Shown: piece after piece, positions 1-64,000 of the stretch
Position numbering within the stretch: the stretch's first letter is position 1
Layout of the letters: every line of letters starts with the position of its first letter
Source of the DNA: an uncultured Planctomycetia bacterium
GTDB taxonomy: Bacteria > Omnitrophota > Gorgyraeia > 2-02-FULL-51-18
Assembly (NCBI GenBank): GCA_964642015.1
Contig: CAZXLF010000007.1
Span: 75,964 to 139,963, forward strand
Length of the DNA stretch: 64,000 nucleotides
Reading direction: 5' to 3'
Translations under genes and position numbers: made by a program
Notes under the pieces: model-generated
Told to the model about the DNA's origin: nothing
The model's database searches: none
What the model saw: only the letters and a program-made list of their open reading frames with translations

Positions 1-1555
1 GATACACATTAAATCTTATAGTATCCGCATCTGGAGCGAGTCGGCTTCCGGTTTCAATAGAATATCTTTGCTCAAGTCTCAGACCATTTTGCAGGTCAAT
101 GTTTAGTCCTGCGATCACGCTTTGAGAAAGGTCCCGCCCTTCAAGTTTCGGCAGATAATCATAATCGAATTGATAACGAAGCGAAGGAACAAAATCCGCA
201 TTCAAGATCCGCTCACGGATACGCATTCCAAAATAACCTGTGTTAGTCAATATAGTATTCTCTTTAATATGATCGTCATCTTCGGATCGGATGCTCCATC
301 CAGTATTGAAGTTTACTTTTTCAACGCGAAACTCATTTTCGATACCGGTCTCATTGCTTAAAAAATCTGTCTGGCCTGACGGGTCATCGTCGGATGTACG
401 CCGGCGCGCTTCCCAATACAATCTCGAATAATAATCTTTCAGAAGCCAATCATCCGATTGCGGCTGCCAATTTACAGCCGCTCTCGGAGACATCGTGATG
501 GTCCGTTTGTTCAGCGTGCTTTTATCCAATTTATCGAAGAATACGCGGTAACCTGCTTCGGAATTCCATTCGCGGTTGAATTTATAATCAAAACGGCTTG
601 TCATGTTCACGCGGTCCGGGACCGCCGAACCGCTCAATGTACCAAAATCCGCACTTACCCATTCATATCCCAGTCTTGCTCTCGCTTTCTTTGAAAATCT
701 CGTATCACTGTTCAAACGAAGTGCCGTGCCTGTTTTCCGATCCACATTACTTCCAATCGACGTATCCGGATCCAACCAGCTCTTAGCCAGTTCAGCGTCA
801 AGGTCCGTATTGCCCCATAGTGCTACTCGGCTATTCACACTGCCTACACGATTAGACGCATCCGCAACGCCACCGGTAGTGTCTATAGTGCTATGATCGT
901 CTTCTGAACCGGAGAAATTGACGCCCAAAACCCAATCTTTGAATACGCCCGACTCTTTTATGAGTTTTGCTTCCGAGCGTCCTCCGTAAACGTACCGAAG
1001 AAAACTTTTTCCGTCATCGTCCCTTTGAGAATAACCGCCCAGACCTTTTAATTCCAAAGTATCTGTTTTATAGACCGCCTGAGCACCGGTCACGGCTTGC
1101 TGCATCGTATATTGCGTCATATCCCCAAAGAAATCTCCGCCCGTAAAATGGACCGTCGTGTTATAAAGCTCAGCGGTCCATCCCAAGAGACGCACGTCTT
1201 TGTGTTTATCGATCTGAGGATCAGGGGTTTGACGCGCATGCAGATCCGCCGTAAAATTCCAGTTGTCGGGAAGAGGGTCTTCAAATCTGAGCCTTAATTC
1301 ATTACTTAAAAAAGCGCCTGGACGAAGCAAAGATTTATCACCGCTTCCGCCTACCCAATGTCTCGCGCCTAAAATAGAATATTCCCCATGAACCACTGGA
1401 ACATATTGAGGAGACGTGGGCGAAGTATCCGTTGACTGCACAGCTGCATTATTCAATTCAGCGGCATGAGCTGAACCAAATGCGCTCTGAATTACAAAAA
1501 GTAAAATATAAATGACGTATTTTTTTAATGGTCCCAATCGATATTCTTCTTGCAT
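1..1555 (-). CDS. Outer-membrane beta-barrel protein, partial; it runs off the window edge and is absent from the ORF track
   Basis: Manual minus-strand translation from ATG 1553-1555 gives MQEEYRLGPLKKYVIYILLFVIQSAFGSAHA (signal peptide), then a long aromatic-rich, alternating-pattern sequence with no stop to position 1. All plus-strand ORFs here are short. Confidence 0.5.
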   Translation of the reverse strand, partial: MQEEYRLGPLKKYVIYILLFVIQSAFGSAHAAELNNAAVQSTDTSPTSPQYVPVVHGEYSILGARHWVGGSGDKSLLRPGAFLSNELRLRFEDPLPDNWNFTADLHARQTPDPQIDKHKDVRLLGWTAELYNTTVHFTGGDFFGDMTQYTMQQAVTGAQAVYKTDTLELKGLGGYSQRDDDGKSFLRYVYGGRSEAKLIKESGVFKDWVLGVNFSGSEDDHSTIDTTGGVADASNRVGSVNSRVALWGNTDLDAELAKSWLDPDTSIGSNVDRKTGTALRLNSDTRFSKKARARLGYEWVSADFGTLSGSAVPDRVNMTSRFDYKFNREWNSEAGYRVFFDKLDKSTLNKRTITMSPRAAVNWQPQSDDWLLKDYYSRLYWEARRRTSDDDPSGQTDFLSNETGIENEFRVEKVNFNTGWSIRSEDDDHIKENTILTNTGYFGMRIRERILNADFVPSLRYQFDYDYLPKLEGRDLSQSVIAGLNIDLQNGLRLEQRYSIETGSRLAPDADTIRFNVY

Positions 1556-1565
1556 TTGGAATTCA

Positions 1566-3176
1566 TTAAGCGCTGACATAACTTTCTACATCACGCGCAG
1601 TAGTGCGGTCGATCACCGCAAATCGATGTTCCGGATCTAAAACATAGGTAAAGGTACCTGTCAGACCGATCGTTCCGAAAGTGATCGTATCTCTCGTGCG
1701 GATCGTCGTCGTTTGGCCTGCATGCAGATCCCCCGTACCGTGAAGCACAGTTCCGGTACGGCTATCTGTGACTTCCATATTTACTCCCATGAGATCAGCA
1801 ACAGGTGCGTTATCCGCGAGGCGTACGTCGATCTGTAATTTAAGAACGTTGATCGGGGGAGAAGAGGCCGGAAAAGTTGTATTTGTGCCTGTATTGAAAA
1901 CCTGCGCATTCGACATTTGAAAATTCACCGGTGTAGATTCGCCGGAAGATGAAGTAGCCGGCTGACCCACAAGGCTCAATGCCGCCTGTTTGGACGCACG
2001 GGTACCGGTATCTTCGATCGTTTCCAGCGCACGAGCGATCGAAGAAGATGCTCCCGATAACGAAGCAATATCCGGAGAACGCGCACCAAATAGCGGATTA
2101 GCGCCACGTTGCGCTTTGAGTTTCAACCTTCCATTCTCATTGACAAAAATGAAGTCAAGATCCGAACCTTTCACATTGAGCTGTTGAGTCAGAGCCGTAG
2201 GAAATAACTGTATATCCCAATCGGCACGCACACGGGACTCCTGCTTTTCATTCTGGATCCGCTTGATGAATAAATTCAATTTAATGCCGTCATAATCCCT
2301 GAAATCGCGTCTTAAAAATTCTTCCATTTCGCCTCTATAAGGATAATCATCCGAGACGCGGGACATGAACGCAGGAAGGTCTTTTGATTCATAAGCTTTA
2401 GCCATTTCTTGAAGCACTTTTTCAGGATCTTCCTGAATCTTCTGAGATGAGGCTTTTATAAAATCTTCCACTTCATCAACATCCTGGACCCTGCCAACTC
2501 GTCCTGTTTTCTCGGCGTTTTTCACGGCGTCGTCAACAGCCGATCCTAATTCATCGCCTTTTTTTATTTCTGCATCGGTCATTTTCTGAGGCGGCTTTGG
2601 CGGTTCTCCTGATTTTTCTACTTGCGTTCGTTCTGACCGATGAAGGGTCGTTGAAATGGATGAGACGTGTCCCTCGCGATCAATGCCAAAAACGTGAACC
2701 TCGGAATCGGAAAAATTAAAAACTTCGGCAGGACTCCCTTCTTTATAGGTCGTGCGGTATTCGGTGCCGCGTACTGTAGCGATCGCTGTAGGTGTATCTA
2801 CTTCAAAACTTGATCCCTTTGGCAACGCTTTTAATTTAGCAAAAACACCGCCGCCGGACATTTCAAGTTTCGTAGGATAGATCGAACGAAGCGTGACTCT
2901 TGAATCTGCTTCTATGCGTGATATATTTTTCCAATTTTTATCATAAGCAATATCCGCGTAGCTGTCCTTACCTACCTCCACGGTTTCATTAGGATTTAAA
3001 ATATCCCCTTCTTTGACAGTACGTTTGGCTCCTTTCTCATCAATAACAGAAACATTGCCGGTGACATCCAATATTTCGCATTGATAAGATTCTGCATACG
3101 CTTTTAAAAAAAATACAAACGGCAAAAAAGACAAAACGACAAAAGAAAGAAAAAATTTTCGGGATAGCAATTTCAT
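1566..3176 (-). CDS. Secreted FecR-domain protein
   Basis: N-terminal signal peptide. A central region (VTLRSIY...ATVRGTEY) resembles the FecR/anti-sigma sensor fold. Charged C-terminal region. Confidence 0.5.
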   Translation of the reverse strand: MKLLSRKFFLSFVVLSFLPFVFFLKAYAESYQCEILDVTGNVSVIDEKGAKRTVKEGDILNPNETVEVGKDSYADIAYDKNWKNISRIEADSRVTLRSIYPTKLEMSGGGVFAKLKALPKGSSFEVDTPTAIATVRGTEYRTTYKEGSPAEVFNFSDSEVHVFGIDREGHVSSISTTLHRSERTQVEKSGEPPKPPQKMTDAEIKKGDELGSAVDDAVKNAEKTGRVGRVQDVDEVEDFIKASSQKIQEDPEKVLQEMAKAYESKDLPAFMSRVSDDYPYRGEMEEFLRRDFRDYDGIKLNLFIKRIQNEKQESRVRADWDIQLFPTALTQQLNVKGSDLDFIFVNENGRLKLKAQRGANPLFGARSPDIASLSGASSSIARALETIEDTGTRASKQAALSLVGQPATSSSGESTPVNFQMSNAQVFNTGTNTTFPASSPPINVLKLQIDVRLADNAPVADLMGVNMEVTDSRTGTVLHGTGDLHAGQTTTIRTRDTITFGTIGLTGTFTYVLDPEHRFAVIDRTTARDVESYVSA

Positions 3177-3360
3177 TTCCTTTATATATTGGAATTGTAC
3201 TGCGTAAAAAATCGATACAAACTCAATTTAAGATTAGAACACATAAAATAGTATAAATCAAGTAGAATTTGTTAAGAATATTATAAAGTATTATAAATTG
3301 AAAATTTTGGAATTAAGATAGAGAATGAAGCAAATTACAAATTACCGGGGACGATCGGTG

Positions 3361-3702
3361 TCAACCAATGGCTACTTTAGAGGTTTCGCCTGTCCGAATT
3401 CGGATGCATTCTTGAAGATCAAGGATAAATATTTTGCCATCGCCGATATTACCGGTCCTGGCGCCTTGAGTGATCGCTTCTATAGTCGGTTTCACGAATT
3501 CTTCATTCACTGCGACCTCAAGCTTTATTTTTTTCAAAAGACTCCCCGCCTCTTTTTGACTGCGATAAACCTGTGAGATGCCTTTTTGCCGGCCGCGGCC
3601 CATGACGTTTGAAACAGTGACAAGATGTATCTCTTCTTTCTCAAGACGATCCAATACTTCATCAAGACGGTCAGGCTGGATGATGGCGACTATATATTTC
3701 AT
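3361..3702 (-). CDS. glnK: Nitrogen regulatory protein P-II
   Basis: 113 aa, MKYIVAIIQPDRLDEV...GDGKIFI pattern typical of GlnB/GlnK. Immediately downstream of amtB. Confidence 0.9.
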   Translation of the reverse strand: MKYIVAIIQPDRLDEVLDRLEKEEIHLVTVSNVMGRGRQKGISQVYRSQKEAGSLLKKIKLEVAVNEEFVKPTIEAITQGARTGNIGDGKIFILDLQECIRIRTGETSKVAIG

Positions 3703-3711
3703 ATTTTCTCC

Positions 3712-4953
3712 TTAATCAAGGACCGTATAACCGGCTTCGCGATGCTGAGTAAGATCCAGACCAATTCGCTCATCCCGTTCTGAAACTTTCAAATTACATA
3801 CTGCGTGCACCAGTTTTAGTAATATGAAAGATACGATAAATGAATAACCTATTGTGATCAAAACCGCTATGGATTGAATTAAAAATTGTTTGGGATTTCC
3901 GTAAAAAAGGCCATTGGCTCCGGCTGGATTGACATTTTTATTCGCCCATAAACCTGTCGCCAAAGCACCCCAGATTCCGCCAATACCATGCACGCCGAAA
4001 GCATCTAATGTGTCGTCGTAACCGAATTTGACTTTTATAACTGCCACGAAAATATAGCAGATCAATGAAACTCCGATTCCTATCCATATCGCATCCATCG
4101 GCGTGACATAGCCGGCCGCCGGCGTGATCGCAACAAGCCCGGCCACAACACCCGTGATCATGCCAAGCATCGTGGCGTGTGAATTGAGTTTCCAATCCAA
4201 AACAGACCAAGTGATCCCTGCCGCGGCCGCAGCAGTATGAGTATTCACGAACGCTCTGACAGCTAAGCCATTGGCGGCGAGCGCGCTTCCGGCGTTAAAT
4301 CCAAACCATCCGAACCACAAAAGTCCCGCTCCTAAAACTGCGAATGGAAGATTATGAGGCGGTGATATCTTCTCCGGATAACCCTGACGTCTTCCGAGCA
4401 CCAGTGCCGAAGCCAAAGCGGCCATTCCGGCATTGATGTGCACCACAGTTCCTCCTGCAAAATCCAAAGCACCTTGTCCGTGCAAAAATCCCTTCACATT
4501 CCAAACCCAATGACAGACAGGATCATAAACTAATGTTGCCCATAGCACGGAAAAAAGACAAAACGCACTGAATTTCATTCTCTCTGCATAAGCGCCCAAT
4601 ATAAGTGCAGGAGTGATTACAGCAAACATTGCTTGAAACGCCATGAACGCCAGATGAGGGATCGTGGCCGCATAATCAGGATTAGGTTCTATCCCTACAC
4701 CTCTTAAACCGGCCCAAGAAAGATCGCCGATAAACCCTTTGATGTCAGGTCCAAATGAAAGACTATAACCAAAAAGGATCCATTGAATACTTACCACACA
4801 CAGGATCATAAAGCACTGCATCAATATCGATAGAATATTTTTTCTTCGGACCAAACCTCCGTAAAAAAAAGCCAAGCCCGGCGTCATAAGCATGACAAGA
4901 GCTGCGCTTATCAATACCCAGGCTGTATCGCCTGCATTCACGATATTCGGCAT
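3712..4953 (-). CDS. amtB: Ammonium transporter Amt
   Basis: 413 aa, 11 TM-like segments, Amt family motifs (DFAGGTVVHINAG). Paired with P-II. Confidence 0.9.
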   Translation of the reverse strand: MPNIVNAGDTAWVLISAALVMLMTPGLAFFYGGLVRRKNILSILMQCFMILCVVSIQWILFGYSLSFGPDIKGFIGDLSWAGLRGVGIEPNPDYAATIPHLAFMAFQAMFAVITPALILGAYAERMKFSAFCLFSVLWATLVYDPVCHWVWNVKGFLHGQGALDFAGGTVVHINAGMAALASALVLGRRQGYPEKISPPHNLPFAVLGAGLLWFGWFGFNAGSALAANGLAVRAFVNTHTAAAAAGITWSVLDWKLNSHATMLGMITGVVAGLVAITPAAGYVTPMDAIWIGIGVSLICYIFVAVIKVKFGYDDTLDAFGVHGIGGIWGALATGLWANKNVNPAGANGLFYGNPKQFLIQSIAVLITIGYSFIVSFILLKLVHAVCNLKVSERDERIGLDLTQHREAGYTVLD

Positions 4954-5054
4954 TTGATTTACCCTTTTGTTCTACTAAGAATTGGTACTTCCTTTATGTT
5001 ACAAATATGTTACATAAATATAGATTGGATAGTCTCTATATGTCCATCTATTTT

Positions 5055-6206
5055 TTACGATTTTACGGAATGGATTAAAAAATGACTATCTGAGGATTTT
5101 TTCGACTGAAAATTATATTTTAATGACGCGCCGAAGGCGGAAAATCCGGCGCCGAAAGAAAAAAGGATCAATGAATCGCTATCTTTTAACTGATCTTGAT
5201 CCGTGATCTCTTTTAAAACATACAAAACGCTGGGTGAGGACATATTACCGAAATTCCTTAAAATTTTCCTTGAAGCCGCCATATCCGCATCACGCAATGA
5301 AAGAACGGATTGGATCTTATCAAGGATTTTTCTTCCGCCGGGGTGAAATGCGTAGTGATCAAAAGGTTTGTTTTGTCTCCCGGCCAATTTTCCATAAAGT
5401 TCGCTGACCGCTTTTGAAGCAATCTCAGGGACCTTTGCGCCGATCACGTTGCGAAGCCGACCGTTTTCATACCGAAAACGAAGATCATCCCTATATTCGG
5501 GCCAAAGTATGGATTCAAAAGCCTCAAGTCGAAAGCCTTCCTCTTCGGGAAGATTCCCTAAAATACAAGCGGCCGCACCGTCCGAGAAAATACAATTTGA
5601 AAGAACAAGATCTACATCATCGCCCCAGGTGATCGCCGCAGAACACACTTCAACACACAACACTAAAACATGATGACCTGGATGTGTTTTTAAATAATTA
5701 TCCGCGGCTTTCAGGGCCGGGATCGAAGCAGCACATCCGATACCTACAAGATCAAGCGCATAAATATTTTTTCTTAATCCAACGGCTTCTGAAATATAGG
5801 AAGTTAATCCCGGACAAAGGTATCCAGTGCACGTCGTGACGATCAAACCATCTATCGAACTTGCCGGAAAATTCGCTTTTCCGAGACATTTTTTAACTGC
5901 AGACGTGCCCATTTCAGTGGCAACTTTTTCGAAACGTTTCGAAGATTCGTCCGCGCTTTCAAGATCCACGATGCCCAACCCATCCATCCCAAAATGGCGG
6001 GATTCAATACCCGGATCCAAAAGAAAACGCCGATAAAATGAAAGGATCTTCTCAGAAATGTCTGATTTTCCCGAAACATGATCCAAAGCTTTTTCTTGCA
6101 AACATTGAAACGACGGATTCGCCGTTTCTATCGTAAGGATCTTGGAATGATTCATTGAAAATTTATCCTTCTTCGTGTTTGAGACTTTTAACAGTGACAC
6201 GGTCAA
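5055..6206 (-). CDS. Type III polyketide synthase (chalcone/stilbene synthase family); the true start is probably the internal Met at 6155 (MNHSKILTIETANP)
   Basis: CTGYLCPG, GIGCAASIPALKAADNY (active-site Cys context) and GFGxG C-terminal signature of CHS-like enzymes. Confidence 0.7.
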   Translation of the reverse strand: MTVSLLKVSNTKKDKFSMNHSKILTIETANPSFQCLQEKALDHVSGKSDISEKILSFYRRFLLDPGIESRHFGMDGLGIVDLESADESSKRFEKVATEMGTSAVKKCLGKANFPASSIDGLIVTTCTGYLCPGLTSYISEAVGLRKNIYALDLVGIGCAASIPALKAADNYLKTHPGHHVLVLCVEVCSAAITWGDDVDLVLSNCIFSDGAAACILGNLPEEEGFRLEAFESILWPEYRDDLRFRYENGRLRNVIGAKVPEIASKAVSELYGKLAGRQNKPFDHYAFHPGGRKILDKIQSVLSLRDADMAASRKILRNFGNMSSPSVLYVLKEITDQDQLKDSDSLILFSFGAGFSAFGASLKYNFQSKKSSDSHFLIHSVKS

Positions 6207-6747
6207 TATACGAAAAATCTTCCGTATCCACTTTCACCGTCTCACCGACGTTAACGAATTGCGGTGCTAAGATTTTCAGGCCGTTCTCAAGCTCGACTTC
6301 TTTATATGTGGAATTATCCCGCCCTTTTTGTCCCGGAGGGGCGCTTGTCACTTTGAGTTCTACGGTTTTTGGAAAATCAATCGTCAACGCGCGCCCGTCG
6401 GAGAAGATCGCGTTCATTTCGGTATTCTCCTTCAAGAACACCTCTTGTTTTCCGATCACCGAAGCCGGAAGTGTGACTTCTTCGTAATTTTCATTGTTCA
6501 TGAACGCAAATACATCACCGCTTTTATAGAGGTACTGAAGTTTCACATGCTGGATATCAACGTCTTCGGCTTTTTCTTCGGCGCGAAAAGCTTTTTCTAT
6601 CAAATGGCCATCGGAAAGACTTTTTAGTTTTAGGTGGACAGTCTTTCCGAATTTACCGGTGCCTTTCATTTCTTGCAAGATGACTTTACAAATGGCACCG
6701 TCTACTTTGAGTATATTCCCCAGTCGAATTTCAGTCGCATCAATCAT
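6163..6747 (-). CDS. efp: Elongation factor P
   Basis: 194 aa, N-terminal KOW-like motif (NILKVDGAICKV...KGTGKFGKTV) and EF-P length. Confidence 0.85.
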   Translation of the reverse strand: MIDATEIRLGNILKVDGAICKVILQEMKGTGKFGKTVHLKLKSLSDGHLIEKAFRAEEKAEDVDIQHVKLQYLYKSGDVFAFMNNENYEEVTLPASVIGKQEVFLKENTEMNAIFSDGRALTIDFPKTVELKVTSAPPGQKGRDNSTYKEVELENGLKILAPQFVNVGETVKVDTEDFSYIDRVTVKSLKHEEG

Positions 6748-6809
6748 ATGAGCTCCTTGAAATCAGGAATGGTTTTTAAAGGATTATAGCACAGACCCTG
6801 TCCGGTATT

Positions 6810-7538
6810 TCAAAAGGAAATAGTCACATGCGTGCCGACGATCTGATCGGAAGACCAGTCGTTTGCGCGTTTCAGAGCTTGCAGCATGTAAAAAATCTTG
6901 AGACTCACGTTACCGCTTATCTTGAAATCAACGCCGACCGGAATAAAACGGTTCTCAGTGATCTTTTCAGCTCTAAAGTCATAAAAATATTCATCATTTA
7001 GATAAAACCCTTTGAACAAAGCGGTATTCTTAAGCGGGAAATATAATTCAAGGAGCTGGCGAAAGCGGGTATTGTCCGAACCTTGATCCTCGATCCAGCG
7101 GAATTCCACGCGGTTGCGATTCTTGATATCCAGCCAATCGGTCAAACTCCAATGCGGATTCATTTCAAGTTCAAGACGATGCTGGTATTTGAATTGATCT
7201 TCCGTGGTGCTGCTTGAAACTTTGTTCTCAAGGTATGTGTAGTTCAGTCCAAGATCCAAATATTCTAGCCAATGGTAAGCCATCTGTTCGCTGATCAAGT
7301 AAAAACGCGCTTCACCAGCGTCCTCCATCATTCTCCCTTCTCCGTAAGTCGCCAGACTGAATTTATCATTATCCAAAGTCTTCAATGTCGCTCTGGACCA
7401 ATATTGGAAATCATCCGAAGCAAACACGCTAGTATTATTTGAACAAAAAAATAACATGATCCAAAGGATTGGTATGAAAAAAATATGTATTTTTTTAGAC
7501 ACTAAGAACCCGCGCGATGAAAAAATTATAACCCGCAA
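6810..7538 (-). CDS. Hypothetical secreted/outer-membrane protein (possibly DUF2490-like)
   Basis: Signal-like N-terminus; Trp/Tyr-rich alternating pattern. Confidence 0.35.
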   Translation of the reverse strand: MRVIIFSSRGFLVSKKIHIFFIPILWIMLFFCSNNTSVFASDDFQYWSRATLKTLDNDKFSLATYGEGRMMEDAGEARFYLISEQMAYHWLEYLDLGLNYTYLENKVSSSTTEDQFKYQHRLELEMNPHWSLTDWLDIKNRNRVEFRWIEDQGSDNTRFRQLLELYFPLKNTALFKGFYLNDEYFYDFRAEKITENRFIPVGVDFKISGNVSLKIFYMLQALKRANDWSSDQIVGTHVTISF

Positions 7539-8868
7539 GGATGAAAAAGACTGCGATCAAAACAATCAAAATCCCTGACTTCAGCATGTCTTTCACAGAA
7601 ATGGCATTCGTTGAAAATGCCAACGCATTCGAAGGTGTCGAGATCGGCAGGATCATATCAAATGAACATGACAGCGCCACGATTACGGCGAGCAGAAGTT
7701 TATTCGCTCCGGGAATGCTCATCGCAAGCGGCACGATGAGGTTCGCAGTCGCTGTATTGCTAATGAAGAAAGACACAAGCACCGTAAGCAAACAAAAAGT
7801 TGCCACAAGAGCAAATCCCTGGGTATCAAAAAACGGCAGTCCCACGATCCATTTGCCAAGCTCACTGACTTCCATCGCTCTACCGAGCGCCAGACCTCCC
7901 CACATCAAGATCAGGATGTCCCAATGAATAGAGTTAATGTCCTCGCGTTTTAAGAAGCCGAGACCGGCAAAAAGTCCCACTGATAAAAGAGAAACGACCG
8001 ATTCGGGTATTTTGTGCCAAGTAGAGGTAAGCCATAGGACGATCGTCAAGACCGCAATAGCGATGGCACCTTTCGCGTGCGGTTTCAACGTTTCTTCAGA
8101 ACCAAATGAGATCAAAAGTTTTTTATGTTTTGCCGGAAACATGAAATAAAGAATCACGCTCGCGATCAAAAGCAGGACAAGCGCCAAAGGGATTGCCATC
8201 ATCATCCATGAAAGAAAACGGATCCTGATACCCTCTTCAGCCAAAATACCTATCGCGATCGCGTTCGGCGGAGTGCCGACAGGCGTACCTATGCCTCCTA
8301 TATTTGCCGCAAAAGGGATCGAGAGCACCAGCGCCTTTTTAAAAGCATCATCTTCTTCCAAGCGAGAGACCACCGGCATGATGATCGCAAGCATCAGAGC
8401 CGTTGATGCGGTATGCGACATCCACAAAGAAAGAAATCCGGTCGTTAAAATAAAACCAAGCAGAATAAAATAAGGTTTGTCTCCGAAAAATCTAAGAAGC
8501 CGGGTCACAAGAACCCTGTCAACTGCGTACTTCTGCATTATTTTCGCCAGCACAAAACCGCCGAGGAAAAGCATAATCACAGGATTCGAAAGAGGCAGTA
8601 AGAATATCTGATAACCATTCTCGTCCATCCCCAGAATGCCGCCGGGTTTTGACAATGAAAATATCAAAAGCAGAATCACAACGAACGAGGTCGCAAAAAG
8701 CGGAATGATCTCAAACGCCCAGAAAAAAGCCGCTAAAATGAAAACGGCTGCTGTCCTTCTGGCTGCTTCGGGACAGCTTTGAGGAAGCGCCAGATAAACC
8801 GCCAATGCAGCGAGACTCGCAAGCAAAGCGATCCATATTTTTTTATTTAGCTTTGGATATTGAGCCAA
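7495..8868 (-). CDS. SLC13/DASS-family anion (sulfate/dicarboxylate) symporter
   Basis: 457 aa, polytopic. Duplicated hairpin-like motifs (SNTATANLIVP; GTPPNAIA) typical of ArsB/NhaD-superfamily DASS transporters. Confidence 0.7.
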   Translation of the reverse strand: MAQYPKLNKKIWIALLASLAALAVYLALPQSCPEAARRTAAVFILAAFFWAFEIIPLFATSFVVILLLIFSLSKPGGILGMDENGYQIFLLPLSNPVIMLFLGGFVLAKIMQKYAVDRVLVTRLLRFFGDKPYFILLGFILTTGFLSLWMSHTASTALMLAIIMPVVSRLEEDDAFKKALVLSIPFAANIGGIGTPVGTPPNAIAIGILAEEGIRIRFLSWMMMAIPLALVLLLIASVILYFMFPAKHKKLLISFGSEETLKPHAKGAIAIAVLTIVLWLTSTWHKIPESVVSLLSVGLFAGLGFLKREDINSIHWDILILMWGGLALGRAMEVSELGKWIVGLPFFDTQGFALVATFCLLTVLVSFFISNTATANLIVPLAMSIPGANKLLLAVIVALSCSFDMILPISTPSNALAFSTNAISVKDMLKSGILIVLIAVFFILAGYNFFIARVLSV

Positions 8869-8895
8869 TTTACGACGCCTGCTGATCTGTCGGCA

Positions 8896-9027
8896 TCATT
8901 TTTGGGAAACATTCTGCGCAGAATGCGCGGGTGCATGAACAAATTTATTATAAAAATAAGGGGCCGCAAAAATAAGAACGATCAGCACAACGATAAAGAT
9001 CACCGTCAAACTGCTTTTCCTGGCCAT
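8896..9027 (-). CDS. Possible 43-aa single-TM leader peptide upstream of the transporter (low confidence)
   Basis: ATG preceded by AAGGAGAA at 5-nt spacing. Translation MARKSSLTVIFIVVLIVLIFAAPYFYNKFVHAPAHSAQNVSQK. Confidence 0.25.
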   Translation of the reverse strand: MARKSSLTVIFIVVLIVLIFAAPYFYNKFVHAPAHSAQNVSQK

Positions 9028-9220
9028 CTGTTCTCCTTAATTGTTTTTTCATTATATCTTAGAAAATAAAGATAATCTATCCATGCGATTAGGCCATGTT
9101 TTAACACAGCAAATATTCAAGTCCATTGAAGCGAACGACATCGCGAAATAAGTTTCGATTTATAATAAGATACTTTCTGCGCGAATGGATTGTGGAGTCG
9201 ATCGGGTCAAAATACCGCGT

Positions 9221-10756
9221 TCAGGCCGATTGCTTGTTCACGCGACGCCGCTTTTGCGCCACCCAAAACGTAAGGGGTTTTTTAAACATCAAACGTGTCT
9301 GTGCATCCAGCGCCGGGAGTGCCCCGAAAAACGTCGCAATGAGCGGTACGAATAACCACTCGACCGCGAAAACAATGCGTCTGAACCAGGGAAACCGTAT
9401 GTGGCGCTTCGGCAATAAAAGCAGACTAAGGCAGATCGAGACTATGATCGATAAAAGCGATAGGTGAAAAATCGTCGCGGTAGTACGCTGTGTGCCGTAA
9501 TAAAGCACATCTTTCGAAAACCGTTTCGACGCAAAAAGTATGGGAAGCCAACCGAGAAAGGTCAGCAAAAACGCCCAAGTAGCCCATGCTACATGCCCTT
9601 CAAGCAGTTTAAAAGCATATTTGACGCGCCAATGCCATGGTATAGCGCTTTTTCTTAAAAATGCGCGCGCGACGATCGGAAAGTTCTCTACTCCCCACGC
9701 CCATCGTCTTTTTTGCTTATAAACGTTAACGATCGTTTGCCACCAATTCTCGCCGGTGACGATATCCATCGATACCGTGACGTACATTGGTACGACTCGG
9801 TAATCACCGTCGAAATGGATGAAGGATTTCCAAAAAATAGCCGAATCATCTGACACCATGTCAATCGGCCAATAACCAACCTCGGTTAGCGCTTGAAAAC
9901 TCATGCTGTGGCTCGAAAACGTCACGAGTTTCCGAGAATCGGTGAGCTCTACCAGCATAAAAAAAGACGAGGCAACTTCAAGCACGCGTGAAAATCCAGG
10001 TACCTCCCAGATATTATTGTTGTAAAGAGGGATTGGCTGGAAACTCGCCCGCGCGCGATAAGGGCAAGTCATGAAATGATAGGTCAGGCACGCAAAGTAG
10101 TCGCGACTGACTACAGTATCGGCATCAAAACAGGAAGCGATTGCGTTTTCAAATGGAATATTTTTTTGGGTCAGGTAATCGGCGGCTACCTTGGCCGCAT
10201 AGGTGGCATTAGCACCTTTGACACGCGCCTCGCCCTCCAAACCGTCCGGATGCACGACCACCAAAAAATCCATGAAATAACGCCTATACTTTTCCACGAG
10301 AGATTCGGCGCTTTGATGCACGGCCGGTGTTGCACGTTGCTCGACAGCCAAAACGACCAAGATTTTTTCCGTAGGCAAAGATTGCAAAGACAGCGCGCGA
10401 ATGCCCGGATCCAGAATTTCTTCTGTTTCTCTTGCTATCGGTAGAATCACCACATGTCGAATGTCTTCATACCGAAGAGGCGATCCGTCCAACAAGCGGA
10501 TTTTGTCCATCCAATTGGTTGTCCGCTCACGCGATAAGATCAGATAGGATATCAAAAGAAAAAAAGTGCTGTAGAAAATCCGTAGAAGCCAGTAAAGGTC
10601 AAATGCGATGATCCATACGATTGCCAGCACGGGCTTTACAAACGAAAGCGCAGTGATACCAATAATCGTGACCCAGCTAATCGCACCCGGCAGGATCTCA
10701 AAAAAACGCTGCTGCCATTGGGCGCCGTGCCGTGTGGCAGAATAATCAAACTGCAT
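9221..10756 (-). CDS. Membrane-embedded processive family-2 glycosyltransferase (cellulose-synthase-like)
   Basis: DAD (CFDADTVV) and QKRRWAWG (QxxRW) motifs; N- and C-terminal TM segments. Confidence 0.7.
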   Translation of the reverse strand: MQFDYSATRHGAQWQQRFFEILPGAISWVTIIGITALSFVKPVLAIVWIIAFDLYWLLRIFYSTFFLLISYLILSRERTTNWMDKIRLLDGSPLRYEDIRHVVILPIARETEEILDPGIRALSLQSLPTEKILVVLAVEQRATPAVHQSAESLVEKYRRYFMDFLVVVHPDGLEGEARVKGANATYAAKVAADYLTQKNIPFENAIASCFDADTVVSRDYFACLTYHFMTCPYRARASFQPIPLYNNNIWEVPGFSRVLEVASSFFMLVELTDSRKLVTFSSHSMSFQALTEVGYWPIDMVSDDSAIFWKSFIHFDGDYRVVPMYVTVSMDIVTGENWWQTIVNVYKQKRRWAWGVENFPIVARAFLRKSAIPWHWRVKYAFKLLEGHVAWATWAFLLTFLGWLPILFASKRFSKDVLYYGTQRTTATIFHLSLLSIIVSICLSLLLLPKRHIRFPWFRRIVFAVEWLFVPLIATFFGALPALDAQTRLMFKKPLTFWVAQKRRRVNKQSA

Positions 10757-11144
10757 CGTCTTCTCCCTTTTCTGAAATCGAACGAAGTTGTATCCGCTTG
10801 AATACTGTTGCCTGCTTGGCTCGAACAGGAATAAAACCGGACCAGGAACGTTTGCCCTCCATCGAAATCCTTACATAATAATAACCGGGTGGAAGATCCG
10901 AAATAGTAACCGGTGTTTTTTCAGGATAAAGCTCATCTTGCAGGTAAACGTTCGCACCCGGCGGAACGGTGACTAGGTGAATCACACCGGATCGGACAAT
11001 GCTGGGATTTGATCCGGTTACAAAAATATAACCGAGCGCGTTTAAAATCAAAAGCGGGCAGGCGATGATATAGACAAGAGCGAACGCGTAAAACAGAACT
11101 TGACGAAGACGCATCATGGTCTTGCTATCAGTCAAAGGATACAT
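10746..11144 (-). CDS. PEGA-domain membrane protein
   Basis: N-terminal TM, then VTVPPGANVYLQDE...TPVTISDLPPGYYYVRI matching the PEGA surface domain. Confidence 0.6.
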   Translation of the reverse strand: MYPLTDSKTMMRLRQVLFYAFALVYIIACPLLILNALGYIFVTGSNPSIVRSGVIHLVTVPPGANVYLQDELYPEKTPVTISDLPPGYYYVRISMEGKRSWSGFIPVRAKQATVFKRIQLRSISEKGEDDAV

Positions 11145-11321
11145 AACTAAATTGGTTCGTGACCTCCCTAAGTTTAGTTTTGCGTCATTAGTTATTAGAT
11201 GAGAGCCACCAATTGTTGTCGAATTTTCTCGAATTAAGGCGGAGGAAAATTCGACCTAAGAGATTGTGAAAGTCACATCGAAGCTAACCGGTTGAACAAA
11301 TGTTAATCTGTCCAATTTCTA

Positions 11322-12254
11322 TTATTTTTGTATCTCTAAAGCTGATTTTAATGCTTTCGCCAGATCGGTTGTAGGCCCCACTCCCCAATAATGAAGAAAA
11401 AGTATGCGCGGAGTCTCTCCTTCCATGTGATGGTGGATCGCAACAATGTTTATATTCGATTTCCTGAGAATTTTGAGCGTAGATTGTAATTCAGATTCCA
11501 AGACGGCGACATCGCCATCGACAATAGCGTTATCGTCAGACCCCGCAAAAGCAGCCCATGTATTTACTCCCATATCCTTGCCGGCTTCGCATTTACAAGA
11601 CATCGTTGTCTTTCTGCCTATGACTGCTTTGAACATGCCGTCCTTAGATTGCCCTTTAACACCTAAAATATCTTCTATTGTTTTTGGGGTGATTGAACTT
11701 TTTTCGGGTAGATGAGTTGATCCAGATATTTTTAATGGCTCAGGATTCTGTTTCCGTATCTCTTTTACTTTATCTAGGATCTTTCGGATAGCCTGTGCTA
11801 AGTTTTCTGGGTCACCCGCACTTGAGATGTGCATGAAATAAACCTTTGGTTCATCGTAAAAGAAATGATTGTGAAGTGCCGTGACTTCAAGGCCATTTTC
11901 AAGCGCTACGCTCATTGCGGAATTGACCTCATCCTGGAATAAAACAAAATCTCCCATCACCATCATTCCGCCTTTAGGATCTTTTTGAAACCCTGCCCAA
12001 GAGGTTAAGCCCATAAACGGAGGCATTTGCCATCCATCCACCGAGACTTTTACATCAGATCGCGGGTTGGTAACCTTAAAAACACTTTTATCGTCATTCA
12101 GCGATCCTTTGAGTCCCGTGATTTCTTCAATTCTCTGATAAACGTCCTGTTTCTCTGGAATAGAGTCTTTTGAGTTCGGTTCCGCGAATGAAAGATTCTG
12201 AATTGAAAAGATAAAGGTTGCTATTGTTATTCCAAGTAGAAAACTTTTTTTCAT
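11322..12254 (-). CDS. Secreted lipoprotein-like hypothetical protein (possibly DUF1259); start moved to the internal Met with a good SD
   Basis: MKKSFLLGITIATFIFSIQNLSFA signal peptide; GGAGG 6 nt upstream of ATG 12252-12254. Confidence 0.5.
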   Translation of the reverse strand: MKKSFLLGITIATFIFSIQNLSFAEPNSKDSIPEKQDVYQRIEEITGLKGSLNDDKSVFKVTNPRSDVKVSVDGWQMPPFMGLTSWAGFQKDPKGGMMVMGDFVLFQDEVNSAMSVALENGLEVTALHNHFFYDEPKVYFMHISSAGDPENLAQAIRKILDKVKEIRKQNPEPLKISGSTHLPEKSSITPKTIEDILGVKGQSKDGMFKAVIGRKTTMSCKCEAGKDMGVNTWAAFAGSDDNAIVDGDVAVLESELQSTLKILRKSNINIVAIHHHMEGETPRILFLHYWGVGPTTDLAKALKSALEIQK

Positions 12255-12310
12255 AGATAACCTCCAAGTTTTTTTGAGAAATAATAAGCGCTTATGAAAC
12301 TTACGATCCC

Positions 12311-12456
12311 GGCTGAATTGAACTGGAACCACATTCTGCATGAATCAGAGAATCTCTATAAACTTAAAGGGTTAGGATTACCTGCTGAAGGGCATTCTAT
12401 CATTGCTTAAAAAAGAATCCTAATCTTAACAGACTTCCCTTTGATATTAGAAACAG
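12311..12456 (+). repeat. Intergenic repeat element copy A (about 146 nt), paralogous to 18548..18692
   Basis: About 80% identity to copy B, including a conserved hairpin TTAGGATT...AATCCTAA and a conserved TTCTATCAT loop. Confidence 0.7.
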
Positions 12457-12580
12457 GATATTAAGTGTCTTTAAGAGAGATCGGATAAGTCCTACGAAGC
12501 TAAGTAGCAAGGTTACCTAATAACTTTAATCTTGCTGAATGTTTCACGATGGGATCATAAAATCGGGTTTTAGAAGGACG

Positions 12581-12973
12581 TTAGCGATCTAGCGTCTTTT
12601 TGATCAGTGATAAAAGCTGGTTACTATCTATCGGTTTTGGGAGTATGATGTTTTTCCCGATTACGTAGTTTGTTCTCCTCGCCTCTTCGGGTCTCACAAG
12701 ACACGTCATAAAGATAACTGGGATACGTGAGGTATCTTCGTTTTGTTGGAGATAGTTGGCTACGTTGTCCCCTTCCATTTTAGGCATAATGATATCCATT
12801 ACAATCATATCCGGGTGTGTTTCATGTGCAAGCCTCAGAACTTCTTCACCATCATTAGCTAGGACAACCTCAAAACCATTGGTTTCGAGACGTTTTCTTA
12901 TCATCTTTTGAACAGAAAGCTCATCTTCTGCCAAAAGGATCTTTATGGGTCTGTTTCCTTGTATTTCGGCCAT
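12581..12973 (-). CDS. Single-domain response regulator (CheY-like receiver)
   Basis: 130 aa; ILLAEDE...VMDIIMPKMEG...K pattern of REC domains. No output domain. Confidence 0.8.
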   Translation of the reverse strand: MAEIQGNRPIKILLAEDELSVQKMIRKRLETNGFEVVLANDGEEVLRLAHETHPDMIVMDIIMPKMEGDNVANYLQQNEDTSRIPVIFMTCLVRPEEARRTNYVIGKNIILPKPIDSNQLLSLIKKTLDR

Positions 12974-13356
12974 GAATGCTTCGCTCCAACATTATACTTT
13001 CCAATAAAAAGACCCATCTGAAAAGATGGGTTTTTATACGATCCTTTCAGATCGTCTTTTTAAACTACTAACATTCAACGAGCAAATATAATTTAGTTCC
13101 TATATTTCAAGGTTACACGACAATCAAAGTGGTGTCAATAAACAGGTGACTTTTTTGACACTTGACGTTACCCCAAAAACTGTACCGCTTGAAGCATAGT
13201 TTCTGAGGGTATTTAATACCGACCCCAGCTAGACGATTTTTGCAATTGGTTAATGAACGATAAAAATCAGTTTAAAGCTCTTTCGGAATCGTTGGACTCA
13301 TTTCTGTTTAGCTTAAATTGAATGAAAGAAAGGATCCTTAGAATCAGGCAATACGA

Positions 13357-14118
13357 TTAGTTTTTATGCAGGTCGTTCGAGAAAGTTGGAGTTTCTAAAA
13401 ACCTAGCTTGGTTTGGATATGTCCCAAGCCATTGCACGGAGCCTTTGTTAATATCATAAACCGCACCGACAATTTTTAGTTCACCTTCTTTAACTTTGTC
13501 TCTTATCTCGGAACTTCTTTTTAAAATATCCTCGATAGATTGCCAGACATTTTCTTCAATAGCGTATGGCAGAATATCGTCACCTTTTAGCTCTGGGTGA
13601 AATCGTTTTGCGTTTTCAACAGCAGGCATAATATTCTCAAGTAAATTCGGGATACTGCCATGCACTTCGGCATTCGTCGCAGCCGCGGCTACTGCCCCGC
13701 ATTGAGTATGTCCTAAAACAATCAACACCGGGGCATCTAAGTGGCCAACGCCATATTCCATAGATGCAATCTCGTCTGTATTTGCAACATTCCCAGCCAC
13801 ACGAATACTAAAAATGTCCCCGACACCTTGGTCAAATAGTACCTCTACAGGAACGCGAGAATCCGAACAGCTTAAAACCACACAAAAAGGTTTCTGTCCA
13901 TTTTTTGCTGTTTCTACTCGACGAGCTTCATCTGAACGAGGATGTATGGAAATTCCTGAAACATAGCGGACGTTGCCCTCTAAAAGCATTTGCAATGCCT
14001 GATCCGAGGTGACATTCTTCGACACCGTTTTATCGGCTGCGCAGGCACTGATTGCTACTGAGCACGTAAATACAATCCAAATCAAAAAAACTTTATGAGC
14101 GAATATTTTATTTTTCAT
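13357..14118 (-). CDS. Beta-class carbonic anhydrase, secreted
   Basis: Signal peptide; CSDSRVPVE and HTQCGAV zinc-ligand motifs of beta-CA. Confidence 0.85.
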   Translation of the reverse strand: MKNKIFAHKVFLIWIVFTCSVAISACAADKTVSKNVTSDQALQMLLEGNVRYVSGISIHPRSDEARRVETAKNGQKPFCVVLSCSDSRVPVEVLFDQGVGDIFSIRVAGNVANTDEIASMEYGVGHLDAPVLIVLGHTQCGAVAAAATNAEVHGSIPNLLENIMPAVENAKRFHPELKGDDILPYAIEENVWQSIEDILKRSSEIRDKVKEGELKIVGAVYDINKGSVQWLGTYPNQARFLETPTFSNDLHKN

Positions 14119-14204
14119 AATGATAGGATAATACTATAAAAATAAATTTTCGACCCTATTTGTATAAAACAAAGAACCTTCCGTGTGAAAGCGGTCTTAC
14201 CGTT

Positions 14205-15107
14205 CTAGCGATGAGCTAACTCTAAAGAGAGTCGGCGAGCTTTAAGGATGCTGAACTCCGGCGCTCGTTTTATATCCCACACAAAACCCAAGAGACTTGA
14301 AATCCAGATAAACCACTTGCTCGGGTCCCAGTGGTACCAACGGACACCATTGCGGTAATCATTAGGAAATTTGTGATGAAAACTATGATAGCCTTCTCCA
14401 CCTGTCAGGAAGGCGCCTAACCAGTTATCCCGCGCGCTTACTTCCGAAGCATACGTCGCTTTGCCAAAATAGTGCGCAAATGAATTGATGAAAAAAACGA
14501 CCTGAAAAACTACGAACAGCCGGGCCACCACTCCAAATAACAACGCTTCCAAAATGTGGCCACACATAGCCCCGATTGACACGGGCAGAAGGATCCCAAA
14601 ACTGAACGCCCACAGTTGAAAATGACGGTGTTGATTCATGATCAATTTGGACTTTTCCAGGTCTTTGACATTGGAATAATCAATGGATCGAAGATAAAAC
14701 AAGATCCAATCCATGTGCGCATAAAAAAACCCTTTTTTGATATTGTAAGGGTCTCTGTCTGTATCCGTGTATTGATGATGTGTGCGGTGCAAAGAAGCCC
14801 ATTTGAGCGCCGATTGCTGAAAAGTCGAAGCGCCGAACGCTAGCATTAAAAAACGATAAGAGACATTAGCCCGGTAAGTGGAATGAGCATAAAGCCGGTG
14901 ATAGCCGGCCGTGATGGCGGTCACACCGCATATACACATGCCAAAGAACAAGAAAACGCTTGCTGTATGAATGCCATAAAAAAACAGATAGAGGGGACAG
15001 CCGACCAACGCTATGACGGAGATGCCATATAAAAAAATAATGCTCGGCCACCGGTTATGCCGCACGCCGATGGTGCAATCTTTTTGAATAGAAGAAATGG
15101 AACTCAT
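14205..15107 (-). CDS. Acyl-CoA (delta-9-type) fatty-acid desaturase
   Basis: Three His boxes (HRLYAH, HRTHH, HSFHHKF) and 4 TM segments. Confidence 0.85.
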   Translation of the reverse strand: MSSISSIQKDCTIGVRHNRWPSIIFLYGISVIALVGCPLYLFFYGIHTASVFLFFGMCICGVTAITAGYHRLYAHSTYRANVSYRFLMLAFGASTFQQSALKWASLHRTHHQYTDTDRDPYNIKKGFFYAHMDWILFYLRSIDYSNVKDLEKSKLIMNQHRHFQLWAFSFGILLPVSIGAMCGHILEALLFGVVARLFVVFQVVFFINSFAHYFGKATYASEVSARDNWLGAFLTGGEGYHSFHHKFPNDYRNGVRWYHWDPSKWFIWISSLLGFVWDIKRAPEFSILKARRLSLELAHR

Positions 15108-15298
15108 TGGTTCTATGCCTCAAGAGCCCGGTCTAAAAACGGCCTACTTTATGAGAACGTTTTGATTCTCTGGAGCAGTTTCTGATTCGGCCGAAGAAAT
15201 AATCTCCGATTTTTTATTCAACTTTTTGATACGTTTCTCTTCCTGTCTTGATTTTTTGGTTTCTTCGATTTTTCTTTTGTTGCGGCCAAAATTATGTC

Positions 15299-15727
15299 TC
15301 ACGCGATGGTCCCTTCTCCTTCGATTCCAACGATACAGACGTTGTATTCCAGGATTTTTCCGGCGAACGGATGATTGAAATTAAGCAACAACGTATCCTT
15401 GCGAATTTCCTTGATTGTCGCAAGATACTTGCCGTCTTTGAAAGACTTTATTTCTTTCCCGACAATGTGGTCTTTTTTTGGAAAACGGGTTTTGGGGATT
15501 TCAAAGATAGATTTCGGGTTTTCTATCCCAAATCCGTTCTTAGGAGACAGGTAAAAGCGTTTCTTGTCCCCCAATTTCATGCCTTTCAGAACTTTTTCAA
15601 GTCCTGTGGGAATTTCTTTCTTACCGTGGGTATACCGGAAAGGCCGGGCCGTGGCGAAACTCTTCACAAGTTTTCCGTCGACGATTAGATCATAGGCTAT
15701 GGCGACCTTCTTGCCTTTACAGATCAT
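15299..15727 (-). CDS. FKBP-type peptidyl-prolyl cis-trans isomerase
   Basis: 142 aa; FKBP fold motifs (VAIAYDLIVDGKLV...FYLSPKNGFG). Confidence 0.7.
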   Translation of the reverse strand: MICKGKKVAIAYDLIVDGKLVKSFATARPFRYTHGKKEIPTGLEKVLKGMKLGDKKRFYLSPKNGFGIENPKSIFEIPKTRFPKKDHIVGKEIKSFKDGKYLATIKEIRKDTLLLNFNHPFAGKILEYNVCIVGIEGEGTIA

Positions 15728-15973
15728 AGGGCCCTCATTTAAAACAACAGCTTTTAGGAAACCTTAATTAATAGGGAAGTTAGGACTAGACATAGTTTAA
15801 GCTAATAACAGAGAATAAGATAGGTAAATCTGAGGAAACTTTCGACCCATTGGGGACGCTGGGCGGACTTCACAGCTACAAGTAATATCGTTACTTATAA
15901 AGCTTAAGAAAACACGAGGCCACGGATTCGCATTCTATTTAGGAGAAAATTAATCGAAATGCCCGACTTTGAT

Positions 15974-16348
15974 CTACCGCTTACTTTTGTTGAACATTTG
16001 AGCAATTGTTTCTTTATCAGTTTCATCGATTAAGTTATAAAACCTGCTTTTATGGTTGAGGAAATCTATTATTGTGATTGTCTGATCTTTCACGGTCTCA
16101 ACATACATTTTTCCTGTCCAAGTATCAAAAACGACAAAAACATTTGTAGGCACAGACTTTTTAAGTTCTTTACCAGTGTTAACATCAGCCCATGTTTCTT
16201 CTAGATTGATAGTTTCCCTACCGTGGTATTGATAACGAAAGGGGCATAATCCAGATTTCAACAAATTATTGATTGGAAATGTTTTTCCCGCCATGAAAAT
16301 TGTGAACAAAATCAGAATCATTACTTGAATAAATGTTCTCCACTTCAT
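15974..16348 (-). CDS. Hypothetical secreted protein
   Basis: ORF with an N-terminal TM/signal segment. Confidence 0.4.
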   Translation of the reverse strand: MKWRTFIQVMILILFTIFMAGKTFPINNLLKSGLCPFRYQYHGRETINLEETWADVNTGKELKKSVPTNVFVVFDTWTGKMYVETVKDQTITIIDFLNHKSRFYNLIDETDKETIAQMFNKSKR

Positions 16349-16379
16349 ACGTTCCCTCTCATTCTTGTTCGAAGAACAA

Positions 16380-16814
16380 TTAACTAAGCAACCAGCACAT
16401 TATTCTAGAGAAAAGATGTCCACTGGGATAAATAACCATTAGTAATCCAAAAAATAGATTCTTCTCATTTTGGTTGGGAATATTAAACCCATAAATAAAT
16501 GCGGCTAATAAGAGTAAAGCAAACGCTGTCAAACTATCCGCTTTGCGAGAGAAGAAATCTGTCTTAGCATTTTCGTTATCACCTGAAATTTTTTCTATAG
16601 TTTTTTTACTCCGGTACATATCTGCGCGTATCCAAAAATAAGATGCGGCGAATGGTCCGGCAATTGAAAATATCGTGATTCGATTTGGCCATGGAAACGA
16701 GATGCAGAGTAGCCATACGCCAAAAAAGAAAACAATGATACGACAAACTCTAGTGAAGTTAATGAATGCCATGTCTTGGATTACTATTTGCTCCTTCTTC
16801 TGAGGTAAAGCCAA
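16380..16814 (-). CDS. Hypothetical membrane protein
   Basis: 4 predicted TM helices. Confidence 0.4.
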   Translation of the reverse strand: MALPQKKEQIVIQDMAFINFTRVCRIIVFFFGVWLLCISFPWPNRITIFSIAGPFAASYFWIRADMYRSKKTIEKISGDNENAKTDFFSRKADSLTAFALLLLAAFIYGFNIPNQNEKNLFFGLLMVIYPSGHLFSRIMCWLLS

Positions 16815-16921
16815 TTCAGGTTGGCCCGCGCGTCAATAATGCGACCCCATTTGGATAAAACAAAGAACTTTTAGGATCTCTGCAAAATTGCCTTTTTAAC
16901 TTATTGATCTAAAAAGAATGG

Positions 16922-18397
16922 TCATTGCTTTTCAGTGATGGCCGCTGAACTAACCGCAAATGTCTTTTTTCTATTGTCTTGATTTGCTGCGGATGCGTCT
17001 GGAGTTGTATTGACAAAACCGATGGACTTACCGCTTGGCTGACTGGTCGATAAAGCTGTTGTTGAAGTTATTTCGGGTATTCTAGCCGAAGAAGCAGTAT
17101 GTGGTGTAGTATTCAAGTTCTCTGATTTGTATTTAAATTTTTTATTGGCTGTTTTGATATCCAATGCCTTGCCGTCCTTGTAAACGGCTCTGAACTTAAT
17201 GTCATAGTCTTGGTTTGGAGCGGGACTAAAAGAATAAGACCACCGAGATATTCCTTCTATATTATGCCAGCTGAACCCGCCATCCAGGCTTACTTCCAAG
17301 TGATCCACGGGAGCATTGTCATTTAGATTTCCGGAAAGCACTGCGGGTTTGCCGTTCAAATCTTCAAAAGACATGGACCGAGAGACGTCTTCAAGATCTT
17401 CTCCGTTCAGCTTCACGCTCGAGAACTCTGGAACGGAGATTTCCGCCGGGCCGTCGGCTTTTGCAAAATCCCCCGTATCGATGATCGAATGAGATTTGTC
17501 CTGGCCGAGGTAAATCAAGTCCTTATTGGTGGGGGGTTTCGTGGGGCGAATGACACTGTTCTCAACGACCGGAGAAGTATTGTCAATGGTCACGTTGGAC
17601 TGCGCGTACCCGGATTTCATCTCTGTTGATGCCGGCGGGCTTCCGTCACTGCCATCATCAATGGGAATAAATGCAGATGTTGTGGCGCGGACCATGGCCG
17701 GGCCGTCGGGCTGGAGGCGGGTATCCCACCGGAAAGTGTATGTCATTTTTGGCTTTGTAACGGTCACCTTCGGAAATAACTCGTAAGAGCCCGGAAAATC
17801 CACCCCAACCGTTAGGGCACCTGCGCAATCACCGGACTGATCTACTAAATTGACCACGATATTCCGGACGCCGTGAACTTGCTCACCTTCTTTGGGGTTG
17901 ATGGTCACATCCACGCAAGGGGCCAAGACCCTTTCACTCTCATAAAAGTGCTGATACACGATCGGGGTTTGTGTCACTTCACCAAGAGCCTTAGACGCCA
18001 GGTCATAGACAGTGGCTTTGAGAGTTACCGGACCGAAGGGACTTTTCCCCCACGCGCCTTTGGGGTCGTATTTCGCAATATCCCATGTCACGTAATAAGT
18101 CTTGCCGGAACCTTTCTGGACTTTGATCGTCTGCGGTGGCTGGTTTCCGATCGTGAGCTCTATATGGTCGGCAAAACGGTTGTTCGAAAGCTTAACGCCA
18201 ATGAAAGTGACGTCGTACACTTTTTCGTCATCGGCGGGGCTAAGGGTTATGGTGCAGTCATGGGCGTCGGAGAGGTTGTTGTTTTGAGCATTGCCCTGGC
18301 TTGCCCATGACGGATGGATTTGAATCCCGGAGAGGATCAAAAAAATGGCCGAGCAAAAGAGAAGCTTCAAACAAGAACACTTGGTCACATTTGCCAC
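16922..18397 (-). CDS. Secreted surface protein with a Ser/Thr/Pro-rich C-terminal tail
   Basis: Signal peptide, beta-rich body, low-complexity TTPHTASSARIPEITSTTALSTSQPSG tail. Confidence 0.5.
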   Translation of the reverse strand: MANVTKCSCLKLLFCSAIFLILSGIQIHPSWASQGNAQNNNLSDAHDCTITLSPADDEKVYDVTFIGVKLSNNRFADHIELTIGNQPPQTIKVQKGSGKTYYVTWDIAKYDPKGAWGKSPFGPVTLKATVYDLASKALGEVTQTPIVYQHFYESERVLAPCVDVTINPKEGEQVHGVRNIVVNLVDQSGDCAGALTVGVDFPGSYELFPKVTVTKPKMTYTFRWDTRLQPDGPAMVRATTSAFIPIDDGSDGSPPASTEMKSGYAQSNVTIDNTSPVVENSVIRPTKPPTNKDLIYLGQDKSHSIIDTGDFAKADGPAEISVPEFSSVKLNGEDLEDVSRSMSFEDLNGKPAVLSGNLNDNAPVDHLEVSLDGGFSWHNIEGISRWSYSFSPAPNQDYDIKFRAVYKDGKALDIKTANKKFKYKSENLNTTPHTASSARIPEITSTTALSTSQPSGKSIGFVNTTPDASAANQDNRKKTFAVSSAAITEKQ

Positions 18398-18547
18398 CTT
18401 TCAGCGGACACAAAAATTCCACCTCGTATTTTAAAACAAGTTCGGATTCTTGCCTAACAAAAACGCGGTCGACGCAACTGTACCGCACCTGCCCTGCAGG
18501 GACATGTTAGGTTTTCTCGGTTTTAAATCGGGGAAAATTCGACCCTA

Positions 18548-18692
18548 GTGGAATTGAATTGGAACCACATTATCCATGAATTGGAGAATCTCTATAAACT
18601 CAAGGAGTTAGGATCGTCTTCAGAAAGTCATTCTATCATGCCTAAGGCGGAATCCTACTCCTAATAGACTCCCCTTTGGTATTAGAAACAGG
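18548..18692 (+). repeat. Intergenic repeat element copy B; it overlaps the annotated 3' end of the PiT ORF
   Basis: See copy A. Confidence 0.7.
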
Positions 18693-19831
18693 TGGAACGC
18701 ATTTATTAAATAATAGCACCCTGCACTTAAAACAGCGGCTAAAGGCAGGGTAATCAACCACGCTAAAAGAATTGAGCCGATCATTTTTCCGTTGGCACGT
18801 TTATTAATTAGACCAATCCCAAACAATGATCCACAAGAAACATGAGTGGTTGAGACGGGAAAGCCTAAACACGATGCCAGAATCACTAAAAACGCTGTGA
18901 CGAAGTTTGCAGTAAGACCTTGCCCAGGATTAATTGAAGTGATTTTATGAGACATTGTTTCGGCTACTTTCCTAGCACCAATAATTCCGCCAAAAGCCAT
19001 GAGAACAGCCACGAACGTAATATTAAATCCAAGCCCTAAAGTTCCAAACGCCACTGATAGCGCTACGATCTTTGGCGTGTCATTTAAGCCCCTAGCAAAA
19101 CTGACTGCGCCTGCACTTAAAAAATGGGTGTCATCTAAAATTTCTCGAATGGATACCCCGAATATTTTACCTGAATGCAATTCGGCTGATTTTGCTTGAC
19201 AAACTTCCCTCTCCCCGACAAAAACATCCATCTGAGGCAAAGTCAAAGTCGAAAAGGTAATTCCACCTGCCATTGCTAAACTCATTTGTGCTTTCTCGCC
19301 AGCACATACACACGATTCCCTGCTAATACCAGTAACTTTACCAGCCCAGCGAAAAAGAAAGTAAAAGATAAACGTAAGACCAAGGGCTAGGAGCGGACTT
19401 ATGACTAGTGGGATGAAGAAATTTTTTTTCAGTGCGGAAAAACCCAATCTTTCACCGACGGCAACAAAACCCGCTCCCACAAGGGCACCTGTCAAACTGT
19501 GGGTGGTCGAAATAGGACTTCCAATCCTTGAAGCTGTAAAAACAGTAAGTCCTGCTCCCAATATAACTGCTACCAGAAATGCTGGTTCCGCTATAACCAT
19601 ATCCGGCACAAGTCCTTTGCCACTAAAAGTCTTTACGAGTTTATCCGCCCAAAAATAAGCACAAAGCGATCCGAGTAGAGTAGTTGCTGTTGCCCATACA
19701 AGTGCTTTTTGATAACTGGCAATCCCACTGCCAAAAAGAGTGGCGACTCCTTTGAAGTTATCATTCGCACCATTGACATAAGCAATAAATAAAACGGTGC
19801 CAAAAACAAGAATCTCCCATAAACTAACCAT
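18620..19831 (-). CDS. Inorganic phosphate transporter, PiT family
   Basis: Two GANDxxxxxxxxxGS / GLNDTPK internal repeats typical of PHO4/PiT. Confidence 0.65.
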   Translation of the reverse strand: MVSLWEILVFGTVLFIAYVNGANDNFKGVATLFGSGIASYQKALVWATATTLLGSLCAYFWADKLVKTFSGKGLVPDMVIAEPAFLVAVILGAGLTVFTASRIGSPISTTHSLTGALVGAGFVAVGERLGFSALKKNFFIPLVISPLLALGLTFIFYFLFRWAGKVTGISRESCVCAGEKAQMSLAMAGGITFSTLTLPQMDVFVGEREVCQAKSAELHSGKIFGVSIREILDDTHFLSAGAVSFARGLNDTPKIVALSVAFGTLGLGFNITFVAVLMAFGGIIGARKVAETMSHKITSINPGQGLTANFVTAFLVILASCLGFPVSTTHVSCGSLFGIGLINKRANGKMIGSILLAWLITLPLAAVLSAGCYYLINAFHLFLIPKGSLLGVGFRLRHDRMTF

Positions 19832-20552
19832 TGTTATCCTTCAACGTTTCTGAAAACCAATTTTCTATTTCTTCTATGAACGGCTTTGAGAACTGTCTAT
19901 AAATCTCCTCGGCATGGGTTCCTTTTTCAAAGATTTTAATCTTTTTGGGCTGTTGTGCTTTTCCGTAAAGCGATTCGCTGTGTTTTGCACTTACGGTAGG
20001 ATCGTTAGTTGCATGAATAAAATAAATTGGGGCAGATATCGAAGAAATGACATCTAGTGGTTTTATTTTGTGAAGAAAAGGATTTCCCGGTCTTACACCT
20101 GCGCCCGGCTCAAGACCCTTCATTCCAAGTTTTATGGCGTCGATTGTCCACCATTTAAACTCGATCTTCTCGCTATCCATTGGAGAACTCACGCAAACAA
20201 TACTGTCGATATTTTTGAACTCTGCCTGTTCGATAATGGCAATAGATCCGCCATAGGAGAATCCCAACACTCCCACTTTTTTATAACGCTCCCGTGCATA
20301 ATCGATGACAGCTTTCAAATCTTCTTTCTCCAATGCAGAGAAAGTGTAAAGACCATCGGACTTGCCATGTCCTCTGAAATCCATAGAAATAACGTCAAAG
20401 TTTTTCTCTAAATCATGGGCGATGCGTGTAAAAGTGGGGGTAATTTTGCTTTGGAAAAATCCTGGGGCAATGACGATCGCTCTATCTTTTTCGGTCCTTA
20501 AATGATGGATTGAAATTTTAATTCCAGATGTGGTTTGGACAAATTTTTGCAC
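19824..20552 (-). CDS. Alpha/beta hydrolase (dienelactone hydrolase/S9-like)
   Basis: GFSYGG nucleophile elbow; HGKSDG. Confidence 0.7.
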   Translation of the reverse strand: MQKFVQTTSGIKISIHHLRTEKDRAIVIAPGFFQSKITPTFTRIAHDLEKNFDVISMDFRGHGKSDGLYTFSALEKEDLKAVIDYARERYKKVGVLGFSYGGSIAIIEQAEFKNIDSIVCVSSPMDSEKIEFKWWTIDAIKLGMKGLEPGAGVRPGNPFLHKIKPLDVISSISAPIYFIHATNDPTVSAKHSESLYGKAQQPKKIKIFEKGTHAEEIYRQFSKPFIEEIENWFSETLKDNNG

Positions 20553-20563
20553 CCAAACACCTC

Positions 20564-20905
20564 TTATCTAAACATTCTTCCACCATTAAGAACCAGCCAA
20601 CTGGCGCCGCAAGTAAGTCCTGACAATAAGAAAGTAACACCGAAAGCCGTTAAAATCCCTTTTAATGTTTCTTTTCGGTTTTTTCTCTTAGCCACGATTG
20701 AAAAAGGGATAACATATATTAATTGGAACAAAAAGACCCAACCTGCCCAGAACCATAAGATAATCGGTATTGTTTGGATAGCTCCGAAAAATCGCCTCGG
20801 CAAAGAGACTAAAATCGACAAAGCCAAAGGAATAACTAAAAATATTACGTGGCCCCAAAGAACCTGAGTGATACCGACAGACATTTTGTCATTTTCGTCA
20901 TTCAT
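20564..20905 (-). CDS. Hypothetical membrane protein
   Basis: 3 TM helices; contiguous with the radical SAM gene. Confidence 0.45.
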   Translation of the reverse strand: MNDENDKMSVGITQVLWGHVIFLVIPLALSILVSLPRRFFGAIQTIPIILWFWAGWVFLFQLIYVIPFSIVAKRKNRKETLKGILTAFGVTFLLSGLTCGASWLVLNGGRMFR

Positions 20906-22315
20906 TTATTTTTGCTTTTCAATCGCGCTTTCAGCCAAAGAAGCGACGTTTATTTTATTGTCTCGGTAGAAAATGTTGTATGTATCAAACGGAATTATTC
21001 TTCCGTCTGGATGAACGATGTGTACACATGACCGCTTAACTGATCTCACATCGAAGTTGTACGGGTCCAAAAATTCCATGATTGTCAGACGAAAAATGTT
21101 ATCGTAAGAGAGGCCTGGCGCGGCAACCTTCGGAAGACAACATAAAAGATCGTGCACGGCATGAGAAGACGATTTGGGGGAATGGTTTAAAGAAAATAGG
21201 CTAAAAACCTTTTCTTTAATGTTGGGTTGCTGCTCATAAAGAATGGTGTTTCTATAATCTTTTAGGAGAATTTGAGGATCCATAAGACCCGTGAGCGGCA
21301 CTACTTTTTCGTCCAATTTAACAGCATAGGCCATAGCAATGCAGTCGGGATGACACGGGACAGGAATAATATCTTCTGGTTTGAATACTGAGGATTGATT
21401 CAAAATCTGTTGCCTGATTTCTGTTAATGTAAGTCGGTCTTTTGCAGGATCAAATTGCTGCAATCGGCCTGCAACTTGAATAGGTTGAAACGTTACGCCT
21501 CGAACACATCGTTGTTTCATAGCAAAATCAATGATTTTTCCGATTTCGTTGTCATTCAATCCTTTTTTGACTGTCACGACCAAATTGGTAGAAATATTGA
21601 ATTCATTTAAATGCTCAAGCGCCTTAAATCTTACCGTTCTTAAATCCAGCCCTCTGATTTCCTCCAGATGATTTTTCTCCATACTGTCGAATTGAAGATA
21701 AATCTCTAAGCCGGGCATGTAATTTCTAAGCCGTTTACAAAACTCTTTGTCCTGTGAAATTCTCATTCCGTTTGTGTTAATCATGAGATGTCTAATTGGT
21801 TTGGTTTTTGCCAAGTCCAGCACTTCAAAGAAATCGGGATGAATAGTCGGTTCACCACCGCTTAATTGCACGATATCAGGTTCGCCCTCGTTCTTGACAA
21901 GCTCATCCATCATGAATTCAATTTCCTGAAGAGAACGGTGGCGGCCATTTGTAGGAGAAGACTCTGCATAACAAATCGGACATTGAAGATTGCAGCGATC
22001 CGTTATCTCAATTAGTGTTAGACAGCTATGTTGTTCATGATCTGGGCAAAGCCCGCAATCATAAGGACATCCGTGAACTGTCGCTGTATTAAATCTCTTC
22101 GGCAACTGACCAGGTTTTAGAAAAGCTCGGCACTTTTTGTAATACTCAATATCTGTCGAGATTAAGACTTTTTCAGTTGTGTGTTCCAAGCAATTCTTTA
22201 ATAAATAGACTTTCGCATCTTCAAAAATAATCTTTGCCTCAACTTTTTTCAGACATTTAGTGCATAGGCTGTTTGTCAATTCATAAAAAATATAAGATCT
22301 TTCGGTGATATTCAT
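20906..22315 (-). CDS. Cys-rich radical SAM enzyme with an N-terminal Zn-ribbon/auxiliary-cluster region
   Basis: CNLQCPICYA (CxxxCxxC) radical SAM motif. Extra Cys clusters: CTKC..C..H, HGCPYDCGLCPDHEQHSC, CHPDC, CC. 469 aa. Confidence 0.8.
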   Translation of the reverse strand: MNITERSYIFYELTNSLCTKCLKKVEAKIIFEDAKVYLLKNCLEHTTEKVLISTDIEYYKKCRAFLKPGQLPKRFNTATVHGCPYDCGLCPDHEQHSCLTLIEITDRCNLQCPICYAESSPTNGRHRSLQEIEFMMDELVKNEGEPDIVQLSGGEPTIHPDFFEVLDLAKTKPIRHLMINTNGMRISQDKEFCKRLRNYMPGLEIYLQFDSMEKNHLEEIRGLDLRTVRFKALEHLNEFNISTNLVVTVKKGLNDNEIGKIIDFAMKQRCVRGVTFQPIQVAGRLQQFDPAKDRLTLTEIRQQILNQSSVFKPEDIIPVPCHPDCIAMAYAVKLDEKVVPLTGLMDPQILLKDYRNTILYEQQPNIKEKVFSLFSLNHSPKSSSHAVHDLLCCLPKVAAPGLSYDNIFRLTIMEFLDPYNFDVRSVKRSCVHIVHPDGRIIPFDTYNIFYRDNKINVASLAESAIEKQK

Positions 22316-23049
22316 TGAACTTCCTTTCTGGTATAGGCGAATTGAAACATGGGCTTGATGGATCGCACTATGACCAATAATCCAATAATGGCTATCACTT
22401 GGACAATATCCATTCCGAAGTAAAAACGTGGGGTTGGTTTTATGAACTCGACAAAAAACCGAAACGTTAAATACCCAATCATGAAGAACTTAAAAATATC
22501 TCCTTGAGAAAAAGGGTATTTTTTTCGAATTAGGATGAAAGAAAGCAGAACAAGCATGAAAAGGATCTCGTAGACTTGGGTAGGGTGCCGGGTAATACCG
22601 TCGCCAAAATCAAACCCCCATGGAAGACTAGTGGGCAAACCATATGTTTTGTCATAAAACCCTGTCACAAAACAGCCGATCCTTCCGATAATAATTCCAA
22701 TGATAAGCGGTATGACAAATATATCTCCTGTTGGAGTGCTTAAGCCGATCATTTTCTTAGTAATTTCTACGCCCAACCAACCTCCTGTTAAGGCTCCTAC
22801 AATTCCTTTTCCTGCAATGAGCTGATGCATATCGGATAGATTAAGCATAAACGATATGGGATCATCAAACCAAACAACCAATTTTGAACCCAGCGCAGCT
22901 CCTAAGATGCCGCCGGCGATGACCCAATTTCTTTGGGATGATTCAATAGAATCCTTTTTTCGCATCCATAAGAAAACTCTAAATCCAACAAAATAAGCGA
23001 GAGCTTCAAAAATCATGTGGTATATTGGTGGAAACATCCCGAGCCTCAT
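22312..23049 (-). CDS. lgt: Prolipoprotein diacylglyceryl transferase family protein
   Basis: Lgt hallmarks: N-terminal HMIFEALAYFVGF, signature GRIGCFVTG, C-terminal HPTQVYE. Start overlaps the radical SAM stop (ATGA). Confidence 0.7.
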   Translation of the reverse strand: MRLGMFPPIYHMIFEALAYFVGFRVFLWMRKKDSIESSQRNWVIAGGILGAALGSKLVVWFDDPISFMLNLSDMHQLIAGKGIVGALTGGWLGVEITKKMIGLSTPTGDIFVIPLIIGIIIGRIGCFVTGFYDKTYGLPTSLPWGFDFGDGITRHPTQVYEILFMLVLLSFILIRKKYPFSQGDIFKFFMIGYLTFRFFVEFIKPTPRFYFGMDIVQVIAIIGLLVIVRSIKPMFQFAYTRKEVQ

Positions 23050-23579
23050 GCTGTCTCCTTTTTTGCTAAAAGGTATTTAATAAAATAAAACCCTTCGAAC
23101 AATAACAAGAATAGAGTAATACCGGCGGTTACAAATCCTTGGATAATGAATTGCCTAGGCATATCAAGAATGTGGAAAGATAACGTTGCACCCTGATGGA
23201 TTACTTTACCCGACTCAATCAGAGCAACAATCAGAATCGCACCGCTTATAAACATGCTCAGCATGTGGACGAGATATTCAAACGGAGGTAATCCTCCGAG
23301 CGAAGACCTACTTTGCGGTTCGAGATACACATCAATCAACGAATTAATAAAATCTAGTATTAATAAGGCAGGTAACATAATGGCGTAAGCTCCTTTTGGC
23401 TGGGCAAACAAAATCCAGAGAATGATACAAAAGAAAAGAAAGGTACGAACAAGGTGTGTTAGGTGTTCTAAGCGGCTAGTAGTTCGTTTATAGATTTTGA
23501 ACTTATAAATGTGGAAATAAATAACGTCCGCGCTTCCCAGAAGGGCATAAAAACATAAAAGAAAAAATAATATAATCAT
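23046..23579 (-). CDS. Hypothetical polytopic membrane protein
   Basis: 5 TM helices; 4-nt overlaps on both sides. Confidence 0.5.
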   Translation of the reverse strand: MIILFFLLCFYALLGSADVIYFHIYKFKIYKRTTSRLEHLTHLVRTFLFFCIILWILFAQPKGAYAIMLPALLILDFINSLIDVYLEPQSRSSLGGLPPFEYLVHMLSMFISGAILIVALIESGKVIHQGATLSFHILDMPRQFIIQGFVTAGITLFLLLFEGFYFIKYLLAKKETA

Positions 23580-24301
23580 TCGGATACCTTCTCATCTAAA
23601 TTTCTCACATGTTTAGCCGGCATACCCGCAAAAAGAGTTTTTTCAGAAACCATCGTATTTTTAGGCAGTACAGATCTCGCGGCAATCAAGGCTCCGCTTC
23701 CGATAGACGCGCCGGGCATAATGACAGCGCCTAATCCAATGGTTACTTTTTTGCCAATCACTGTCTTCTTGAGTTTTAGTTTCCCATGTTCGGCTAAATG
23801 GCCAATCAAGACTGCATCACCGCCAATGACAGAATCATCTCCAATCTCAAGAAGCGATACGTCAGCAAGTCCCTTAGTATTTATCTGAACTCGTCTACCT
23901 ATTTTGGCGCCCATTAAGCGATAATAAAGCGGGAGAAAAGGTGTAAGCCTCATGAAATCCATGAACGTCAGATTCACAATGAGCATCATCGCATTTACAA
24001 ATGCCCATTTGGTTCCCTCTAAAGAGAAAAAATTGTATTCTCCTTCTTGAAGTTTCAGATTTAAGACAAATCGTAATACAACGGTCTCCACAGACAGAGT
24101 CAAACCGAAAAGAAAATATCCAAATCCAAGACCGCCTGCCAAGATCGAGGACTTAAGAAAAAGATGGGTTGGATTTATCATTTGCCAAAGATAAAGTGTT
24201 AAGTATATAGGCGGAATAATGGCAATCGTCAAAATGACCGCGCCAAGAAAATACATTGAAAGCGTAAAGAGATATTGAAGAAGCGTTGCGTATTGCTTCA
24301 T
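23576..24301 (-). CDS. Membrane-anchored hexapeptide-repeat (LbH) acyltransferase; the track's longer N-terminal extension is rejected
   Basis: 2-3 N-terminal TM helices, then C-terminal hexapeptide repeats (GAKIGRRVQI...IGGDAVLIG...IGLGAVIMPGASIGSGALIAA). Confidence 0.65.
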   Translation of the reverse strand: MKQYATLLQYLFTLSMYFLGAVILTIAIIPPIYLTLYLWQMINPTHLFLKSSILAGGLGFGYFLFGLTLSVETVVLRFVLNLKLQEGEYNFFSLEGTKWAFVNAMMLIVNLTFMDFMRLTPFLPLYYRLMGAKIGRRVQINTKGLADVSLLEIGDDSVIGGDAVLIGHLAEHGKLKLKKTVIGKKVTIGLGAVIMPGASIGSGALIAARSVLPKNTMVSEKTLFAGMPAKHVRNLDEKVSE

Positions 24302-24314
24302 AGCGTATAATTCC

Positions 24315-24551
24315 TCAGAAAAGTTTTGGCAATCCCCAGAATTTCCCGCATAAACCCCAAAACAACAACAGAAATAATCCAATTGTCGATAGAAAAATAG
24401 ATAAATCTCTCTTCCAAGTTGATTTCTTTGGTTTCTCTGGCATTGGAACTGGATGGTATTCACCTTCTTTAAATTCCAAATCTTGACTGCAATAAAGACA
24501 GACTTTCCATGTATCATCAAAAACCTTATTGCATTTGTTACATACTCTCAT
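24315..24551 (-). CDS. Small Zn-ribbon plus single-TM protein
   Basis: CNKC...CLYC ribbon, then a hydrophobic helix. Confidence 0.45.
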   Translation of the reverse strand: MRVCNKCNKVFDDTWKVCLYCSQDLEFKEGEYHPVPMPEKPKKSTWKRDLSIFLSTIGLFLLLFWGLCGKFWGLPKLF

Positions 24552-24575
24552 GCTAAGACCTCCGATTTTTCGTTC

Positions 24576-25037
24576 TCAAATGTTCCGCCTTAAACGATCC
24601 AGACCTGCTACGGTTCTCCTAACATCCGCATCGGGCAACGACACGATTTCATTCACTTTCCTCTTATAAACAGGCCATGCTTTCACTAAAAGGTCAGAAC
24701 CTTTTCTAGTGATCTTAATTAAATTGACCCTTCGGTCTTCTGTGTCGGCCACTCTTTCAACCCAGCCTTCTTTTTCGAGTCGGTCAATCAGACGTGTGAT
24801 ATTGCCCGCCGTTACAATCATTCGTTGGCTGATATCCACCTGAGATAGACCTTTCTCTTTACCGACGTGTTTAATCATTAGAAGCGCATTCATCTTTACA
24901 GCACTTAGACCAAACGAATCTAAAACTTTTTCGATTTCTTTCTCAATAAGAACATAGGATAAGGCAAGATTATAAAGAAGCTCTTCCCTTAATCTGTCTT
25001 TACCATCTCTAATCCCTAACTCACTGAAAATGGACAT
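24576..25037 (-). CDS. MarR-family transcriptional regulator (start at the internal Met with an SD)
   Basis: Winged-HTH MarR pattern (LSQVDISQRMIVTAGNITRLIDRLEKEGWVER). Confidence 0.75.
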   Translation of the reverse strand: MSIFSELGIRDGKDRLREELLYNLALSYVLIEKEIEKVLDSFGLSAVKMNALLMIKHVGKEKGLSQVDISQRMIVTAGNITRLIDRLEKEGWVERVADTEDRRVNLIKITRKGSDLLVKAWPVYKRKVNEIVSLPDADVRRTVAGLDRLRRNI

Positions 25038-25170
25038 TTGGTTTTCCTTTAAATATAGTTTACATAGCAACTATTAATAAATCAAGTTATTTGTCATTTG
25101 TCAGTTGGAGATGAGGATCCCCGTTACAAGCGCAAAACTCGTAACGAGATAGGTTTTTGTTTGAATAAAA

Positions 25171-25248
25171 TGGCGACCCCAACGGGATTCGAACCCGTGT
25201 CATCACCGTGAAAGGGTGATGTCCTAAGCCAGGCTAGACGATGGGGTC
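25171..25248 (-). tRNA. tRNA-Glu (UUC), CCA encoded
   Basis: Reverse complement GACCCCATCGTCTAGCCTGGCTTAGGACATCACCCTTTCACGGTGATGACACGGGTTCGAATCCCGTTGGGGTCGCCA folds as a cloverleaf with anticodon loop CTTTCAC. Confidence 0.85.
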
Positions 25249-25255
25249 AAAAGGA

Positions 25256-27745
25256 TTACTTGGTTTCTTTTTCTTTGGATTCTTCGGCAGAGCCCTCATC
25301 CTCGGGCTCCACTTTGGCGATCGTAACGACTTTGTCGTTGGCTTTCTTAAGATTGATGAGGCGAACGCCCTGCGCGACACGGCCTGTCTCACGGATATCT
25401 TTCACCGAACAACGTACGACCATACCGGCTTGCGTCATGATCATGAGATCATCTTTATCGGTAACACATTTCAGTCCGACGACGCGGCCGTTCTTGTCGG
25501 TCACTTTGATATTCGTGACGCCTTTTCCTCCGCGCGAAGTCACGCGGTATTCGCTGATCTCAGAGCGCTTGCCAAAACCTTTTTCAGTCACAGATAATAG
25601 CGTCGCATTTTTATTCACCACTTCCATGCCAATCAGAAAATCTTTGGATTCAAGACTGATGCCACGAACTCCGCCCGCTGCGCGTCCCATGCTGCGGACT
25701 AGATTCTCAGGAAAACGAATCGCTTTTCCATTGTGAGTGGCCAAAAATATTTCCTGTTCGCCGTCGGTGAGCTCCGCTTCGATGAGCTCATCTTTGGCAT
25801 CAAGTCCTATCGCGACAATACCGCTGCGGCGTGTGTTTTCAAAATCAGTAAGCTCACATTTCTTGATCTGTCCCAAACGCGTAGCCATCGCCAGATATTT
25901 GCCTTCCTCAAATTTCCGCACCGGAATATAAGAGGTAACTTTCTCGCCTTGAGATAACGAAACGAAATTGGCGATGAATTTGCCTTTCGATATACGACTG
26001 GCTTGAGGGATCTCATGCACCTTCAATACAAATACCTTTCCTTTGGAAGTGAATAAAAGAAGATTATCGTGCGTTGAGGCAATAAAAAGATGTTCGACAA
26101 AATCTTCCTCGGCGCCTCCGGAACCAACACCCACGCCTCCACGCTTTTGTTTGCGGTAAGTCGTGACCGGCAGGCGCTTCACATACCCCTGATGGCTGAT
26201 CGTCACCACCACATCTTCTTCGGCGATCAGATCCTCGACATCAAGCTCTACATCGACACTCTTTGAGATCTCGGTCCTGCGGTCATCACCGTATTTTTCT
26301 TTAAGTTTCAAAAGTTCTTCTTTGATGATCTCAAGCACCTTCTTTTCGGACTTGAGCACCGATTCAAAATACTCGATCTTCTTGAGAAGTTCCTTAAATT
26401 CCTCTTCTAGCTTATGGATTTCAAGACCGGTCAGCTTTTGAAGCTGCATTTCGAGAATGGCCTGCGCTTGCTTATCTGAAAATTCAAAATCCTCGATCAA
26501 CGCCGCTTTAGCTTCGGCCGGTGTTTTGGATTTGCGGATCGTCTTGATGACCTTATCCAGAATATCGACGGCTTTCTTCAAACCCTCGACGATATGCGCG
26601 CGGTCTTTGGCTTTTTCTAGATCAAACTTTGTGCGGCGGATAATGATATCTTTGCGATGGCGAATGTATTCGTGGATAATTTCCTTTAATTTCAAGACCC
26701 TCGGAGAACCGTCCACCAGCGCGAGAAAGATGATGCCGAACGTGGTCTGCATCTGAGTGTGTTTATAAAGCTGATTCAATACGATCTGCGCATTGGCGTC
26801 GCGCTTGAGATCGATCACCAGACGCATGCCCTCTTTGTCCGATTCATCGCGCACATCGGAAATACCTTCGATCTTTTTCTCATTCACAAGCTCGGCAATG
26901 TTTTCGATCAGATTGGCTTTATTGACCTGGTAAGGAATTTCACTGATGATGATCGCCTGTTTTCCGCCCTTCAATTCCTCGATCCCTGCTTTGGCTCTGA
27001 TCTTAAGAAGCCCGCGGCCTGTCTCATACGCGGATTTCAAACCCTCCGTACCGCAGATCATGGCTCCCGTCGGAAAATCAGGTCCTTTGATATGCTTCAT
27101 CAGATCCTTTGTCTGGATCTCGGGATCTTCAAGCTGAGCAACAATCGCATCGGCTACTTCATTTAAATTATGGGGAGGGATATTCGTCGCCATACCGACT
27201 GCTATACCGCTCGAGCCGTTGCATAAAAGATTGGGAAGCGTCGCGGGAAGAAGCGTCGGTTCTTCCAATGTTTCGTCAAAATTGGGAGCAAAATTTACGG
27301 TGTTTTTTTCGATGTCACTGAGGATCGTATCCGTGATACCGGCAAGACGCGCTTCGGTATAACGCATCGCGGCCGCTGAATCTCCATCGACTGAACCAAA
27401 ATTACCCTGTCCGTCGACCAACGGATACCTAAGAGAAAAATCCTGAACCATGCGCACCAGCGTGTCGTACACAGCCACGTCTCCGTGCGGGTGGTATTTA
27501 CCAAGCACTTCTCCGACGATACGCGCGCATTTCTTGTAGGAGCGGCTGTGGTCCAAACCCAGCTCTTTCATCGCAAAAAGAATGCGGCGATGGACGGGTT
27601 TCAAACCATCTCTTACATCAGGCAATGCGCGTCCAACAATGACGCTCATCGCGTAATTAAGGTAGGAAGTTTTCATTTCCTGTTCGATAAAAACAGGATT
27701 TACTTTTTCATTACGGGTATAAATATTTTCAGTTTTATCTGCCAT
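25256..27745 (-). CDS. gyrA: DNA gyrase subunit A
   Basis: 829 aa; the N-terminal region contains conserved GyrA motifs ([33 protein letters not shown]); C-terminal beta-pinwheel repeats. Confidence 0.95.
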
Positions 27746-27748
27746 TTT

Positions 27749-30319
<2,571 letters not shown>

Positions 30320-30625
30320 TTAGAACTCCCCTATTCTAAAATGAATTTCAGAGATTCTATCCTTTCCGAGCTTTCTTTTCAATCCTTTTAAGATATCCCG
30401 TTTGCGCATCGAAAGCTCCTGCATCCAAGCTGAGTTATCGACTCGTATACTCAAAACCTTGTTCCGGATAGCTGTTGGTCTTGAATGTTTGAAACCATTC
30501 TCACCAACAAGTTCTTTCCAGAACGATTCCATAGATTCGCTGGATGGATTGGTTGATCCCTCCAATCTTGCGAAAACATTTTGAATAACCTCGCTTATCG
30601 GAGAGACCTTTGAACCTTTTGCCAT
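30320..30625 (-). CDS. DUF721-domain protein in the conserved dnaN-gyrB slot
   Basis: 101 aa; the position and size are typical of DUF721 proteins. Confidence 0.6.
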   Translation of the reverse strand: MAKGSKVSPISEVIQNVFARLEGSTNPSSESMESFWKELVGENGFKHSRPTAIRNKVLSIRVDNSAWMQELSMRKRDILKGLKRKLGKDRISEIHFRIGEF

Positions 30626-30649
30626 TGCGGATATGGGTGGTATCGCGGA

Positions 30650-31759
30650 TTAACTCACCTGCATCGGCAGCACAATGTATGTATAATCTTCGCCACTTTT
30701 AATGACGGCCGGTTTTTCAGGATCTATAAATCCAAACTGAACATTCTCATCACCAACATTCTTCAATACATCAATAAGAAAAGTTGGGTTGAAGCCGATC
30801 GCTAGCTCGCCTCCTTTATAATCCACTTCAAGCTCTTCACGCACCTCGCCAAGATCAGGTGTATTCTTAGTGATGATCATTCGGTCTTTAATGATATTTA
30901 TCTTCACTGATTGAGAATCTTGGTTTGTTAATATACTCGCGCGTCTTGTCGCTTGTAAAAAATCCTGAGTATTTATCTTTAATTCCTCTTTCGTTTTTTT
31001 AGGGATAACTTGCTCATAATTCGGGTATTCCCCCTCTATTAAACGGGAAATAATAGTCACCTGACCAAGATTGATTTGAAGTTGGTTCTCTTTAAAATAA
31101 AAAACCACATCACCTTCTTCAAGAAGATTTCGATTTAACTCTTGGATTGTTTTCATAGGAACTATCACATCCTTTTTAACATTACCAATCTCCTGAATCT
31201 CTTTTTCTATAATCGCCAGTCTCCTACCATCAGTTGCTACAAGTTTTAACGCCTTATCTTTAAAACTAAATAGTATCCCATTTAATACATAACGGGATTC
31301 ATCATGGCTCATCGCAAAAGAAGTAAGTTGAATCATACTCTTTAAAAGTCTTTGAGGTATCTTCACTAAATCTACGCTTTTCACGGTATGCGGGAAATTG
31401 GGAAGTTGAGGGAAATCCTCCTTTAAAAGTCCCATTAAACGAAAATAACTTTTATCTGCCTCAATTTGAATTGATTGACCTTTTTTTACAGAGACTGTTA
31501 TCTCGGTTTGATTTGAAAGTTCTTTAATAATTTCACTAAACTTTCTAGCAGGTACTGTTATTGATCCCTCTTCCAAAACATCCCCTTTAACAACTGCAAC
31601 AACCCCAATTTCAAGATCAGTAGCAGTTAACCTAATCTCTTGTTTTTGAGCTTCTACTAATATATGAGATAAAATTGGAAGTGTACTTTTTGTACTAACA
31701 GCGTTTTGTACCACTTGAATACCCTTTAACAATTCATCCTTTAATATTTTTATTTTCAT
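30650..31759 (-). CDS. dnaN: DNA polymerase III beta sliding clamp
   Basis: 369 aa; three-domain clamp pattern; located between dnaA and gyrB. Confidence 0.9.
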   Translation of the reverse strand: MKIKILKDELLKGIQVVQNAVSTKSTLPILSHILVEAQKQEIRLTATDLEIGVVAVVKGDVLEEGSITVPARKFSEIIKELSNQTEITVSVKKGQSIQIEADKSYFRLMGLLKEDFPQLPNFPHTVKSVDLVKIPQRLLKSMIQLTSFAMSHDESRYVLNGILFSFKDKALKLVATDGRRLAIIEKEIQEIGNVKKDVIVPMKTIQELNRNLLEEGDVVFYFKENQLQINLGQVTIISRLIEGEYPNYEQVIPKKTKEELKINTQDFLQATRRASILTNQDSQSVKINIIKDRMIITKNTPDLGEVREELEVDYKGGELAIGFNPTFLIDVLKNVGDENVQFGFIDPEKPAVIKSGEDYTYIVLPMQVS

Positions 31760-31914
31760 AGTTATTCACTCCATTGTTATTATTTATCTTTTATAAATCA
31801 AAAACAGTCATAGTAGTAATAGCTTGAATAATGGTATTAGTCCCTAACTTTAATATTTAAAACAACTTACAAATTAACAACTTGTGTATAACTATTCACT
31901 TATCCACAGTTTGT

Positions 31915-33300
31915 TTACTTACGAATTTCAAGTGATAACTTATCCACAAGCGATTTTGTTTTTTGATCCTTCTTAATATCTTTCTTTATTTTCTGATAAG
32001 CGTGTAAAACTGTTGTATGATCACGTCCACCAAATTGTTCACCAATCTCTGGTAATGATAAACCTGTCATTTCTCTAGATAAAAACATCGCAACATGTCT
32101 GGGATAAACCACATTTTGTGAGCGGCGCTTGGCAGTCATATCAGAGGGTCGTATTTCGAAATATTCTGCCACTTTCCTTTGAATAACGTCAACCGTGATC
32201 TTTTTTTGATTTTCAACAATAAGGTCTTTTAAAACGTCATAAGCGACATCCTGATCAACTTCTTTACCAACTAACTTAGAGTAAGCCACCACACGTATTA
32301 AAGCTCCTTCAAGTTCCCTTATATTTGATTTTATACGGTCCGCGATGAATGAGGTCACGCCATCGGGAATGTGGAGATTTTCTCTCTCAGCTTTTTTTCT
32401 CAAAATAGCCGTTCTGGTTTCAAAATCGGGCGGTTGAATATCAGTTACCAATCCCCATTCAAATCTAGATACCAACCTCTCTTCCAAATTTGAGATATCT
32501 TTCGGTGGTTTGTCACTCGAAACAACTATTTGTTTATGGTAGTCATATAACGTGTTAAACGTATGAAAAAATTCCTCCATAGTGGCTTCTTTTCCCGCTA
32601 TAAAATGAATATCATCAATAAGCAAACAATCAACGTTTCTATATTTTTCCCTAAATTTAATAGTGGTACCGGTCTTAATGGCATTAATTAATTGATTGGT
32701 AAATTTTTCGCTGGTGATATAAAGAACTTTCATGCCAGGATTTCTTGTAAGTATCTCTTGTCCAATAGCTTGCATTAAATGCGTTTTTCCAAGTCCAACA
32801 GGCCCATAAATAAAAAGAGGGTTGTAAGCTTTAGCGGGTGTTTCAGCTACGGCCATTGAAGCTGCATGGGCAAATCTGTTCGAAGGTCCAACAACAAAAC
32901 TTTCAAACGTATATTTCGAATTTAAAGCCGGCTCCGAAAGATTTCCATTCATTATTGTCGGAGATACGGATGAATAATAGCTGTTTTGAGCTATTTTTGT
33001 TTGATTGGTTATTGAGTTTACAGGTTCCGGATCTGATTTTGAAACTTCGAAAGATAATTTAAAAGATGGGTCTCCAGTTATATCTTTTGCGGCGAGCGTG
33101 ATCATGCTTCCATAATGGTCCACTATCCAATTCTTAAAGAAATCATCAGGTACTCCAAGGTTTAGTTCATTCTCTGTGAATTTAAGAGGCTGGATTGGTT
33201 TTAGCCATCGATCGTAGACATGAGGACTCAGCTCATTTTTAAGAGATTCTATTACTTGTGTCCACAAGTTTGATGCGTTTAAATCTTTGAAGTTATCCAC
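31915..33300 (-). CDS. dnaA: Chromosomal replication initiator DnaA
   Basis: AAA+ Walker A GPVGLGKTHL, sensor motifs, C-terminal DNA-binding domain. DnaA boxes flank the gene. Confidence 0.95.
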   Translation of the reverse strand: MDNFKDLNASNLWTQVIESLKNELSPHVYDRWLKPIQPLKFTENELNLGVPDDFFKNWIVDHYGSMITLAAKDITGDPSFKLSFEVSKSDPEPVNSITNQTKIAQNSYYSSVSPTIMNGNLSEPALNSKYTFESFVVGPSNRFAHAASMAVAETPAKAYNPLFIYGPVGLGKTHLMQAIGQEILTRNPGMKVLYITSEKFTNQLINAIKTGTTIKFREKYRNVDCLLIDDIHFIAGKEATMEEFFHTFNTLYDYHKQIVVSSDKPPKDISNLEERLVSRFEWGLVTDIQPPDFETRTAILRKKAERENLHIPDGVTSFIADRIKSNIRELEGALIRVVAYSKLVGKEVDQDVAYDVLKDLIVENQKKITVDVIQRKVAEYFEIRPSDMTAKRRSQNVVYPRHVAMFLSREMTGLSLPEIGEQFGGRDHTTVLHAYQKIKKDIKKDQKTKSLVDKLSLEIRK

Positions 33301-33699
33301 AGAATTTTGTTCTACCTTGTTAATATTGTTTTAATATTTTACTTTAAGTTTATTATTTTGAACTACTTATGAAACAAAAATTTAATAACAAGTAAACAAA
33401 TATAAATTTTGTACTTATAAACAAGTTATCCACAGGATATGATTTTTAAAAAACAATCAAGTTAGCTTCAAGATTTGTTGAGAAATTATAACAACTCAAA
33501 ATCTGTATTGCAACAATAATCTTTAGCTCTATCAAATTGGGTAAAAATTTGATCATCGAATTGTAAATTTCTTAGCGCAATCTCAATGCGGTTATCAAAC
33601 AAATTCAGCCAATCCGTATAATCCACGTTGACACTCTTTATGGGCGTTGCTATAATTTCTTACTTTTAAAAAGCTAAATCAAGCCCAATTAAGGATCCC
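33301..33699. other. oriC candidate: AT-rich unwinding region plus DnaA boxes between divergent dnaA and rpmH
   Basis: TTATCCACA at 33293-33301 and 33426-33434 (also 31900-31908, 31940-31948, and TGTGTCCACA near 33257). 33301-33420 is over 80% AT. Gene strand bias switches here. Confidence 0.75.
33627..33655 (+). promoter_or_regulatory. Sigma70-type promoter for rpmH (TTGACA-17-TATAAT)
   Basis: ttgacactctttatgggcgttgctataat, about 45 nt upstream of the rpmH ATG. Confidence 0.6.
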
Positions 33700-33837
33700 A
33701 TGAAAAAAACGCTTACGAATAAATCAAACATAAAAAGAAAGCGCACTCACGGATTTAGAAAAAGAATGCGTTCTAAAGACGGACGAAAAGTGATCAAAAG
33801 GCGGCGTCAAAAGGGCCGGCACAGTCTTACGGTCTGA
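33700..33837 (+). CDS. rpmH: 50S ribosomal protein L34 (missed by the 60-aa ORF cutoff)
   Basis: Manual translation [45 protein letters not shown]. Confidence 0.9.
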
Positions 33838-33848
33838 GTTATTTTAAC

Positions 33849-34133
33849 ATGCCTGAAACCGAAGGCTGGCTTTCTTTAAAGTGCCAGGAAAAGCCCAGGT
33901 CAATGGTAAGTGTTGAGAAGGCCTCACTTCTTATTTCTATTCCTAAGAAAGTGGTTTTCCTTGCGACCGAGCGCAATAAGATTAAACGACTGATACGGGA
34001 AGCGTTTAGACATAGGATGAGCTTGAATTCCAAGAAGGCTTATTTATTTCGAGTCGTTCGGTATCCGGGCAACGTTGGTCTTCGGGAAATAAACGACGCA
34101 ATGGATACGGCGATTGCTCACTCAAAACAATGA
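33849..34133 (+). CDS. rnpA: RNase P protein component
   Basis: [14 protein letters not shown] motif; position after rpmH. Confidence 0.75.
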
Positions 34134-34368
34134 GTTTATGCCAATGATAAATAAAGTGGCGATTTTTTTCATCATGATCGTTTCCAGGATCTTCAGATTT
34201 AATAATCTGAGAGCGTGTCGGTTCTACCCAAGCTGTTCAGAATATTCGATAGAGGCGTTTAAGAAATTTAATGTTTTGAAAGCAGCTTATTTAATGACGA
34301 GAAGGATCTTGCATTGCCATCCGTTCTGTGAAGGCGGATTTGATCCGGTTCCTGATATAAGAGTATGA
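34114..34368 (+). CDS. yidD: Membrane protein insertion efficiency factor YidD
   Basis: [10 protein letters not shown]...[13 protein letters not shown] conserved Cys pattern. Confidence 0.85.
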
Positions 34369-34382
34369 ATCAATAGGGATTT

Positions 34383-36029
34383 ATGGAAAGAAAAACAATA
34401 ATCTTTTTGGCAATATCATTCGTGATCTTAGGTCTTTATCCGGCCGTGTTGAAGCACTTTTATCCTGACTATTACAAGACTTCGAGGACACTTAAGAAAA
34501 AAGATATTGGTTCTTTATCTTTATCAATTAGTGCTTCGTCACCAGCGATTCCAAATACTTCAGGTTCCGATGCCCAGAGCTTTTCACTTTCGAATGATGT
34601 GAATTTCCAAAGCCAAAACCTGAAACTTTTATTCAACAAAAAAGGCGGATCTATCCACGAAGTCGCCTTTCCCAAATTCATTGATTCTGATACTAATAAA
34701 CCACTGGTTTTTCTATCCTTAAAAGAACCTTTTGGCAATGCGACGCTCGTCACATTAAAAGATTCTCCTGACAACTCTTCAATACCTCAGATCGTTGACT
34801 ATACCGTTGAGAAAAACGGCATGAATAAATCATTGCGGGCATTAGCGGCTCTTGACGGTATCAAGATACAGAAAGATTATCAATTCAAAAAAGATCAATA
34901 TTCTGGAAGTTTGAACCTTAAATTTGAAAATACCACTGACTCTCCTATCGAGTTCCGCTATCAATTATTTGCCGGTTCAAGTATTGCACCACGCCATGGG
35001 ATCGATACTCAATATATAGAAGGAAACTTCTTTTCCAGATCAGGGGAAAAAGTATTTCTGAAGCATATCAAGGAATCCAAGCTTGGGAAGAGTGTGGAAA
35101 GTACGGACTCAGTCGAATGGGTCGCGATCAAGGACAGACACTTTTCCATTATCTTGAAGCCAAGATCCACATCATCATCTTTTACCGGATTAGTTCAAGG
35201 ACTTGGCAATCGTCATTTCAGCGTGTCCTTGGTTTCTGAAAAGATCGCGCTTTCTCCCCATAGTGCGGTTCAACATGATTTCCTTATTTATATGGGCCCG
35301 AATGAACTGGATGAACTTACACCGATAGGGTTGGATGCGCTTGTCAATTTTGGAAAGCTTGATGGAATAGGAAGATTTCTTGTCGGAGCGCTTGAGATGT
35401 TGCATAAGGTTTTCAAAAATTACGGTCTGGCCATCATTATTCTTACGGCTCTCATCAATGTCCTTTTGTTCCCTTTGACATCCACGAGTTACATGTCAAT
35501 GAAGCGCATGCAGCTGATCCAACCGCAGATGAATAAATTGCGCGAACAGCACAAAAAAAATCCTGAAAAATTGAACAAGGAAATGATGGAACTTTATAAG
35601 AAACATAAAGTAAATCCATTCGGAGGATGTTTGCCGATGATATTGCAGACACCCGTGTTCATCGCGCTTTATGTGGCGCTTTCCAAGTCGGTCATTTTGA
35701 TCAATTCTAAACTCTTATGGATCAAAGATCTGTCATCCCCTGATCGTTTACCGCTTCCTTTTTCTTTGCCTTTTTTTGGGAATGAGATCCATGTCTTACC
35801 TCTGGTCATGTGTGTGGCCATGTTTTTACAGCAAAAATTGACCCAAGTTAAAATAGAAGGTCAAGATCCCGCGATGGAATCCCAACAGAAAATGATGACC
35901 GTAATGATGCCGATTATGTTCGGATTTATTTTTTATGCAATGCCTTCAGCTCTCGTGCTTTATTGGCTTACGAATACGATCATCATGAGCTCTTATCAGC
36001 TTTATCTTAAACGAGTCACTCTTACTTAG
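34383..36029 (+). CDS. yidC: Membrane protein insertase YidC
   Basis: 548 aa; N-terminal TM, large periplasmic domain, C-terminal 5-TM core. Confidence 0.9.
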   Translation: MERKTIIFLAISFVILGLYPAVLKHFYPDYYKTSRTLKKKDIGSLSLSISASSPAIPNTSGSDAQSFSLSNDVNFQSQNLKLLFNKKGGSIHEVAFPKFIDSDTNKPLVFLSLKEPFGNATLVTLKDSPDNSSIPQIVDYTVEKNGMNKSLRALAALDGIKIQKDYQFKKDQYSGSLNLKFENTTDSPIEFRYQLFAGSSIAPRHGIDTQYIEGNFFSRSGEKVFLKHIKESKLGKSVESTDSVEWVAIKDRHFSIILKPRSTSSSFTGLVQGLGNRHFSVSLVSEKIALSPHSAVQHDFLIYMGPNELDELTPIGLDALVNFGKLDGIGRFLVGALEMLHKVFKNYGLAIIILTALINVLLFPLTSTSYMSMKRMQLIQPQMNKLREQHKKNPEKLNKEMMELYKKHKVNPFGGCLPMILQTPVFIALYVALSKSVILINSKLLWIKDLSSPDRLPLPFSLPFFGNEIHVLPLVMCVAMFLQQKLTQVKIEGQDPAMESQQKMMTVMMPIMFGFIFYAMPSALVLYWLTNTIIMSSYQLYLKRVTLT

Positions 36030-36053
36030 AATTTTTTACAATTTCAAATCAAC

Positions 36054-37871
36054 ATGATCATTACTGACGAAAAATACGATGTGATCGTTATCGGCGCCGG
36101 CCATGCCGGCTGTGAAGCTGCGTTGGTGTGCGCCCGTCTTGGCGCAAAGACGTTGATGCTTACGATGAATCTGGATGCGGTGGCGCAGATGTCCTGCAAT
36201 CCGGCAATCGGCGGTATTGCAAAAGGTCATATTGTTCGGGAGATAGATGCGCTTGGCGGAGAAATGGCAAAATTGACCGACCGTACAGGCATTCAATTCC
36301 GCATGTTGAATAAAAGTAAAGGACCAGCTGTTTGGGCTCCCCGCGCACAATGCGACAAAAAAATATATTCGATGACGATGAAGCATGTTATTGAAAGTCA
36401 GGAAAATCTGGACCTTAAACAAGGTGAAGCAAAAGAGATCCTTGTTAATGGAAACGCAGTCGAAGGTGTCATAACGACTATAGATACTGTTTATTACTCT
36501 AAAGCAGTTATTGTTACTACAGGAACTTTCCTAAATGGATTAATTCATATTGGTGATATAACTTTTGGAGGCGGCCGCGCCGGTGATAAAGCATCTCATG
36601 GAATATCTTCATCGTTAGCCAAGCTTGGTTTTGAAATTAAGCGATTAAAAACTGGTACCCCTCCCCGATTAAATGCAAAATCCATAGATTTTTCCAAACT
36701 TGAAGCACAAAATGGCGATGATGACCCAACACCATTTAGTTATCAAACAAAAAAGATCACGCAAGAGCAACTGCCTTGCTATATTACTTACACAAGCGAC
36801 AAAACACATAAGATAATTAAAGAAAATATTCATCGTTCTCCCCTTTATTCCGGAAAAATTGAAAGTCGAGGCCCAAGATATTGTCCTTCGATTGAAGATA
36901 AAGTTTATCGTTTTGCAGACAAAGACCGACATCAATTATTTTTGGAACCTGAAGGTCGTTATACAGAAGAGACTTACATAAATGGATTATCAACAAGTTT
37001 TCCACAGGATGTTCAAATAAAACTTGTAAGAAGTATTCAAGGTCTTGAAAATGCAGAACTTATGAGATTTGGATATGCAATTGAATATGATTTTTGTCCA
37101 CCAACACAATTAGAGCCAACATTACAAACAAAAAAAATAGAAAATTTATATTTAGCAGGCCAGATAAATGGAACATCAGGATATGAAGAAGCCGCATGTC
37201 AAGGATTGATGGCCGGCATAAACGCAGTATTGAAGCTACAATTGAAAGGACCTTTGATTCTTGATAGATCCGAAGGTTATATAGGCGTTTTAATAGACGA
37301 TCTTGTTACTAATGGAACAGAAGAGCCTTATCGTATGTTTACGTCTAGGGCAGAACATCGATTAATATTGAGACAGGACAATGCAGATAAGAGGCTATTA
37401 AGGTATGGTCATGATTTGGGTTTGATTTCAAAGAAACATTTCAAGGAATTTTCAGAAAAACAGAGCAAAATCGATTATTGGATTGATAAAATTAAGCATA
37501 CAAGATTTCAGCAAGTACCTATGGATAAATATCTTAGGAGAAATGAAGTAAACTTAAAAGATGTTTTAGGAATCATGCATGAACAGATAGCAGATGTTGA
37601 GGTAGAGAATCAAGTTGAAATAGAAATTAAATACTCTGGTTATGTGCAAAGAGAAATAGGAATAGTAAATCGTCTTAAAAAATATGAAGAGAAAAAGATA
37701 CCTTCAAATTTGTTATTCAAAGAAATAAAAGGGCTAAGCAGGGAAGCCCAAGAAAAATTGGATAAGATTAAACCAGTTTCTTTAGGTCAAGCAGCAAGGA
37801 TTTCTGGAATAACTCCATGCGATATTTCAGTTCTAGCAGTTTTTATTGAAAAACTCCGTAAATCTTCGTAA
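36054..37871 (+). CDS. mnmG: tRNA uridine 5-carboxymethylaminomethyl modification enzyme MnmG (GidA)
   Basis: 605 aa; FAD-binding YDVIVIGAGHAGCEAA. Confidence 0.95.
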   Translation: MIITDEKYDVIVIGAGHAGCEAALVCARLGAKTLMLTMNLDAVAQMSCNPAIGGIAKGHIVREIDALGGEMAKLTDRTGIQFRMLNKSKGPAVWAPRAQCDKKIYSMTMKHVIESQENLDLKQGEAKEILVNGNAVEGVITTIDTVYYSKAVIVTTGTFLNGLIHIGDITFGGGRAGDKASHGISSSLAKLGFEIKRLKTGTPPRLNAKSIDFSKLEAQNGDDDPTPFSYQTKKITQEQLPCYITYTSDKTHKIIKENIHRSPLYSGKIESRGPRYCPSIEDKVYRFADKDRHQLFLEPEGRYTEETYINGLSTSFPQDVQIKLVRSIQGLENAELMRFGYAIEYDFCPPTQLEPTLQTKKIENLYLAGQINGTSGYEEAACQGLMAGINAVLKLQLKGPLILDRSEGYIGVLIDDLVTNGTEEPYRMFTSRAEHRLILRQDNADKRLLRYGHDLGLISKKHFKEFSEKQSKIDYWIDKIKHTRFQQVPMDKYLRRNEVNLKDVLGIMHEQIADVEVENQVEIEIKYSGYVQREIGIVNRLKKYEEKKIPSNLLFKEIKGLSREAQEKLDKIKPVSLGQAARISGITPCDISVLAVFIEKLRKSS

Positions 37872-37986
37872 TTTTCTAAACTTTATTTGATCACATTTGG
37901 TTTCCACGTGGAAACACCTTAAAATTTCAATTTATCTAAAGAAAACGTATTGACTTTAAATTCACTTTGTTTTATTATTGCCAAAA

Positions 37987-38763
37987 ATGGCAAAAATAAT
38001 AGCTATATGCAATCAAAAAGGGGGAGTAGGAAAAACAAGCACAGCTGTTTCTCTCTCATCCTGTCTCGCCATAGAAGGAAAAAAAAGTCTCCTTATTGAT
38101 CTGGATCCTCAAGGAAATGCCACAAGTGGTTTAGGTATAGACAAGCACAAAGTAGAAAAATCGATTTATTTTGCTTTGCTTGGTGAGTCTAAATTACCTG
38201 ATCTTATTGTTGAAACTTGCGTTCAAAATCTATTTATAGTTCCTGCCAATGAGCATTTATCAGGCTCTGAAGTAGAATTGGTAGGAGAACTAGGAAGAGA
38301 AGGAAGACTTAAAAAAGCTTTATTGCAACTTGATCCATCATTTGAGTTTGTAATAATTGACTGTCCACCATCTTTTGGACTTTTGACAATAAATGCGTTA
38401 ACGGGATCAAATTCTGTATTGATACCTATTCAATGTGAATATTACGCTTTAGAAGGATTAAGCCAGCTTGTCAAAACAATAAATCTCATTAAGGATAATT
38501 TAAATTCTAATCTCGAAATCGAAGGCATCCTAATGACAATGGCAGATTTTCGAACCAATCTAACTCAAGAGGTAATCGACGAAGTCAAAAAACACTTTGG
38601 CAGTAAAGTTTATAATACAGTAATCCCTAGAAATATCAGAATGAGTGAAGCTCCCGGATTTGGCAAGCCAATTTTCTTATATGATAAAGATTCTGAAGGC
38701 GCAAAGAAATATAAAGAGCTGACAAAGGAATTTTTATTATTTAATATAAGTAATTCAAATTAA
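37987..38763 (+). CDS. parA: Chromosome partitioning ATPase ParA/Soj (ATG at 37987; the track's TTG 37978 is an alternative)
   Basis: Deviant Walker A KGGVGKTST. Confidence 0.9.
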   Translation: MAKIIAICNQKGGVGKTSTAVSLSSCLAIEGKKSLLIDLDPQGNATSGLGIDKHKVEKSIYFALLGESKLPDLIVETCVQNLFIVPANEHLSGSEVELVGELGREGRLKKALLQLDPSFEFVIIDCPPSFGLLTINALTGSNSVLIPIQCEYYALEGLSQLVKTINLIKDNLNSNLEIEGILMTMADFRTNLTQEVIDEVKKHFGSKVYNTVIPRNIRMSEAPGFGKPIFLYDKDSEGAKKYKELTKEFLLFNISNSN

Positions 38764-38774
38764 AGGAGATATAT

Positions 38775-39626
38775 ATGGAAAGAAAAGTGCTAGGAAGAGG
38801 ATTAGAGGCTTTAATTCCTTCAGAAAATAAAGCATCGCACGAGCGAGTTCAAATGCTTAAAGTTTCTCAAATCCATGCTAGTCGCTTTCAGCCACGTTTA
38901 AACTTCGCTCCGGAGAAAATAGACGAATTGGCCAAATCCATAAAGGAAAAGGGAATTATCCAGCCTGTCTTAGTTCGCGCTGTTGACGGCGATAACTTTG
39001 AATTGATAGCCGGTGAACGGCGTTTGAGAGCGGCTAAAAAATTGGGATTTACAGAATTACCGGCGATAGTGCGCAGAGTAGCCGATGCGGATCTTTTAGA
39101 AATGTCTATCATAGAAAATATTCAAAGAGAAGAACTCAATCCTCTGGAAGAAGCCAAAGCGTATCGCCGATTGGGACAAGAATTTGGCATGACGCAGGAT
39201 ACGATTGCTGAGCGCGTCGGAAAAGATAAATCATCTGTATCTAACCTATTGAGATTACTAAACTTACCAGAATTAATACAAGATTATCTATCTAAAAATT
39301 TAATAACTTTTGGCCATGCAAAGGCGTTGCTTTCTATTCACGATCAGAATTATCAGATAAAATTCTGCGAAGAAATCGTAGAAAAAGGGTTATCGGTTCG
39401 TCAAGCGGAAATAGGTTTTTCCCATAAAATTCATAAAAGAAGCCGAATTTCTAAGAATGCCAGTGCGCGGGACATTCATACCAAAAATTTGGAAGAACAA
39501 CTTCAGCACACCTTGGGAACAAAAGTACGTATCATTCAAGGTAAAAAACGTGGAAGAATCGAGATTGAATACTATTCAGCCGAAGACCTTGATAGAGTAT
39601 TAAAGTTCTTTAATATCAACCACTAA
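38775..39626 (+). CDS. parB: Chromosome partitioning protein ParB/Spo0J
   Basis: GERRLRAAK motif and HTH region. Confidence 0.9.
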   Translation: MERKVLGRGLEALIPSENKASHERVQMLKVSQIHASRFQPRLNFAPEKIDELAKSIKEKGIIQPVLVRAVDGDNFELIAGERRLRAAKKLGFTELPAIVRRVADADLLEMSIIENIQREELNPLEEAKAYRRLGQEFGMTQDTIAERVGKDKSSVSNLLRLLNLPELIQDYLSKNLITFGHAKALLSIHDQNYQIKFCEEIVEKGLSVRQAEIGFSHKIHKRSRISKNASARDIHTKNLEEQLQHTLGTKVRIIQGKKRGRIEIEYYSAEDLDRVLKFFNINH

Positions 39627-39697
39627 TGCATTTTTTTGATATTGACAAGAGTCCGGATATCTTTTAGACTTACAAGTTACAAATTTTAAATATAATT

Positions 39698-40198
39698 ATG
39701 CCAGAACCTACATTAGTCATTATAAAACCCGACGGCCTGCAAAAGTCTTTAACTGGAAATATTTTAACCAGACTTGCTGAATCCAAGTTAATTATCGTTG
39801 GATGTAAGATCAAGGCAGTGTCTCGTGAATTAGCCGAAGAACACTACTGTCACATGAAAGATAAGCCTTTTTTTGAAGAGATCGTTAGATACTTGATGGG
39901 CGAGTATCATACGAAACGCGTCATGACGATGGTTTATTACGGTGATGACGCGATACAAAAGGTCAGAAGAATTTGCGGCGCGACAAATCCCGAAGAAGCT
40001 GAACCGGGCACGATCCGCGGTTCTTTCGGGCGCATTACGACAAAAGGTATTTATGAGAATGTCATACACGCTTCGAGCGATTCCAAAGATGTCGAACGGG
40101 AAATTAAATTATGGTTCGAGCCCGATGAGATAGTCTTGGACAATTTATATCCCACCAAAGAGGTCAGTGTTACCCTGAAGAAAAAAGTATGGAAGTGA
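39698..40198 (+). CDS. ndk: Nucleoside diphosphate kinase
   Basis: NDK fold motifs (TLVIIKPDG, NVIHASSD with active-site His). Confidence 0.85.
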   Translation: MPEPTLVIIKPDGLQKSLTGNILTRLAESKLIIVGCKIKAVSRELAEEHYCHMKDKPFFEEIVRYLMGEYHTKRVMTMVYYGDDAIQKVRRICGATNPEEAEPGTIRGSFGRITTKGIYENVIHASSDSKDVEREIKLWFEPDEIVLDNLYPTKEVSVTLKKKVWK

Positions 40199-40229
40199 TT
40201 TTTGAACTGTCTTTGCTTTTGGTGAAGCA

Positions 40230-41123
40230 GTGATCAAAAGCATGACGGGGTTCGGCCGTTCCGAACTGAAGATCCCGCATGGATTCATCCGCGTTGAGAT
40301 CAAGACGATCAATCATAAGTTTTTCGAGTTTTCTTCGCGTTTACCAGGACATTTAAGTGAATTCGAAGATTCTGTCAGAAAGATCGTTTCTCAGGAAATC
40401 CGAAGAGGAAAGATCAGCTTTTTTATTTCGGCGCCGGACGCTTCGACGTTCTCAAAGCGTCTGGTTTTGAATGAACCTTTGGCCAAGGAAGTTTTTCAAA
40501 AGATCCAGCGGCTCAAGAAAGTTTTGAATATGCGTTCTTTGAAGAATGAGGAAAATATGCTTTTGAGAACGGTGCTGACTTATCCAGACGTTTTGACAAA
40601 GGAATCCTCTTTTAATGAAAGGACGTCGCTTTTTCGTGATATTGAAAATGCAGTCGGTCTTGCTCTTAAAAATTTGAATGCGTCACGGATCCAGGAGGGA
40701 AAAGCGCTGGAAAAAGATCTGTCCGGCAGGATTTTGGAGATTAAAAGATCGTTGGGCGGTATTGAAAGAAGAATCCCTGCTCTTGGAAAAGAGTATAGGA
40801 AGATCTTTGAGAAAAAGATGAAAGAATTTTTGAAAGCCGGCGAGTTGGATCATGAGAGACTGACACTCGAAGTGGCGTTGTATGTAAAAAATTCCGATAT
40901 ATCCGAAGAAGTAACTCGCATGAAAAGCCATATTGATGCAATGAAAAAAGCTCTGAAAGAGAGCGGAGAGCTTGGAAGGAAGATTGACTTTATCGCACAG
41001 GAAATGTACCGGGAATCAAACACAATGGGTGCAAAATCAAGCGATGTCAGTATCGCGAATCACGTGATCCATATAAAAAGCGCGATCGAGAAGATCAGAG
41101 AACAGGCGCAAAACGTTGAGTGA
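40230..41123 (+). CDS. yicC: YicC-family protein
   Basis: MIKSMTGFGRSE N-terminus; 297 aa. Confidence 0.8.
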   Translation: MIKSMTGFGRSELKIPHGFIRVEIKTINHKFFEFSSRLPGHLSEFEDSVRKIVSQEIRRGKISFFISAPDASTFSKRLVLNEPLAKEVFQKIQRLKKVLNMRSLKNEENMLLRTVLTYPDVLTKESSFNERTSLFRDIENAVGLALKNLNASRIQEGKALEKDLSGRILEIKRSLGGIERRIPALGKEYRKIFEKKMKEFLKAGELDHERLTLEVALYVKNSDISEEVTRMKSHIDAMKKALKESGELGRKIDFIAQEMYRESNTMGAKSSDVSIANHVIHIKSAIEKIREQAQNVE

Positions 41124-41724
41124 TCGTATGAGCCAGCGGCATGGAAGACTATTTGTGATTTCGGCTTCATCAGGTACCGGAAAGACCACGCTCGCAAAAG
41201 AGCTGCTCAAGGAAGACAAGAATCTTGTGCAGTCTGTTTCATATACGACACGCCCTCCGCGTCCAAATGAGCAAAATGGTGAAGATTATTTTTTTGTAAC
41301 GAAGAAAGAATTTTTGGATAAACGCAAGAAGAACGGTTTTCTCGAGTGGGCGAATGTTTTCGGCAAATTTTACGGCACTTCAAAAAAAGAGGTCGAAGAG
41401 CATCTCAGGCGTGGCCGCGACATGCTTTTATTGATCGATGTCCAGGGAGCCAAAAAAGTGAAGCGTACGAAGCCGGACGCGGTTTTTATTTTTCTTGCGC
41501 CGCCGTCGAAAGAGGAATTAAAGCGGCGTCTTGAAAAGCGAGGCACGGAATCAAAACAGGAAATAAACCGCCGTTACAAAGTCGCGACGACAGAGCTCAG
41601 AGAACTGAATGATCTGAAGCTTTGCGATTACCGGATCGTGAACCGCTACATTCCGCGCGCGCTAGAAGTATTAAAGGGTATTATCAAAGCTGAACGGATG
41701 ATATCATTCGTGGATAAAAAATGA
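41116..41724 (+). CDS. gmk: Guanylate kinase
   Basis: P-loop SSGTGKTTL; 202 aa. Confidence 0.85.
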   Translation: MSDRMSQRHGRLFVISASSGTGKTTLAKELLKEDKNLVQSVSYTTRPPRPNEQNGEDYFFVTKKEFLDKRKKNGFLEWANVFGKFYGTSKKEVEEHLRRGRDMLLLIDVQGAKKVKRTKPDAVFIFLAPPSKEELKRRLEKRGTESKQEINRRYKVATTELRELNDLKLCDYRIVNRYIPRALEVLKGIIKAERMISFVDKK

Positions 41725-42272
41725 AAAAAGACGGAAAAAATATTTTATTGGGTGTAAGCGCGTCGATCTCTGCTTATACGACATGTGATCTGATCACAGA
41801 TCTCAGAAAAGAGGGTTTTTCGGTGACGGTCGTCATGACGAAAGATGCGCATCACTTCATTACGCCGCTTGCGCTTCAGAGCTTTGCTGGTACCGAAGTG
41901 ATACAGGATTTTTTCTCTGTACCCGGCCGGTTGAAACCTGTGCATATCGAATTAGCAAAGAATTCAGATCTCATTTTAGTTTCTCCGGCAACAGCGGATA
42001 TCATCGCCAAACTTTCCCATGGCTTTGCCGATGATGTTTTAAGCTGTACCGTGCTCGCGAGCACATCACCGCTTGTGATCGTTCCAGCGATGAATGAAAA
42101 GATGTACGAAAATAAATTTACCCAAGAAAACATCAAACGCCTCGAAGCCAACGGCGCCACGATCGTTTCCCCGATACATGGGCATCTGGTTTGCAGCGAC
42201 GTGGGGATGGGCCATATTGCCGAAAATAAGACCATCCTGAATGCTGTACACCGCTGTCTCAAATTGAAGTAA
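41721..42272 (+). CDS. coaC: Phosphopantothenoylcysteine decarboxylase (flavoprotein), a stand-alone CoaC
   Basis: Flavoprotein fold; PAMN motif (VPAMNEKMYEN). Confidence 0.8.
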   Translation: MKKDGKNILLGVSASISAYTTCDLITDLRKEGFSVTVVMTKDAHHFITPLALQSFAGTEVIQDFFSVPGRLKPVHIELAKNSDLILVSPATADIIAKLSHGFADDVLSCTVLASTSPLVIVPAMNEKMYENKFTQENIKRLEANGATIVSPIHGHLVCSDVGMGHIAENKTILNAVHRCLKLK

Positions 42273-42294
42273 TGTTCGTTCCCATTTTCTTCTC

Positions 42295-42921
42295 ATGAAC
42301 AAGGGACTTCGCTTTTTGATCGCTTCGGGCCCGACGCGGGAGCCTCTAGACCCCGTGAGGTATCTTTCCAATTATTCTACGGGTACTATGGGAAAGTATT
42401 TGGTAAAAGCCGCTAAAGAATCTCACTATCAGGTTGAGTGGGTCGAATGTCCGGAAAACGTAGAGACGGCGGTTGAATTGGAAGCTGAGCTTATGAAGCT
42501 TTTGCCGAAAACTGATGTGTTGGTCATGGCAGCGGCAGTTTGTGATGTAAGGCCTAAGAAATTTTCGGTGTCGAAGATAAAAAAGAAGGATTTAGATTCG
42601 ATCTCTTTTGTGAAGAATCCGGATATTCTCGCGAATCTTTCAAAGGTCAAAAGAAAAGGTCAAGTATTCGTGGGTTTTGCACTTGAATCGGAAGATATTT
42701 TTCAAAACGCATTCAAAAAATTAAGTGATAAAGGTTTGGATCTTATTGTATTGCAAAGAGTTACAAAGAATAAAACGCCGTTTGGAAATAAATCTATCGA
42801 GGCATTCATCCTTAATAAGAAAAAAAATATAGAGCGGCACGGTGAGATCAAGAAAGAGAATCTTGCCAAGCTGATCGTCGAAACGGCGGGAAAGTTGGCT
42901 AGGGAAGCCCATCGCTGCTAA
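42295..42921 (+). CDS. coaB: Phosphopantothenate-cysteine ligase, a stand-alone CoaB
   Basis: Follows coaC; DFP C-terminal-domain pattern (FLIASGPTREPLDPVRYLSNYSTG). Confidence 0.8.
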   Translation: MNKGLRFLIASGPTREPLDPVRYLSNYSTGTMGKYLVKAAKESHYQVEWVECPENVETAVELEAELMKLLPKTDVLVMAAAVCDVRPKKFSVSKIKKKDLDSISFVKNPDILANLSKVKRKGQVFVGFALESEDIFQNAFKKLSDKGLDLIVLQRVTKNKTPFGNKSIEAFILNKKKNIERHGEIKKENLAKLIVETAGKLAREAHRC

Positions 42922-42978
42922 TTAAGAATGAAAATGCGTGACGGAGCACACCCTTTTTTGTTAAATTAAAGGGCTCTT

Positions 42979-43052
42979 GGCGCGATGGCCGAGCAGTTAG
43001 GCAGAGGTCTGCAAAACCTCGTAGACCGGTGCGACTCCGGTTCGCGCCTCCA
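42979..43052 (+). tRNA. tRNA-Cys (GCA), CCA encoded
   Basis: GGCGCGA acceptor, anticodon stem GAGGT/ACCTC with loop CTGCAAA, T-arm ACCGG-TGCGACT-CCGGT, 3' TCGCGCC-T-CCA. 74 nt. Confidence 0.8.
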
Positions 43053-43063
43053 GTTTTACCCTC

Positions 43064-43146
43064 GGGCGAGTGGTGGAATGGCATACACGACAGACTTAAA
43101 ATCTGTTGGGCTTCGGCCCGTGAGGGTTCGACTCCCTCCTCGCCCA
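43064..43146 (+). tRNA. tRNA-Leu (UAA), class II with a long variable arm, no encoded CCA
   Basis: Acceptor GGGCGAG/CTCGCCC, anticodon stem ACAGA/TCTGT with loop CTTAAAA, variable hairpin GGGCTTCGGCCC, T-arm GAGGG-TTCGACT-CCCTC. Confidence 0.8.
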
Positions 43147-43169
43147 GGTTGTTTTTTGAAAATAGCTGG

Positions 43170-43305
43170 GTCTTAGGGAGTCGAACAAGAGCGACGCGCT
43201 GCCAGTGGCAGAAAAGCCGACTCTTCGGCGTCAGCGTCGCGAATGCCCGACCCGGAGCTGAGACCTTTAGATCTCGGCGAAGGGCGGTCGACTCCTCGCC
43301 CAGGA
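43170..43305 (+). ncRNA. Unclassified structured RNA element, copy 1 (paralogue of 43950..44062)
   Basis: Shares CTGCCAGTGGCAGAAAAGC, GTCAG, CCGACCCG and a CCTTTAGA loop with copy 2, with compensatory stem changes. Ends about 13 nt before the downstream ORF. Confidence 0.6.
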
Positions 43306-43317
43306 TTTAGGAATTTT

Positions 43318-43698
43318 ATGTTTAAAAATATAGCGAATTTTTCATATCGCAGAAACGGCAAAGAAGCGTTTGGTTTCTATTTAGCGTATCTTTTTTTTAC
43401 TATGTTATTGGGAGGTTTAGCAGGAGGAATTTACGAAATAATCCATAGGAGTTCAATTCGGAGTTTAAATTTTAAAGAAGGTTTCGTAGAAGGATTTAAA
43501 GCAGGTATACCGATTGGGCATTTAGCATCAGTTTTATTTCTTATTGTTTTATCTATCATAATCTTAAAGCAGAAGCGTTTATTAAGACATTACGGTTTTT
43601 TGGTTTTGGCAATAGGCTCTGGAATAGCAACAATTTTAATAGGTTCTATTGTTGGTTTGATTCCTCTCGCTTTTTTGACAACGCGGGAAAACAAATAG
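43318..43698 (+). CDS. Small (126-aa) 3-4-TM membrane protein of unknown function
   Basis: ATG 43318 with AGGA 7 nt upstream; hydrophobic helices. The track's longer start 43243 would overlap the RNA element. Confidence 0.5.
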   Translation: MFKNIANFSYRRNGKEAFGFYLAYLFFTMLLGGLAGGIYEIIHRSSIRSLNFKEGFVEGFKAGIPIGHLASVLFLIVLSIIILKQKRLLRHYGFLVLAIGSGIATILIGSIVGLIPLAFLTTRENK

Positions 43699-43837
43699 GG
43701 CAATCATCTTCCCCTCGGTGTAAAAGTGGGGAGGATTTGTCCGCGCGAAAAGATGCGCGGCGAACAGTTGCCGCTAGATTGAAAAATTGGCGGCTGCCTT
43801 CGCTAATTGCGGGGTGCAGGTTCAAAAAATAGTTTTA

Positions 43838-43914
<77 letters not shown>

Positions 43915-43949
43915 TATATTGTTCTTTTTTAAACACGAGTGAATAGGCA

Positions 43950-44062
43950 ATACGGGACTCGAGGGAGCGCGCCGCTGCCAGTGGCAGAAAAGCGAATTCT
44001 TTCGCGTCAGGCGCGCGAGTGGCCGACCCGTAGCGGTGGACCTTTAGATTCGCCGCGCCCAT
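43950..44062 (+). ncRNA. Unclassified structured RNA element, copy 2
   Basis: See copy 1. Lies between tRNA-Val and the TIR gene. Confidence 0.6.
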
Positions 44063-44084
44063 TAGACAAAATACTTAACGTGTT

Positions 44085-44750
44085 ATGGCGGTATTGGTTT
44101 TAATGAAAATTTTTCTTAGCTATTCAGGAGAGAATAAACTTTTAGCCGGTCGCATAAAGAGAGCGCTAGAAGAATTTGATGACATAGAGTGTTTCGTTGC
44201 TCATGACGATATTAAGTCTGGAAGTAAATGGGAAGATAAAATATTGGAAAACTTGAAACAAGCGGATTATTTCATGCCTCTTCAAACACAAGAACTATCC
44301 GATTCTTTTTGGTGTCAACAAGAAGCAGGGATTGCAATTGCACTAGAAACTCAAATAGTTCCTCTAATTCCAGATAAAGGAGGGATAGATCCTGTTGGCT
44401 TTTATTCTAGATATCAAGGAGCAAGAATTAATATAGATGATCTTCGTCCTTCAATTAGGAGATTACTTATTCAGCAAGAAATAATTGAAGCTGATAATGT
44501 TGCGGAAGAATTAGAGACTCATTTGCTTATATTTGAAAGATCGAACACATGGGCAGAAGCTTCAGAAAATTTTGACACTTTGATTAAATACGAAGATAAA
44601 TTTTCAAAAGGTCAAATTAAGCGAATAGCGCAAGCGGTGGTCGACAATAATCAAATTCGTGACTCGTACTCCGCACAATTTAAAATAAAAAGGTTTATTA
44701 AAAAACATGCTCAGTTGATTCCCAGAGATCAACTAGAGCAGATTTTATAA
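44085..44750 (+). CDS. TIR-domain protein (N-terminal TIR of about 140 aa plus an about 80-aa C-terminal region of unknown function); alternative start 44103
   Basis: KIFLSYSGENK...A..I...L......CFVAHDDIKSGSKWEDKILENLKQADYFMPLQTQELSDSFWCQQEAG matches the bacterial TIR pattern (FxSYS, D-x-G-x-W, WC-x-x-E). Confidence 0.65.
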   Translation: MAVLVLMKIFLSYSGENKLLAGRIKRALEEFDDIECFVAHDDIKSGSKWEDKILENLKQADYFMPLQTQELSDSFWCQQEAGIAIALETQIVPLIPDKGGIDPVGFYSRYQGARINIDDLRPSIRRLLIQQEIIEADNVAEELETHLLIFERSNTWAEASENFDTLIKYEDKFSKGQIKRIAQAVVDNNQIRDSYSAQFKIKRFIKKHAQLIPRDQLEQIL

Positions 44751-44753
44751 TTT

Positions 44754-46493
44754 ATGAGCAAAGTAGTCGAACAATATACTGATTTAGATAAACTCCGCCA
44801 TAGCTGTGCACATGTACTTGCGCAAGCGGTGAAGCGGAAATATCCGTCCGCAAAGTTAGGTTTCGGTCCACCGGTCGAAGAAGGATTTTATTATGACATT
44901 GAGCTTCCGCAATCATTGACCGATGAAGATCTGAAAGATATCGAAGCTGAGATGGAAAAAGTGGTCAAGGCAAATTATAAGTTCGAAAAAAAAGTTGTTT
45001 CGCCGAATGAAGCGAGAAAAATTTTTAAAGAGAAGAACGAGACTTTTAAAGTGGAAACGATCGATCAACTCGAAGGAGTAGAGGAAATTTCTATCGTCGT
45101 CGATGGTGATTTTACCGACCTTTGCAAATATCCGCATGCGCATTCGACGGGCGAGATCAAAGCATTTAAATTGACGAGTATCGCGGGCGCTTATTGGAAA
45201 GGCATCGAAACAAATCCTGTGATGCAGAGGATCTATGGCACTGCGTTTTTTTCTAAGAAAGAACTCGACGATTATTTGAAAATGCTCGATGAAGCCAAGA
45301 AACGCGATCATCGCAAGCTCGGCAAGGAATTGGGTTTTTTTATGTTCACACCGCTTGCGGCGGCATCGCCCATTTTCAAACCCAAGGGCACAGTGATCTA
45401 TAATTTGCTTCAAGATTATATTCGAAGCATCTACCGTCGCGAAGGCTATCAAGAGGTGATCACGCCGCAGATCTTTGACGTGGAACTTTGGAAAAAATCG
45501 GGCCACTATGAAAAATACAAGGACAACATGTATTTCACGCATGTCGAAGGCAAAGAATGTGCGGTGAAACCCATGAATTGCCCGAGCCACACGCTCATTT
45601 ATTCATCGGAACTTCGTTCGTACCGAGATTTACCGGTTCGAATTGCAGATTTTGGCCGTTTGCATCGCTTTGAACGTTCAGGTGTGACTTCAGGCCTGAC
45701 ACGCGTGCGCACGTTTTCACAGGACGATGCTCATATTTTTTGTACTGAAGACCAGATTGGACCTGAGATCGCGGGAGTGTGCCGCATGATCCGTGAAGTT
45801 TACGGGACTTTTGGTTTTCAAGAGCCCAAAGTATTTTTATCAACACGTCCGGAGCGCAAAGTCGGCTCCGAGGCTACGTGGGACAAGGCCGAGGCAGCGC
45901 TGGAAGCGGCTGTGAAATCCAACGGCCTGAAATATACGGTCAACGCCGGCGACGGCGCGTTTTACGGACCGAAGATCGATTTTATCGTGCAAGATGCGCT
46001 TGGACGCGATTGGCAATTAGGAACGATCCAGCTGGATTTCAATATGCCGGAGCGTTTTGAACTTGAGTATAGAAATGCGGACGGCGGTGTTTCTCGTCCG
46101 GTCATGATACATCGGGCGGTTCTGGGGTCGCTGGAGCGTTTCATCGGGATCCTCATTGAGCATTATGGCGGTGCTTTTCCATTTTGGCTTTCACCGGCGC
46201 AGATTTGTATTATTCCGGTGGCTCAGGCACATGAAGAGTATGCGAAAAAAGTTTCTAAGGAGTTTGAAAAGGAAGATTTCCGTGTTGAGACCAAACCGTC
46301 GAACGATACGCTAGGTTCGAGAATACGTGACGCGCAGAAAGAAAAGATCCCTTATATGATCATTTTAGGGGATAAGGAAATTCAAGCGGAAAAGATCGCG
46401 GTCAGGTCCCGCTCCAAAGGGGATCTTGGCCAGACCTCGCTTTCCGAATTTGTACGGAAGGTGAAAGAAGAAACAAACAACAGAACCATATAA
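44754..46493 (+). CDS. thrS: Threonyl-tRNA synthetase (lacks the N-terminal TGS domain)
   Basis: Editing-domain HSCAHVLAQA at the N-terminus, class II catalytic core, anticodon-binding domain. 579 aa. Confidence 0.9.
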   Translation: MSKVVEQYTDLDKLRHSCAHVLAQAVKRKYPSAKLGFGPPVEEGFYYDIELPQSLTDEDLKDIEAEMEKVVKANYKFEKKVVSPNEARKIFKEKNETFKVETIDQLEGVEEISIVVDGDFTDLCKYPHAHSTGEIKAFKLTSIAGAYWKGIETNPVMQRIYGTAFFSKKELDDYLKMLDEAKKRDHRKLGKELGFFMFTPLAAASPIFKPKGTVIYNLLQDYIRSIYRREGYQEVITPQIFDVELWKKSGHYEKYKDNMYFTHVEGKECAVKPMNCPSHTLIYSSELRSYRDLPVRIADFGRLHRFERSGVTSGLTRVRTFSQDDAHIFCTEDQIGPEIAGVCRMIREVYGTFGFQEPKVFLSTRPERKVGSEATWDKAEAALEAAVKSNGLKYTVNAGDGAFYGPKIDFIVQDALGRDWQLGTIQLDFNMPERFELEYRNADGGVSRPVMIHRAVLGSLERFIGILIEHYGGAFPFWLSPAQICIIPVAQAHEEYAKKVSKEFEKEDFRVETKPSNDTLGSRIRDAQKEKIPYMIILGDKEIQAEKIAVRSRSKGDLGQTSLSEFVRKVKEETNNRTI

Positions 46494-46510
46494 CAAAAGG
46501 AGGAGTATTT

Positions 46511-47020
46511 ATTCCAAAAATTCACACACGTATCAATGAGGGGATCCGCGTACCCCAAGTTCGCCTGATCGATGCGGACGGAAATCAAGCGGGAGTCGTA
46601 GCCATCGGTGAGGCGCTTCGGATGGCCAAAGATGCGGAACTGGATCTCGTGGAAGTGGCGGCACAGGCTTCACCGCCGGTTTGCCGGATCATGGATTTCA
46701 GCAAATTCAAATACGACCAGGAAAAGAAGGAAAAAGAAGCACGAAAAAAACAAAAAGTCATTCACCTGAAAGAAATAAAATTTCATCCGTTCATCGAAGA
46801 GAACGATTATCAGGTAAAATTTCACAGCCTGGAAAGATTTCTTAAGCAGGGTGACAAAGCAAAGATCACCATGGTATTTCGCGGACGCGAGATGAATTAT
46901 GTATCAACGGGCCGTAAAGTTTTGGAGCGGCTGTCGCAGGATATCGCGCCGCTTGGGGAAGTGGAAAAGGCCCCTTTCATGGAAGGCAAAATGATCACGA
47001 TGATCATCATGCCAAAATAA
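46511..47020 (+). CDS. infC: Translation initiation factor IF-3, ATT start
   Basis: The frame is open upstream of the track's Met. AAAGGAGGAG SD, then ATT at 46511. Translation IPKIHTRINEGIRVPQVRLIDADGNQ... is typical of IF-3. An AUU start is classic for infC. Confidence 0.65.
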   Translation: MPKIHTRINEGIRVPQVRLIDADGNQAGVVAIGEALRMAKDAELDLVEVAAQASPPVCRIMDFSKFKYDQEKKEKEARKKQKVIHLKEIKFHPFIEENDYQVKFHSLERFLKQGDKAKITMVFRGREMNYVSTGRKVLERLSQDIAPLGEVEKAPFMEGKMITMIIMPK

Positions 47021-47037
47021 AAACGAGGAAGACTTAA

Positions 47038-47235
47038 ATGCCTAAATTAAAAACGAATAAATCAGTTCATAAAAGGATCCGAGTCACGAAGAGCGGAAAA
47101 TTCAAGAAAATGCGCGCGGGGAAAAGGCATCTATTACAGAGCAAATCCTCCAAACGCAAAAGGCACCTGAGGGAAAGTGACCTCGTAAGCGGTGCGATGG
47201 AAAAACAGTTGAGGAGGTTATTACCCTATGCCTAA
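47038..47235 (+). CDS. rpmI: 50S ribosomal protein L35
   Basis: 65 aa, Lys/Arg-rich (MPKLKTNKSVHKRIRVTKSGK). Confidence 0.9.
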   Translation: MPKLKTNKSVHKRIRVTKSGKFKKMRAGKRHLLQSKSSKRKRHLRESDLVSGAMEKQLRRLLPYA

Positions 47236-47578
47236 GTCTAAACATGTGCCGACCGGGAGAGCCCGCCGCCGCAAATTTTTAAAGCGCGCGAAGGGTTATG
47301 TCGGAGGCCGAAGAAAACTTTATCGTACCGCGCGTGAGACGGTCCAGCGTGCGTTGATGTTCGGCACGCGCGACCGCCGTGATACGAAGTCGGTATTCCG
47401 AAAGATCTGGATTACGCGTATTTCAGCGGGAGCCCAAGCGAACGGGATCACCTATAGCCGTTTGATAGGCGGCCTTAAAAAAGCCAAGATCGAGCTCGAT
47501 CGCAAAGTATTGGCTGATCTTGCACACAATGACAAGAAAGTGTTTACGGAACTGGTCAATATCGCGAAGGGGAAGTGA
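47228..47578 (+). CDS. rplT: 50S ribosomal protein L20
   Basis: 116 aa; RARRRKFLKRAKGY. Confidence 0.9.
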   Translation: MPKSKHVPTGRARRRKFLKRAKGYVGGRRKLYRTARETVQRALMFGTRDRRDTKSVFRKIWITRISAGAQANGITYSRLIGGLKKAKIELDRKVLADLAHNDKKVFTELVNIAKGK

Positions 47579-47589
47579 CTCACCCTAGC

Positions 47590-47662
47590 CCTCTCTTTAA
47601 ATAAAGAGAGGGGAAGTGTCGCATTTTTCCCCTCTTTATTTAAGAGGGGAGTAAGGGGAGTG
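47590..47662 (+). terminator. Two tandem GC hairpins between rplT and pheS (terminator or attenuator-like)
   Basis: CCCTCTCTTT-aaat-AAAGAGAGGG then gcattttt, then CCCCTCTT-tattt-AAGAGGGG. The 3' arm of hairpin 1 can alternatively pair with the 5' arm of hairpin 2. Confidence 0.5.
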
Positions 47663-47675
47663 TAGGAAGAGATCA

Positions 47676-48659
47676 ATGATCGAAGCCCTCAAACAACTTG
47701 AAGTTGAAGCGCGAAACGAGATTGCTCTTATTTCCGATTTTCAGCAAATCGAGGCGCTCAAGGTCAAATATTTAGGAAGAAAAGGCCTTTTTGCTTCGGT
47801 TTCAGGGAGGATAGGCGAACTTTCCCAGGAAGAAAAGAAACTTGCCGGGCAGGAGATGAACCGTGTGAAACGCCTGCTCGAAGAGCTTTTCTCCAACACC
47901 GAAAACACGTTCAAATCCCAGCCCGCTTCTTCCGCAAAAAGGATCGATACGACGATGCCGGGCACATTTTATGCGCCTGGAAGCCTTCACCCTCTGACAC
48001 AGGTCATCCTTGATGTTACAAGAATATTCGAATGTCTCGGATTCACAGTCGTGGACGGTCCGGAAGTCGAGACTGAGTATTATAATTTTGAAGCGCTGAA
48101 TATTCCTTTAAATCATCCGGCACGCGACGGTTTTGACACGTTTTATCTTCAAAACGGCCGGCTTTTGCGCAGCCAGACTTCTACAGTGCAGATCCGTGTC
48201 ATGGAAAAAGCTAAACCCCCGCTTAAGATCATCGCTCCGGGAAAAGTCTATCGTCCTGATGCGACCGATGCGACGCATTCTTTCATGTTCCATCAGATCG
48301 AAGGTCTGATGGTCGATGAAAACACAAGCTTCGCGGATCTAAAAGGTGTGCTTCTATCCTTCGCGAAGGAATTTTTCGGCCCGAAGACCAAACTCCGTTT
48401 TCGTCCGCATTTTTTTCCTTTTACCGAACCCAGTGCTGAGGTGGATATTTTCTGGGAAACAAAAGGAGCGTGGCTTGAGATCCTGGGAGCCGGCATGGTC
48501 CACCCGAATGTTTTGAAAGCCACCAACATCGACCTCAAAAAATACACAGGGTTTGCGTTCGGCATGGGTGTCGAACGTATCGCGATGCTGAAATACGGCG
48601 TGAATGACATACGGCAATTTTTTGAGAACGATGTCCGTTTCTTGAGGCAATTTGAATGA
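47676..48659 (+). CDS. pheS: Phenylalanyl-tRNA synthetase alpha subunit
   Basis: 327 aa; class II motifs (FRPHFFPFTEPS, GFAFGMGVERIAML). Confidence 0.9.
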   Translation: MIEALKQLEVEARNEIALISDFQQIEALKVKYLGRKGLFASVSGRIGELSQEEKKLAGQEMNRVKRLLEELFSNTENTFKSQPASSAKRIDTTMPGTFYAPGSLHPLTQVILDVTRIFECLGFTVVDGPEVETEYYNFEALNIPLNHPARDGFDTFYLQNGRLLRSQTSTVQIRVMEKAKPPLKIIAPGKVYRPDATDATHSFMFHQIEGLMVDENTSFADLKGVLLSFAKEFFGPKTKLRFRPHFFPFTEPSAEVDIFWETKGAWLEILGAGMVHPNVLKATNIDLKKYTGFAFGMGVERIAMLKYGVNDIRQFFENDVRFLRQFE

Positions 48660-48780
48660 CCCCACCACCACCTTTTTTGCGCTATGCCAGCAGTAGGAAA
48701 TCTAAAATGATTTTAGTGCCGCGCAAGGATTCGCAACAAGCGAATCCACAAATCCTTTGGATTTTAAAGGAGGTGGTGGG

Positions 48781-50817
48781 GTGAAACTTCCCGTTTCCTG
48801 GTTAAATAAATATCTCAGTGTTTCATGGACACCTGAAAGGTTGGCAGAGGCGCTGACTTTGTCAGGCACGAAAGTCGAACACATCGATAAAAAATCGGGC
48901 GATGCAATACTTGAGATAGAGATAACCACCAATCGTCCGGATTGTTTGAGTATTCTCGGCCTTGCCCAGGAAGTAGCTGTTCTTTCAGGAAAGAAAATAA
49001 AATTTCCTAAAATACCATCAGACAAAAAAAGTTCAGAAAAAGCTTCTTTCGAGATCCTCGTCGAGGATAAAAACGGATGCCCCAAATACACAGCGCGTCT
49101 GATAAAAAATGTCGTCATCAAACCAGCGCCGTCGGATGTGCAGAAGTGTTTGGAATCTATGGGCTCGCGCCCGATCAACAATGCGGTTGATGCGACGAAT
49201 TTCGTTCTGTTTGAAATGGGCCAACCGCTGCATGCGTTCGATTATGACAAGCTTATCGGCGGAAAGATCATTGTCCGCAGAGCCAAAAAAGGCGAAAAAT
49301 TCCTGGGCATTGACGGTGTCGAATACACTTTGGATGAAAAAGTGCTTGTGATCGCTGACGCCGAACGTGCTGTAGCGATCGCCGGCGTGATGGGAGGAAA
49401 ACTGACGGAAGTTACGGATAGCACTAAAAATATTCTTCTCGAATCAGCGTATTTTGATCCGGGACTCGTAAGGCAGGCATCGAGAAGATACAAATTATCC
49501 ACTGAATCCAGCTACCGTTTTGAGCGCGGAGTCAATTTTGAAAATGTTTCTCTTGCTTCCGCCAGAACAGCCGATCTTATAAAGGAATGGTCGGGAGGAT
49601 CGCAATCGGGACCGTTTGTGGAAAAAAGTGCATTTAAGGAAAAGAAGCCGGCATCCGTATTGGTATCTTTTGATTTGATCGACAAGCTTATAGGTTTAAA
49701 AATCTCGCCGTCCAAGATTTTATCGATCCTCAAGACATTGGGGTTTCAAGTCAAACCCAAAGGCAAAACGGGTATATTTGTAACTCCGCCTTCTTCGCGC
49801 GCGGATATTTGTCTTGAAGCGGATATTGTGGAAGAAATTTTACGTGTCGAAGGTTTCGACAAAGTTCCGTCTGCACTTCCGATTACGCGTCATTCAGATA
49901 CGGCCATTCGAGATCCGAAAGCTTCTGGTGTTTTGGAGCTCAAAAAATATTTATCCAACATTGGATTTAGTGAGATCATTACCTATAGTCTTCTGCCGGA
50001 AAGATTGCTTCTCAATGCTTCATTCACGGAACTTGGTCGCGCTCAAAAAATAGCCAATGCGCTCAGTGCCGAGCAGGAATATCTAAGACCTTTGCTTTTG
50101 CCGGGGATGCTTCAAAGCATTCTTTATAATGTTCATCGCAAAGCCGCCTCATTAAAATTATTTGAGATCGGCAATCGCTATGTTGACGGCCGAGAGGAAA
50201 CGGTCTTGGCGATATCGCTTTATGGAAATTCGGAGGAAAATTGGCTTCGAAAAAATCCTGCTTCATTCTATGAATTAAAAGGGATCACGGAAAATATTTT
50301 AAATTTTCTGCATGTTAAGGAATACGCATGGAAAGAAAACGAACCTTGTCCAAAGTATGAAAATTCAAGCACGTTGAATTTAAATGAAAAAAAGATAGGA
50401 ACCCTCGGATTAATCAATCAGAATATTTTGAAAAATTGGGATATTCCGCATGCAATGATCTACGCGGAATATGTGCTGGAAAATTTGTTTAAAAATTCTT
50501 CCGCGCGCGAGTCTATCCGGGTCAGATCTTTGCCTAAATTTCCTCTCGTAAGGCGCGATATCGCTTTTGTGATCGATGAAAAGGTATCAGTTCAATCCAT
50601 TCAAAAGGTGATGAAAGATGCCGCGCTTCCTTATCTTTCGGACATACAGCTTTTTGATCAATATACCGGTAAAAATATAGCGTCAGGCAAGCGCAGTCTG
50701 GCTTTTTCTCTGGCTTATCAGAAGGAAACATCCACTTTTACCGATGAAGAGATCAATGCACTCCAATCCAAAGTCAGCGATGCGCTGAAAAGCGCATATC
50801 ATGTGGAATTGCGATGA
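48781..50817 (+). CDS. pheT: Phenylalanyl-tRNA synthetase beta subunit (short form); GTG start after the AAAGGAGG SD
   Basis: B3/4 and B5 domains and FDX-ACB C-terminus. The track's TTG 48757 lies inside the SD. Confidence 0.85.
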   Translation: MKLPVSWLNKYLSVSWTPERLAEALTLSGTKVEHIDKKSGDAILEIEITTNRPDCLSILGLAQEVAVLSGKKIKFPKIPSDKKSSEKASFEILVEDKNGCPKYTARLIKNVVIKPAPSDVQKCLESMGSRPINNAVDATNFVLFEMGQPLHAFDYDKLIGGKIIVRRAKKGEKFLGIDGVEYTLDEKVLVIADAERAVAIAGVMGGKLTEVTDSTKNILLESAYFDPGLVRQASRRYKLSTESSYRFERGVNFENVSLASARTADLIKEWSGGSQSGPFVEKSAFKEKKPASVLVSFDLIDKLIGLKISPSKILSILKTLGFQVKPKGKTGIFVTPPSSRADICLEADIVEEILRVEGFDKVPSALPITRHSDTAIRDPKASGVLELKKYLSNIGFSEIITYSLLPERLLLNASFTELGRAQKIANALSAEQEYLRPLLLPGMLQSILYNVHRKAASLKLFEIGNRYVDGREETVLAISLYGNSEENWLRKNPASFYELKGITENILNFLHVKEYAWKENEPCPKYENSSTLNLNEKKIGTLGLINQNILKNWDIPHAMIYAEYVLENLFKNSSARESIRVRSLPKFPLVRRDIAFVIDEKVSVQSIQKVMKDAALPYLSDIQLFDQYTGKNIASGKRSLAFSLAYQKETSTFTDEEINALQSKVSDALKSAYHVELR

Positions 50818-51074
50818 GCGATTGGATCCAAAAGGTCGGAACAGTCGCAGGAGTTGCTTTACCTCTTTTTAATATCCCTCTTATTATCAAGCTTCGTAAA
50901 AGAAAGAGCTCACAGGATTTGAGTTTGTCATGGGCCATCGGTGTATGGGTCTGTATTGTGTTGATGACACCGCAGGCTTTGAGGTCCGAGGACATCGCGT
51001 TCAAATCGTACGGCGTTGTAAATATTATTTTTTTCAGCATTGTCGTCTTTTTTGTATTAAAATACCGTAAGTAA
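50814..51074 (+). CDS. Small 3-TM membrane protein, possibly PQ-loop/SemiSWEET-like
   Basis: 86 aa, 3 TM; a PQ dipeptide and a K-x-SSQDLS segment after TM1 loosely resemble PQ-loop repeats. Confidence 0.35.
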   Translation: MSDWIQKVGTVAGVALPLFNIPLIIKLRKRKSSQDLSLSWAIGVWVCIVLMTPQALRSEDIAFKSYGVVNIIFFSIVVFFVLKYRK

Positions 51075-51103
51075 GAATTTCCAGCCAAACGCGGAGGGTC
51101 TTT

Positions 51104-51880
51104 ATGAAGCGGAGTTCATGGGTTCTTTTGGTCTTGTTGACGGCAGGCCTATTCGGCTTTTCCAAGGTTTCATCCGCGAAAATTTCTGCGAGGCCCATCG
51201 AAGAACCGCAGATCATGAATCCTTCCGATCAATCATCGGATGACTATGAAAGAACAAAAGAGCTTCTTGAGATCTGGAAAGATCATGTGCGTACTGTCAC
51301 AAAAGAAAGAGATGAAGCTTATAAAGAGATAGAAACTTTAAAAAATCAAGGCGCATCCGCGCCGCCGGCCGTCCAAGAGGCGGCGAGTAGCTCTGACAAA
51401 GAGGATTCTGCCAGGCAGATCGAGTTTTTAAATGACAAAATGTCTCTTTTACAAAGAAAATATGAGGAACTTCAATCAGAAAACCAAAAACTCCGTGATT
51501 CAGCCTCTCAAGACCAGCAAAATCAAGTCAATGAAGCCCAGCTAGCGGGACTAAAAGCAAAAGCGGAAAAATTGAAGGTTGTTGAGAAAGAATACCAGGA
51601 AGCTAGGAATTACTTTGATTCTTATTTAAAAGAACTCGATACCAAGAATAAGAAATTAACAGATGAAAACGAATCGCTTAAATCCCAGATTCAAAATTCA
51701 GCAGAGGCCGGGAAAAAGAACCAAGAAGCGTTTGAGCAGGAATTATCCCAATTGAAGGCCGATAATGAAGAATTGCAGAAAACCCAGGCCCAGCAGTCAA
51801 AAACCATCCTTACTTTAAAGTCCACGATCAAGTCATCTTTGGATTCCCTGGACCCGAGCTGCAGCGACAAGCAGAAATAA
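51104..51880 (+). CDS. Secreted coiled-coil protein
   Basis: Signal peptide, then heptad-rich E/K/Q sequence. Confidence 0.5.
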   Translation: MKRSSWVLLVLLTAGLFGFSKVSSAKISARPIEEPQIMNPSDQSSDDYERTKELLEIWKDHVRTVTKERDEAYKEIETLKNQGASAPPAVQEAASSSDKEDSARQIEFLNDKMSLLQRKYEELQSENQKLRDSASQDQQNQVNEAQLAGLKAKAEKLKVVEKEYQEARNYFDSYLKELDTKNKKLTDENESLKSQIQNSAEAGKKNQEAFEQELSQLKADNEELQKTQAQQSKTILTLKSTIKSSLDSLDPSCSDKQK

Positions 51881-51895
51881 TTTTTATTCGGCTGT

Positions 51896-51924
51896 TTGAC
51901 ATCCAAATTGCGTGATATAATACT
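51896..51924 (+). promoter_or_regulatory. Perfect-consensus sigma70 promoter (TTGACA-17-TATAAT) about 195 nt upstream of rarA
   Basis: ttgacatccaaattgcgtgatataat. Confidence 0.55.
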
Positions 51925-52120
51925 GCTGTTCCCTGCGGTGCGCGTGGATCATGAGCGCTTTTCATGTGAATCCAACAATCAAATTGAAAGGGAGCTGAGT
52001 CAGGCATCTGTGTGCTGCCTCTTTCGAGGTTTGCCTTAAGGCGTCTGGGAGGTTCCCGCCCTATAATAGGGGATTCAATATGTGCGCGGCAGCACGGCAC
52101 CTGCGGGGCCTTTTTAAGCT

Positions 52121-53434
52121 ATGGATCTATTCGAAGAACCCTCCAAGTCAAAATCTCAATCTCATGAACCTCTAGCTGTACGTGTAAGACCTCGTTCATT
52201 AAAAGAATTCGTTGGACAACAACATATCCTTGCGCCCGGAAAACTTCTTTCCAGAGCGATCACGTCCGATAAGATATCTTCATTGGTTCTTTATGGTCCT
52301 CCCGGAACCGGAAAAACAACTCTAGCTACGGTCATTTCCAATGAAACTAAATCATTCTTTGAACCCTTGAATGCTGTAACAAGTAATGTCACTGAGATAC
52401 GAAAAGCGATCGACCAGGCAAAGAAGCGCTATGAGGTAAAAAAACAGAAAACAATTCTTTTTATAGACGAGATCCACCGGTTTAATAAAGCACAGCAGGA
52501 TGTTTTGATGCCTGATGTGGAAAAGGGAAATCCGATCCTGATAGGTGCGACGACGCATAATCCTTATTTTTCTATCGTATCCGCTCTTTTGTCTCGTTCA
52601 CTCGTTTTTGAATTGAAACCTTTGGGCGCGAACGATGTTCGTACGATTTTAATGAACGCTTTAAAGGATAAAGAAAGAGGATTTGGAAATGTTTCAGTCG
52701 AGATAGATGATGACGCTTTTGATTTTTTGTCCAATATCTGTGACGGAGATGCCAGGCGCGCTTTGAATGCTTTGGAATTGGGTGTCATGACGACACCCAA
52801 ATCAGGAGAGACGATCCACTTTACCCGTAAAGTAGCTGAAGAATCGATACAGAAGAAGGCTGTGGTATATGACGCAGATGAAGACCAACATTATGATACT
52901 ATTTCCGCTTTTATTAAATCCATGAGAGGTTCAGACCCGGATGCGGCGATCTATTACCTGGCAAAAATGCTTTACGCCGGGGAAGACCCGCGTTTTATAG
53001 CTCGACGGATCGTTATTTGCGCATCTGAAGATATTGGTAATGCCGATCCTCAGGCGTTAGTCGTCGCTAATGCCGCTCTTCAAGTGTCGGAATTCATAGG
53101 AATGCCGGAAGCCAGGATCCCGTTGGCACAGGCCACGGTATATATCGCGTGTTCGCCTAAGTCAAATGCCTCCTATTTAGCGATAGAAGGCGCTATGAAG
53201 GATGTGGCTGAAAATAAGACTTTGGAGGTACCAACGCACCTTAAAGATGCTAGCTATAAGGGAGCCCAAGCTTTGGGACATGGAAAAGGTTATCAGTATG
53301 CTCATGATTTTGAAGGGCACTACGTCGAACAACAATATCTTGCTGAAAAAAGAAGGTATTACACTCCTACCGGACAAGGCCATGAAAAGACCTTTAAGGA
53401 GTATCTGGATTCGCTCAAGAAAGATTTAAGTTAA
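52121..53434 (+). CDS. rarA: Replication-associated recombination protein A (MgsA/WRNIP AAA+ ATPase); a possible in-frame start at 52079 has a GGGGA SD
   Basis: [18 protein letters not shown], Walker [11 protein letters not shown]-terminal MgsA domain. Confidence 0.9.
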
Positions 53435-53684
53435 GGGAATAGTAATAGTACAATTAGGGCTTATCGTGTGCATACTTTCAATAAAACCTTAAGTTATTCT
53501 TTTTGCTTGTTATTTATACATTGATATACTATTATATACATTCCGTTAAAAGGTTTAGAAGAAGAAGCTAAAATTTAGTTTTATTATATATTAATTCACT
53601 GCCATATGTGTTGTGAGCAGTGTTTTTGTGGTTTGGAATCTTTTTTTAATAAAGAGTTTTATCATACTCTAGCGTTTAGTTTTT

Positions 53685-55265
53685 ATGTTTAGGGAGGAAA
53701 ACGGTTTGGCTGGCGGCGGATCTGGTGTTGGCTTTTATATGGCTGATAAACGCATCTATTTAGTAGAGTTGCGTAAGGAATTTGGAGGGATCCAAGTGGT
53801 TCGTTATGCAGAGGCAGAAGTAGAGCTGACAGAAAACAATCTGCCTAAGGAGTTTTCCTCTCAAACGGTGAGACAAGCATTTGAGAAAGCCGGTATAAAA
53901 TCAGAGAATGTTATCGTGGCTCTTGCAGAAAAAGAGTCCATGACTCGGTATTTCGACATGCCTTTATTGCCAAAAAAGGAATGGAAGAATTCGGTCCGTT
54001 TCGAAGCGCAGAAATACCTGCCTTTTGATGTCAGAGATCTTTATTCTGATTTTAAAGTAATACCCGACAAAACAAAAAAGCGGATGAGCGTGATGTTCCT
54101 GGCGGCGAAAAGACATGCCGCGGACCTGATACTGGAATTCATCCACCAGGCAGGACTAAGCGTTAGTTCTATGGAATCTGTATCAGTTTCGTTCGTAAGA
54201 CTGCTATATTCCCAGCAGCCTTGGAAGATCACAGATGTGTTTGGCGTTTTAGATATAGGTGAGGAAGGCAATTTGAACATAGCGATCATCAAGGGCAATA
54301 AACTCCTCATGACCCGTAATTGTTTCTTTACTATCTCTCAGGGATCGGCGCCATCCGCGAATTTTGAATCCTTTACGGGAGAAGTGCGCCTATCTTTGAA
54401 CTATTTTATGAAGAATTTCAAAGATGAAAAAATACAATATTTAATTTTTTGTGGCGATACGGAAAGGAATTTTCCTCAGTGGGATGAATCGTTAGGAAAT
54501 GAACTTGAAATTTCGGTCAAGAAATTTTATCCGACAAAAATATTTGGAAAATCTTTACCTTATTCTTCCGGGCTTGCTGCGGCGATCGGTGCTGCTTTGA
54601 AACCTTTAGCTTCTGATAATACACCGCATTTTAATCTTATTCCTCCGGAAAAAGCGAAAAGATTCAGCGCTTTACCGATGTCCCAGGAGCAGGAAAACAG
54701 TCTTCTTAAAAAAACGCTGATCACCGGAGGTATTGTTGTTCTGATCGTTCTGATCGCACTCAAGATATCGTTGACGATCGTTGCGTTATCCAGGACGCAG
54801 ACCATCAATGAAATAAAAAAACCGTTCATTAACGAAGCAGGGGGCCTGGCTTACTTAACCAAGGACCAGCTTGAAGAGAAAAAGACCGAGTTTGGCAATA
54901 AATTGCAATTTTTTGATTCTTTAGTGGGCCGGCGTGTATTCTGGACCTCTAAAATGAATGAGATAGCCAAATTATTACCGGATAATATGAGCCTGCTTAC
55001 GTTAGATTATACGGATAATGAAGATAGAGACGGACAGAGCACTCAATCTTTGACTATAGAAGGCACGGTATTTTCAGATCCCGGAGCCGAACTTTCCGCA
55101 GTAAATAGCTTTGTCATGGCGCTGGGTAAAAGCGAAGAATTCATGAAGGGCTTCGAGGAGATCAAAATATCTTCTATTCAAAAGAATTTCATGGAAAATT
55201 TAACGACGACTAAATTTACCATAGTATGTTTACCTCATGCTATTAAACAAAATAACTCGCCATGA
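53685..55265 (+). CDS. pilM: Type IV pilus assembly PilM fused to a PilN-like TM/periplasmic domain
   Basis: Actin-like PilM N-half (about 310 aa). Then TM LITGGIVVLIVLIALKISLTIVAL and a periplasmic domain of about 170 aa. Confidence 0.7.
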   Translation: MFREENGLAGGGSGVGFYMADKRIYLVELRKEFGGIQVVRYAEAEVELTENNLPKEFSSQTVRQAFEKAGIKSENVIVALAEKESMTRYFDMPLLPKKEWKNSVRFEAQKYLPFDVRDLYSDFKVIPDKTKKRMSVMFLAAKRHAADLILEFIHQAGLSVSSMESVSVSFVRLLYSQQPWKITDVFGVLDIGEEGNLNIAIIKGNKLLMTRNCFFTISQGSAPSANFESFTGEVRLSLNYFMKNFKDEKIQYLIFCGDTERNFPQWDESLGNELEISVKKFYPTKIFGKSLPYSSGLAAAIGAALKPLASDNTPHFNLIPPEKAKRFSALPMSQEQENSLLKKTLITGGIVVLIVLIALKISLTIVALSRTQTINEIKKPFINEAGGLAYLTKDQLEEKKTEFGNKLQFFDSLVGRRVFWTSKMNEIAKLLPDNMSLLTLDYTDNEDRDGQSTQSLTIEGTVFSDPGAELSAVNSFVMALGKSEEFMKGFEEIKISSIQKNFMENLTTTKFTIVCLPHAIKQNNSP

Positions 55266-55804
55266 TTACTAACATACCTGAATCGGTCCAAAAAAAATTA
55301 TTATTCCTGATTGTATCGCTCTTGTTGGCTGGATTCATGCTGGCAAATAATATCATTGTCAGTCCTTTTGTCAGCAAATTAAAGTCCCTATATTCTGAAC
55401 AGACCGGCATTAACTATAAACGGCAGCTTGTTCAAGAGATAGGCGGCCTTGATAAAAAATTAGGCTCGTATAAATCCTCATTTCCTGAGAATAAGCAGGT
55501 TTCTTGGTTCATTGAAGAACTCAATAAAATGGCCGAGCAATCATCCGTCTCTCTGACTTCTATAGCGCCTGTGAACGATGAGAATAGAGGAGATTATCAA
55601 AAGAGCATCATGAAGCTTGAAACACAATGCACCTATCACGAATTGGGAGATTTTGTAAGTCGGATCGAGAGCTCGTCTCGCTTCATCAAGATTTCAGGCT
55701 TTCGCGCGGAATTGATCACTGAAGGCAAAAAAGTTCCGGGTAAAAATATTAGGGCTATTCTTTCGATAAGTTTTTTTTATCCGGCTAAGGTGATGGCAAA
55801 ATGA
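55262..55804 (+). CDS. pilO: PilO-like pilus assembly protein
   Basis: N-terminal TM, coiled region; position between pilM/N and pilP/Q. Confidence 0.55.
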   Translation: MITNIPESVQKKLLFLIVSLLLAGFMLANNIIVSPFVSKLKSLYSEQTGINYKRQLVQEIGGLDKKLGSYKSSFPENKQVSWFIEELNKMAEQSSVSLTSIAPVNDENRGDYQKSIMKLETQCTYHELGDFVSRIESSSRFIKISGFRAELITEGKKVPGKNIRAILSISFFYPAKVMAK

Positions 55805-56151
55805 AAAAGATAGCCTGTCTATTTTTAATACTTGTGATCGTGATGCTATCTAAAGATTCACATGCTATTGAATATACTGGCCAATCTTTAAGAGACCCGT
55901 TCAGTAGTACCAAAATGGGCGGATCCAGCATAAAAGATGAGATCGCAACGCTCTCATTTACTTTGGAAGGTTTTGTGTGGAATACGAAACGTCCTCAGGC
56001 GATCATCAATGGGCAGGTTGTGGAAGTTGGAAGCAAAATTGAAAATGCGGAAATTCTTGACATTCAAAAAGGAGGTGTCAAAATGCGTTATAAAGGGAAA
56101 GAATTTTTTTTAAGGCCTAAAAAAACAGAAGCTGAGAAGTCAAAGTCATGA
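55801..56151 (+). CDS. PilP-like small secreted protein
   Basis: Signal peptide; C-terminal beta-rich INGQVVEVGSKIENAEILDIQ; immediately precedes the secretin. Confidence 0.5.
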   Translation: MKKIACLFLILVIVMLSKDSHAIEYTGQSLRDPFSSTKMGGSSIKDEIATLSFTLEGFVWNTKRPQAIINGQVVEVGSKIENAEILDIQKGGVKMRYKGKEFFLRPKKTEAEKSKS

Positions 56152-57953
56152 AAAAATTAAAATCTTTTTTGGTATTGTTTTTTCTGCTTGTTGTTCCTTC
56201 GATTACTTTTGGGGCGCCTGAAGATCCTTCTCCAAAAGGAGAATTCGGTTATCAACCTATCTCCATAGAAGTAGACGGGGCCCCTTTGAAGGAAGTGCTT
56301 AAAATATTTTCCGAGCAATCCGGACTTAGTTTCATCGCAAGCCAGGAGGTTGAAAATAAAAGAGTCACGGTGTATTTGGAAAATGTTCCTGCCGGCGATG
56401 CAATGGAAAGTATTTTGGCGGCGAATAATCTTCGTTATGAAAGAAAAAAGAGCGGCATTTTTGTCGTTTATCCCAATATATCAACAAGTCTTACCGCGCC
56501 TGGACAAGGGGCCGCAGCCGGCGCGGCCGGACCGGCGATGCAGACTAAGATTTTTCATATCAAATATTCCCGTTTATCGATCTCTCCTATGGATGTGGCT
56601 GGTAAAAACATGATCGAAGATCTACCTACTAAGGATTCAACCGGCGGCCAAGCAGCTCCATCTGCTCCCAGCGAAGAAAATCCCAACAAAGGATCGGATA
56701 AGAACTCAACTGAAAAAACGAATCTTATGGCTGAGAGAGGCATTGATAAGATTGTGGCAAGCATCCTCTCTGAAAATGGCAAAGTCGCTGTTGATATTAG
56801 TACAAATAGTCTGATTGTCACAGATACGGCTGAAAAATTATTGGACGTTGAGAAAGTCATTTCAAAGATCGATGTGCCGCCGTCCCAGATCATGGTCGAA
56901 GTTCAGATGATGGAGGTCAAAAAAGGATTATTGGAAGATATTGGAGTTGAGTGGGGAGGCGCGAACGGTTCTCTTGCTTCGTTTACAGGATCGGCCCGAA
57001 GCTTAGGATTCCCTTTAACCACTAACGCATTTACTAAAACAAAGGGAATTAACATTTCAGATCCTTTAGCCGGTACATCAAGTAGTGGATCGGGCGGCGG
57101 TTCAGGCGGCAGTTCAGGCCCTATTATTACTCCTACTTTAAAGCTAGGCGTACTGAGTTTTGCTGACTATCAAGAGATTTTGCATTTTATTACAAGTCAG
57201 ACCGATACGAAAATTCTAGCAAGGCCACGCGTATTAACATTGAACAATGAAGCGGCCAATATAAACCTGGTTACAAAAACAGTCGTAGGAACTAAGAATA
57301 CGTTGGTTACGTCCCAGTCTTTGACCACTTTTACGACTGGGGAGGCAGTTACGGCTGATACCGGTATTACGCTCAAAATGACACCTCAGATCAATGATGA
57401 TCAGACGATTTCGTTCTTTTTACAGCCATCCATTACGACAGTTGCGGCATCCGATTTCTTTCCAACTCAGTTCTTAGAGCCGACAACTCGTACAGTTAGG
57501 ACGCTTGTTCGTGTCAAAGATAATGAAGCGCTGGTTATTGGAGGCTTGATCGATGACAATGAAATTGTTACCAATAAGAAGATACCATTGCTTGGAAATC
57601 TCCCATTGGTTGGTAATGCCTTCAACTATAAGCATAAAAGCCGGAATGACCGCGAGTTCTTGATATTTATTACCCCTCATATTATCAAAAAATATGACAG
57701 CCTGGCATCCGAAAATGCTAAGGATATTAATAGAGACATCGCGATCGACAGAATGCTCGATCAATTTTCTGATGATGAGGTCAATAGGACCATTGGACCC
57801 ATACAAACCATTGAACAATCTAATATCAGAGGCGCTACAAGTTATCGACCGCCTGTTGATAGGTCGAAAGTTGATAATCCTTTTGATCATGTTGTTGATA
57901 AAGAAATGGCGCACACGCTGGATTCGATGAACCAACAAAAACCGAAAGCCTAA
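56148..57953 (+). CDS. pilQ: Type IV pilus secretin PilQ
   Basis: C-terminal secretin domain (IPLLGNLPLVGNAFNYKHKSRNDREFLIFITPHII); N-terminal signal peptide; Gly/Ser linker. Confidence 0.85.
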   Translation: MKKLKSFLVLFFLLVVPSITFGAPEDPSPKGEFGYQPISIEVDGAPLKEVLKIFSEQSGLSFIASQEVENKRVTVYLENVPAGDAMESILAANNLRYERKKSGIFVVYPNISTSLTAPGQGAAAGAAGPAMQTKIFHIKYSRLSISPMDVAGKNMIEDLPTKDSTGGQAAPSAPSEENPNKGSDKNSTEKTNLMAERGIDKIVASILSENGKVAVDISTNSLIVTDTAEKLLDVEKVISKIDVPPSQIMVEVQMMEVKKGLLEDIGVEWGGANGSLASFTGSARSLGFPLTTNAFTKTKGINISDPLAGTSSSGSGGGSGGSSGPIITPTLKLGVLSFADYQEILHFITSQTDTKILARPRVLTLNNEAANINLVTKTVVGTKNTLVTSQSLTTFTTGEAVTADTGITLKMTPQINDDQTISFFLQPSITTVAASDFFPTQFLEPTTRTVRTLVRVKDNEALVIGGLIDDNEIVTNKKIPLLGNLPLVGNAFNYKHKSRNDREFLIFITPHIIKKYDSLASENAKDINRDIAIDRMLDQFSDDEVNRTIGPIQTIEQSNIRGATSYRPPVDRSKVDNPFDHVVDKEMAHTLDSMNQQKPKA

Positions 57954-57958
57954 AGATA

Positions 57959-59671
57959 ATGACTAAAAAGCATTTACGGCTTGGAGAATTGCTCTTAAAA
58001 GAAGGTTTGATCACTCAAGAGCAGCTCTTAAAAGTCCTTGAACTTCAAAAAAAAGGTTCTCCGGACGCAGTCGGCACTCTGCTTTTTAAACTTGGTGCTA
58101 TTACGGAAAAAGAACTTATCGAGACTCTGAGCAAGCAGCTTGGCATTCCTTTTATGACAAAAGAGAACGGTCTTTTGAAACCTGTCGCCGATCAGGAATT
58201 GAATAAACTTATTCCGGAAGAATTTGCTAGGAAACATTGCATCATTCCGATCTCCAAGCATTTTAAATCTCTGACGATCGCGTTTTCAGATCCGACGGAT
58301 GTCGTCTTGATCGATAATCTTCGCAAGATCACCGGAATGGATATACAAAGAGTAGTCGCTTTAAAAAATGACATTGAGTTATCGATAGACGAATTTTACG
58401 GCGAAGGCGGCATGTTAAAAAGTGTTGTCGAAGCTTCTTATACCGGTAGAAAACATGATGCACGTTTGGAATCCGAGGATCAGTTATCTCTGGATGATAT
58501 TGTTGCCAATGCCGAAAAGGCGCCGGTGGTCAGATTGGCAGATCTTTTGATCCGTCAGGCGATCAAACAGCACGCCAGCGATATCCATATCGAGCCTTCG
58601 CCAGACAAAGTGACAATTCGTTTTCGTATCGATGGAGTGCTTCAAGAAATTCCATCACCGGATAAGTCCATGGCCCTTCCTCTTGTATCGCGACTTAAGC
58701 TATTAGCCAAGATGGACATAGCGGAGAAACGTCTACCTCAAGATGGCAGTTTTCGTGCTAGTATCGAAAACCGGCTCATTGATTTCCGTGTTTCCACGGT
58801 ACCCACGATCAACGGAGAAAAAATGGTTTTGAGGATCCTTGATCGCTCATCAGTATCTTTGGATCTTGTTAAACTTGGATTTAATGGAAATGATCTTGCG
58901 GTTTTTAGAAAAGCGATCTCTAGGCCGTATGGAATGATCCTGTTGACTGGACCGACCGGAAGCGGAAAAACCACGACACTTTATGCAGCCCTCAATGAGA
59001 TCAAGGGCACGGATAAGAACATTACGACCATCGAAGATCCGGTCGAATATCAGATCGCCGGTATTAATCAAGTACAAGTGAAGCCATCTATTGGTTTGAC
59101 ATTTGCCAGTGGCTTGAGGTCATTCTTGAGGCAAGATCCAGACATCATGCTTGTCGGAGAGATCCGCGATCTTGATACGGCTCAAATATGTGTACGAGCG
59201 GCACTTACCGGTCATCTGGTTTTCAGCACCCTTCATACAAACGACGCTCCATCCGCAATAAGCCGGCTTGTCGATATTGGTATAGAACCATTTTTTGTGA
59301 CGTCGTCTCTTTTGATGGTAGTAGCCCAAAGACTGATCCGAAAATTGTGTCCAAAATGTAAAGAATCTTACAAACCTTTGCATAATCAATTACCCACCGG
59401 ATTTAAAATGACCTCTGATGTTATTTATCGTGCTAAAGGTTGTGAATACTGTTCCGGGACAGGCTACATGGGACGCTTAGCCGTAGCGGAAATCATGAGC
59501 ATGACTGAAGAAATTGAACAATTAATTCAAAAAAGAGCCACTACTTCAGATATCAAAAATTCCGCTAGAAAAGCCGGCATGGTAACGCTTGAAGAAAGCG
59601 GATATAACAAGGTTTTAACAGGTGAGACCTCACTCGAAGAAGTTATTCGGGTGACGATGGCGAATATTTAA
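57959..59671 (+). CDS. pilB: Type IV pilus assembly ATPase PilB (GspE family)
   Basis: N-terminal GspE_N domain, Walker A GPTGSGKTTT, tetracysteine CPKC...CEYC. Confidence 0.9.
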   Translation: MTKKHLRLGELLLKEGLITQEQLLKVLELQKKGSPDAVGTLLFKLGAITEKELIETLSKQLGIPFMTKENGLLKPVADQELNKLIPEEFARKHCIIPISKHFKSLTIAFSDPTDVVLIDNLRKITGMDIQRVVALKNDIELSIDEFYGEGGMLKSVVEASYTGRKHDARLESEDQLSLDDIVANAEKAPVVRLADLLIRQAIKQHASDIHIEPSPDKVTIRFRIDGVLQEIPSPDKSMALPLVSRLKLLAKMDIAEKRLPQDGSFRASIENRLIDFRVSTVPTINGEKMVLRILDRSSVSLDLVKLGFNGNDLAVFRKAISRPYGMILLTGPTGSGKTTTLYAALNEIKGTDKNITTIEDPVEYQIAGINQVQVKPSIGLTFASGLRSFLRQDPDIMLVGEIRDLDTAQICVRAALTGHLVFSTLHTNDAPSAISRLVDIGIEPFFVTSSLLMVVAQRLIRKLCPKCKESYKPLHNQLPTGFKMTSDVIYRAKGCEYCSGTGYMGRLAVAEIMSMTEEIEQLIQKRATTSDIKNSARKAGMVTLEESGYNKVLTGETSLEEVIRVTMANI

Positions 59672-59687
59672 TACATCAGAGGTCATA

Positions 59688-60905
59688 TTGCCCATATACG
59701 CCTATACTGCTCGCGATAAAGATGGGAAGGTTATAAACGGAACCCAGGAAGCGGCAAGCGAATATGCGGCGATCAAGATCCTTCAAACGCGTGATTTAAT
59801 TCTGACGAAAATAAATGATGCCAGCTCTGAACTTGAAAGTCAGCGAGTATCAAAATCAAGGCAACACAAGCGCGTAAGGTCATCGGATCTGCTCTTTTTT
59901 GTTAGACAATTAGCCATTCTTTTAGATGCAGGAATACCTATATTACGTTCGATCGACATGCTTTTTGCACAAGTCCAAAGCGAACATCTTGCTTCGACTG
60001 TAGATAGTGTAAAGGCGGATATAAAGGCGGGTATTACCCTTAGGGATGCTGTTTCAAAACATCCAAAGGTTTTTCCTACGCTTTGGGTCTATTTGATAGA
60101 AGCAGGCGAAACCAGCGGTAATTTACCGCTGGTTTTGAATCAATTGGCAGATCATTTGGAATCGAGCATGAATTTGCGAAAAAAAGTCGTTTCGGCTTTG
60201 ATTTATCCGGCCGTGCTTCTTATAGTAGCTTTTGTTGCGTTATTGATCTTCTTATTGAAGATCATTCCGGTTTTTTCTAATCTTTTCAATATGTTCCATG
60301 CTAAATTACCACCAATTACTCTGATAGTGATTGGTGTCAGCACATTTTTGCAACATTTTATCGTTTATATCGTTCTTGGTATCGCTCTATTGGTTTATTT
60401 ACTAAAACGTTATATAGCTACTCCGCACGGTCGCAGGGATATAGATAAAAAGCTAATTGCTATTCCGCTTATCGGAGGTTATGTGCGGGATTCGGTCTTG
60501 GTACGTATTACGATCAATTTATCTACACTCCTTCAGAGTGGCGTCAATCTCCTCAGGAGCCTTGAAATCGCTTCACAAACAGCAGGAAATACTCTATATC
60601 AGGCGGCTCTAAATAATGTCGCTCACGATGTTAAACAAGGTAAACCTTTATCTTTTTCTCTTAATCAAAGCCGGCTTTTTCCTCCAATGATGATCGACAT
60701 GATCACGGTGGGGGAAGAAAGTGGTACTTTACCCAATATGTTAACGCGTTTGGCGAAGTATTACGAAGATAGGGTCGAAACTTTTACAGGTAGATTGGGT
60801 ACCTTAATTGAGCCAATAATTTTGATAGGAGTTGGATCATTAATAGGTTTTCTAGTAGTATCTATCTTCTTGCCAATATTTAGCTTAAGTACAGTTATAA
60901 AATGA
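59688..60905 (+). CDS. pilC: Type IV pilus inner-membrane platform protein PilC (GspF family)
   Basis: 405 aa, duplicated GspF domains, 3 TM. Confidence 0.85.
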   Translation: MPIYAYTARDKDGKVINGTQEAASEYAAIKILQTRDLILTKINDASSELESQRVSKSRQHKRVRSSDLLFFVRQLAILLDAGIPILRSIDMLFAQVQSEHLASTVDSVKADIKAGITLRDAVSKHPKVFPTLWVYLIEAGETSGNLPLVLNQLADHLESSMNLRKKVVSALIYPAVLLIVAFVALLIFLLKIIPVFSNLFNMFHAKLPPITLIVIGVSTFLQHFIVYIVLGIALLVYLLKRYIATPHGRRDIDKKLIAIPLIGGYVRDSVLVRITINLSTLLQSGVNLLRSLEIASQTAGNTLYQAALNNVAHDVKQGKPLSFSLNQSRLFPPMMIDMITVGEESGTLPNMLTRLAKYYEDRVETFTGRLGTLIEPIILIGVGSLIGFLVVSIFLPIFSLSTVIK

Positions 60906-60992
60906 CTTTAAAAAGAACATTTGAAAATTGTTATTGAATGTGGTATGATTAAGGCCATCATAAAGATCAACATGATCTTTAAGGAGTAGGTA

Positions 60993-61436
60993 GTGAAAAC
61001 AAAAGGGGGGAGTATCATGAGAAAAGAAAACGGTTTAAAAAGGCTCAACAGCAAAGGCTTTACGCTGATTGAAGTCTTGATCGTAGTGATCATCATTGCG
61101 GTATTAGCCGGCCTTGCTGTTCCTATGTTCCGTGGCACTGTTGAAAAGTCACGGAAAACAGAAGCTGAGGGTGTTCTTTCTGCGACTCGGCATTCCGAAC
61201 TGCGTTACTTTGCAGCAAATAACACTTACACCACTACTGTGGCTTCTTTGGATTACAATCCAACAGCCGCGGATACGTCGGGACAAACAGTACACTTTAC
61301 CTATACCATCCCAACAGGGGGTGCTACTACGCTGACAGTCACAGCAACGCGTAACACCGTTGATGGTGGAGATGGAACAAGTACAGTGTCTATTAATCAG
61401 GCGGGTGTTGTTACAGGCACAGGCGTTTTCGCATAA
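60993..61436 (+). CDS. Type IV major pilin, copy 1 (GTG 60993 or ATG 61018; class III signal ...KG|FTLIEV)
   Basis: Prepilin N-terminal methylation motif G-FTLIEVLIVVIIIAVLAGLAVP. Strong SDs before both candidate starts. Confidence 0.85.
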   Translation: MKTKGGSIMRKENGLKRLNSKGFTLIEVLIVVIIIAVLAGLAVPMFRGTVEKSRKTEAEGVLSATRHSELRYFAANNTYTTTVASLDYNPTAADTSGQTVHFTYTIPTGGATTLTVTATRNTVDGGDGTSTVSINQAGVVTGTGVFA

Positions 61437-61954
61437 TACTTTTGCGAGCCTATTCTTATTTTGTTTACGCTCTTGATATCTATTGAGAGGGCTGCTGAAT
61501 GATGAGAATGGGATGGGACGGAGGATTATATTATGATGATGAGAGGCAAACGAGCGACGAAACTTAATAAGAACGGTTTTACTCTTATTGAAGTCTTGAT
61601 CGTAGTGATCATCATTGCGGTATTAGCCGGCCTTGCTGTTCCTATGTTCCGTGGCACTGTTGAAAAGTCACGGAAAACAGAAGCTGAGGGTGTTCTTTCT
61701 GCGACTCGGCATTCCGAACTGCGTTACTTTGCAGCAAATAACACTTACACCACTACTGTGGCTTCTTTGGATTACAATCCAACAGCCGCGGATACGTCGG
61801 GACAAACAGTACACTTTACCTATACCATCCCAACAGGGGGTGCTACTACGCTGACAGTCACAGCAACGCGTAACACCGTTGATGGTGGAGATGGAACAAG
61901 TACAGTGTCTATTAATCAGGCGGGTGTTGTTACAGGCACAGGCGTTTTCGCATA
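61068..61954 (+). repeat. Tandem duplication: 368 bp perfectly identical (61068..61435 = 61587..61954), offset 519 bp, covering the mature pilin coding sequence
   Basis: Direct sequence comparison. Leaders and upstream regions differ. Confidence 0.9.
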
Positions 61955-61955
61955 G
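61533..61955 (+). CDS. Type IV major pilin, copy 2 (identical mature protein, different leader MMMRGKRATKLNKNG)
   Basis: GGAGGA SD; identical from FTLIEV to the C-terminus. Confidence 0.85.
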   Translation: MMMRGKRATKLNKNGFTLIEVLIVVIIIAVLAGLAVPMFRGTVEKSRKTEAEGVLSATRHSELRYFAANNTYTTTVASLDYNPTAADTSGQTVHFTYTIPTGGATTLTVTATRNTVDGGDGTSTVSINQAGVVTGTGVFA

Positions 61956-61990
61956 TGATTATTTACGCTTAGTTGCGTAACTAAAAAAGA

Positions 61991-62040
61991 ATAGGCAAAA
62001 ACGAACTCATTTTTGGGACGTTTTTGCCTATCTTTATCTA
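61991..62040 (+). terminator. Rho-independent terminator after the pilin genes
   Basis: ATAGGCAAAAACG-aactcatttttggga-CGTTTTTGCCTAT 13-bp stem, then a T-rich tail (ctttatc). Confidence 0.6.
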
Positions 62041-62048
62041 GGGGTCTG

Positions 62049-62450
62049 ATGATGAGAAAAAAATCAGGATTCACACTAACAGAAGTTTTAATGGTAATTA
62101 CTATTTTGGCGATCCTCGCCGGCTTAGCAGCACCCAATTATTTTCTAACGGTCGAAAAATCCAGATCGAATGAAGCCATAGGGAATTTGAACATTATCCG
62201 GATGGGCGAGAGGATCTATAAGCTGAACAATAGCAGATATTGGCCAAATCCGGATGCGACTGATAACACTCTAAGTGATATTAATACGAATCTGAATGTC
62301 AGCCTTGATACGCCTAAGTACTATGCACTTTCAATCACTTCGACTGGCACAGGCACGGCCTTTACTGCGACGGCGTCGCGCGGGAACGCCGGAGCCAAAA
62401 CATTTACCATCGATCAAACAGGGACTATTACTGAATCAGGGACATATTGA
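62049..62450 (+). CDS. Minor pilin/pseudopilin (leader MMRKKSG|FTLTEV)
   Basis: Prepilin motif GFTLTEVLMVITILAILAGLAAP. Confidence 0.75.
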   Translation: MMRKKSGFTLTEVLMVITILAILAGLAAPNYFLTVEKSRSNEAIGNLNIIRMGERIYKLNNSRYWPNPDATDNTLSDINTNLNVSLDTPKYYALSITSTGTGTAFTATASRGNAGAKTFTIDQTGTITESGTY

Positions 62451-62453
62451 GGA

Positions 62454-63515
62454 ATGAAATATTTTTATTCTCCCCCTCCTTTTTTTATATTACTATTTTC
62501 TATATTATTTACGGTCCCATGCTATTCTGAAACCCTAGAACGTTCAACCGAATATTCCTCTCCTTACGGTTCTTATAAAGAACTGACTGCTTTAAATTCG
62601 ATGACAGTAGGAATCGCTCCCACAGCTCCAGCTACACCTGCGAATGCCGCTACAGGCGTTGTGACCGTGAACGGTAGTCTTCAGATCAGTAATGGTCCGA
62701 CTATCATTGAAGAAAAATTAGGAGTGGATGGGGACACTTTGAAAGTACTTCCATACAATTATTGGGGTGGTTTACATTGGGTGAATATAGGGCAACCCAG
62801 TCCCGAAACGGCTACTATTGATAAATTGTCCGATTTGAATGTATACGGAGATATTTGGTCAAACCGTTATTTTCATGTAGCGACGCGTTTTACGGAAAAG
62901 AGATTTTTTTTGGGCACAACGGATCCTGCCACGACTCCGGTATTGGGTGAGATGGGCGCACAGGATGATTCCAATGTTTGGCAACCTGCCTTTTTTAAAG
63001 CAAATCATAAAATAGTTCTTAACAGTGGGGACACCGGGAGGTCTAGCGGAAAAGTTATTATCGGTGCTACTCAGGCTGAAGCGGTTACTGCAGTGGGAGG
63101 CGCCGCAAATTATGCTCTTTACAAGTTAATTGTGAACGGTTCCAGTGTAGCCCAAAACTTTATTTCAAGCAGTTCCCGCGAATATAAAACGGATATTCAG
63201 CCACTTACTGAAACTCAATACAGAGGGACCTTGGATGACTTATCCAAGACTGAAGTTTTTCGTTTCCGATATAAATCTGAAAGTCCGTCTGAGCGAAGAA
63301 TTCATACCGGCACCATAGCCGAGAATAGCCCTGAAGAAATACTTAGCTCAGGCAAAAAAGGGATTAACACGTCGAGCGCCATAGGTTTTTTGATAGCTAC
63401 TGTAAAGGAACTCGCGCTTCAAAATGAACAGCTTGAAAAAGAGGTGGTCAGGCTTGAGAAAGAATTAGGTAAGATAAAAAAAGATGAAAAAACCGATGAG
63501 CATCTGGCAAAATAA
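62454..63515 (+). CDS. Secreted fibre-like protein with a C-terminal Peptidase_S74 intramolecular-chaperone (phage tail-fibre) domain
   Basis: Signal peptide. The C-terminus YKTDIQPL...VFRFRYKSE...RIHTGTIAE...AIGFLIATVKELALQNEQLEKEVVRLEKEL matches the S74 consensus (K.DI.PL..F.YK....H.G.IA....L....AVKEL..N..L). Confidence 0.7.
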   Translation: MKYFYSPPPFFILLFSILFTVPCYSETLERSTEYSSPYGSYKELTALNSMTVGIAPTAPATPANAATGVVTVNGSLQISNGPTIIEEKLGVDGDTLKVLPYNYWGGLHWVNIGQPSPETATIDKLSDLNVYGDIWSNRYFHVATRFTEKRFFLGTTDPATTPVLGEMGAQDDSNVWQPAFFKANHKIVLNSGDTGRSSGKVIIGATQAEAVTAVGGAANYALYKLIVNGSSVAQNFISSSSREYKTDIQPLTETQYRGTLDDLSKTEVFRFRYKSESPSERRIHTGTIAENSPEEILSSGKKGINTSSAIGFLIATVKELALQNEQLEKEVVRLEKELGKIKKDEKTDEHLAK

Positions 63516-64000
63516 AAAGAAGATCTTATACGCGGTATTTTTCTTATTATCCATCACTCCTCCTGTTTTTTCCGTGCAAACCGAGAAAGTTACTACTTAT
63601 TATTCACAACCTAATGGTGATTATAAGGATGTTACCGTTATCAATAGTTTGACCGTTGGTGGAAATATGCAAGCGTCTGTTGGTACGGGAAATTTTTCCA
63701 TTCTAAACAATGATATCGATGGATGGGTGACAAGTTTTCCGGCTCCCAGCGGTGGCGGTCTTACTGTCGTGAACTCTTTTAATATTCAAAATTCTGCCAA
63801 CACCAGTTTGTTCTATGTGGATAATGTCAATCATCGAGTTGGAATAGGGACTGCTACTCCACTTACGACGTTAGATGTTCGAGGAGAAGTGAATACCCAA
63901 ATTCTCCATGGCTACAGTACGATAACTGATCCATGGAGTGGCGCTTCAGTTGAAACGCTCGATCAAAATTTTGAGACCGGAGGCATTTCAGGCAATATTT
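63496..64000 (+). CDS. Paralogous secreted fibre-like protein, N-terminal part (runs off the window)
   Basis: Signal peptide. TYYSQPNGDYKDVTVINSLTVGGN parallels EYSSPYGSYKELTALNSMTVGIA of the previous gene. HRVGIGTATPLTTLDVRGEV is a tail-fibre-like repeat. Confidence 0.55.
   Translation, partial: MSIWQNKKKILYAVFFLLSITPPVFSVQTEKVTTYYSQPNGDYKDVTVINSLTVGGNMQASVGTGNFSILNNDIDGWVTSFPAPSGGGLTVVNSFNIQNSANTSLFYVDNVNHRVGIGTATPLTTLDVRGEVNTQILHGYSTITDPWSGASVETLDQNFETGGISGNI

Follow-up and report, generated by a model that had tools for sequence, protein, structure and literature searches.

A Tes-like radical SAM enzyme paired with an Lgt-like protein and a small cysteine-bearing membrane protein in a conserved gene cassette

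The radical SAM enzyme GDGT-MAS/Tes (MJ0619; PDB 7TOL/7TOM; NCBIfam NF045702) binds bacterial phospholipids and couples their tail termini via an S-C cluster intermediate (PMC9433317). For bacterial homologues of Tes a role as brGDGT synthases has been suggested (PMC8941075); none of them has demonstrated activity (PMC8941075, PMC11868695). In Thermotoga, the radical SAM enzyme Mss (Sahonero-Canavesi et al. 2022) joins fatty-acid tails tail-to-tail (PMC13159169); it belongs to a different radical SAM family that is remotely related to Tes, occurs in anaerobes, and has neither an Lgt-like nor a Cys-protein partner. Prolipoprotein lipidation is represented structurally by the 7-TM E. coli Lgt (PDB 5AZB/5AZC), in which Y26, H103 and N146 are essential. 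A second lgt copy is carried by ~1,300 genomes. In M. smegmatis the second Lgt homologue, MSMEG_5408, is uncharacterised and has been reported to combine the Y26H and N146C replacements; N146C is also found in Leptospira Lgt, which gives partial complementation in E. coli depleted of Lgt (PMC13251419).

Homologues of Tes and Lgt are encoded side by side in the 64,000-nucleotide stretch of DNA analysed here (the window), within a block of co-directional minus-strand genes that is bounded upstream by a tRNA-Glu(UUC) gene (25171..25248, minus strand; ARAGORN; Rfam tRNA, 60.3 bits) and ends with a PiT/PHO4 phosphate transporter gene (18620..19831, minus strand; Pfam PHO4, 203.6 bits). The seven-gene order reported in the first-pass annotation is fully recovered, running from a MarR regulator through a Zn-ribbon protein, a membrane-anchored left-handed β-helix (LbH) acyltransferase, a 5-TM protein, the Lgt-like protein and the radical SAM enzyme (rSAM) to a small TM protein. 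So is the tight packing of its last four junctions: as read from the sequence, 4-nt ATGA overlaps join LbH to 5-TM, 5-TM to Lgt-like and Lgt-like to rSAM, and the rSAM and small-protein genes abut at TAAATG. The operon runs on downstream, with an 11-nt gap to an α/β-hydrolase gene that in turn overlaps the PiT gene by 8 nt.

The 469-residue rSAM (20906..22315, minus strand; Pfam Zn_ribbon_HMPTM and Radical_SAM) matches the four-domain architecture of GDGT-MAS over its full length. Sequence comparison with 7TOL gives an E-value of 1.5e-70 from end to end, and fold comparison of the AF2 model with the same structure yields a TM-score of 0.79 at 30% identity, so that the MJ0619/Tes kinship first offered as a possibility is now well grounded. 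The protein is not a housekeeping enzyme. Common to both proteins are a rubredoxin-like CX2CX20CX2H site, an N-terminal [4Fe-4S] site of three cysteines and a histidine, a CX3CX2C radical SAM core and a C-terminal auxiliary-cluster domain, in which the labile methionine is mostly kept (M413, 81%). The predicted CxxxCxxC motif was located at C108/C112/C115 and the additional cysteine clusters at C83/C87/C90/C98 and C321/C325/C392/C393/C430; the N-terminal ribbon, previously read as Cys4/His, is in fact Cys3His (C18, C21, C42, H45). Homologues are 60-87% identical across phyla, and 125 positions in a set of 70 sequences reach a conservation of at least 97%, with the ligands of the rubredoxin site, the N-terminal cluster and the radical SAM cluster all invariant. 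The family nevertheless departs from GDGT-MAS in several respects: the window enzyme is only ~30% identical to it and ~40 residues shorter, C438, C470 and Y459 are replaced by Ile, Asp and Ile, giving different C-terminal cluster ligands, and an LLCCLP motif (the CC pair) and C321 appear as new invariants. It is also bacterial, and its consistent pairing with an Lgt-like gene is not shared by archaeal Tes.

Against NCBIfam, the rSAM scores 300 bits with the Tes model (cut-off 450) and 330 bits with TrsS (NF045646; cut-off 490), the best-scoring model and one that it matches along the whole length, residues 14-452 pairing with positions 3-435 of the model's 441. TrsS, reportedly described by Haft and Tolstoy in 2025, is a radical SAM (seleno)protein, whereas the window rSAM is a continuous 469-codon frame without an internal stop and therefore contains no UGA-encoded selenocysteine. 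Its predicted role as a radical SAM enzyme acting on lipid tails in bacteria resembles that of Mss.

The 245-residue Lgt-like protein (22312..23049, minus strand; Pfam LGT, 87.8 bits) carries both the HPTQVYE and the GRIGCF signatures noted at first reading, and E. coli Lgt (5AZB) is the sole significant PDB match of its AF2 model (pLDDT 89). It shares the 7-TM Lgt fold, and its predicted N-out/C-in topology would turn the cavity toward the outer leaflet, as in Lgt. Across 64 family members R143, R239, G154, Y235 and the HPxQxYE motif are kept, and G142, G145 and E243 of E. coli Lgt are likewise conserved. The essential residues, by contrast, are replaced throughout the clade (Y26H in 57/64, H103V in 60/64 and N146C in 64/64), E151 is lost, and the periplasmic head is short (245 aa in total against 291 aa for E. 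coli Lgt). The absence of Y26, H103 and N146 means that diacylglyceryl transfer may not be the function of this clade, whose combination of Y26H and N146C is the one reported for MSMEG_5408. Relative to E. coli Lgt it has gained invariant K81, E95, K98 and D109, and E95, K98, D109 and the family-specific invariant G108 lie on the cytoplasmic TM3-TM4 loop, which may offer a surface on which the cytoplasmic rSAM docks.

That this is an ordinary housekeeping lgt lying next to a radical SAM gene by chance would agree with the Pfam match and with the source annotation of its homologues as prolipoprotein diacylglyceryl transferases. We consider it highly improbable, given that the protein fails all Lgt equivalog cut-offs (TIGR00544 score 48.9, cut-off 118.9), that three essential residues are replaced clade-wide, that rSAM adjacency is maintained over many phyla, and that a second lgt copy is known from ~1,300 genomes (PMC13251419). 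The earlier view of a non-standard lgt context thus holds.

Indeed, of the 68 loci with enough flanking sequence to be informative, 67 have the Lgt-like gene next to the rSAM gene, which it precedes on the same strand in 61, follows in three and faces away from divergently in three. The loci come from two archaeal MAG lineages as well as from at least 12 bacterial phyla. The survey of gene order in relatives suggested at the outset therefore reveals one of the tightest syntenies one can find. In the reciprocal direction, Lgt-like homologues of Rhodanobacter and Neobacillus each precede an rSAM gene followed by a gene for a Cys-tailed small protein, and the pairwise identities of the Lgt-like and rSAM proteins correlate across loci (r = 0.73).

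The third member is the trailing small membrane protein (113 aa; 20564..20905, minus strand), which the initial pathway reading had left out and which proves to be a conserved component with an invariant C-terminal cysteine (C100). It lies directly downstream of the rSAM gene in ~55-60 of 79 loci (~75-80%), often as two or three tandem copies, and tandem paralogues occur in at least nine loci. All 57 unique copies present a K/R cluster, 15-26 hydrophobic residues (median 18), the cysteine and a tail of 3-14 residues, and the cysteine is kept in 22 of 24 independent homologues drawn from 1.84 billion representatives. No small protein is detectable nearby in the remaining ~20-25% of loci, including those of Sericytochromatia, some Myxococcota and a clade with reversed gene order.

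This arrangement, in which a positive segment and a hydrophobic span lead to a cysteine on the outer face of the membrane, just after small or hydrophobic residues, recalls a lipoprotein signal peptide with its lipobox. The lipobox cysteine, however, follows an N-terminal signal peptide, whereas the protein here is polytopic and only 3-14 residues separate the cysteine from the C-terminus. Its motif reads [LI]xxG[LAGF]C in place of L[AS][GA]C, a strict lipobox is found in just three of the 57 copies, Leu or Phe is frequent at position -1, and the hydrophobic span is a full transmembrane helix. The tandem paralogues and the variable tails after an invariant cysteine would also suit a RiPP-like system, in which the small proteins are precursors cross-linked by the rSAM, the Lgt-like protein lipidates the cysteine and the C-terminus is set free as a short lipopeptide. 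Peptide maturation is common among radical SAM enzymes; this one, however, is closest to a lipid enzyme, and SPASM/twitch peptide maturases match only its core (TM <0.4 in fold comparison). Conservation, moreover, resides in the membrane helices of the small protein and not in its tail, no conserved protease or exporter is present, and position -1 is often unsuited to signal peptidase II, all of which makes such a system quite unlikely.

The conserved unit consists only of the Lgt-like, rSAM and small Cys-protein genes, a self-contained three-gene cassette that appears to be horizontally mobile. We found no published description of this combination in the literature, and the recurrence of three adjacent genes across phyla speaks for a hitherto undescribed lipid or protein-lipidation pathway.

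As a tentative working model, which we hold at somewhat short of even confidence, the Lgt-like enzyme would lipidate the cysteine of the small protein and the Tes-like rSAM would remodel the lipid tails. Still equipped with the two phosphate-binding arginines and the Lgt cavity, the Lgt-like protein would be a transferase dedicated to this one partner: it would take a diacylglyceryl-type lipid from a phospholipid and attach it to the thiol of the partner's cysteine. A basic cytoplasmic loop and one membrane-spanning helix would present that cysteine at the outer leaflet, much as a lipobox cysteine is presented. With 5'-deoxyadenosyl radicals and its auxiliary cluster, the cytoplasmic rSAM would, like GDGT-MAS, activate the terminal carbons of the acyl tails and so join them through C-C (or C-S) bonds. 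This coupling could take place on the donor lipid, ahead of the transfer, or on tails that extend to the cytoplasmic side of the Lgt-like protein, and would yield a membrane protein bearing a tail-crosslinked (macrocyclic or membrane-spanning) lipid. Because the rSAM is cytoplasmic, whereas cysteine and Lgt cavity are turned to the outside, the three partners could react together directly only with lipid flipping or trans-bilayer access of the tails. In favour of the model are the conservation of the cassette, the constant cysteine geometry of the small protein, the Lgt fold with its retained residues, the N146C of Leptospira Lgt and the invariant cluster ligands of the rSAM. Several observations weigh against it, namely the non-canonical lipobox, the loss of Y26, H103 and N146, the loci without a small protein, the unlike C-terminal cluster ligands of the rSAM, and the position of rSAM and cysteine on opposite membrane faces.

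Some of these same features would be accommodated by a pathway acting on free lipids, which we regard as possible but doubtful. The rSAM would then be a synthase of bacterial membrane-spanning or macrocyclic lipids that works on ordinary phospholipids, as Tes does. With the same reservation, the Lgt-like protein would have lost its transferase chemistry and act as an adaptor in the membrane, binding phosphatidylglycerol and presenting the tails of this lipid, and, equally doubtfully, the small protein would be a structural subunit whose cysteine is structural or redox-active. The full-length relationship to GDGT-MAS, the replacement of catalytic residues with retention of the lipid-binding R143 and R239, the ~20-25% of loci without a small protein, the suitability of the invariant cytoplasmic-loop residues for docking and the brGDGT synthase proposal for bacterial Tes homologues (PMC8941075) all argue for it. 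Archaeal Tes, however, needs no Lgt-like partner, and tandem, fast-diverging small proteins with a single invariant cysteine resemble substrates more than subunits. The cassette is furthermore present in aerobic Bacillales (Paenibacillus, Brevibacillus and Aeribacillus), in which, to our knowledge, membrane-spanning lipids are not known to be produced.

MarR, the Zn-ribbon protein, LbH and the α/β-hydrolase are part of another operon. The LbH acyltransferase (241 aa; 23576..24301, minus strand; Pfam Hexapep) was previously started at TTG 24520 and most likely begins at ATG 24301 because its homologues begin there; it scores 88 bits against TIGR02353, the Pls/PosA terminal domain (cut-off 423). 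Relatives carry LbH proteins of 60-66% identity in MarR–DUF2339–(DUF3999)–LbH–hydrolase operons without an Lgt or rSAM gene. MarR genes 58-66% identical to that of the window (24576..25037, minus strand; Pfam MarR and MarR_2; start most likely ATG 25037) head these operons in loci L083-L086, and proteins 57-73% identical to the window α/β-hydrolase (242 aa; 19824..20552, minus strand; Pfam Hydrolase_4 and Abhydrolase_1) are encoded directly after, or overlapping, LbH in L083, L085 and L086; the hydrolase is thus a conserved partner of LbH and not of the cassette. The 78-residue protein with a Zn-ribbon and one TM segment (24315..24551, minus strand) aligns through residues 1-73 with residues 1-72 of a 565-aa DUF2339 protein (L085/L086), and also with L083 and L084, and by sequence looks like a short form or remnant of the DUF2339 N-terminus. 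The window arrangement is accordingly a mosaic, with the cassette and an orphan 5-TM gene inside a MarR–DUF2339–LbH–hydrolase operon; the inserted genes sit between LbH and hydrolase, and all genes of the mosaic are therefore co-transcribed and translationally coupled.

This bears on the original proposal of one MarR-regulated lipid or lipoprotein modification pathway extending from MarR to the small protein, with LbH acylating the product. The Lgt-like/rSAM link on which it was built is conserved, but MarR, the Zn-ribbon protein and LbH fall outside the conserved unit. Co-directional, translationally coupled genes speak for such integration, as does L165, in which an 80%-identical LbH copy immediately precedes the Lgt-like gene, so that the linkage is seen in at least two lineages. 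Set against this, ~70 cassette loci of other lineages have no LbH, 5-TM or MarR gene, the 87%-identical cassette locus L082 lacks these and the hydrolase, LbH elsewhere partners MarR, DUF2339, DUF3999 and hydrolase with no cassette, and the Zn-ribbon protein resembles a DUF2339 remnant. The integrated pathway is consequently unlikely, and LbH, hydrolase and MarR are lineage-specific add-ons, LbH being linked with the cassette in just one narrow sub-clade, comprising the window and its close relative L165, where the upstream context differs.

Finally, the 177-aa 5-TM protein (23046..23579, minus strand), encoded between the LbH and Lgt-like genes, has no match in Pfam, NCBIfam or PADLOC, and only two relatives were found among 5.8 billion proteins. 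L165, L082 and all the other cassette loci lack the gene. It is a real gene, as one relative is 67% identical without gaps. The gene holds the same position on the P0122 contig, which, with a partial ORF ahead of its 5-TM gene, may be a third case of LbH joined to the cassette.

The minus-strand gene order put forward in the first-pass annotation, from a MarR regulator to a small membrane protein, is borne out together with its overlapping or abutting junctions and Pfam domains, subject to three small corrections. The genes belong to a single co-directional block running from 25037 down to 18620, which encodes the MarR regulator (24576-25037; Pfam MarR), a 78-aa Zn-ribbon/TM protein (24315-24551), a TM-anchored left-handed β-helix (hexapeptide) acyltransferase, or LbH (23576-24301; Pfam Hexapep), a 5-TM protein (23046-23579), an Lgt homologue (22312-23049; Pfam LGT), a 469-aa radical SAM enzyme, or rSAM (20906-22315), a 113-aa membrane protein (20564-20905), an α/β-hydrolase (19824-20552) and a PiT phosphate transporter (18620-19831). 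ATGA overlaps mark the LbH/5-TM, 5-TM/Lgt-like and Lgt-like/rSAM junctions, and the rSAM and small-protein genes abut at TAAATG. The N-terminal ribbon of rSAM, previously described as Cys4/His, is of the Cys3His type, and the most likely starts of the LbH and MarR genes are the ATG codons at 24301 and 25037, respectively. A search of the operon for riboswitches or other RNA elements with Rfam returned a single match, the tRNA-Glu gene (25171-25248) between the block and gyrA, while promoter and terminator scans yielded matches no more frequent than in shuffled sequence.

The radical SAM enzyme matches the archaeal tetraether synthase GDGT-MAS (Tes, MJ0619; PDB 7TOL) end to end (E 1.5e-70), and its AlphaFold model (pLDDT 74) aligns to 7TOL with a TM-score of 0.79 at 30% identity. 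Its cofactor architecture probably comprises the full GDGT-MAS set, with differences in the C-terminal cluster ligands. The rubredoxin-like CX2CX20CX2H iron site of GDGT-MAS (C9, C12, C33 and H36) corresponds to C18, C21, C42 and H45, all at least 99% conserved across 70 sequences of the family, and the N-terminal auxiliary [4Fe-4S] site (C73, C77, C80 and a histidine) corresponds to C83, C87, C90 and H93/H96, which, like C98, are invariant among the 70 members. Equally invariant, and kept in common with GDGT-MAS, is the CX3CX2C radical SAM cluster motif (C108, C112 and C115), while M413, aligned to the labile Met439 of the archaeal enzyme, is 81% conserved. Towards the C-terminus, where the model has low confidence at residues 345-398, cysteines of GDGT-MAS stand opposite C325 and C430 in the alignment, whereas the archaeal ligands C438 and C470 are replaced by I412 and D444; C321, C392 and C393 are new relative to GDGT-MAS and, together with C430, invariant in the family. 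Judged from these alignments, the C-terminal domain appears to be rewired relative to the archaeal enzyme. Tyr459 of GDGT-MAS, strictly conserved among 1000 archaeal homologues, corresponds to I433 in rSAM; as the Y459F and Y459L variants of GDGT-MAS remain active (PMC9433317), the substitution counts against Tes membership and not against Tes chemistry.

Classification with profile models assigns the enzyme to Pfam Radical_SAM and Zn_ribbon_HMPTM and, by NCBIfam score, positions it between TrsS (NF045646; 330.4 bits, equivalog cut-off 490) and Tes (NF045702; 299.9 bits, equivalog cut-off 450), under the cut-off of both. The Tes/MJ0619 kinship raised in the first-pass annotation holds at the superfamily level, and the enzyme belongs to a distinct, unnamed clade. 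Its members, 60-87% identical, are found in Planctomycetota, Melainabacteria, Sericytochromatia, Rivularia, Bacteroidota/Chlorobi-like lineages, Bacillales, Proteobacteria, Myxococcota, Elusimicrobia, Acidobacteriota, Gemmatimonadota and CPR lineages, as well as in two archaeal MAG lineages, and among the 70 family members conservation reaches 97% or more at 125 of the 469 positions, a pattern indicative of an extraordinarily constrained family. A RiPP-like reading is poorly supported, since solved radical SAM structures other than 7TOL match only the core of its model, with TM-scores below 0.4. The same holds for a role in defence or a phage origin: PADLOC and PHROGs recognized the generic radical SAM core only, with PADLOC returning 55-bit pVip core matches for rSAM and no match for the other six proteins.

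The Lgt-like protein is well above the Pfam LGT threshold (PF01790; 87.8 bits, cut-off 24.9), and its AF2 model (pLDDT 89) features a 7-TM Lgt fold for which E. coli Lgt is the sole significant PDB match in Foldseek (5AZB; E 1.6e-6, TM 0.60). Numbered on an E. coli Lgt sequence that agrees with the HMMER alignment, the phosphate-binding R143 and R239 and the glycine G154 correspond to R123, R197 and G137, conserved in 64 of 64 sequences, and the clade further keeps G142, G145, Y235, E243 and the HPxQxYE motif. In contrast, the clade has His in place of Y26 (57/64), Val in place of H103 (60/64), Cys in place of N146 (64/64) and hydrophobic residues at the E151 position, together with a short periplasmic head. 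Y26, H103 and N146 count among the essential residues of E. coli Lgt (PMC13251419, PMC4728403); the N146C substitution is found in Leptospira Lgt, which partially complements an E. coli Lgt-depletion strain, and Y26H and N146C occur together in MSMEG_5408, an uncharacterised second Lgt homologue of M. smegmatis (PMC13251419). That the gene is a housekeeping lgt is poorly supported in spite of the fold, given the replacement of these three residues across the clade and a score of 48.9 bits against TIGR00544 (equivalog cut-off 118.9), with the remaining Lgt equivalog models also far under their cut-offs. A search for a second lgt found none within the 64-kb window. Finally, the cytoplasmic loop between TM3 and TM4 carries four residues that are invariant in, and specific to, the family (E95, K98, G108 and D109), and it could possibly serve as a docking face for the cytoplasmic rSAM.

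To the 73 genome loci surveyed we added loci from an exact-protein look-up, and among the 68 with enough flanking sequence the Lgt-like gene adjoins rSAM in 67: 61 times upstream on the same strand, typically overlapping it or standing a few bases away, three times downstream and three times divergently. In the reciprocal direction, the Rhodanobacter and Neobacillus novalis genes for the Lgt-like protein are both followed by an rSAM gene and a small-protein gene. The pairwise identities of the Lgt-like and rSAM proteins correlate over loci (r = 0.73); this three-gene unit, or cassette, is inherited and transferred together, and it appears to be horizontally mobile. When the ORFs of the surrounding ±6 kb were clustered to look for other recurrent partners, only lineage-specific ones emerged. 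Apparent Lgt-like/rSAM gene fusions at three loci (L060, L078 and L045), potential Rosetta-stone evidence, proved to be artefacts of ORF calls extended too far upstream in high-GC DNA.

The third cassette gene, directly 3' of rSAM, specifies a small membrane protein whose length ranges from 82 to 307 aa. A profile detects it at about 55 of the 79 loci, with a few others recovered by their motif; two or three paralogues stand in tandem at no fewer than nine loci, and about 20-25% of loci have no such gene nearby. Overall sequence conservation is low, and all 57 unique copies share a C-terminal layout in which a basic cluster (median 3 K/R per 10 residues) leads into a hydrophobic stretch 15-26 residues long (median 18) and then the invariant cysteine, with a further 3-14 residues (median 9) as a tail. 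The cysteine is kept in 22 of 24 homologues sampled independently from 1.84 billion cluster representatives and, by the positive-inside rule, would lie where the final helix reaches the outer side of the membrane. The geometry resembles that of a lipoprotein signal peptide, with the difference that the cysteine sits 3-14 aa from the C-terminus and not, as in bacterial lipoprotein precursors, at the end of an N-terminal signal peptide. A canonical lipobox can be rejected: the motif reads [LI]xxG[LAGF]C, and the strict [LVI][ASTVI][GAS]C form occurs in only 3 of the 57 copies. In some Obscuribacterales (L017-L025, L028 and L072; e.g., L017 9404-10117) and in a Poseidoniales archaeal MAG (L065 9509-10432), the Cys-tailed region is fused behind an N-terminal domain of ~150-250 aa with no Pfam match, so that the C-terminal hairpin and its cysteine behave as a portable module.

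The cassette can be read as a variation on two known themes, the S-lipidation of proteins and radical SAM chemistry on lipid tails. We consider it possible, if rather doubtful, that the outcome is a new form of protein lipidation, in which a dedicated Lgt paralogue lipidates the near-C-terminal cysteine of a polytopic mini-protein and a Tes-like rSAM, acting before or after, joins unactivated tail carbons; ordinary bacteria, cultivable Bacillales among them, would then make macrocyclic or membrane-spanning lipids bound to protein. In the mechanism that we infer, the Lgt-like enzyme would be a dedicated transferase that places a diacylglyceryl-type lipid on the cysteine at the outer leaflet, and the cytoplasmic rSAM would carry out Tes-like radical activation of lipid tail termini, its substrate being either the donor lipid or those tails that reach the cytoplasmic face via the Lgt-like cavity. 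GDGT-MAS itself binds bacterial phospholipids and works via an S-C cluster intermediate (PMC9433317). This lipidation scheme builds on the retained lipid-phosphate-binding arginines of the Lgt-like protein and on the single invariant cysteine presented by its partner; its main weaknesses are the noncanonical lipobox, the loss of the three E. coli-essential Lgt residues, the fraction of loci lacking the small protein, and the position of rSAM and cysteine on opposite sides of the membrane. Its leading rival is a free-lipid pathway in which the Lgt-like protein would act as a lipid-presenting adaptor.

The first-pass annotation had read the seven genes from MarR to the small protein as one operon for membrane lipid or lipoprotein modification, and the gene-order survey in relatives supports the Lgt-like/rSAM adjacency while assigning the MarR, Zn-ribbon, LbH and hydrolase genes to a separate operon type. 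LbH itself scores 36.5 bits against Pfam Hexapep (cut-off 27) and reaches no specific subfamily cut-off. In the survey above, the one case of MarR, Zn-ribbon, LbH, 5-TM, hydrolase and PiT genes next to rSAM was on a contig belonging to the same organism, and metagenomic LbH relatives (60-66% identical) reside in operons of the order MarR – DUF2339 – (DUF3999) – LbH – α/β-hydrolase, in which LbH and hydrolase genes overlap or abut and neither an Lgt-like nor an rSAM gene is present. The window MarR and hydrolase are 57-73% identical to their counterparts in these operons, and the 78-aa Zn-ribbon protein can be aligned with just the N-terminal ~72 residues of the 565-845-aa DUF2339 membrane proteins, which bear an N-terminal Zn-ribbon and whose genes hold the same place after MarR. 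As the Zn-ribbon ORF covers only the start of DUF2339 at the matching position, these data suggest a large deletion that shortened DUF2339 and also removed DUF3999; together with the MarR and hydrolase identities, the alignment makes the window look like an LbH operon with a DUF2339 stub and the 5-TM, Lgt-like, rSAM and small-protein genes placed between LbH and hydrolase.

A simple reading of this arrangement, as one insertion into an LbH operon with incidental linkage, is weakened by locus L165, where LbH is again the immediate upstream neighbour of an Lgt-like gene but in other surroundings (80-aa gene, LbH, Lgt-like, rSAM, small protein; no 5-TM gene) and where rSAM and LbH are 85% and 80% identical, respectively, to the window proteins. 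The closest cassette relatives, L082 (rSAM 87% identical), L080 and L081, have no LbH, and the LbH–cassette linkage is thus real in a narrow sub-clade comprising the window and L165 without holding for the system as a whole. A ~80-aa single-TM protein with no family match, unrelated to the Zn-ribbon protein of the window, is conserved upstream of the cassette in L165 (48-290) and L082 (6748-6984). The 177-aa 5-TM protein is a genuine orphan: it has no family match, jackhmmer across all fetched loci found nothing, and only two relatives (67% identity) were found among 5.8 billion proteins; a contig with an 80%-identical Lgt-like gene carries a 5-TM gene placed as in the window.

Bacterial Tes/GDGT-MAS homologues are known to exist, have been flagged as unexplained since 2022 and are explicitly described as uncharacterised (PMC9433317, PMC8941075), and they are already used to gauge the potential for brGDGT production from metagenomes (PMC11868695). 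A full-text literature search found no paper that connects a paralogue of Lgt with both a Tes-like rSAM and a partner protein bearing a Cys tail, the description of the sister family TrsS lying outside that comparison, and there is a real chance that the cassette represents a new pathway. The very high conservation of the rSAM clade, its tight association with an Lgt paralogue and a Cys-tailed mini-protein, and its presence in aerobic, cultivable Bacillales provide a concrete, testable alternative function and call for caution in the use of Tes homologues as brGDGT markers. If the lipidation scheme holds true, many of the 'bacterial Tes homologues' counted in metagenomes would not be brGDGT synthases, and a new class of acceptors, neither N-terminal nor with a canonical lipobox, would be predicted. 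The cassette would also offer a functional context for at least some of the second lgt copies reported in about 1,300 genomes (PMC13251419). As it is found in genetically tractable Paenibacillus, Neobacillus and Brevibacillus, the hypothesis is directly testable.

Several lineages depart from the common cassette layout. In five Sericytochromatia/Blackallbacteria loci (L056, L058, L068, L071 and L077), where a search for the small Cys protein found none, rSAM is directly followed by a 616-aa fusion of homocysteine S-methyltransferase and MTHFR (e.g., L077 9379-11229), whose role in methionine/SAM regeneration fits stoichiometric SAM use by rSAM. In a Melainabacteria sub-clade (L012, L013 and L052) the order is reversed, with rSAM preceding a divergent Lgt-like protein that carries a Cys-rich active-site motif (GRLGCFFNSCCCG / GRVGCYFNECCIG), and the small protein was not detected at these loci. 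The Rivularia loci (L037, L041 and L070) feature a 189-aa ABC-permease-like gene (BPD_transp_1; e.g., L037 7265-7834) between Lgt-like and rSAM genes, a lineage-specific membrane-protein insertion comparable to the 5-TM gene of the window, and two small Cys proteins then follow.

Within the window, GC3 is ~0.32-0.41 across the MarR-to-PiT block (18620-25248), compared with 0.50-0.54 in gyrA, gyrB and the gene at 16922-18397; this low GC3 and the abutting tRNA-Glu gene make the block compatible with a horizontally acquired island. A few kilobases downstream, on the same strand, lie a membrane fatty-acid desaturase gene (14205-15107), another nearby lipid-modifying gene with no link to the cassette in other genomes, and a β-carbonic anhydrase gene (13357-14118). 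The window also covers the chromosomal replication origin region (25256-37871), with dnaA (31915-33300), dnaN (30650-31759), gyrB (27749-30310) and gyrA (25256-27745) on the minus strand and the divergent yidC (34383-36029) and mnmG (36054-37871) on the plus strand. The cumulative GC skew reaches its minimum at ~32-34 kb, and oriC is likely to correspond to the ~1.1-kb intergenic gap at 33300-34383, which would place the MarR-to-PiT operon 8-15 kb from the putative origin and in the same orientation as replication.

Follow-up and report, generated by a model that had tools for sequence, protein, structure and literature searches.

Peptidase S74 domains are established as drivers of trimerisation and of self-cleavage, and PilY1 is established as a non-pilin tip adhesin encoded among minor pilin genes. 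These two themes, the reuse of the phage S74 module by cells for surface fibres (MAT) and the presence of non-pilin tip adhesins on pili (PilY1), are known separately. In Bdellovibrio, the MAT fibres are exported by Sec, processed by S74, and displayed on the surface as trimers; what anchors them is unknown, and the authors who described them mention that type IV pili may interact with them (PMC10769870). Omnitrophota, a phylum without cultured members whose cells are very small and are suspected to live as parasites or predators, are rich in type IVa pili (PMC10066038). In the Omnitrophota locus analyzed here, S74 fibre genes form a fixed part of a minor-pilin block, and a conserved genetic fusion of this kind was not found in the searchable literature. 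We favor, at a probability of about one half, a reading in which three tail-fibre-like proteins, designated S74-A, S74-B, and S74-C, are regular components of the pilus operon and form short trimeric fibres on the minor-pilin complex, presented or exported via the secretin.

The closest known relatives of the three proteins are the S74-type MAT fibres of Bdellovibrio bacteriovorus, e.g., Bd3182 (PMC10769870). Both sets are cell-encoded rather than phage-encoded, both combine a beta-rich body carrying VG(I)G/NxxxPxxxL loops with a C-terminal S74 chaperone/protease of the Ser-x4-Lys type, and both occur in (putative) predators or parasites of other cells. A further likeness, one of layout, is that the Sec signal peptide leads directly into a conserved N-terminal segment, which in MAT is a beta-rich domain of roughly 130 aa. 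The differences are equally clear: MAT proteins are long (about 1000 aa) trimeric beta-helical fibres, whereas A, B, and C are not of that type, with family lengths of 323-406 aa and a mature, beta-rich body of about 210-235 aa; MAT genes have not been reported in a pilus operon, whereas here exactly three paralogues are nested among pilin genes; and the canonical SDxxxK motif of MAT reads SSxxxK throughout the triple family, Asp being replaced by Ser. A PDB profile search gave no MAT match, the PDB containing MAT tips only.

Other described systems share single traits with the locus. Phage fibres and tailspikes (K1F endosialidase, T5 pb1, GA-1 gp12, S16 gp37) have a similar S74 domain according to Pfam, PDB search, and fold, and offer an analogy in which the protein is held by its N-terminus and presents its C-terminal tip after cleavage, but A, B, and C differ from them in having a signal peptide, a non-phage context, their own N-terminal motif, and a much shorter chain. 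Like PilY1/PilC, the S74 proteins are non-pilin, Sec-exported, and encoded within a minor pilin block (in at least seven loci), and the proposed role in pilus priming and as tip adhesin is the same; PilY1, however, is one large monomer, whereas these are three small proteins, presumed trimers, with no relation in sequence or domain, and no PilY1/Neisseria_PilC beta-propeller was found in them by Pfam or NCBIfam. The ICA domain of MyRF/MrfA (7dc3) is the best match in structure and in PDB sequence and likewise represents reuse of the S74 module outside phages, although its biology is unrelated, the module there serving to set a transcription factor free from the ER membrane.

The features of the locus are collected in Table 1, in which positions refer to the window, i.e., the whole stretch of 64,000 nucleotides that was analyzed.

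Table 1. Pilus operon and S74 features in the window
Feature	Position	Strand	Evidence or remark
PilM-PilN-like fusion, 526 aa, first gene of the operon	53685..55265	+	Pfam PilM_2 59 bits
PilO-like protein, 180 aa	55262..55804	+	Pfam PilO 42 bits
Small secreted protein, 116 aa, at PilP position	55801..56151	+	weak T2SSB match; conserved in syntenic loci
Secretin, 601 aa	56148..57953	+	Pfam Secretin 128 bits, Secretin_N, STN
Assembly ATPase, 570 aa, MshEN N-terminal domain	57959..59671	+	T2SSE 468 bits, MshEN 64 bits
Platform protein PilC/GspF, 405 aa	59688..60905	+	T2SSF 193 bits
Promoter-like site before major pilin copy 1	60921..60949		10/12 matches plus TG
Major pilin gene, copy 1	60993..61436	+	N_methyl and ComP_DUS above cut-offs
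Major pilin gene, copy 2	61533..61955	+	mature-coding part identical to copy 1
Hairpin with U-rich tail	61992..62035	+	folding: -24 kcal/mol, z-score -4.9, 0/200 shuffles as stable
Second-type ("H-like") pilin, 132 aa from ATG 62049 (ORF list: TTG 62013)	62049..62450	+	N_methyl 33.6 bits
S74-A, secreted fibre-like protein, 353 aa	62454..63515	+	ORF, Pfam, PDB profile, and fold matches
S74-A predicted Sec signal peptide, aa 1-25	62454..62528	+	from sequence; MKYFYSPPPFFILLFSILFTVPCYS followed by E
Conserved N-terminal motif RSTEYSSPYGSYKELTALNSMTVG, aa 30-53 of S74-A, proposed docking segment	62541..62612	+	alignment
S74-A S74 intramolecular chaperone domain and C-terminal helix, aa 240-353	63171..63512	+	Pfam, AF2, Foldseek
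SSREYK, aa 240-245 of S74-A, putative autocleavage motif (nucleophile Ser240, base Lys245)	63171..63188	+	alignment
S74-B, paralogue of S74-A, first 172 of 350 aa (rest cut by window end)	63484..64000	+	
VGIGTATPLTTL loop motif of S74-B, aa 119-130	63838..63873	+	from sequence

The pilus operon begins with a PilM-PilN-like fusion that reaches 76.5 bits against TIGR01175 pilM, below the cut-off, and keeps its position in loci L004, L007, L018, and L019, while the assembly ATPase carries the c-di-GMP motif NF053729 (45.7 bits, cut-off 38). The hairpin behind the second major pilin gene is probably an attenuator separating the major pilin genes from the minor-pilin/S74 block; it was spotted by eye and confirmed by folding, a terminator consensus scan of the pilin-to-S74 interval having returned nothing. 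The second-type pilin is conserved directly before the S74 genes in eight loci. Its C-terminus follows the pattern K.FTIDQ.G.IT.SG.Y in all eight S74-bearing loci and carries a different tail in both of the loci without S74 genes, giving a weak hint that this terminus covaries with S74 presence in a small sample in which the major pilin has a similar ending and one search pattern was that same motif.

The original prediction had placed two secreted proteins with similar N-termini directly after the pilus cluster, the first with an S74 domain. That first protein, S74-A, is encoded as described, the strings quoted for it are found in the sequence, and the domain was borne out by Pfam Peptidase_S74 (PF13884; 28.5 bits, gathering score 22, E 1.8e-6, aa 240-291). 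A profile search of PDB sequences with S74-A returned the MyRF ICA domain 7dc3 (E 1e-4) as well as tail fibre 8jov, 6f45, and 3gud. The AF2 monomer is confident at about aa 240-350 only (pLDDT 65-91 over aa 241-350), with a helix at aa 306-352, and Foldseek matched this model best to 7dc3 chains A-C (prob 1.0, TM-score by target 0.50-0.53) and then to 3gw6, the K1F chaperone, the matches outside the S74 domain being noise. On the monomer model, the C-terminal domain is thus predicted to adopt the ICA/IMC fold. With 14 as with 18 input sequences, the AF2 monomer left the fibre body below pLDDT 50, so no fold is assigned to it and the fibre fold is putative.

Within the domain, an alignment of 14 sequences shows no variation at Ser240 or Lys245, Ser241 is likewise invariant in A1, and the counterpart of Ser240 in 6f45 is the Ser of SDRRIK. 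The catalytic Ser/Lys dyad that marks Peptidase S74 (PF13884) is intact in S74-A. The nucleophile is lost in 2 of the 18 triple members, both B-type (Cys in L011_B and Glu in L014_B), and cleavage may therefore not be universal. Signal-peptidase sites of the form AxA followed by Glu are clean in the S74-A orthologues. A lipoprotein identity for S74-A through Cys23 was considered and rejected, since TVPC is no lipobox and the orthologues have no Cys there.

The second protein, S74-B, does share its N-terminus with S74-A (40% identity over 45 aa, E 5e-8), so that the proposed paralogy stands; the count of two had to be corrected to three, with S74-C lying beyond the window, and the description of the bodies as Gly/Thr repeats proved overstated, each protein having one or two VGIGTxxP elements. 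Full-length S74-B and S74-C score 35.0 and 33.4 bits against Pfam S74 (cut-off 22), and an NCBIfam scan assigned no family to S74-A or S74-B. S74-B contains HRVGIGTATPLTTL at aa 117-130, and the region around its VGIGTATPLTTL loop matches N-terminal parts of tail-fibre PHROGs; the same class of loop motif forms beta-helix capping loops in MAT fibres and MyRF (PMC10769870). The N-terminal motif, TxYxSPxGxY...L.VG, is common to A, B, and C and is the best conserved segment of the family, with only G39, Y41, and G53 invariant and P37 nearly so in the A-type alignment. Against phage families this motif gave no match, the PHROG and phage-genome matches covering the C-terminal part only.

A, B, and C constitute three orthogroups, with body identities of 43-71% between orthologues and 14-27% between paralogues, and by this comparison the triplication of the S74 genes is ancient, the three having been kept together since. 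Between L001 and L004, conservation reaches 56% in the body of S74-A against 28% in its chaperone domain. Judged by their sequences, the fibre bodies do not show the hypervariability that is typical of receptor-binding tips on which diversifying selection acts. Precursors amount to about 35-40 kDa and mature proteins to about 22-25 kDa.

A public contig (L001) that overlaps window positions 61925-64000 at 100% identity extends the locus by about 9.5 kb and reveals the gene order as two pilins, the H-like pilin, S74-A, -B, and -C, and three pilin-like genes (120, 186, and 115 aa), the last without Glu5, followed by a coiled-coil TM protein, a TPR protein, and a 415-aa pilin-fusion protein; a PsbP-like protein and an OEP/RND pump are carried on the same 9.5 kb. 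When the three pilin-like proteins encoded downstream were compared with the PDB by profile, at most the N-terminal pilin helix was matched, so the "H/I/J/K-like" labels reflect size, gene order, and the lack of Glu5 and do not imply homology. The S74 genes do not come after the pilus cluster, as first thought, but are nested within it. S74-A starts 3 nt after the stop of the second-type pilin, the reading frames overlap by 32 nt (A/B), 4 nt (B/C), and 17 nt (C/next pilin), and an overlap of 4-17 nt between S74-C and the next pilin was found in six of six loci where it could be checked.

This arrangement is not peculiar to a single genome. The block of pilin, three S74 genes, and minor pilins occurs in at least seven divergent genomes at 30-70% identity (counting L001, L007/L018, L011/L019, L004, L014, L015, and L023), with an eighth, partial instance in L020, and every complete locus contains exactly three S74 genes. 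The outer flanks vary among loci (UvrD/MFS, AbiEii/MerR, OEP/RND). The family is rare, with 13 clusters among 1.84 billion representative proteins, none of them in viral contigs, and a GTDB scan with A-type sequences returned one species, Omnitrophota Bin_62. The link to the pilus is consequently stronger than originally predicted, given genes that lie between pilins and overlap their neighbours in at least seven genomes, and this conserved operon position suggests a pilus carrying phage-like fibres.

In the mechanism we propose, Sec would export each of the three proteins, and in the periplasm the C-terminal S74 domain would drive trimerisation of the beta-rich body before cleaving itself at the Ser-x4-Lys motif (Ser240/Lys245 in A), two steps that we infer for A, B, and C. 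The resulting short fibres may then dock through the shared N-terminal motif onto the minor-pilin priming/tip complex encoded by the flanking genes and exit through the secretin on the growing filament, so that the pilus would display phage-like receptor-binding fibres, probably serving attachment to host or prey cells. Several observations weigh against this mechanism: the low pLDDT of the modelled body, the lack of hypervariability in the bodies, Ser in place of the canonical Asp, the loss of the nucleophile in two B-type proteins, and two related operons (L021, L022), on contigs that stop a short way downstream, with no S74 genes at this site.

The placement of the fibres on a pilus depends on the class of the machine, and here sequence cannot separate a type IVa pilus from a type II secretion system (T2SS). 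The assembly ATPase, platform protein, and secretin score about alike as GspE/F/D and as PilB/C/Q: PilB 627 bits (cut-off 676) versus GspE 598 bits (cut-off 630), GspF 364 versus PilC 321 bits, and GspD 213 versus PilQ 202 bits, the last two both below their cut-offs. The machine could accordingly be a T2SS whose pseudopilus pushes the S74 proteins, folded and trimerised in the periplasm, through the secretin as cargo, with the exported fibres acting off the pilus, either unattached or on the cell surface, in adhesion or in glycan binding. We consider this rather unlikely, even though T2SSs are well established as exporters of Sec-exported, periplasm-folded proteins, the PilM-N fusion plus PilO resembles GspL/GspM (the PilO-like orthologue in L007 also matches T2SSM_b), the pilins have no Cys pair and an N-terminus like that of GspG, and no PilT-like retraction ATPase was seen in any of the loci examined. 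Genes for T2SS cargo are as a rule neighbours of the operon and are not found among pseudopilin genes with overlapping frames; no shared linear N-terminal motif is known for T2SS substrates, whereas A, B, and C have one as their family's best-conserved part; and published work assigns such clusters in Omnitrophota to the type IVa pili (PMC10066038).

A second possibility retains the pilus and changes the fibre, in that A, B, and C would together build one heterotrimer templated by three co-evolved S74 domains rather than three homotrimers. The threefold composition of all complete loci, the similar body lengths (200-231 aa), the tolerance of nucleophile loss in B, and the overlap of the S74 genes, which suggests translational coupling, speak for such an assembly, and the three differing N-termini would fit an asymmetric tip of three minor pilins. 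Every S74 assembly known to us is a homotrimer, however, and we regard this variant as improbable. If true, it would reconcile the threefold symmetry of the fibre with a pilus built as a one-start helix, and the ultra-small Omnitrophota would have a retractable "tail fibre on a rope" with which to capture host cells.

Quite improbable, too, is a role of the S74 proteins as unexposed internal parts of the machine, e.g., as trimers in the periplasm with the secretin, peptidoglycan, or the alignment complex as binding partner. Bodies that are conserved rather than variable, the fixed triple composition, and the small mature size would agree with such a role. Against it, the related operons L021 and L022, on contigs that both end shortly downstream, have no S74 genes at this position, which argues that the S74 proteins are not core machine parts, and the characterized S74 proteins are all, as is well established, exposed fibres or spikes or released factors (PMC10769870, PMC3742443).

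The presence of an S74 domain and a VGIGTxxP loop, both typical of phage tail fibres, and matches of the C-terminal third to PHROG tail-fibre families and Bacillus phage fibre chaperones raise the question of whether a tail-fibre module left over from a prophage or tailocin has landed by chance beside pilus genes. The original prediction had reported no other phage genes in the window, had named downstream baseplate or tail genes as the finding that would speak for a prophage, and had proposed co-option by the cell. Pfam scans of about 50 ORFs in the window indeed returned cellular genes only (among them dnaA, dnaN, gyrBA, yidC, mnmG, parAB, thrS, infC, and pheST), the 9.5 kb past the window contain further S74 paralogues and pilus genes and no baseplate or tail genes, and no phage structural genes were found in the syntenic loci. 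INPHARED matches are confined to aa 231-323 (36% identity), an IMG/VR scan found no relatives, and the S74 locus lies about 20 kb from dnaA with a GC content of 40-42% (window mean 42.3%). Phage genes are absent over 64 kb upstream and 9.5 kb downstream, at least seven genomes (30-70% identity) have the S74 genes inserted at the same point among the pilins although their flanks differ, IMG/VR yielded no relatives, the composition is native, and A, B, and C have Sec signal peptides, which virion fibres do not. On these data, the prophage reading is refuted and retains next to no probability. The evidence instead supports a chromosomal operon of an Omnitrophota bacterium whose S74 proteins are encoded by the cell, in agreement with the co-option originally proposed.

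The reading of A, B, and C as pilus-operon components that may form short trimeric fibres on the minor-pilin complex brings together the two themes with which we began. If the fibres ride on the pilus, this would offer a testable answer to the MAT field's open question of how fibres are anchored and would present a candidate host-attachment device for the Omnitrophota. The small size of the S74 proteins also makes them easy to use in tests of how S74 drives folding under periplasmic conditions.

Our analysis reveals three paralogous secreted proteins, S74-A, S74-B and S74-C (hereafter A, B and C), each carrying an S74 domain (Pfam PF13884 Peptidase_S74, an intramolecular chaperone or ICA domain) and encoded within a pilus operon. 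The A gene starts 3 nt past the stop of a second-type pilin-like gene (Pfam N_methyl, 33.6 bits), and the B reading frame, cut by the window end, overlaps A by 32 nt. An exact-sequence look-up placed protein A in three public contigs, one of which, L001, is 100% identical to window positions 61925-64000 and adds ~9.5 kb beyond. The original prediction had named two such paralogues; the paralogy stands (N-termini of B and A share 40% identity over 45 aa, E 5e-8), and L001 corrects the number to three, with Pfam S74 scores of 28.5 bits in A (aa 240-291), 35.0 in B and 33.4 in C, all above the cut-off (gathering score 22). Moreover, the family profile matched among PDB sequences the ICA domain of MyRF (7dc3, E 1e-4), tail fibre 8jov, the phage S16 long-tail-fibre tip 6f45 and the GA-1 neck appendage 3gud. 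The AlphaFold2 monomer of A is confident only at aa 241-350, comprising the S74 core and a long C-terminal helix, with the fibre body at pLDDT <50, and the best Foldseek matches to this model were 7dc3 (prob 1.0) and 3gw6, the K1F chaperone. Pfam, PDB profile, Foldseek and N-terminal similarity thus confirm the expected S74 fibre-like protein and paralogue after the pilin.

Judged from their sequence, residues 1-25 of A look like a Sec signal peptide, and the AxA|E signal-peptidase sites are clean in A orthologues. The motif T-x-Y-x-S-P-x-G-x-Y...L.VG that follows is common to A, B and C in all genomes and had no match in phage families; since G39, Y41 and G53 are the only invariant columns among 18 aligned A-type sequences (P37 nearly so), it is conserved better than any other part of the family. 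Behind it lies a beta-rich body of 200-231 residues, ending in distant members in a canonical GNVGIGTxxPxYKLQVG loop, of a motif class that, for Bdellovibrio MAT fibres and for MyRF, has been described as loops capping the beta-helix (PMC10769870). After the body stands S-S-R-E-x-K, in which the leading Ser falls on the nucleophile position of the canonical S-D-x-x-x-K; this Ser and the Lys are invariant in a 14-sequence alignment, and the canonical Asp is replaced by Ser throughout. Six complete triples comprise 18 proteins, and in two of these, both B-type, the Ser nucleophile has given way to another residue (Cys in the L011 protein and Glu in that of L014), with the Lys and the remaining domain kept; they may carry non-cleaving chaperone domains. 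One further A-type S74 protein (P0018, 449 aa), whose chaperone domain continues into Vsr-like endonuclease sequence, is probably a frameshift or chimeric gene call.

Features of the pilus operon, its surroundings and related loci (L handles are public contigs)
Feature	Sequence	Position	Strand	Details
dnaA, dnaN, gyrB, gyrA; yidC, mnmG, parA/parB	window	25256-38763	first four -, others +	strand switch ~33.3-34.4 kb
TIR-domain protein	window	44085-44750		TIR_2, 56.5 bits
Pilus ATPase	window	57959-59671		MshEN N-terminal domain
Major pilin 1	window	60993-61436
Major pilin 2	window	61533-61955
Hairpin	window	61992-62035		-24 kcal/mol, z-score -4.9, U-rich tail
Second-type pilin	window	62013/62049..62450
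S74-A	window	62454..63515	+	353 aa
S74-B	window	from 63484		350 aa
S74-C	L001			372 aa
Gene 1 after triple	L001			pilin-like, 120 aa, class III (GFTLIE-type) leader
Gene 2 after triple	L001			pilin-like, 186 aa, class III (GFTLIE-type) leader
Gene 3 after triple	L001			pilin-like, 115 aa, pilin-type hydrophobic N-terminus, without Glu5
Gene 4 after triple	L001			coiled-coil protein, 298 aa, N-terminal TM segment
Gene 5 after triple	L001			TPR protein, 259 aa
Gene 6 after triple	L001	6787-8034 (~6.9-8.1 kb past window end)		pilin-fusion protein, 415 aa, pilin N-terminus and HExxH motif
Gene 7 after triple	L001			PsbP-like protein, ~200 aa
Gene 8 after triple	L001			OEP/RND pump
Pilin-fusion orthologue	L004	15948-17180
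Pilin-fusion orthologue	L011	6708-7991
Ser-less B	L011	1731-2741		CSRQFK
Ser-less B	L014	2630-3703		ELNTFK
S74-less site	L021	2159-2799
S74-less site	L022	5062-5894
Tandem S74 proteins	L013	950-7808		at least four, ~525 aa

Upstream of the triple, the operon encodes a PilM-N fusion, PilO, a 116-aa protein, a secretin, an ATPase, a platform protein and two identical major pilins. Sequence scores do not decide whether the machine is a type IVa pilus or a type II secretion system (PilB 627 vs GspE 598 bits; GspF above PilC; GspD similar to PilQ). That ambiguity, and the fact that no PilT was seen in the loci, would suit a type II secretion system with the fibres as its cargo, either set free or retained on the cell surface, which we consider possible yet rather unlikely, given that the S74 genes are nested among pilin genes and that A, B and C share a linear N-terminal motif. 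The ATPase also passed the NCBIfam c-di-GMP-binding motif model (45.7 bits, cut-off 38), which, with its MshEN domain, suggests that assembly may be under c-di-GMP control; L007 has a PilZ-domain gene upstream of its pilus operon. The mature-coding parts (~370 nt) of the tandem major pilin genes are 100% identical, while their leader peptides and upstream regions differ, which points to recent duplication or gene conversion, or possibly to an assembly artefact. The hairpin after the second of them is probably an attenuator between high pilin expression and the minor-pilin/S74 block, and its position indicates that the second-type pilin starts at ATG 62049, not TTG 62013. Housekeeping genes and the replication-origin neighbourhood lie 5' of the operon in the window, with the TIR-domain gene just upstream of thrS; named DnaA relatives at 70-76% identity are nearly all labelled Candidatus Omnitrophica or Omnitrophota, with one labelled Eisenbacteria.

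The order of pilin, three S74 genes and minor pilins, whose taxonomic spread is known from metagenome contigs, was found again in L004 (NCBI MAG, Omnitrophota Bin_62; 48% identity to A), L007/L018 (groundwater metagenome; 63%), L011/L019 (52%), L014 (36-42%), L015 (30%) and L023 (a GC-rich organism with order B-A-C; ~30%), and partly in L020, where the contig ends. The outer flanks vary among these genomes (UvrD/MFS, AbiEii/MerR, OEP/RND); TPR, large-pilin and PsbP-like genes follow downstream in contigs long enough to show them, L007 being without these. The large pilin-fusion protein (~415 aa) joins its pilin-type N-terminus through a Gly/Ser-rich linker to a C-terminal domain with a conserved HE[AG]TH motif; it had no match in a Pfam search, and from these motifs it looks like a modular pilin joined to a metalloprotease-like domain. 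Gene packing is tight: in all six checkable loci the end of the last S74 gene runs 4-17 nt into the next pilin gene. A, B and C fall into three orthogroups, with body identities of 43-71% between orthologues vs 14-27% between paralogues, which indicates that the triplication is old and that the copies were kept together. L021 and L022 carry related operons that have no S74 genes at this site, where the second-type pilin gene is adjacent to the next minor pilin gene; the triple is therefore an accessory insert in the minor-pilin block and not part of the machine core. The pilin C-terminal tail in these two operons reads KWFQ...TEGGAY instead of K.FTIDQ.G.IT.SG.Y. Such S74-less operons make it improbable that the S74 proteins are internal structural parts of the machine, a role with which their conserved, not hypervariable, bodies would agree.

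HMMER, run in full against 1.84 billion representative proteins with the A body (aa 26-239) as query, returned only 13 clusters, whose complete members (323-387 aa) are all alike in build, and the GTDB species set held one member. An IMG/VR scan found no relative; cultured phage genomes matched A at aa 231-323 only, with ~36% identity to Bacillus phage tail fibres that bear a chaperone, and PHROG matches were restricted to the C-terminal part and the VGIGTxxP loop region of B. The GC content of the three S74 genes (40-42%) is the same as the window mean of 42.3%. The original prediction had read the window as free of other phage genes, open to contradiction by such genes downstream; none occurs in the window or in the ~9.5 kb past it on L001. 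The triple is thus rare and non-viral, and a prophage remnant is effectively excluded. The tandem S74-domain proteins of L013, an unrelated 9-kb metagenome contig without pilin genes, represent another route to multiplied cellular S74 fibres.

No link of Peptidase_S74 or S74 with pilins was found in the searchable literature, and the main Omnitrophota survey treats type IVa pili at length, with S74 or tail-fibre proteins absent from its text (PMC10066038). Most similar among known systems is the S74 subgroup of Bdellovibrio MAT fibres, trimeric adhesins of a predator that are Sec-exported, S74-processed and surface-exposed, with a conserved N-terminal domain and an unknown anchor, for which the authors raise the possibility that type IV pili and the fibres interplay (PMC10769870). 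Compared with these, A, B and C are one third the size, form a fixed triple and are encoded inside a pilus operon. In S74 proteins such as K1F endosialidase, T5 pb1, MyRF and Bd3182, the domain seeds trimer formation in the beta-structure ahead of it and afterwards cleaves itself, leaving the N-terminus as attachment end and the new C-terminus as distal tip of the fibre; the periplasm, for its part, has no ATP-dependent chaperones. Following this scheme, A, B and C would enter the periplasm via Sec, form self-chaperoned trimers there, undergo autocleavage at the motif Ser (Ser240 in A) and dock through the conserved N-terminal motif onto a conserved cellular partner. Minor pilins, in both type IV pili and type II secretion systems, assemble into the priming or tip complex, and PilY1 is the paradigm of a non-pilin, Sec-exported protein encoded among them. 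Because minor pilin genes lie on both sides of the triple, and in view of the PilY1 paradigm, we favour a placement at the pilus tip: the gene context suggests, with a probability of about 0.5, that the fibres ride on the pilus tip complex and leave the cell via the secretin.
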